From: a virus
Taxonomy: Duplodnaviria > Heunggongvirae > Uroviricota > Caudoviricetes
Length of the DNA stretch: 18,136 nucleotides
Direction: 5' to 3' (one strand)
IMG/VR virus record: IMGVR_UViG_3300028602_000005
Location: 1 to 18,136 of that record
The notes beneath the pieces were generated by a model. That model saw nothing but the letters and a program-made list of their open reading frames with translations. It was not told the DNA's origin and searched no databases. Made by a program: the position numbers and the translations under genes. Shown in pieces: positions 1-18,136 of the stretch. The number at the start of each line of letters is the position of its first letter. The first letter of the stretch is position 1.

Positions 1-1
1 A

Positions 2-234
2 ATAACTGAAGAAGATGATGATATAGAAGAATTTTTACATATTCAAACATATAATATGAATAATGAAAATACATTTTATACTGACCTTGATAGTAATATG
101 AACATAATAATAAATTATTGGAAGTATTTAATAATAAAATAAATTCAGAAAGAATAATAGTAATTGGAGAAGTTAAAACTTTAATAAATAAAAAAGGAAA
201 AATAAATTTTAATATAAATTATAAGGGATATTAA
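2..234 (+). pseudogene. 3' end of a hypothetical gene, apparently split by a 1-nt frameshift near 92-100
   Basis: Frame +2 is open from 2 to TAA 140-142 (ITEEDDDIEEFLHIQ...FYTDLDS). Frame +1 is open from 97 to TAA 232-234 (YEHNNKLLEVFNNKINSERIIVIGEVK...KGY) and ends 4 nt before the next ATG, like other junctions in the window. Confidence 0.4.
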
Positions 235-238
235 ATTT

Positions 239-979
239 ATGAGTGATATGATTGACATCACGATGACAGCAACAGTAAGACCTGATATTATTAGACGAAC
301 ATTAAAATCTTATTGTAAAAATCTCCTTCAAGAAAGAGATAGATATAGATTAATTATAAATATTGATCCTGTTGGGGAAGATATAAAACCAGAAAAAGTA
401 ATAAAAACATGTGAATCTTTTTTTAAAAATATAGTTTTTAATATTCCAAAAGAACCATCTTTTCCAAAAGCTGTCATTTGGACATGGAATCAAGTTGAAA
501 GTGATTTTGCATTTCATTTGGAAGATGATTGGTTATTAGAGAAATATATTGATATAAATGATATGATAAGAATATTAAATAAATATAAAGAAATTGCATG
601 TTTACGATTATCTAAATATAATATTCCAAATTCTAAAAGAATAAAATTATTTAATGCCGTTTATAAATATAATGAAGATGGATTTTATTTAGCGTTTGAC
701 AGTAAAAAACAATTTGGTTTAAATCCAGTTTTAATAAAAAAAAGTTTTATCAAACAAGCACTTCCATTGATGGTTGATAATAAAAATCCAGAAAAACAAT
801 TTAGATTTAATAATCCAAAAATGAGTGATTTTGTTTTAAGATGGAAATATGCAATTTATTCAAGACCTGGATGGAGAGCTTTAGCTATAGACAATGGAGT
901 AAATTGGAAGTATTCAAATAAATTTGTTAAACCAAACACAGGAACTTTTTTAGTTTGGCAAAAGAAGGAGAATCTTTAA
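239..979 (+). CDS. GT-A fold (GT2-like) glycosyltransferase
   Basis: N-terminal ITMTATVRPD strand/helix and acidic FHLEDDW motif at the DxD position; AAGGGA RBS; sugar-gene context. Confidence 0.75.
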   Translation: MSDMIDITMTATVRPDIIRRTLKSYCKNLLQERDRYRLIINIDPVGEDIKPEKVIKTCESFFKNIVFNIPKEPSFPKAVIWTWNQVESDFAFHLEDDWLLEKYIDINDMIRILNKYKEIACLRLSKYNIPNSKRIKLFNAVYKYNEDGFYLAFDSKKQFGLNPVLIKKSFIKQALPLMVDNKNPEKQFRFNNPKMSDFVLRWKYAIYSRPGWRALAIDNGVNWKYSNKFVKPNTGTFLVWQKKENL

Positions 980-1950
980 TGATTTTATTAACTGGTGGAT
1001 TGGGTTTTATAGGTTTTCATATGGCTATAAAACTTTTAGATATGGGACATGGTGTAATAATTATAGATAATATGAATGAAAAAGATTTAAAAAATAAGAA
1101 GATAAAAAATATAAGATTAGATTATTTAATTAATAAATATTCACATAAAAAATTATTAATTTATAATTTAGATTTAAAAGATGAAGATCAAATTAAAAGT
1201 ACTTTAAAATATTATGAAATTAAAAATGTAATTCATTTATCCGCATCAGCAGGTGTAAATGATAATTATTTATTTAATAATGAATATATTGATAATAATA
1301 TTACATCTATTGTTAATCTTTTAAATTACATTAGAAAAGAAAATGTAAATATAAAAAGCTTTTTATTTGCATCAACATCATCAGTTTATGGTTCCCATAA
1401 TCCACCATTTAAAGAAGATTTTGTTTTAGATAGACCTCTTAATATGTATGCAATTTCTAAAATTGCGGCAGAAAATATATTGAAATTATATTCAAAAGAA
1501 TTAAAAAATACTAATTTTATTGTAATGAGATATTCAAGTGTTTATGGTCCATATGGTAGACAAGATATGATTTACTATAAATTTAAAGAACTTATAGAAA
1601 AAAATGAAACAATTCCTTTATATAATTATGGTTTAAATATAAGATCTTTTACATATATAGACGATATAGTTGAATCTACTATAAAATTAATGGATTCAAA
1701 TTTTGAAAATAATTTTGATATTTATAATATTACAAATTTTAATACGTATACTGTAGCTGAATTTTTAAATGAAATGAAAAAGTATTATAATGAAAAGATT
1801 AAGGTAGATTTATTACCAGAAAGAAATTTTGATATTCCAGTGGCATATATGTCATTGGAAAAATTAAAAAATAAAATTGGATTTTTTCCAAATATTAAAT
1901 TAGAAGAAGGTTTGAAAAAATTGATTTCATGGGAGAAAGAAAATGATTAA
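979..1950 (+). CDS. NAD-dependent NDP-sugar epimerase/dehydratase (extended SDR, UDP-glucuronate 4-epimerase-like)
   Basis: GGLGFIG Rossmann motif, HLSASAGV, ASTSSVYG, YAISK (YxxxK), RYSSVYGPYGRQDM, RSFTYIDDIV. Start moved from 955 to ATG 979 (AGGAG upstream, TAATG overlap with the previous stop). Confidence 0.92.
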   Translation: MILLTGGLGFIGFHMAIKLLDMGHGVIIIDNMNEKDLKNKKIKNIRLDYLINKYSHKKLLIYNLDLKDEDQIKSTLKYYEIKNVIHLSASAGVNDNYLFNNEYIDNNITSIVNLLNYIRKENVNIKSFLFASTSSVYGSHNPPFKEDFVLDRPLNMYAISKIAAENILKLYSKELKNTNFIVMRYSSVYGPYGRQDMIYYKFKELIEKNETIPLYNYGLNIRSFTYIDDIVESTIKLMDSNFENNFDIYNITNFNTYTVAEFLNEMKKYYNEKIKVDLLPERNFDIPVAYMSLEKLKNKIGFFPNIKLEEGLKKLISWEKEND

Positions 1951-2479
1951 AAAAGGATATTTAATATCATATAAAAGTGATCCAAAAAATTTAGATTTAA
2001 TAACAATGACAAGAGTTGATGATATTGAAGATGAAGGAACAACAATTATAGTTTCAAAAAATAAAAAAATAGATCATAGAAGAATTGAATCCTACTTTGA
2101 ACCTCCTGAAAGTAGATTTACTCCATATGGTAGAGAAGAAATTTTATATGGATATTTTAATCCAATATATACAAATAATTTTTTAAAAAATGGAGAAAAG
2201 TTTTATAAGTTAAAAGTTGGTAATTATATAATGTATGAACATAGTTTTCATATTGAAAAGAATGGACTTCCAACTGTAACAATGTCAGTAAATAAAATAA
2301 AATCAATATGTGATGATAGTATTAAATTAATTTTAGATAATGGAGAAAAAATAGATCATAGACAAGTATTTAAAATAATTTTAGATGAAAATAATTTAAA
2401 ATTATATGATCATTATGATTTTAATTTTCTACCAATTAAATATAAAATTAATAATGAAAAAGAAAAGGAAAAAGACTAA
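1943..2479 (+). CDS. hypothetical protein
   Basis: 178-aa ORF overlapping both neighbours; no motif recognised. Confidence 0.7.
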   Translation: MIKKGYLISYKSDPKNLDLITMTRVDDIEDEGTTIIVSKNKKIDHRRIESYFEPPESRFTPYGREEILYGYFNPIYTNNFLKNGEKFYKLKVGNYIMYEHSFHIEKNGLPTVTMSVNKIKSICDDSIKLILDNGEKIDHRQVFKIILDENNLKLYDHYDFNFLPIKYKINNEKEKEKD

Positions 2480-3675
2480 TGAAGCAAGGAAAAGCAAACC
2501 AATCAAATATAACTTTTTTTGAAAAAGAAATGGTAATACATAAAAAATATAAAGAAAATGAAATAAATAAATTATCAAGTGTAAGCAATGAAATTGCTTG
2601 CATAAACAAATTTAAAAACACAATAAAAAATAATTTTTTTCCAGAAATAATTGTATTTGAATCTAAATCATATATTATGTTTAAATATAGTTTTCCATTA
2701 GGAACATCAACACAAGTTTTTGTTGAAAATTTTAGAAGAGTTTTATTTTCTATAGATTTTTCTGAATTTGAAAATCAAATGAAAAGAATTTTAGAAATCT
2801 TAAAAGCATGTAAAATTAATCATAGAGATATAAATCCTGGAAATTTAATGTTTTGCGAAAAAGAAAAAACATTTAAATTAATAGATTTTTATTGGGCAAA
2901 AATGGATGGAATAGTAGTAGGTGATCCGAAGGGATTAAATGAAGTTTATGGATTGAATGATGAGAAAGCATTTAAAAAAATTATAAACGAATGTAAAGAA
3001 TTATATAAAAATATTAAAAAAGATATTGAAGAAACAATTATATTAACAAAAGATTTTGGAAAAGTGAGATTTGATGGATCATCAAAACATATTGGAAAAT
3101 TATATCATAAATTAAATGTTCCTTATTTTAATAACCTTCCAACACATAGAGATACATCTTTTGAAGAAGCAAATGTAATTTTAGAAAATACCTCATCAAA
3201 TATAGGAAGTGTAATTGATTTTGGATGTGCGAATGGAAATCTGATTTTTACTCTTATGAGAAATTTAGAATTAGAAAAAGCCATTGGATATGAATATGAT
3301 GATTCTGTTTTTAAATTTTTAAATAATATGAAAAAAGTATTTAATTTAGAAGAACTTGAAGTCAGAAAAGAAGTTACACCATCAACAGAATTTGAAAAAG
3401 TAAATTTGATTTTATGTATGAATGTTCACATGTGGTTGGTAAAAAGATTTGGAAAAGACGCAGATAAAATAATCGAAAACATGATTAAAAATTCAACTGT
3501 AATGTTTTTTCAAACGGCTGGAAAAGAAAGTGAAGGAATGTATAAATTAGATTATTTAGATTCAAAAGAAACAATAGAAAAGTATTTAACCGACAGAGGT
3601 GGAAAAGTGGAATTTATAAGAACTTCAACACTTCATGGTGGAAAAAGACATTTATTTAAAATTTTAGGAGGATAA
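2479..3675 (+). CDS. protein-kinase-like (phosphotransferase) domain fused to a class I SAM methyltransferase
   Basis: N-half has HRDINPGN catalytic loop and LIDFYW; C-half has VIDFGCANG motif I, GYEYD motif II and LILCMNVHMW. Confidence 0.8.
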   Translation: MKQGKANQSNITFFEKEMVIHKKYKENEINKLSSVSNEIACINKFKNTIKNNFFPEIIVFESKSYIMFKYSFPLGTSTQVFVENFRRVLFSIDFSEFENQMKRILEILKACKINHRDINPGNLMFCEKEKTFKLIDFYWAKMDGIVVGDPKGLNEVYGLNDEKAFKKIINECKELYKNIKKDIEETIILTKDFGKVRFDGSSKHIGKLYHKLNVPYFNNLPTHRDTSFEEANVILENTSSNIGSVIDFGCANGNLIFTLMRNLELEKAIGYEYDDSVFKFLNNMKKVFNLEELEVRKEVTPSTEFEKVNLILCMNVHMWLVKRFGKDADKIIENMIKNSTVMFFQTAGKESEGMYKLDYLDSKETIEKYLTDRGGKVEFIRTSTLHGGKRHLFKILGG

Positions 3676-3683
3676 TTTAAAAA

Positions 3684-4364
3684 ATGATTACAGTTGTAAT
3701 GCCAGTTTTAGGACACATTAAATTGACAAATAATATGTTAAGAATGATGAGTAATAATATAGTTAAACCAGAAATGGTTATTATTTTCGATAATGATTAT
3801 AAATCAAATCTTGGTAGTATTATTGAAAAATATAGGGGTGAATTAAATATTTGTTATATAAAAAATAATACAAATATTGGAGTAAACCCTTGTTGGAATG
3901 AAGGAATATTAAGATCGAAAACTCCATTAATTTCTATATTAAATAATGATTTATTAATAAGTAAATATTTTTTCAAAAAGATAATAGAGACTTATAATGA
4001 AAATGATAAATATGGAATTATATGTCCTAATACTATAAAAAATAGAGCAACTGTAGAAACAACAAATGATGATAAAGTGATTGTAAATAAAATGGGAAAA
4101 AGAGAAGGATGGGCATTTACAATAAGAAAAGATCTAACAAATAAAATGGACCCAATTCCAGAAGAACTTAAAATATATTGTGGTGATGATTATTTATTTA
4201 AAAAATGTAGAGATTTAGAATATAAAGCTGTGAAAATAATGAATAATTATATTTATCATTTTGGTGGTGTTACTGTTTCAGGGCATTTTGGTAAAAGAAC
4301 TCCGTTGAAAGAGGAAAAAGTAATCTGGTCTGATATTTTGAAAAAGGAAATATCGAATGATTAA
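3684..4364 (+). CDS. glycosyltransferase family 2
   Basis: ITVVMPV, VIIFDN, NTNIGVNPCWNEG, ILNND, YCGDDYLF, IYHFGG: typical GT2 pattern; AGGAGG RBS. Confidence 0.88.
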   Translation: MITVVMPVLGHIKLTNNMLRMMSNNIVKPEMVIIFDNDYKSNLGSIIEKYRGELNICYIKNNTNIGVNPCWNEGILRSKTPLISILNNDLLISKYFFKKIIETYNENDKYGIICPNTIKNRATVETTNDDKVIVNKMGKREGWAFTIRKDLTNKMDPIPEELKIYCGDDYLFKKCRDLEYKAVKIMNNYIYHFGGVTVSGHFGKRTPLKEEKVIWSDILKKEISND

Positions 4365-4908
4365 AGGTGTAAAACAGTTAAAAGATAATTTAGATTTTAA
4401 AGATTATGATATAGGATCATATACATATGGTTTACCAAAAATACTTGATTATAAAAGAAAAATAAAACCAAAATTAAAAATTGGAAGATTTTGTTCTATA
4501 GGAAAAAATGTAACAATATTTTTATCTTATACTAATCATAATTATTTAAAAGTATCATCATATCCTTTTGATTATCTTTTAAATGGAAAAATAAATGAAA
4601 AAAACAATTCAGATGTTATAATTGGAAATGATGTTTGGATTGGATATGATGTTTTTATAAATAGTGGAATAGAAATTGGTGATGGTGCTGTAATAGGTTC
4701 TAAAAGTGTTGTTACTAAAAACGTAAATCCTTATGAAATAGTTGGTGGAAATCCAATTAAAAATATAAAATATAGATTTACTGAAAATCAAATAAATAAG
4801 TTACTAAAAATTAAATGGTGGGATTGGAATATAGAAAAAATATTAGAAAATGTAAATTATATAAATAATGAAAATATAGATGAATTTATTACCAAGTTTC
4901 ATTATTAA
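4357..4908 (+). CDS. CatB/Vat-related hexapeptide-repeat O-acetyltransferase
   Basis: IGSYTYG, KIGRFCSIG, SSYPF, IGNDVWIG, IGDGAVIGSKSVVTKNV, IVGGNP, YRF, KWWDW. Confidence 0.9.
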   Translation: MIKGVKQLKDNLDFKDYDIGSYTYGLPKILDYKRKIKPKLKIGRFCSIGKNVTIFLSYTNHNYLKVSSYPFDYLLNGKINEKNNSDVIIGNDVWIGYDVFINSGIEIGDGAVIGSKSVVTKNVNPYEIVGGNPIKNIKYRFTENQINKLLKIKWWDWNIEKILENVNYINNENIDEFITKFHY

Positions 4909-4916
4909 ATTATTTT

Positions 4917-4929
4917 CTATATATATTAA
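4917..4929 (+). promoter_or_regulatory. CTATATATATTAA motif, third copy of a putative promoter element
   Basis: 13 of the 14 nt of the motif found upstream of both minus-strand genes; lies at the start of the 281-nt intergenic region. Confidence 0.3.
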
Positions 4930-5057
4930 AATATGAGGTGTGTTTTAATATTTATTTTTTAATTCATTATTATTTTTTTAATAGATAAAAAATTCTCAAT
5001 CAAATAAAACATAAAAATTTATTTTTGTTGGATTAAAAATATTATCCAATTATAAAT

Positions 5058-5084
5058 GAGAGAGAAATCATTGATTTCTCTCTC
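5058..5084. repeat. perfect 13-bp inverted repeat with 1-nt centre
   Basis: GAGAGAGAAATCA-T-TGATTTCTCTCTC in the intergenic region; no U-tract on either side. Confidence 0.85.
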
Positions 5085-5189
5085 GATAAAATTTTCAAAC
5101 TTTCAAACATGAATTTTTTGTAAATAATTATTAATTGTTAAAAATTATTAGAAAAAATAATGTATCTTTAATGGAAAAGGAAATGAAAG

Positions 5190-5636
5190 ATGAGAGCCGT
5201 TATTAATGATAAATATATAGGCATCAGTAATAATATGGGATGGTCTGATGAAAAATTTAGAGATGTTAGGCATAAAGCTATTGAAGAACATAGAATAAGA
5301 AATAAAAAACAAAAAGATAAAAAGGGAAATTTAATAGAAATATTTAAACCTGGAGATTTAGTTGTTGTAATATCTCAGAATTATCGTGGTAATAAAAATA
5401 GAAAATATTTTATGTTAGAAGTTATAGATTTTGAATTAACGGAACATGATAATATAAAATATTTTGGAATTGTTTTAAAAACAACAGATAATATTTATAG
5501 ATTGGGTAGAATGATTACTTTTTATAAAAATCATTCATATTGGTTAGATAAATTTAAATATGAAAATGTTCCCGTAGATTCTATAAAATGGGATTATGAA
5601 TTAGATAAAAAAGGAGAGATTAGAAAGGTAGAATAA
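5190..5636 (+). CDS. hypothetical protein
   Basis: 148-aa ORF, AAGGA upstream, TAATG overlap with the next gene. Confidence 0.75.
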   Translation: MRAVINDKYIGISNNMGWSDEKFRDVRHKAIEEHRIRNKKQKDKKGNLIEIFKPGDLVVVISQNYRGNKNRKYFMLEVIDFELTEHDNIKYFGIVLKTTDNIYRLGRMITFYKNHSYWLDKFKYENVPVDSIKWDYELDKKGEIRKVE

Positions 5637-6166
5637 TGTATTGGTTTACAGCAGATGAACATTTGGGTCATAAAAATATTATAGAATATTGTAATAGACC
5701 TTTCGATAATGCAAAGGAAATGAATAATTGTATAATTGATAGACATAATGAAGTTGTTAAAGATAACGATATAGTTATTCACTGTGCTGACTTCACTATA
5801 GAAAATAGAGAAAAAGCAGAAGCTTATATAAGAAGATTAAAAGGAAGACAACATATATTTTTAAGAGGTAGTCATGATTATTGGTTAAAAGGAACACATT
5901 CTCATGAAATATGGGAGAAGAAAATTGGTGGGAATTATTTTGTCGCTTGTCATTATTTAATGTATACATGGCCTAGATCACATTATGGATCTTTTCTTTG
6001 TTTTGGGCATTCACATGGAAAAATTAAACCATTTGGAAAACAACATGATGTGGGAGTTGATAATAATAATTTTTACCCTATAAGTTCAGAACAACTTGTA
6101 GAAATAATGAAAACAAGACCAAATAATCCTAATTTAATTTCTAATAAAAAGGAGAATAATAGATGA
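5636..6166 (+). CDS. calcineurin-like metallophosphoesterase
   Basis: FTADEHLGH, HCADF, RGSHD, CHY, GHSHG, HDVGVDNNNFYP in the usual order. Confidence 0.88.
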   Translation: MYWFTADEHLGHKNIIEYCNRPFDNAKEMNNCIIDRHNEVVKDNDIVIHCADFTIENREKAEAYIRRLKGRQHIFLRGSHDYWLKGTHSHEIWEKKIGGNYFVACHYLMYTWPRSHYGSFLCFGHSHGKIKPFGKQHDVGVDNNNFYPISSEQLVEIMKTRPNNPNLISNKKENNR

Positions 6167-6660
6167 AATATATAAAATATTTAATATATATTTTAAGACA
6201 TAAATGGTTTGTTTTTATTGAATGTTTTAAAATGAAAATTATTTGGAGAGGGATTTTTCATGATTTAAGTAAATTTCGTCCAAGTGAATTTATTCCATAT
6301 GCAAATCATTTTTATGGTGAAAAAGCTTCTGATATTAATAAAGGAAGAGATTCTTCTGGCTATTATGAAGCTGGAAATACAGGTGACTTAAATTTTGATA
6401 TTGCGTGGTTTTACCATCAAAAAAGAAATAGACATCATTGGCAATGGTGGATAATTCCAATAAATTGTAATTGTTATAAAATTTTAAGCATGGATGAAGA
6501 TTCAATTAAAGAAATCGTTTGTGATTGGGTAGGAGCAGGAAAAGCAATAAATGGAAAAGACAGTAGTGTAAATTCTTGGTACAATCAAAATAAAGATAAA
6601 ATAACATTAAATACTGAAACAAGAAGAAAAATAGAAGAAATATTAAAACTTTACAAATAG
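6163..6660 (+). CDS. DUF5662-like (HD-related) protein
   Basis: HKWFV, HDLSKF, EF.PYA, AWFYHQKRNRHHWQWW, CDWVGAG pattern recognised from memory of the family; ends in TAG. Confidence 0.72.
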   Translation: MKYIKYLIYILRHKWFVFIECFKMKIIWRGIFHDLSKFRPSEFIPYANHFYGEKASDINKGRDSSGYYEAGNTGDLNFDIAWFYHQKRNRHHWQWWIIPINCNCYKILSMDEDSIKEIVCDWVGAGKAINGKDSSVNSWYNQNKDKITLNTETRRKIEEILKLYK

Positions 6661-6669
6661 GAGAGAAAA

Positions 6670-7080
6670 ATGGATTTAACAAAAAAATATATTCAAATGT
6701 GTAGAAAAGCTTTAGATATTCAAAGTTCATTTTCAGTTAGTGTTGGAGATTATTGTGTTAGAAAAATTAAATATTCTGAATGACATATTATAGATTTCTT
6801 TGATTTAAATTTCGAAGGAAATAAATATACAAAATGTATAAACGGACATTTTTGGTTGCCTAGACAAGATCAATTACAAGATATGATAAAAGATTATAAT
6901 ACTACTATCTTAATATTTTATGATGGTAAAAATTGGAAATGTGTACTTACAAATAATAATACTGAAGGTATTAATGGAATTACTATAATTTCAGATTCTT
7001 TAGAAAAATTATGGTTTTGTATAGTAATGTTTTTAAAATATTCAAAAAGATGGAAATATAATAAATGGATGGATATTTAA
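6670..7080 (+). pseudogene. hypothetical phage protein interrupted by one in-frame TGA (6781-6783)
   Basis: AGGAGAG RBS and ATG 6670 (MDLTKKYIQMCRKALDIQ...KYSE*HIIDFF...WLPRQDQLQDM...) are in frame with the track ORF 6856-7080. Confidence 0.65.
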
Positions 7081-7081
7081 A

Positions 7082-7195
7082 ATGAGAAATGCTACTGAAA
7101 TTTTAAAAAGAAGATATATTGGTAAAAATATTTTTAGAAGATTTAAAATTTGGTTAATGCTTAAATGGTCAAAAATAATTTACAAAAAAGGTTAG
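7082..7195 (+). CDS. small basic hypothetical protein (37 aa)
   Basis: ATG 1 nt after the previous TAA; MRNATEILKRRYIGKNIFRRFKIWLMLKWSKIIYKKG; TAG stop; fills the gap exactly. Confidence 0.5.
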   Translation: MRNATEILKRRYIGKNIFRRFKIWLMLKWSKIIYKKG

Positions 7196-7200
7196 ATAAT

Positions 7201-7494
7201 ATGGAAACAGTTGAACCAATAGAAGAAATGATGAAGATACTTAAAATAGACGATTCAAGTTATGGATTAGTTTTTGATAAAATGACAAAAAGATCAGACT
7301 TTTATGAATTTATTACTTATTTTTATGACATTTTTTATATAAATCAAAAGTATCCTTCTTTTGATTATCATTGGGATGAAAGATGGAAAGAGTTTGTATT
7401 AGAATTTTTTGAAGAATCCAAATTTATAGAATCAGTTTTAGAATGGCTTTTAAATATAAAAAAGGAAAAAATAAATGGAGAAAACGAAAAATGA
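7201..7494 (+). CDS. hypothetical protein
   Basis: Track ORF 7165-7494; start more likely ATG 7201, which has AAAGGT upstream. Confidence 0.7.
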   Translation: METVEPIEEMMKILKIDDSSYGLVFDKMTKRSDFYEFITYFYDIFYINQKYPSFDYHWDERWKEFVLEFFEESKFIESVLEWLLNIKKEKINGENEK

Positions 7495-7583
7495 ATAGTT
7501 TAGAAGCTTTGTTACTTTTAGGAATTTTTGTAGTTCAAATTATATGTTTAATATCAATTAATTTTCCGGTAAAAAGAAAATGA
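7491..7583 (+). CDS. small membrane peptide (30 aa)
   Basis: GGAG RBS, ATGA overlaps at both ends; MNSLEALLLLGIFVVQIICLISINFPVKRK is a hydrophobic stretch with a basic tail. Confidence 0.55.
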   Translation: MNSLEALLLLGIFVVQIICLISINFPVKRK

Positions 7584-7879
7584 AAATTGAAAAACCTTGG
7601 TGTGTATTTGGTTATAAATGGAAATTATTTGGATTCGGTTTAATTGAAAAATTAAATGAAAATACTTGTTATATAAAATTTTCTGAAAAATAAAATTTTT
7701 CAAATGATTGTTGGGATTTAAATAATGTTTGGAGATTTGAAACACTTAGAGAAGCAGCAAAAAAATATCAACAAAATTATAATAATACAAGAGAGGGAGA
7801 TATATCTGACGATCAAATCGAAAGATATATGAAAGAACGATTTCCATCATACTATGAGGTAGAAAAAGAAAATGGGTAA
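7580..7879 (+). pseudogene. hypothetical protein interrupted by one in-frame TAA (7691-7693)
   Basis: MKIEKPWCVFGYKW...KFSEK*NFSNDCWDLNNVWRFETLREAAKKY...EKENG; the frame stays open for 61 codons past the TAA and ends overlapping the next ATG. Confidence 0.6.
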
Positions 7880-8012
7880 AACGTACAAAGATACTAGAAA
7901 AGTCCTTGACTTTGAAGAAGAATCTAAAAAAATTAAAGAGAAAAAAGAAAAAAAAGAAAGACAAAAAAGTATAAAAAGACTTTTAGATCAAGCTGAAAAA
8001 TTACCTTGGTGA
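7872..8012 (+). CDS. small charged hypothetical protein (46 aa)
   Basis: GAGGT upstream; MGKTYKDTRKVLDFEEESKKIKEKKEKKERQKSIKRLLDQAEKLPW; overlaps the previous stop. Confidence 0.55.
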   Translation: MGKTYKDTRKVLDFEEESKKIKEKKEKKERQKSIKRLLDQAEKLPW

Positions 8013-8021
8013 GGTTGTTAA

Positions 8022-8411
8022 ATGAACTTTGATAAAGAAAAGATTGAAAAATGGAGTAATGCATTCTGGAAAAGAAATGGTGAATCAATAAAAAGAGCAT
8101 TGGTAATTTTAAATGATACAGAAAAAAGTTATATCGATTCTGTATTAAAAGGATATGGTATTGAAATGAGCGAAAGAGATATACCAGAAGTAAATTATGC
8201 ACTTTTTTCTATTGAAGAAGAAAAAGAGATTGTGGAAAAAATAGGTCCACCTTTTAAAAAGATTTTAGAAGATTATCATATAATGAAAAATGATTTTTTA
8301 CATTTAAAATATTTTACCAAAAAAATAATTGAAGAAAATATTAAATTAAAAGAAGAAAATGAAAAATTGAAGAATGAAAATTATTATTCTTTTAATAATT
8401 TTGAAAGGTAA
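8022..8411 (+). CDS. hypothetical protein with short C-terminal coiled coil
   Basis: GAGGT RBS; 129 aa; IIEENIKLKEENEKLKNEN heptad-like stretch. Confidence 0.75.
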   Translation: MNFDKEKIEKWSNAFWKRNGESIKRALVILNDTEKSYIDSVLKGYGIEMSERDIPEVNYALFSIEEEKEIVEKIGPPFKKILEDYHIMKNDFLHLKYFTKKIIEENIKLKEENEKLKNENYYSFNNFER

Positions 8412-8417
8412 ATTTAG

Positions 8418-8960
8418 ATGGATAAAAAAATAAAATATGCAATAGAGTTTTTATTATGTAAAATAAATAAAGTAACATCACCTCATAGACATGGAAATAA
8501 AATATCAAAATCATCACTTGATGAACTTTCTAATGAACAAATAATTTTTGAAAGTAGTATTAAAGATATTTTAGATATTGATATTAAAATAGAAATTTCT
8601 GAAGAAGATCGCAAATTTCTTTGTGAAAAAATGAAATTATGTTGGCATGAAAATCCAGGTTTTATATTTAATGAAAATATTAACGATTTTGTTATGAGAA
8701 GATGTTCTAAATGTGGTAAAGAACATATAAATCCAATATTCGATGATTGGCTAGATTTAGGGATACTTTATAAATGGTCAAAAAAACAATTATGGTGGAA
8801 AGAATTTATAGAGAAATATGGTTGTATTTATTATCCAGAAAGATCAGAATTTAAAAATAAAGATATGTTTTTAATGCTTCCAGATAATATGATTGATCCT
8901 ATTATCTTTACAAAAAGAGTAATCGAATTTTTAAAATATTTGGAAAGCAATAAAATCTAA
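8418..8960 (+). CDS. hypothetical protein with a possible Zn-binding site
   Basis: AAGGT RBS; LCWHE...RCSKCGKE (C/H plus CxxC). Confidence 0.72.
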   Translation: MDKKIKYAIEFLLCKINKVTSPHRHGNKISKSSLDELSNEQIIFESSIKDILDIDIKIEISEEDRKFLCEKMKLCWHENPGFIFNENINDFVMRRCSKCGKEHINPIFDDWLDLGILYKWSKKQLWWKEFIEKYGCIYYPERSEFKNKDMFLMLPDNMIDPIIFTKRVIEFLKYLESNKI

Positions 8961-8973
8961 ATGGTAAAAAAAC

Positions 8974-9309
8974 ATGAAAGAATTTTTATTTTCAGTAACA
9001 AAAGATGATTTTGAAATCCAAACATTTAGATCTGGTGGAAAAGGGGGTCAAAATCAGAATAAAAGAGATAGTGGAGTAAGATTAATTCATAAGGAGTCTG
9101 GTGCAGTTGGAGAATCCAGAGAAGAACGAAGTCAATTAGCAAATAAGAAAAAAGCATTCAACAAATTAATAGAAACAGATACATTTAAAAAGTGGTTAAA
9201 AATAAAATCATCTCAATATAGTTCAATCGATAGAGATATAATGAAAAAAGTTGAAGATTCAATGAAAGAAGAAAATTTAAAAATAGAGTATTTAAACGAT
9301 AAAAAATAA
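8974..9309 (+). CDS. GGQ-domain-only peptide chain release factor-like protein (ArfB/RF domain-3 family)
   Basis: FEIQTFRSGGKGGQNQNKRDSGVRLIH...SREERSQLANKKKAF matches class-1 RF catalytic domain 3; only 111 aa, with no codon-recognition domain. Confidence 0.9.
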   Translation: MKEFLFSVTKDDFEIQTFRSGGKGGQNQNKRDSGVRLIHKESGAVGESREERSQLANKKKAFNKLIETDTFKKWLKIKSSQYSSIDRDIMKKVEDSMKEENLKIEYLNDKK

Positions 9310-9325
9310 TAGGAGTAAAATTTTA

Positions 9326-10006
9326 ATGGGTAAAGTTTTAGGACCAGAATTTTATACAGGAGAAGGATATTTAAAAGAAGATTTCGATAAGACTCTTTAT
9401 AAAAAAGCAGCAGATTTATTATCTTCTTTAGATGTTTCAGAAAAAAATTTTATTTATGAGTTTGGTTGTGGAGTTGGATATTTTGCAAAAGAACTTTATG
9501 ATAGAGGATTTAAAAAATACTTTGGATTTGATTTTTCAGAGAAATCTTTGGATCATTTTTCTAATTTAATTCCAGAATATACTTTTATATTTCAAAACAA
9601 AAAAATGGTAATTAAAAAAATTGATAGTTTAAAATCAAAATTAATACCAAATCCTAATAGTGATGAATTTAATAAATCTATTTTTGGAATAGTTTTGGAA
9701 TTTAATTTAGATGAAGATTATAAACTTTTAAATGAACACTTCAAAATAATGAATTATCTTATTTCGCTTGAATTTTTTGAACATATTGAACATGATTTGG
9801 AAATAATAGAATGTTTAAGAAAAGGAACTAATTTAATATTTTCAGTTCCTAATAGAGATTATTTTTCTCATGTAAGACATTTTGAAAAAATAGAAGATGT
9901 CTATAGTAGATATGGTAAATTATTAGATTTTATTTCTTCAGAAGAAATAATTTCTAAAAAGAAAAAAAATAATAAAGCTTATTTATTTAAATGTATTAGA
10001 AAATAG
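9326..10006 (+). CDS. class I SAM-dependent methyltransferase
   Basis: IYEFGCGVGYFA motif I, FGFDFS motif II, LISLEFFEHIEHD, LIFSVP; ends in TAG. Confidence 0.85.
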   Translation: MGKVLGPEFYTGEGYLKEDFDKTLYKKAADLLSSLDVSEKNFIYEFGCGVGYFAKELYDRGFKKYFGFDFSEKSLDHFSNLIPEYTFIFQNKKMVIKKIDSLKSKLIPNPNSDEFNKSIFGIVLEFNLDEDYKLLNEHFKIMNYLISLEFFEHIEHDLEIIECLRKGTNLIFSVPNRDYFSHVRHFEKIEDVYSRYGKLLDFISSEEIISKKKKNNKAYLFKCIRK

Positions 10007-10018
10007 GAGAATTTAAAA

Positions 10019-10945
10019 ATGAAAATTTTATTATTAAGTCCGAATCAAATCCATAGATATAATTGGACACACCAACTTTTTAGAAATGAAATAGGAAGAC
10101 AACATAATGTAATTTATTATGGAGATGGTTATCCAAATTATAATCCAGATTTAGAAGTTTCTGATATAATTAAAGAAGTTTCTGAACCAGATTTAATTTT
10201 AACATATGGATATAAATATACAAAACCATTTAAAGGATTGGGAAAAATAAAAAATATATCTAAAGCTCACATTGTAATAGATTATTTTAAATCTAAGGGC
10301 GACTTTAAGGCAACTTATGATCAACAGAATATATTCTTTAAAGAAAATAAATATGATATAATATTTGCAGTTACATCTGAAAGTGTTGATTTATTAAAAG
10401 AAAATAATTTTTCTCCATATATACTTCTTTTACCTTTTTCTATTGATACTAATATTTATAAAAATTTAAATTTTGAAAAAAGCATAGATGTTTCAGCAGT
10501 ATATACAAAAAGAGATGATGTGTATCCAAATAGAGGAAAAGTACAAAAAATATTAGAAAAAAATAAATCTTTAAAAACATTTACTAAAAGAGTTAGTAAT
10601 TATAAATTTGTTGATGTGATAAATAAATCCAAAATATTCATTACAAGTAATAATATATATGGTTCATTATCTATAAAATATTATGAAGTGTTGGCATGTG
10701 GAACATTATTATTAGCTGATAGACCTGTTGATTTAGAAATAATTGGATTTAAAGATAAAAAACATTTAGTTATTTATAATGATTTGGATGACTTAAGAAA
10801 TAAATTAAAATATTATTTAGAAAACAAAAAAGAAAGAGAAGAGATATCTAAAAATGGATTTGATTTTGTTAGAGAAAATCATAGTTGTGAAATTAGAGTA
10901 AAACAATTTACAAATTATATTAATAATTTAATAGGAGTGAAATGA
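10019..10945 (+). CDS. GT-B glycosyltransferase (CgeB/YkvP-like)
   Basis: LPFSIDTNIY, INKSKIFI, IKYYEVLACGTLLL, DLDDLRNKLKYYL, REEISKNG, HSCEIRVK. Confidence 0.85.
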   Translation: MKILLLSPNQIHRYNWTHQLFRNEIGRQHNVIYYGDGYPNYNPDLEVSDIIKEVSEPDLILTYGYKYTKPFKGLGKIKNISKAHIVIDYFKSKGDFKATYDQQNIFFKENKYDIIFAVTSESVDLLKENNFSPYILLLPFSIDTNIYKNLNFEKSIDVSAVYTKRDDVYPNRGKVQKILEKNKSLKTFTKRVSNYKFVDVINKSKIFITSNNIYGSLSIKYYEVLACGTLLLADRPVDLEIIGFKDKKHLVIYNDLDDLRNKLKYYLENKKEREEISKNGFDFVRENHSCEIRVKQFTNYINNLIGVK

Positions 10946-11058
10946 TTTATCGTAAATTTTTAAAACTAAGATTTAGAAATAATTTAAGAAGATCATATAG
11001 ATATTTTAAATATAAGCATATTATCATGAAAGATAAAATATCTATAAAAAAATTTTAG
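10942..11058 (+). CDS. small very basic hypothetical peptide (38 aa)
   Basis: AGGAG RBS, ATGA overlap; MIYRKFLKLRFRNNLRRSYRYFKYKHIIMKDKISIKKF; TAG followed by GAG TAA. Confidence 0.5.
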   Translation: MIYRKFLKLRFRNNLRRSYRYFKYKHIIMKDKISIKKF

Positions 11059-11067
11059 GAGTAAAAA

Positions 11068-12156
11068 ATGAAAATCGTCACAGTGGTTGGAGCTAGACCG
11101 CAATTTATAAAGGCATCTGTTTTAAGTAGATTAATAGAAAAAAAAGAGAATATAGAAGAAGTTATAATTCATACAGGTCAACATTTTGATGAAAATATGT
11201 CGAAAATATTTTTTGATGAATTAGATATTCCACCACCAAAATATAATTTAGAAATTCATAATCTTTCTCATGGAGCAATGACAGGAAGAATGATTGAAAG
11301 ATTAGAAGAACTATTTATAATAGAAAAACCAGATGTTGTGTTAGTTTATGGCGATACAAATTCGACATTAGCTGGTGCTCTTGCAGCGTCTAAATTACAT
11401 ATTCCAATTGCTCATATTGAAGCGGGTGTTAGAGAACATAATGATATTCCTGAAGAAAAAAATAGAATACTAACAGATCATATTTCAAATTTTCTTTTTG
11501 CTCCTTCTTTTTTAGCATACGAAAATTTAGAAAAGGAAGGAATAAAAACAAATAAAAATAAGAAAGTTTTCTTATCAGGAGATATAATGTTTGATGCTTT
11601 TATCAATTACAAAGAAAGAGCATTAAAATCAAATATATTAGAAAAAAATAATATCAATAAAGAATATTGTTTGTTAACTTTACATAGAGAAGAAAACACT
11701 AATGATATAAATCAACTTAGTCATATATTAAAAATCTTAAATGAATTAGAAATAAACTTTATTTTTCCAATACATCCAAGAACGCTTAAAAAAATTATAG
11801 ATTATGATATAAAAACTCCAAAAAACATATTTTTAATATCACCAGTTTCTTATATTGATATGTTAAAATTAGAAATGTCTTCAAAAATAATTTTTACAGA
11901 TTCAGGTGGAGTTCAAAGAGAAGCATATTTTGCCGGAATACCTTCTATAGTTTTGAGAGATGGGGGGTGGAAAGAATTATTTGATATTGAAGCTAGTTTT
12001 AAATATGATTTTAATGATGATGTAAAAAAATATTTTATAGATGCATCAAAAAATAAAAATAAAATTAAAATTGAAACATTCAAAAATGTTTTAGGTAATG
12101 GAAATACTGGATATTTTATTTTAAATAAAATATTTGATATTTTAGGGAGAAATTGA
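11068..12156 (+). CDS. wecB: UDP-N-acetylglucosamine 2-epimerase (non-hydrolysing)
   Basis: VVGARPQFIK, HTGQHFD, VYGDTNSTLAGALAA, HIEAGVR, TLHREEN, HPRT, TDSGGVQREA. Confidence 0.95.
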   Translation: MKIVTVVGARPQFIKASVLSRLIEKKENIEEVIIHTGQHFDENMSKIFFDELDIPPPKYNLEIHNLSHGAMTGRMIERLEELFIIEKPDVVLVYGDTNSTLAGALAASKLHIPIAHIEAGVREHNDIPEEKNRILTDHISNFLFAPSFLAYENLEKEGIKTNKNKKVFLSGDIMFDAFINYKERALKSNILEKNNINKEYCLLTLHREENTNDINQLSHILKILNELEINFIFPIHPRTLKKIIDYDIKTPKNIFLISPVSYIDMLKLEMSSKIIFTDSGGVQREAYFAGIPSIVLRDGGWKELFDIEASFKYDFNDDVKKYFIDASKNKNKIKIETFKNVLGNGNTGYFILNKIFDILGRN

Positions 12157-12157
12157 T

Positions 12158-12847
12158 ATGAGTTATCCTAAAAATCCAGAAACAATAGTTATACAAAATG
12201 AATTTTATCCAAAAGGATTAAAAGAGATAGATATTTGGAATTATTATCAAAAAGTAAAAAATAATATAATAAAAGAAGTATTAGGGAGAGAATTGATATT
12301 TTTCTTTGCAACCGATTTGAATAACATTATTGTTATAAGAAAAGGAAAAAATGAAAATAAATATATAAACTTAAATTATGCTAATTATGATGAAACTATT
12401 TCAGGAAGAACCATAAGCATTCATTCTACAATGGGTAGATTTGAAGATATAGGAATAATAGATATAGATATAGATAATTTTGGAGAAGCTAAAGAAGCTA
12501 CAATAGACGTTTATAATGAAATGTTAAAAGCACCTTTTATAGATTCTCTTTATATAAAATATACTGGAAAAAATTCTTTTCATGTTGTTTTGAAATATAA
12601 AAGAGTTATGAAAATAGATTATGTTTCAGATCTATTAAAAGAATATTTAGAAAAAACTCAACTAGCGAATTTATATGATATAGGATTTAGAAGAAAAAAA
12701 GGAGTTGTAAATTTAGATTTAAGTTCAAATAAATATAGAGGTGGTTTTATAACTTTACATTCTCTTTCAATTATTGGTTTAAGATCTATAATTGTAAATC
12801 CAAAATTTATAAAATCTTTTAATAAAAATATGGCAAAAATAATTTAG
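12158..12847 (+). CDS. archaeo-eukaryotic primase superfamily protein, LigD polymerase-domain-like
   Basis: N-terminal YP...IWNYY segment, IIDIDID (motif I DxD), YTGKNSFHV (motif II), LDLSSN..GG...HSL (motif III region); ends in TAG. Confidence 0.75.
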   Translation: MSYPKNPETIVIQNEFYPKGLKEIDIWNYYQKVKNNIIKEVLGRELIFFFATDLNNIIVIRKGKNENKYINLNYANYDETISGRTISIHSTMGRFEDIGIIDIDIDNFGEAKEATIDVYNEMLKAPFIDSLYIKYTGKNSFHVVLKYKRVMKIDYVSDLLKEYLEKTQLANLYDIGFRRKKGVVNLDLSSNKYRGGFITLHSLSIIGLRSIIVNPKFIKSFNKNMAKII

Positions 12848-12855
12848 GAGTTTTA

Positions 12856-13875
12856 ATGAAAAGAATATTTTGGTTATTTAGAACTAATTTGAGAAATCTT
12901 GAATATTATCATGCATATAAAAATTCAAATGTTTTTAAAGAAAAATGTCATGATTTTTATTTACTACAAGGTATTTGGTTTTTAGAAAATGATATTTTTG
13001 ATGAAGTTATAATATGGAGACTACAACCAAAAGGAAAAAATATAAAAGATATTATTTTCAATATAAATGGAAAATTATTTATACAAAGATTTGTTAAAAA
13101 TTTTAATGAATGTTTTAATTATGAAAAACCTATGATAACATTTTTTAGAGGTGGATTTAGAGATTATTGTGATTTAATTAGAAAAGATAAAAAATTTTTT
13201 GGAAGATCCCTTTATTTAGGTGCTGGAAAAAGAATATATCCAATATTTGGTGGGGTATATGATAAAATTCTTATAGAATCAGAAAAAGATGAAAACCCAA
13301 AATTTAATACAATACCATTTTATAAAACATCAAATCAAAATATCTTTAAACCATTAAACTTAGTAAAAAAATATGATATTTGTTGGATTTGTAATTTTAC
13401 TCAAATTAAACAAAAGGGACAAGGGTTCTTTATCAATGAAATTTCAAAATCTAATTACCTTAAAAAAATTAGAATTGTACATATAGGTAATGAAGAAAAA
13501 TTGGGAAAAAAATTATGTGATAAGTATAATGTTTATAATATAGAATTTTTAGGCAAATTAGAAAGAGAAAAAATAAATGAAATTTTAAATCAGAGTAAAA
13601 TAGGAATAGTTACATCAAATAAATCAGACGGATGTCCCAGAATTTCAACTGAAATTTTATCATCTGGAACTCCGCTTTTAATAAGGGATCAAACTAGATT
13701 ATTAGATATATATAAAACATTTGGGGTTGTTCAATTTAATGATAAAGATTTAAATTATAAAACAGAGTATGCTTTTAAAAAATATGAAAAATTAAAAAAA
13801 TTTCTTTTATCTAATTTTGAAATATTTGATATAGATAATGTTTGTAAAAATAATTTGAAATTGTGGTTTGAATAA
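12856..13875 (+). CDS. GT-B (GT4-like) glycosyltransferase
   Basis: IFKP...KYDICWI, QKG, IEFLGKLEREKINEILNQSKIGIVTS, DGCPRISTEILSSGTP (D/E-x7-E). Confidence 0.8.
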   Translation: MKRIFWLFRTNLRNLEYYHAYKNSNVFKEKCHDFYLLQGIWFLENDIFDEVIIWRLQPKGKNIKDIIFNINGKLFIQRFVKNFNECFNYEKPMITFFRGGFRDYCDLIRKDKKFFGRSLYLGAGKRIYPIFGGVYDKILIESEKDENPKFNTIPFYKTSNQNIFKPLNLVKKYDICWICNFTQIKQKGQGFFINEISKSNYLKKIRIVHIGNEEKLGKKLCDKYNVYNIEFLGKLEREKINEILNQSKIGIVTSNKSDGCPRISTEILSSGTPLLIRDQTRLLDIYKTFGVVQFNDKDLNYKTEYAFKKYEKLKKFLLSNFEIFDIDNVCKNNLKLWFE

Positions 13876-13906
13876 AAAAATAAGGCTTGTATTAGCCTTA
13901 TTTTTT
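13875..13906. terminator. bidirectional intrinsic terminator between convergent genes
   Basis: AAAAAATAAGGCT-TGTATT-AGCCTTATTTTTT: 13-bp inverted repeat flanked by A and T tracts. Confidence 0.85.
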
Positions 13907-13920
13907 ATTTCTTTATTTTA

Positions 13921-14517
13921 TTAAACATTAAAAATTTTTCTAATAGTTTTGTCTATTTGTTTTGTAATCTCTACGTCCGTTTTAACGATAGGTTCCAATA
14001 CTTTTTTTCTTATTACTGGATTCCTACAAAGGAACTCAGCAATTCCATTTGATTCAATATCCTCTGCTTTTAGAAAAGGATTTATTATTGGAAATCTTCC
14101 TCTTTTTAGGGATGGATTCACATGATCCAGATAAGACCTTAATTGAACTGTGGCCTCATCCACATCATCAAAGCCCCCCTGATCATCTAAGAATTTGTTA
14201 TATGCATGATATTGATCATATAATGCATTTAAATTTTTTCTTATTTGAATCGAAGGATGTTCTCCATCTCTTGTTATCCTTATTGCTCCAGCACCTTCAT
14301 CTGCAACAGGAAGATTAGATACTTTTTCTAATTCCTTTTGCTGCTTTTCAATTTCTTTTTCTATTTGCCTTATTGCTAATTTAGCTTCCATAGCTCTTTC
14401 AGTAATAAGACTTTCCCTTCTGCCCTTTTGAAATTCTTCTTCGATAATTATTCTCTTGGCGTCTGGATAAGATTCTATCATTTTATCTACGGTGTTAAAT
14501 AATATTTTAAAAATCAT
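13921..14517 (-). CDS. hypothetical protein with coiled-coil segment
   Basis: GGAGG RBS; 198 aa; AMEAKLAIRQIEKEIEKQQKELEKV helix. Confidence 0.85.
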   Translation of the reverse strand: MIFKILFNTVDKMIESYPDAKRIIIEEEFQKGRRESLITERAMEAKLAIRQIEKEIEKQQKELEKVSNLPVADEGAGAIRITRDGEHPSIQIRKNLNALYDQYHAYNKFLDDQGGFDDVDEATVQLRSYLDHVNPSLKRGRFPIINPFLKAEDIESNGIAEFLCRNPVIRKKVLEPIVKTDVEITKQIDKTIRKIFNV

Positions 14518-14548
14518 AACAATACCTCCAATTTTATTTTATTCAAAT

Positions 14549-14562
14549 ATTAATATATATAG
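14549..14562 (-). promoter_or_regulatory. putative promoter element CTATATATATTAAT
   Basis: Identical 14-mer upstream of both minus-strand genes; here 31 nt before the ATG. Confidence 0.55.
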
Positions 14563-14594
14563 GTTAATCAATAAATTACATATTTTTTAAACAA

Positions 14595-14627
14595 AAAAAT
14601 AGAGTGATATGAAATCACTCTATTTTT
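14595..14627 (-). terminator. intrinsic terminator after the 14640-14954 gene
   Basis: AAAAATAGAGTGAT-ATGAA-ATCACTCTATTTTT: 14-bp inverted repeat; U-tract on the minus strand. Confidence 0.8.
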
Positions 14628-14639
14628 AAAATAATATTT

Positions 14640-14954
14640 TTACAACCCTATTCTTTCTCTCACTACCACTTCATCTGCTTCGATAACATCATGATATGGA
14701 TAGTAGTATTTACCTCCCTGAAATGCAGCATATCCCACAGCAGCTAAAACTGCAAATGGAAGAAACACTTCAGTTATTTTGGTGAAGGTGCTTTTATTCT
14801 CTTCATAAACACCATCAACCATTCCTTTTAACTCTAAAAATGTTTTTTCGTTGTCTTCACTACATGCATCCGGTTTAAATGATCCAGATACTCTCTGAAT
14901 TCCTTCAATTGAAACGGGTGCAATTCTAAAATTTTTGTTAAAAAAATTCGTCAT
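14640..14954 (-). CDS. hypothetical protein with one predicted transmembrane helix
   Basis: AAGGAGG RBS; 104 aa; VFLPFAVLAAVGYAAF hydrophobic segment. Confidence 0.82.
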   Translation of the reverse strand: MTNFFNKNFRIAPVSIEGIQRVSGSFKPDACSEDNEKTFLELKGMVDGVYEENKSTFTKITEVFLPFAVLAAVGYAAFQGGKYYYPYHDVIEADEVVVRERIGL

Positions 14955-14982
14955 AACTACCTCCTTATATTTTTTATTAATA

Positions 14983-14996
14983 ATTAATATATATAG
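14983..14996 (-). promoter_or_regulatory. putative promoter element CTATATATATTAAT
   Basis: Second identical copy; 28 nt before ATG 14954. Confidence 0.55.
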
Positions 14997-15094
14997 ATAA
15001 ATTTACAATTTCAGAAAATTTCTTAGCAAATTTTTATTAAAAAAAGAACAAAATAAAAATATTATGAATTTAATATTTATAAGGAACTAATAAT

Positions 15095-15466
15095 ATGATT
15101 ATAGGAATAATAGGATCGAGAAGAAGAAATAGTGTTAAAGATTTTCTATTGATAGAAGAAGCATTTTTAAAAATTTATAAAAATGGTGATTCTATATGTT
15201 CTGGTGGATGTCCTAAAGGTGGAGATAAATTTGCAGAATTAATATCTAAAAAATATAAAATTTCATTTATTGAATATCCTGCCGATTGGAAAAAATATGG
15301 AAAAAAAGCAGGTTTTATAAGAAATGGTGATATAGCTAAAACTTCTGATTTAATAATAGCTTGCGTTTCATTTGATAGAACTGGAGGAACAGAAGATACA
15401 ATTAAAAAATTTATTAAATATAAAAATATAGAAAATGAAAATGATGAAAGGATAATTTTGGTTTAG
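15095..15466 (+). CDS. SLOG-superfamily protein (DUF2493/YspA-like)
   Basis: IGIIGSR, ICSGGCPKGGDKFAE, YPADWKKYGKKAGFIRN, SDLIIA, GGTEDTI; ends in TAG. Confidence 0.82.
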   Translation: MIIGIIGSRRRNSVKDFLLIEEAFLKIYKNGDSICSGGCPKGGDKFAELISKKYKISFIEYPADWKKYGKKAGFIRNGDIAKTSDLIIACVSFDRTGGTEDTIKKFIKYKNIENENDERIILV

Positions 15467-15468
15467 TT

Positions 15469-15969
15469 ATGGATTGGGATAAATATTTTATGTCTTTAGT
15501 TTATTTGATGTCGATGAAAAGTAAAGATGAAAATACTAAACAGGGTGCTGTTATAGTTGGACCAGATAATGAAATAAGATCAACGGGTTATAATGGATTT
15601 CCTAGAGGATTAAATGATAATATAAAAGAAAGACAAGAAAGACCTGAAAAATATTTTTGGTTTGAACATGCTGAAAGAAATGCAATATATAATGCAGTAA
15701 GACATGGGACACCATTAAAAGGATGTAGAATGTATACTGGAGGAGTTCCTTGTTCAGATTGTGCGAGAGGTATTATTCAAGCGGGAATTAATAAAGTAAT
15801 TGTTCATAAACTATGGAATGAAAGTAATAATGAAATGTGGATTGAACATTCAAAAAGGACAATTCAAATGTTTAAAGAATGTGGTGTTGAATTAGAATTT
15901 TATGATGGTGAAATAATAGAAAAAATAACCGGAAGAAATAATAAAAAAGATGTAAAGTTGAATTATTAA
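15469..15969 (+). CDS. dCMP deaminase (deoxycytidylate deaminase family)
   Basis: WDKYFM, SKD..TKQGAVIV, STGYNGFPRG, HAERNAI, PCSDC zinc motifs, IIQAGI. Confidence 0.92.
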   Translation: MDWDKYFMSLVYLMSMKSKDENTKQGAVIVGPDNEIRSTGYNGFPRGLNDNIKERQERPEKYFWFEHAERNAIYNAVRHGTPLKGCRMYTGGVPCSDCARGIIQAGINKVIVHKLWNESNNEMWIEHSKRTIQMFKECGVELEFYDGEIIEKITGRNNKKDVKLNY

Positions 15970-16014
15970 TTTTAAAATAATTTTAGAACAAAAAAATGAA
16001 AGGATTTTAAATTT

Positions 16015-16581
16015 ATGGATTTAGATGAATTTAGAGGAAGAAAAAAAACTGAGTTTGTTCCTCCCAATGAAGAGAAAGAACTTTCACCAAAAGAGAAATA
16101 TGAACAAATTCAAAAATCTAAAAATCACGAAGAAACACTTTCAAATGATATAGAAAAACTAAATAATTTTACTGCTGTAAAAAAAACAAGTTCGAATGAA
16201 AATAAAGTAGTAACGAAATTACTTGATAAAAATTTTTCGCCTATGATAATAAGAAAATACACAGTAGAAGGTTGGCCATTATTTTGCAGTATTATTTGTG
16301 ATTTGAGTTTATCAGATTTAGATGAAGTAGTAATAAAATCAATGGATGATCATAAAAATTTATTAATAAATGACATTCAATCAATTAGAAATTTTACTGG
16401 TAATTTATCACAAGATATAGTAAATCATTATAATAATATAAAAAAAGGGTCTGTAGAAAGTGTTGGAATAATTTATTTTTATGATAAATGTTGTTGTTCT
16501 TCTTTATGGGGCGATGTAATGCATCATGCTGCTTGTAGACAAGAACTTTATTTTCTTTTAAATATTTTTCCACACGTATAA
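16015..16581 (+). CDS. hypothetical protein with Cys/His-rich C-terminus
   Basis: 188 aa; AAGGA RBS; C-terminal DKCCCSSLWGDVMHHAACRQE. Confidence 0.75.
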   Translation: MDLDEFRGRKKTEFVPPNEEKELSPKEKYEQIQKSKNHEETLSNDIEKLNNFTAVKKTSSNENKVVTKLLDKNFSPMIIRKYTVEGWPLFCSIICDLSLSDLDEVVIKSMDDHKNLLINDIQSIRNFTGNLSQDIVNHYNNIKKGSVESVGIIYFYDKCCCSSLWGDVMHHAACRQELYFLLNIFPHV

Positions 16582-16608
16582 ATATAAAAATAAAAGGAGA
16601 GTATAAAC

Positions 16609-16668
16609 ATGACTTAGGTTTATTCAGAAAGAGGTCCACCTGTTTTTGTTTATAGAGAATTAATATAA
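16609..16668 (+). other. putative leader ORF with amber codon 3 and RGPP motif (MT*VYSERGPPVFVYRELI)
   Basis: AAGGAGAG at 16594-16601; ATG 16609, ACT, TAG 16615-16617, AGA GGT CCA CCT 16630-16641, TAA 16666-16668. Confidence 0.7.
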
Positions 16669-16705
16669 TAAAGAGAAAAGTAAAAAACAAACAGGAGAAA
16701 AAATT

Positions 16706-17008
16706 ATGAAATTCAAAGAATTAAAACCAACTCTAAAAAATTGGGCAAAAGAAATTAGAGTTCTTAAAACTCATAGAAAAAATGATAAAAGAGGAAATAT
16801 AACTTTAACTCAAATTGAAAGTGAAATATTTCATTTGAAGAAAAAATATAGACATTATCATATTGTCTATTGTGAATTAAGAGGAAAAAGTAGAGATCAA
16901 ATAGAAAAACCTTCCATTTACAATCCAGCATCAGAATTTTTTCTTAAAAATATAAAAAAAGATATAACGGATTATAATCAAAATGAGAATGTACGTAATA
17001 GTGCGTAA
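16706..17008 (+). CDS. basic hypothetical protein (100 aa)
   Basis: AGGAG RBS at 16693-16697; WAKEIRVLK...YRHYHIVYCELRGKSRDQIEKP; overlaps the Pth2-like gene by 26 nt. Confidence 0.85.
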   Translation: MKFKELKPTLKNWAKEIRVLKTHRKNDKRGNITLTQIESEIFHLKKKYRHYHIVYCELRGKSRDQIEKPSIYNPASEFFLKNIKKDITDYNQNENVRNSA

Positions 17009-17276
17009 TGATTTATCCGCATCTCAGAAAGCAGTTCAAGCTGGACATGCTCTAGCTGAATATTTATTAAAGGTTAAAAATTTTAAATGGCCTAATGGTA
17101 TATTAATTTATTTGACTGTTGATAATGAGATGAAATTAAAAAATCTGATGCAAGAAATGGATATGAAAGATATTAATTGGATTGGTTTTAAAGAACCTGA
17201 TATAAACAATGAGTATACAGCAATTGCTGTAGAAACAAAAAGAAAAACATTATTTAAAAATTTGCCGTTATTATAA
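16983..17276 (+). CDS. pth2: peptidyl-tRNA hydrolase type 2 (Pth2)-like protein
   Basis: MYVIVRNDL...KAVQAGHA N-terminal signature, W...LIYLTV, F.EPD...TAIA, terminal LPLL. Confidence 0.8.
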   Translation: MRMYVIVRNDLSASQKAVQAGHALAEYLLKVKNFKWPNGILIYLTVDNEMKLKNLMQEMDMKDINWIGFKEPDINNEYTAIAVETKRKTLFKNLPLL

Positions 17277-17285
17277 ATAATTTGC

Positions 17286-17359
17286 TGTCGTGTAGCTGAA
17301 TGGTTCAGCAGAGGATTCTAAATCCTTGAATGTGGGTTCGATTCCCACCACGACAGCCA
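17286..17359 (+). tRNA. tRNA with CUA anticodon (amber suppressor), encoded CCA
   Basis: TGTCGTG/CACGACA acceptor; GCTG/CAGC D stem with GG in the loop; GAGGA/TCCTT anticodon stem with loop TT-CTA-AA; 4-nt variable loop; GTGGG/CCCAC T stem with TTCGATT; G73; CCA. Confidence 0.93.
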
Positions 17360-17387
17360 ATTTTTGAATATAAAAGAAAGGAATAAA

Positions 17388-18136
17388 ATGAAAATAGAAA
17401 TTGCAGGATTTAATGTAGATTATGAAAAAATAAAAGAATTATGTGAAAAGGCTGGAGAAGATATTAATAATATAACGCCAGAAACAATATCTGCTGCTTA
17501 TGCTAGAATAAGTAGAAGACCTGAAGAAATTAGTGAATTAAGAAAAGAAAGTCTAAAAGAAGTAGAAAAAGCTAGAAAGACAAATGAAACAATTGTTTAT
17601 GATTATGGTCATGGAAGTATTGCAGAACATGTTGTTTTTAATATAGATTTAATTGGAATTTCAAGATTTGCTGTTGAATGGATTGAAAAATCAAGATTAT
17701 GTTCATTTACAGAAAAGTCACAAAGATATGTAAAATTTGAAAATGATTATTATATTCCAGAAGAATTTGATGATATTGAATATTTACCTGATTCACAAGT
17801 ATTGAAAAAGGAATATATTGAAAGAGTTGAAAATTCATTTAAATTATATATAGAAATTTTCGATTCAATATTAAAAGACTTAATAGAAAAAAATCCAAAT
17901 GAAAATAAAATAAAATTAGAGAATATGGCAAAAGAAGACGCTAGATATGTTTTACCGTTATGTATGTTAACTCAGATAGGAATGACTTTAAATGCTAGAA
18001 ATGCGGAGGCTCTTATAAGAAGATGTTTATCAAGTGAATATTTAGAGGTTGTTAGAATTGGAGAAATGTTATTTGAAAAAATATCTAAAATTGCACCATC
18101 ACTAATAAAACATACAGATATTTCTAAATTTAAAAA
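17388..18136 (+). CDS. thyX: FAD-dependent thymidylate synthase ThyX, truncated by the window end
   Basis: Not in the ORF track; AAAGGA RBS, ATG 17388, open to the end. AAYARISR, YGHGSIAEH, ISRFAVEWIEKSRLCSFTEKSQRY, EDARYVLP, NARN motifs. Confidence 0.88.
   Translation, partial: MKIEIAGFNVDYEKIKELCEKAGEDINNITPETISAAYARISRRPEEISELRKESLKEVEKARKTNETIVYDYGHGSIAEHVVFNIDLIGISRFAVEWIEKSRLCSFTEKSQRYVKFENDYYIPEEFDDIEYLPDSQVLKKEYIERVENSFKLYIEIFDSILKDLIEKNPNENKIKLENMAKEDARYVLPLCMLTQIGMTLNARNAEALIRRCLSSEYLEVVRIGEMLFEKISKIAPSLIKHTDISKFK

What the first reader, a model, noticed from the sequence alone, without database searches (positions are those of the whole stretch)
17286..17359. Intact amber-suppressor tRNA with Gln-like identity elements
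It is a fully canonical cloverleaf with anticodon CTA at 17318-17320 and encoded CCA. U1:A72, G2:C71, G10, U35 and G73 match E. coli tRNA-Gln determinants; U3:A70 and A38 do not. TAG-to-Gln reassignment is known in some phage groups, often concentrated in late genes, so recoded genes may lie outside this window.
Basis: partly seen in the sequence, partly recalled or inferred. Interest (0 to 1): 0.8.

Follow-up and report, generated by a model that had tools for sequence, protein, structure and literature searches.

The report
Private amber-suppressor tRNA in phage cassette
A giant phage that otherwise uses the normal genetic code carries a genuine UAG-reading tRNA whose only detectable target is a tiny stalling leader just upstream in its own gene cassette, which suggests a self-contained translational switch and not a change of genetic code.

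Summary
The tRNA at 17286-17359 is real: anticodon CUA at 17318-17320, encoded CCA, Rfam 66.6 bits. The acceptor stem equally fits tRNA-Asn, so Gln is likely but unproven. The recoding idea fails. About 274 kb of this phage, and two whole relatives (one 100% complete), use the standard code, with TAG ending 13-24% of long ORFs. Instead, the tRNA is the last part of a conserved cassette: a leader (M-T-UAG-...-RGPP, 16609-16668), a helical basic protein, a Pth2-fold hydrolase, then the tRNA. 62 of 69 non-redundant related loci carry a same-strand suppressor tRNA. The leader's in-frame stop always matches the anticodon: 35 TAG-gated leaders among 81 CUA loci and no TAA or TGA ones, 4 of 4 TAA for UUA, and TGA for the one UCA locus. 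Cultured phages XacN1 and RAS14 have the same gate on their Pth2-domain gene. This scan found the same cassette before on other DNA (39 notes, at least 38 genomes) and its leader on this window. I found no publication describing it. Expression, charging and stalling remain untested.

The parts
16593..16599 (+). Shine-Dalgarno AAAGGAG of the leader, 9 nt before its AUG
   Evidence: Sequence read. This is the only SD-preceded occurrence of the stop-plus-R[GA]P motif on either strand of the 255-kb genome.
16609..16668 (+). 19-codon leader M-T-[UAG]-V-Y-S-E-R-G-P-P-V-F-V-Y-R-E-L-I-stop. The UAG gate is at 16615-16617 and the RGPP arrest-type motif at 16630-16641.
   Evidence: Homologous stop-gated leaders occur in related loci. 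The gate codon always matches the anticodon of the linked suppressor.
16706..17008 (+). Conserved basic protein X (100 aa, three-helix bundle, motif RHxHIAYCxLRGR..QIE.P), function unknown. Its end overlaps the start of the next gene by 26 nt.
   Evidence: 42 of 49 ORFs upstream of the Pth2-like gene in related loci cluster with it. Alignment A2. No Pfam family. AlphaFold2 pLDDT 92.6. No significant PDB fold match.
16983..17276 (+). Pth2-fold (peptidyl-tRNA hydrolase 2-like) protein, 97 aa, with an ordinary start codon in this phage
   Evidence: Pfam PF01981 E = 1.7e-4, 22.2 bits against a cut-off of 23. AlphaFold2 pLDDT 94.1. Foldseek top hits are archaeal Pth2 2zv3 and 3erj, TM 0.80-0.84, and human Bit1 1q7s. 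409 viral contigs encode a relative.
17286..17359 (+). Amber-suppressor tRNA: anticodon CUA, class I, 74 nt, encoded CCA. It starts 9 nt after the Pth2-like stop codon and ends 28 nt before the thyX AUG.
17318..17320 (+). Anticodon CTA within the loop UUCUAAA (U33, A37, A38)
   Evidence: 49 of 55 cassette suppressors have A37-A38, and position 32 is C or U in all of them.

Best explanation
The tRNA is a functional UAG (amber) suppressor encoded by a jumbo phage of about 280 kb that uses the standard code. It does not serve a reassigned code. It is the decoding part of a conserved, co-oriented cassette: a stop-gated arrest leader, a helical basic protein X, a Pth2-fold hydrolase, then the suppressor tRNA. 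Proposed mechanism, with status marked. Ribosomes start on the leader at a strong SD and meet UAG as codon 3 (shown by sequence). Without active suppressor, RF1 terminates there. With charged suppressor, the ribosome reads through and reaches R-G-P-P eight codons into the leader (inferred). RGPP is a published arrest core that is robust and refractory to EF-P. The stalled ribosome then raises translation of X and the Pth2-like enzyme (inferred). Two results support that direction: predicted unmasking of the X ribosome-binding site across relatives, and sister cassettes in which the Pth2-like gene is itself gated by an N-terminal UAG. The tRNA therefore acts as a private key that ties production of its two neighbours to the amount of working suppressor. 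Since it probably shares their transcript, the circuit would be self-referential. The tRNA is presumably charged by a host enzyme, most likely with Gln in this phage. The inserted residue is probably unimportant, because the cassette's tRNAs in other phages have quite different identity elements. What the cassette achieves for the phage is not established.
For: The tRNA is real and canonical. The standard code holds throughout: 255-kb record, 18.8 kb more from the 280-kb assembly, whole relatives G001 and G002, the latter 100% complete, and no stops inside the terminase of 4 large relatives. Linkage: 62 of 69 non-redundant Pth2-like loci carry a same-strand suppressor tRNA (60 CUA, 1 UUA, 1 UCA), 23 of them within 30 nt downstream, and all further close relatives do too. 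Gate and anticodon covary under one uniform rule: 81 CUA loci give 35 TAG-gated leaders and 0 TAA or TGA ones, although TAG is the rarest stop triplet there (1413, against 3322 TAA and 1985 TGA); 4 of 4 UUA loci are TAA-gated; 1 of 1 UCA locus is TGA-gated; 10 loci without a suppressor give no hit (sequences read). The leader is the only SD-preceded instance of the motif in the genome, and no N-terminally gated gene exists elsewhere in it. Type-B cassettes: at least 21 non-redundant loci have the Pth2-like gene starting M-x(1-4)-UAG with no internal AUG. Direction: across 28 loci the RBS of X is predicted unpaired at 0.37 free, 0.56 with a ribosome at the arrest site (p = 2e-5) and 0.42 with a ribosome at the gate (p = 0.002). 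RGPP/RAPP arrest is published (PMC12992588, PMC10951233). Cultured phages XacN1 and RAS14 have SD-AUG-AAG-UAG in frame with their Pth2-domain gene and encode CUA tRNAs.
Against: There are no data on expression, processing, charging or stalling. The uniform rule finds leaders in only 35 of 81 CUA loci; the rest are type B or were not recognised. The UUA and UCA cases come from about two lineages, so they represent few independent switches. I added Lys to the motif after seeing the single UCA locus. In this phage's AT-rich locus the predicted RBS unmasking is small (0.68 to 0.75), and the leader-to-X spacer is weakly structured at -13.2 kcal/mol. Masking any RNA segment tends to free other segments, and the gate control corrects for that only partly. 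32-34 phage genes end in TAG and show no extra backup stops, so an active suppressor would also extend them; this is unexplained. The cassette's benefit to the phage and the function of X are unknown.
Confidence: 0.6

Rival explanations
1. Trans-acting suppressor: the tRNA's main job is global readthrough of UAG stops in host, competitor-phage or its own genes. On this reading the leader and Pth2-like part is only a feedback sensor that keeps suppression within bounds or cleans up its by-products.
For: TAG ends 13-24% of long ORFs in these phages, so trans targets exist. The anticodon loop looks optimised, with A37-A38 in 49 of 55. A Pth2 enzyme and an ArfB-like GGQ protein fit a role in cleaning up after readthrough. 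Borges et al. suggest phages could sense suppressor activity.
Against: No conserved long readthrough extensions were found. TAG-ending genes have no distinctive downstream frames (median 8 codons against 7 for TAA, p = 0.33). The XacN1 authors found no similarity beyond its 18 amber stops. The only conserved, anticodon-matched UAGs lie inside the cassette.
Confidence: 0.15
2. Rescue when RF1 is limiting: the tRNA, the Pth2-like enzyme and the ArfB-like protein form a kit that keeps ribosomes moving at UAG if RF1 is depleted or inactivated during infection. The leader would report the balance between RF1 and the suppressor.
For: Rescue-type genes co-occur: an ArfB-like GGQ protein at 8974-9309, and a tmRNA in the closest relative G001. 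A UAG at codon 3 is a direct competition site between RF1 and the suppressor.
Against: No RF1 inhibitor or RF gene was identified. UUA and UCA versions of the cassette exist, which would need parallel stories for RF1/RF2 together and for RF2. The idea is speculative.
Confidence: 0.1
3. A step towards recoding: a low-GC standard-code phage has acquired a suppressor tRNA as a precursor to TAG reassignment, as in the Borges et al. model, and the tRNA has no dedicated present function.
For: GC is 25% and TAA dominates the stops, which matches the proposed precursor state. The Pth2-like family also occurs in the TAG-recoded Lak phages.
Against: The cassette, with its anticodon-matched gates, is conserved across many diverse standard-code phages with GC from 25% to 57%. 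That indicates selection for a current function.
Confidence: 0.07
4. TAG-to-Gln recoding of late genes lying outside the window.
For: Phage CUA tRNAs often accompany code 15. The IMG/VR record is estimated at 82% complete.
Against: About 274 of 280 kb were examined and are standard code, including the terminase and very long structural ORFs. TAG is a common terminator. There is no RF2 and no aaRS. A complete relative is also standard code.
Confidence: 0.03
5. An inactive or relic tRNA gene, or a tRNA-like processing or attachment element that has no decoding role.
For: No expression data are available.
Against: All stems and conserved loop nucleotides are intact. The anticodon loop is conserved across more than 50 diverse cassette tRNAs. 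The anticodon covaries with the gate codon.
Confidence: 0.03

Closest known systems
Suppressor tRNAs of stop-codon-recoded phages (code 15, TAG = Gln: crAss-like, Lak and others; 'code-change module' of suppressor tRNA + aaRS + release factor; Borges et al., bioRxiv 10.1101/2021.08.26.457843; Peters et al., PMC9523058)
   Same: A phage-encoded CUA tRNA in a low-GC large phage. Gln is the likely charged residue. Stop-codon decoding is used to control gene expression. The Pth2-like family is also present in Lak phages.
   Different: No protein-coding gene here contains an in-frame TAG, and TAG is an ordinary terminator. There is no RF or aaRS partner. The partners are instead a Pth2-fold protein, protein X and a stop-gated leader, none of which that work mentions.
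[quoted passage not shown]
   Same: A standard-code jumbo phage carrying a suppressor tRNA and Pth-type genes. XacN1 encodes a homolog of the Pth2-like domain.
   Different: Those papers draw no link between the tRNA and the hydrolase. In XacN1 the gate sits on the hydrolase-domain gene itself, upstream of the annotated start (M-K-UAG), and the tRNAs lie far away in the terminal repeats. Here the tRNA is adjacent and the gate sits in a separate leader.
RAPP/RGPP-type regulatory arrest peptides (ApdA, ApdP, ApcA; SecM; PMC7897499, PMC10951233, PMC12992588)
   Same: A short upstream ORF with an R-G-P-P core in front of the regulated gene. Stalling is predicted to expose the downstream ribosome-binding site.
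   Different: Known examples sense protein export or membrane insertion and are always translated up to the arrest site. Here an in-frame stop codon controls access to the arrest site, and only a dedicated neighbouring tRNA can read it.
E. coli supE (tRNA-Gln with CUA) and other laboratory amber suppressors
   Same: The CUA anticodon, U1:A72, G2:C71, G10, G73 and the 4-nt variable loop.
   Different: supE is a point mutant of a cellular tRNA with no dedicated target. This is a conserved natural gene in a cassette. It has U3:A70 and A38 where E. coli tRNA-Gln has G3:C70 and U38.
Leader-peptide attenuation that senses charged tRNA (trpL type), and synthetic amber-gated switches from genetic code expansion (PMC6412442)
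   Same: Expression of downstream genes depends on the availability of one charged tRNA that decodes specific codons in a short leader.
   Different: Natural attenuators use sense codons and cellular tRNAs. Amber-gated switches have so far been engineered, not natural.

Membership tests
Canonical elongator tRNA (Rfam RF00005) | Covariance-model score above the gathering score, over the full length | tested here: met
   66.6 bits against 29, model positions 1-71 of 71, E = 7.9e-13.
Canonical elongator tRNA (Rfam RF00005) | Cloverleaf with 7/4/5/5-bp stems, G18G19 in the D-loop and T54-Psi55-C56 in the T-loop | tested here: met
   Cloverleaf MFE of -28 kcal/mol, z = -3.74. D-loop AAUGGUU and T-loop UUCGAUU read directly.
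Amber suppressor tRNA | Anticodon CUA at positions 34-36 in a 7-nt loop with U33 | tested here: met
   Loop UUCUAAA, anticodon at 17318-17320.
Amber suppressor tRNA | A conserved in-frame UAG that needs it | tested here: met
   Leader codon 3 at 16615-16617. TAG-gated leaders occur in 35 of 81 CUA loci, with no TAA or TGA ones.
Amber suppressor tRNA | Decodes UAG in vivo (expressed, processed, charged) | not testable with these tools
No transcript or charging data exist.
tRNA-Gln identity (E. coli GlnRS determinant set, from established knowledge) | U1:A72, G2:C71, G10, U35, A37, G73 | tested here: met
   Structural parse and sequence.
tRNA-Gln identity (E. coli GlnRS determinant set, from established knowledge) | G3:C70, G36, U38 | tested here: not met
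   U3:A70, A36 (unavoidable in a CUA anticodon) and A38. The phage's own tRNA-Gln(UUG) also has U3:A70.
tRNA-Gln identity (E. coli GlnRS determinant set, from established knowledge) | Same architecture as the tRNA-Gln of the same genome, and closer to Gln than to other classes | tested here: inconclusive
   V-loop of 4 nt, D-arm of 15 nt, U1:A72, U3:A70 and G73 equal the phage's own tRNA-Gln. But the acceptor pairs 1-3 plus G73 equal its own tRNA-Asn. 1-NN places it nearest to Asn, with leave-one-out accuracy of only 62.5%.
TAG-recoded (code 15) phage | In-frame TAG inside conserved protein-coding genes, especially late genes | tested here: not met
   The terminase is open.
TAG-recoded (code 15) phage | TAG not used as a terminator; code-change partners (RF2, aaRS) present | tested here: not met
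   34 of 265 long ORFs end in TAG. No PCRF domain and no tRNA-synt_1c domain.
tRNA-Pyl (ARAGORN's label for any CUA tRNA) | Atypical fold: 3-nt variable loop, very small D-loop, no G18G19 or T-Psi-C (from established knowledge) | tested here: not met
   The V-loop has 4 nt, the D-loop is AAUGGUU with GG, and the T-loop UUCGAUU is canonical. The label is nominal.
RAPP/RGPP-type arrest-peptide leader | R-[AG]-P-P core in a short ORF directly upstream of, and co-oriented with, the regulated gene | tested here: met
   RGPP at 16630-16641. The leader ends 37 nt before X. The motif class is described in PMC12992588.
RAPP/RGPP-type arrest-peptide leader | Ribosome stalls at the motif | not testable with these tools
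   This needs toeprinting or a reporter assay.
Pth2 peptidyl-tRNA hydrolase (PF01981) | Sequence score above Pfam's gathering cut-off | tested here: not met
   22.2 bits against a cut-off of 23, E = 1.7e-4. The PDB profile hit to a peptidyl-tRNA hydrolase has E = 0.0055.
Pth2 peptidyl-tRNA hydrolase (PF01981) | Pth2 fold | tested here: met
   Model pLDDT 94.1. TM 0.80-0.84 to 2zv3 and 3erj, and hits to 1q7s and 1xty.
Pth2 peptidyl-tRNA hydrolase (PF01981) | Hydrolyses peptidyl-tRNA | not testable with these tools
The substrate could equally be a particular aminoacyl- or peptidyl-tRNA.

The most novel reading that the evidence does not exclude
Standard-code jumbo phages keep so-called orphan suppressor tRNAs because each one is the private key of a self-referential translational circuit. 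A stop codon matching the tRNA's anticodon gates either an arrest-peptide leader or the Pth2-like gene itself, so a tRNA-directed hydrolase and its partner are made only in proportion to working suppressor. This would be a natural amber-gated switch, with ochre and opal versions too, of a kind so far known only from synthetic biology.
Probability: 0.5. Interest if true: 0.8.

Novelty: new variant of a known kind. Interest (0 to 1): 0.7.

Why it matters
Suppressor tRNAs in phages that use the standard code have been reported for years without an identified target. The XacN1 paper says so explicitly. This locus and its relatives supply a conserved target whose stop codon matches the tRNA's anticodon and lies next to the tRNA. 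That turns an oddity into a testable regulatory circuit combining three known elements (suppressor tRNA, arrest peptide, peptidyl-tRNA hydrolase) in an arrangement I could not find published. It also warns annotators that a CUA tRNA is not by itself evidence of code 15, and that gene starts in such cassettes can lie upstream of an in-frame stop, as in XacN1 ORF364. If confirmed, the cassette offers natural, host-adapted parts for orthogonal translational control.

Tried and rejected
- **Nucleotide search:** blastn of the tRNA region against GenBank phages found no match.
- **Single-protein locus search:** searching with the Pth2-like protein alone found no relatives. The 12-sequence profile was needed.
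- **Anticodon-arm pattern scan:** this found 21 contigs with CUA tRNAs, at most 78% identical to ours and heterogeneous. They are not one family, so I did not use them further.
- **Homolog search for protein X:** only the protein itself was found. Its family emerged from gene position in related loci.
- **Nearest-neighbour isotype classification:** too weak to decide the identity (62.5% leave-one-out accuracy).
- **TAG-joined ORF pairs as readthrough fusions:** rejected for the two pairs with a long downstream ORF (9326-10945 and 50863-53439), which are ordinary boundaries with TAG inside the next gene's TAGGAG site. The other two (94457-95359 and 195019-196155) have short downstream frames (80 and 89 codons) and I did not read them.
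- **Backup-stop adaptation of TAG-ending genes:** none found.
- **N-terminally gated genes elsewhere in this genome:** none found.
- **Function of X:** no Pfam family and no significant PDB fold match. The N-terminal domain of XacN1 ORF364 is unrelated to X.
- **Complex prediction of X with the Pth2-like protein:** no verdict, so it counts neither for nor against binding.
- **tRNA-Pyl:** rejected as a nominal ARAGORN label.

Full report
**Observation.** The window holds exactly one tRNA gene, at 17286-17359 on the + strand. Its anticodon CTA lies at 17318-17320 and CCA is encoded. Rfam's tRNA model matches it end to end at 66.6 bits against a gathering score of 29, E = 7.9e-13. The strand folds into the cloverleaf at -28 kcal/mol, z = -3.74 against shuffles. 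ARAGORN's label 'tRNA-Pyl' only reflects the anticodon; the D-loop GG, the T-loop and the variable loop are canonical.

**What genome this is.** The window is the first 18 kb of a 254,910-bp IMG/VR virus record. It is linear, about 82% complete and 25% GC, and it encodes a terminase large subunit. It carries 11 tRNA genes. Ten of them cluster at 214-222 kb on the other strand, among them a tRNA-Gln(UUG). A 280,160-bp assembly of the same phage exists in ENA.

**Not a recoded genome.**
- Under table 11, ORFs of at least 100 aa cover 85.7% of the record. 34 of 265 end in TAG. Reading TAG as sense adds 1.2% coverage, less than the TGA control adds.
- Same-frame ORF pairs joined by one TAG number 4, against 5 for TGA. 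The two with long downstream ORFs are ordinary gene boundaries where TAG is part of the next gene's TAGGAG ribosome-binding site. The other two have downstream frames of only 80 and 89 codons, and I did not examine them further.
- No long ORF has an SD-AUG followed by an N-terminal TAG gate.
- The 18.8 kb that the ENA assembly adds upstream of the window is 90% covered by code-11 ORFs, with no gain from TAG readthrough.
- The closest large relative (G001, terminase 59% identical) and a 100% complete relative with terminal repeats (G002) each carry one CUA tRNA and are standard code. TAG ends 62 of 263 and 65 of 355 of their long ORFs.
- TAG-ending genes lie all over the genome, four of them in this window. 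They have no closer backup stops than TAA-ending genes (median 8 against 7 codons, p = 0.33).
- No codon-reading release factor and no Glu/Gln-tRNA synthetase is encoded. The only related gene is a 111-aa ArfB-like GGQ protein at 8974-9309.

**The tRNA belongs to a conserved cassette.** Nine bases upstream of the tRNA ends a 97-aa gene. It scores just under Pfam's PTH2 cut-off (22.2 against 23 bits). Its model is confident (pLDDT 94.1) and superposes on archaeal Pth2 and human Bit1 at TM 0.80-0.84.

A profile of this protein finds relatives on 409 viral contigs. Among 69 non-redundant loci, 62 (90%) carry a stop-codon suppressor tRNA on the same strand: 60 CUA, 1 UUA and 1 UCA. In 23 of them the tRNA begins within 30 nt of the hydrolase gene's end. 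A further 22 loci with close relatives of the ochre- and opal-linked hydrolases all have a suppressor as well.

The 100-aa basic protein encoded just upstream (16706-17008, overlapping the hydrolase gene by 26 nt) is also conserved. 42 of 49 upstream ORFs form one family with it, with the motif RHxHIAYCxLRGR..QIE.P. It folds confidently as a three-helix bundle but matches no Pfam family and no solved structure.

**The tRNA's target.** The sequence reads AAAGGAG, 9 nt, then AUG ACU UAG GUU UAU UCA GAA AGA GGU CCA CCU and on to UAA. Translated with readthrough, that is M-T-[UAG]-V-Y-S-E-R-G-P-P-V-F-V-Y-R-E-L-I-stop. It is the only SD-preceded instance of a short ORF with an in-frame stop followed by R-[GA]-P on either strand of the 255 kb.

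In loci that have the X-hydrolase pair, nearly all show the same design 80-140 nt upstream of X: a strong SD, AUG, 1-8 codons, UAG, a purine-initial codon (mostly Val or Ile), then a short peptide ending in IPP, KPP, RSPP, RAPP, RGPP or RSP, often directly followed by a stop.

I then applied one uniform rule to all non-redundant loci. The result is strictly diagonal:

| Linked suppressor | Loci | Gate codon found in leader |
|---|---|---|
| CUA | 81 | TAG in 35; TAA 0; TGA 0 |
| UUA | 4 | TAA in 4 |
| UCA | 1 | TGA in 1 |
| CUA + UCA | 1 | TAG in 1 |
| none | 10 | no hit |

This holds although TAG is the rarest stop triplet in the searched regions (1413, against 3322 TAA and 1985 TGA). The UUA leaders are M-E-L-Q-H-W-[UAA]-V-T-C-D-R-G-P and M-K-L-Q-H-W-[UAA]-V-T-L-S-R-G-S-P. 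The UCA leader is M-K-R-I-[UGA]-T-R-N-K-G-P-D (sequences read).

Caveats: the UUA and UCA cases stem from about two lineages, and I added Lys to the motif after seeing the UCA locus. The complete absence of TAA- and TGA-gated hits among the 81 CUA loci does not depend on either point.

**Second architecture and direction of control.** Other notes of this scan claim that the hydrolase gene itself starts with an in-frame TAG. On my loci this holds for at least 21 non-redundant CUA loci (M-x(1-4)-[UAG]-...LYVITRxDL, with no internal AUG). These are mostly loci that lack X. It does not hold for this phage, whose hydrolase gene has an ordinary start.

So there are two layouts. Type A (this locus) gates a leader. 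Type B gates the enzyme directly. In type B, suppression is plainly needed to make the enzyme, which suggests that readthrough is activating in type A too.

A folding test agrees. In 28 type-A loci the ribosome-binding site of X is predicted unpaired at 0.37 in free RNA. That rises to 0.56 with a ribosome footprint at the arrest motif (p = 2e-5), against 0.42 with the footprint at the gate codon (p = 0.002 for arrest against gate). In this AT-rich locus the effect is small (0.68 to 0.75), and the spacer is weakly structured. The direction is therefore an inference. RGPP and RAPP are published as robust arrest cores that EF-P does not relieve (PMC12992588, PMC10951233, PMC7897499).

**Amino-acid identity.** The suppressor shares U1:A72, U3:A70, G73, the 4-nt variable loop, the 15-nt D-arm and the GAGGA anticodon-stem strand with the phage's own tRNA-Gln(UUG). 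It also meets the E. coli GlnRS elements G2:C71 and G10. Its first three acceptor pairs plus G73 are, however, identical to the phage's tRNA-Asn. By overall sequence it is nearest to Asn tRNAs, though that classifier is weak. CUA is one change from CUG (Gln), and CUA suppressors are known to be glutaminylated (Borges et al. discussion). I therefore rate Gln as most likely, at about one half.

Across the cassette family the tRNAs differ widely: G1:C72 in 45 of 55, and discriminator A in 31, U in 13 and G in 9. The anticodon loop, by contrast, is tightly kept (CUCUAAA or UUCUAAA; A37-A38 in 49 of 55). That pattern fits a role in which efficient decoding of the stop matters and the inserted residue does not.

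**Comparison with the literature.** Recoded phages pair suppressor tRNAs with aaRS and release factors, and have in-frame stops in late genes (Borges et al.). None of that applies here.

Cultured standard-code jumbo phages with unexplained suppressors are on record. [quoted passage not shown] Atu_ph07 has a UCA tRNA. XacN1, Xoo-sp13 and the Stenotrophomonas phages RAS14 and CM1 encode the Pth2-like domain as the C-terminal part of a longer protein.

In XacN1 and RAS14 an SD-AUG-AAG-UAG lies in frame just upstream of the annotated start. RAS14 also has a CUA tRNA in its tRNA cluster. The gate therefore offers a target for XacN1's orphan suppressors and provides tractable systems for bench tests.

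No paper in the searchable library combines Pth2, phage and suppressor tRNA. The search for arrest peptide, suppressor tRNA, phage and leader listed nothing relevant apart from a review of synthetic amber-gated switches.

Within this scan the cassette has been noted before on other DNA (39 notes in at least 38 genomes), and its leader has been noted on this very window.

**Verdict.** The Gln-like reading is plausible but unproven, and the recoding reading is rejected. The best-supported explanation is that this tRNA is the dedicated decoder of a stop-gated regulatory leader inside its own conserved cassette, tying synthesis of a Pth2-fold enzyme and a helical partner to suppressor activity.

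Shown: gene integrity, linkage, gate-anticodon matching and standard code. Inferred: readthrough, stalling, activation and co-transcription. Unknown: what the cassette does for the phage, what the hydrolase acts on, and how the 30-odd TAG-terminated phage genes tolerate the suppressor.

Noticed in passing
window 8974-9309 (+): A 111-aa stand-alone RF-1/GGQ-domain protein (ArfB/ICT1-like, PF00472 E = 6e-19) with no codon-recognition domain. It is the only release-factor-type gene in the genome. Together with the Pth2-like gene, it suggests a phage-encoded ribosome-rescue theme.
   Followed up: partly
relative G001 (record of L034), 150325-150699: The closest large relative encodes a tmRNA (tag ADNLAFAAADDYATAALAA) amid 28 tRNA genes. 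This is another ribosome-rescue component in this phage group.
   Followed up: no
L161 (Xanthomonas phage XacN1, AP018399.1) 1940-1963; L162 (Stenotrophomonas phage RAS14, OP752703.1) 1940-2017: The annotated starts of the Pth2-domain genes (XacN1 ORF364, RAS14 WAX21615) probably lie too far downstream. An SD-preceded AUG-AAG-UAG is in frame upstream, and the residues after the UAG are similar in the two phages.
   Followed up: partly
window 239-13875 (+), and about 10 kb upstream of the window in L192: A long run of sugar-modification genes: several GT1, GT2 and GT9 glycosyltransferases, an NAD-dependent epimerase, a UDP-GlcNAc 2-epimerase-like gene (11068-12156), methyltransferases, a hexapeptide acyltransferase and a kinase-like protein. 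The stretch just upstream of the window adds NUDIX and volactin/MreB-like genes.
   Followed up: no
window 13921-14954 (-): Two genes on the opposite strand (198 and 104 aa) sit in a patch of higher GC (0.30 against about 0.22) with reversed GC and AT skew. They interrupt an otherwise uniformly + strand region and may be an inserted module.
   Followed up: no
genome-wide (G000, G001, G002): TAG stop codons are followed by G far more often than other stops are (61 of 148, against 86 of 559 for TAA). In the two boundaries I read, the TAG overlaps the next gene's TAGGAG ribosome-binding site.
   Followed up: partly
L087 2001-2160: One related locus carries two different CUA tRNAs in tandem directly after its Pth2-like gene. 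L155 carries both a UCA-type and a CUA tRNA.
   Followed up: no
L188 1415-1489 (RAS14): ARAGORN calls a UUA ('Stop') tRNA next to a tRNA-Gly in RAS14. It is not among the 29 Rfam tRNA matches for that record, and it may be a second, ochre-reading suppressor or a false call.
   Followed up: no
window 15095-15969 and 17388-18134 (+): The cassette is embedded among nucleotide-metabolism genes: a YspA/SLOG-like protein, dCMP deaminase and, directly after the tRNA, ThyX. This is typical of an early or middle region.
   Followed up: no
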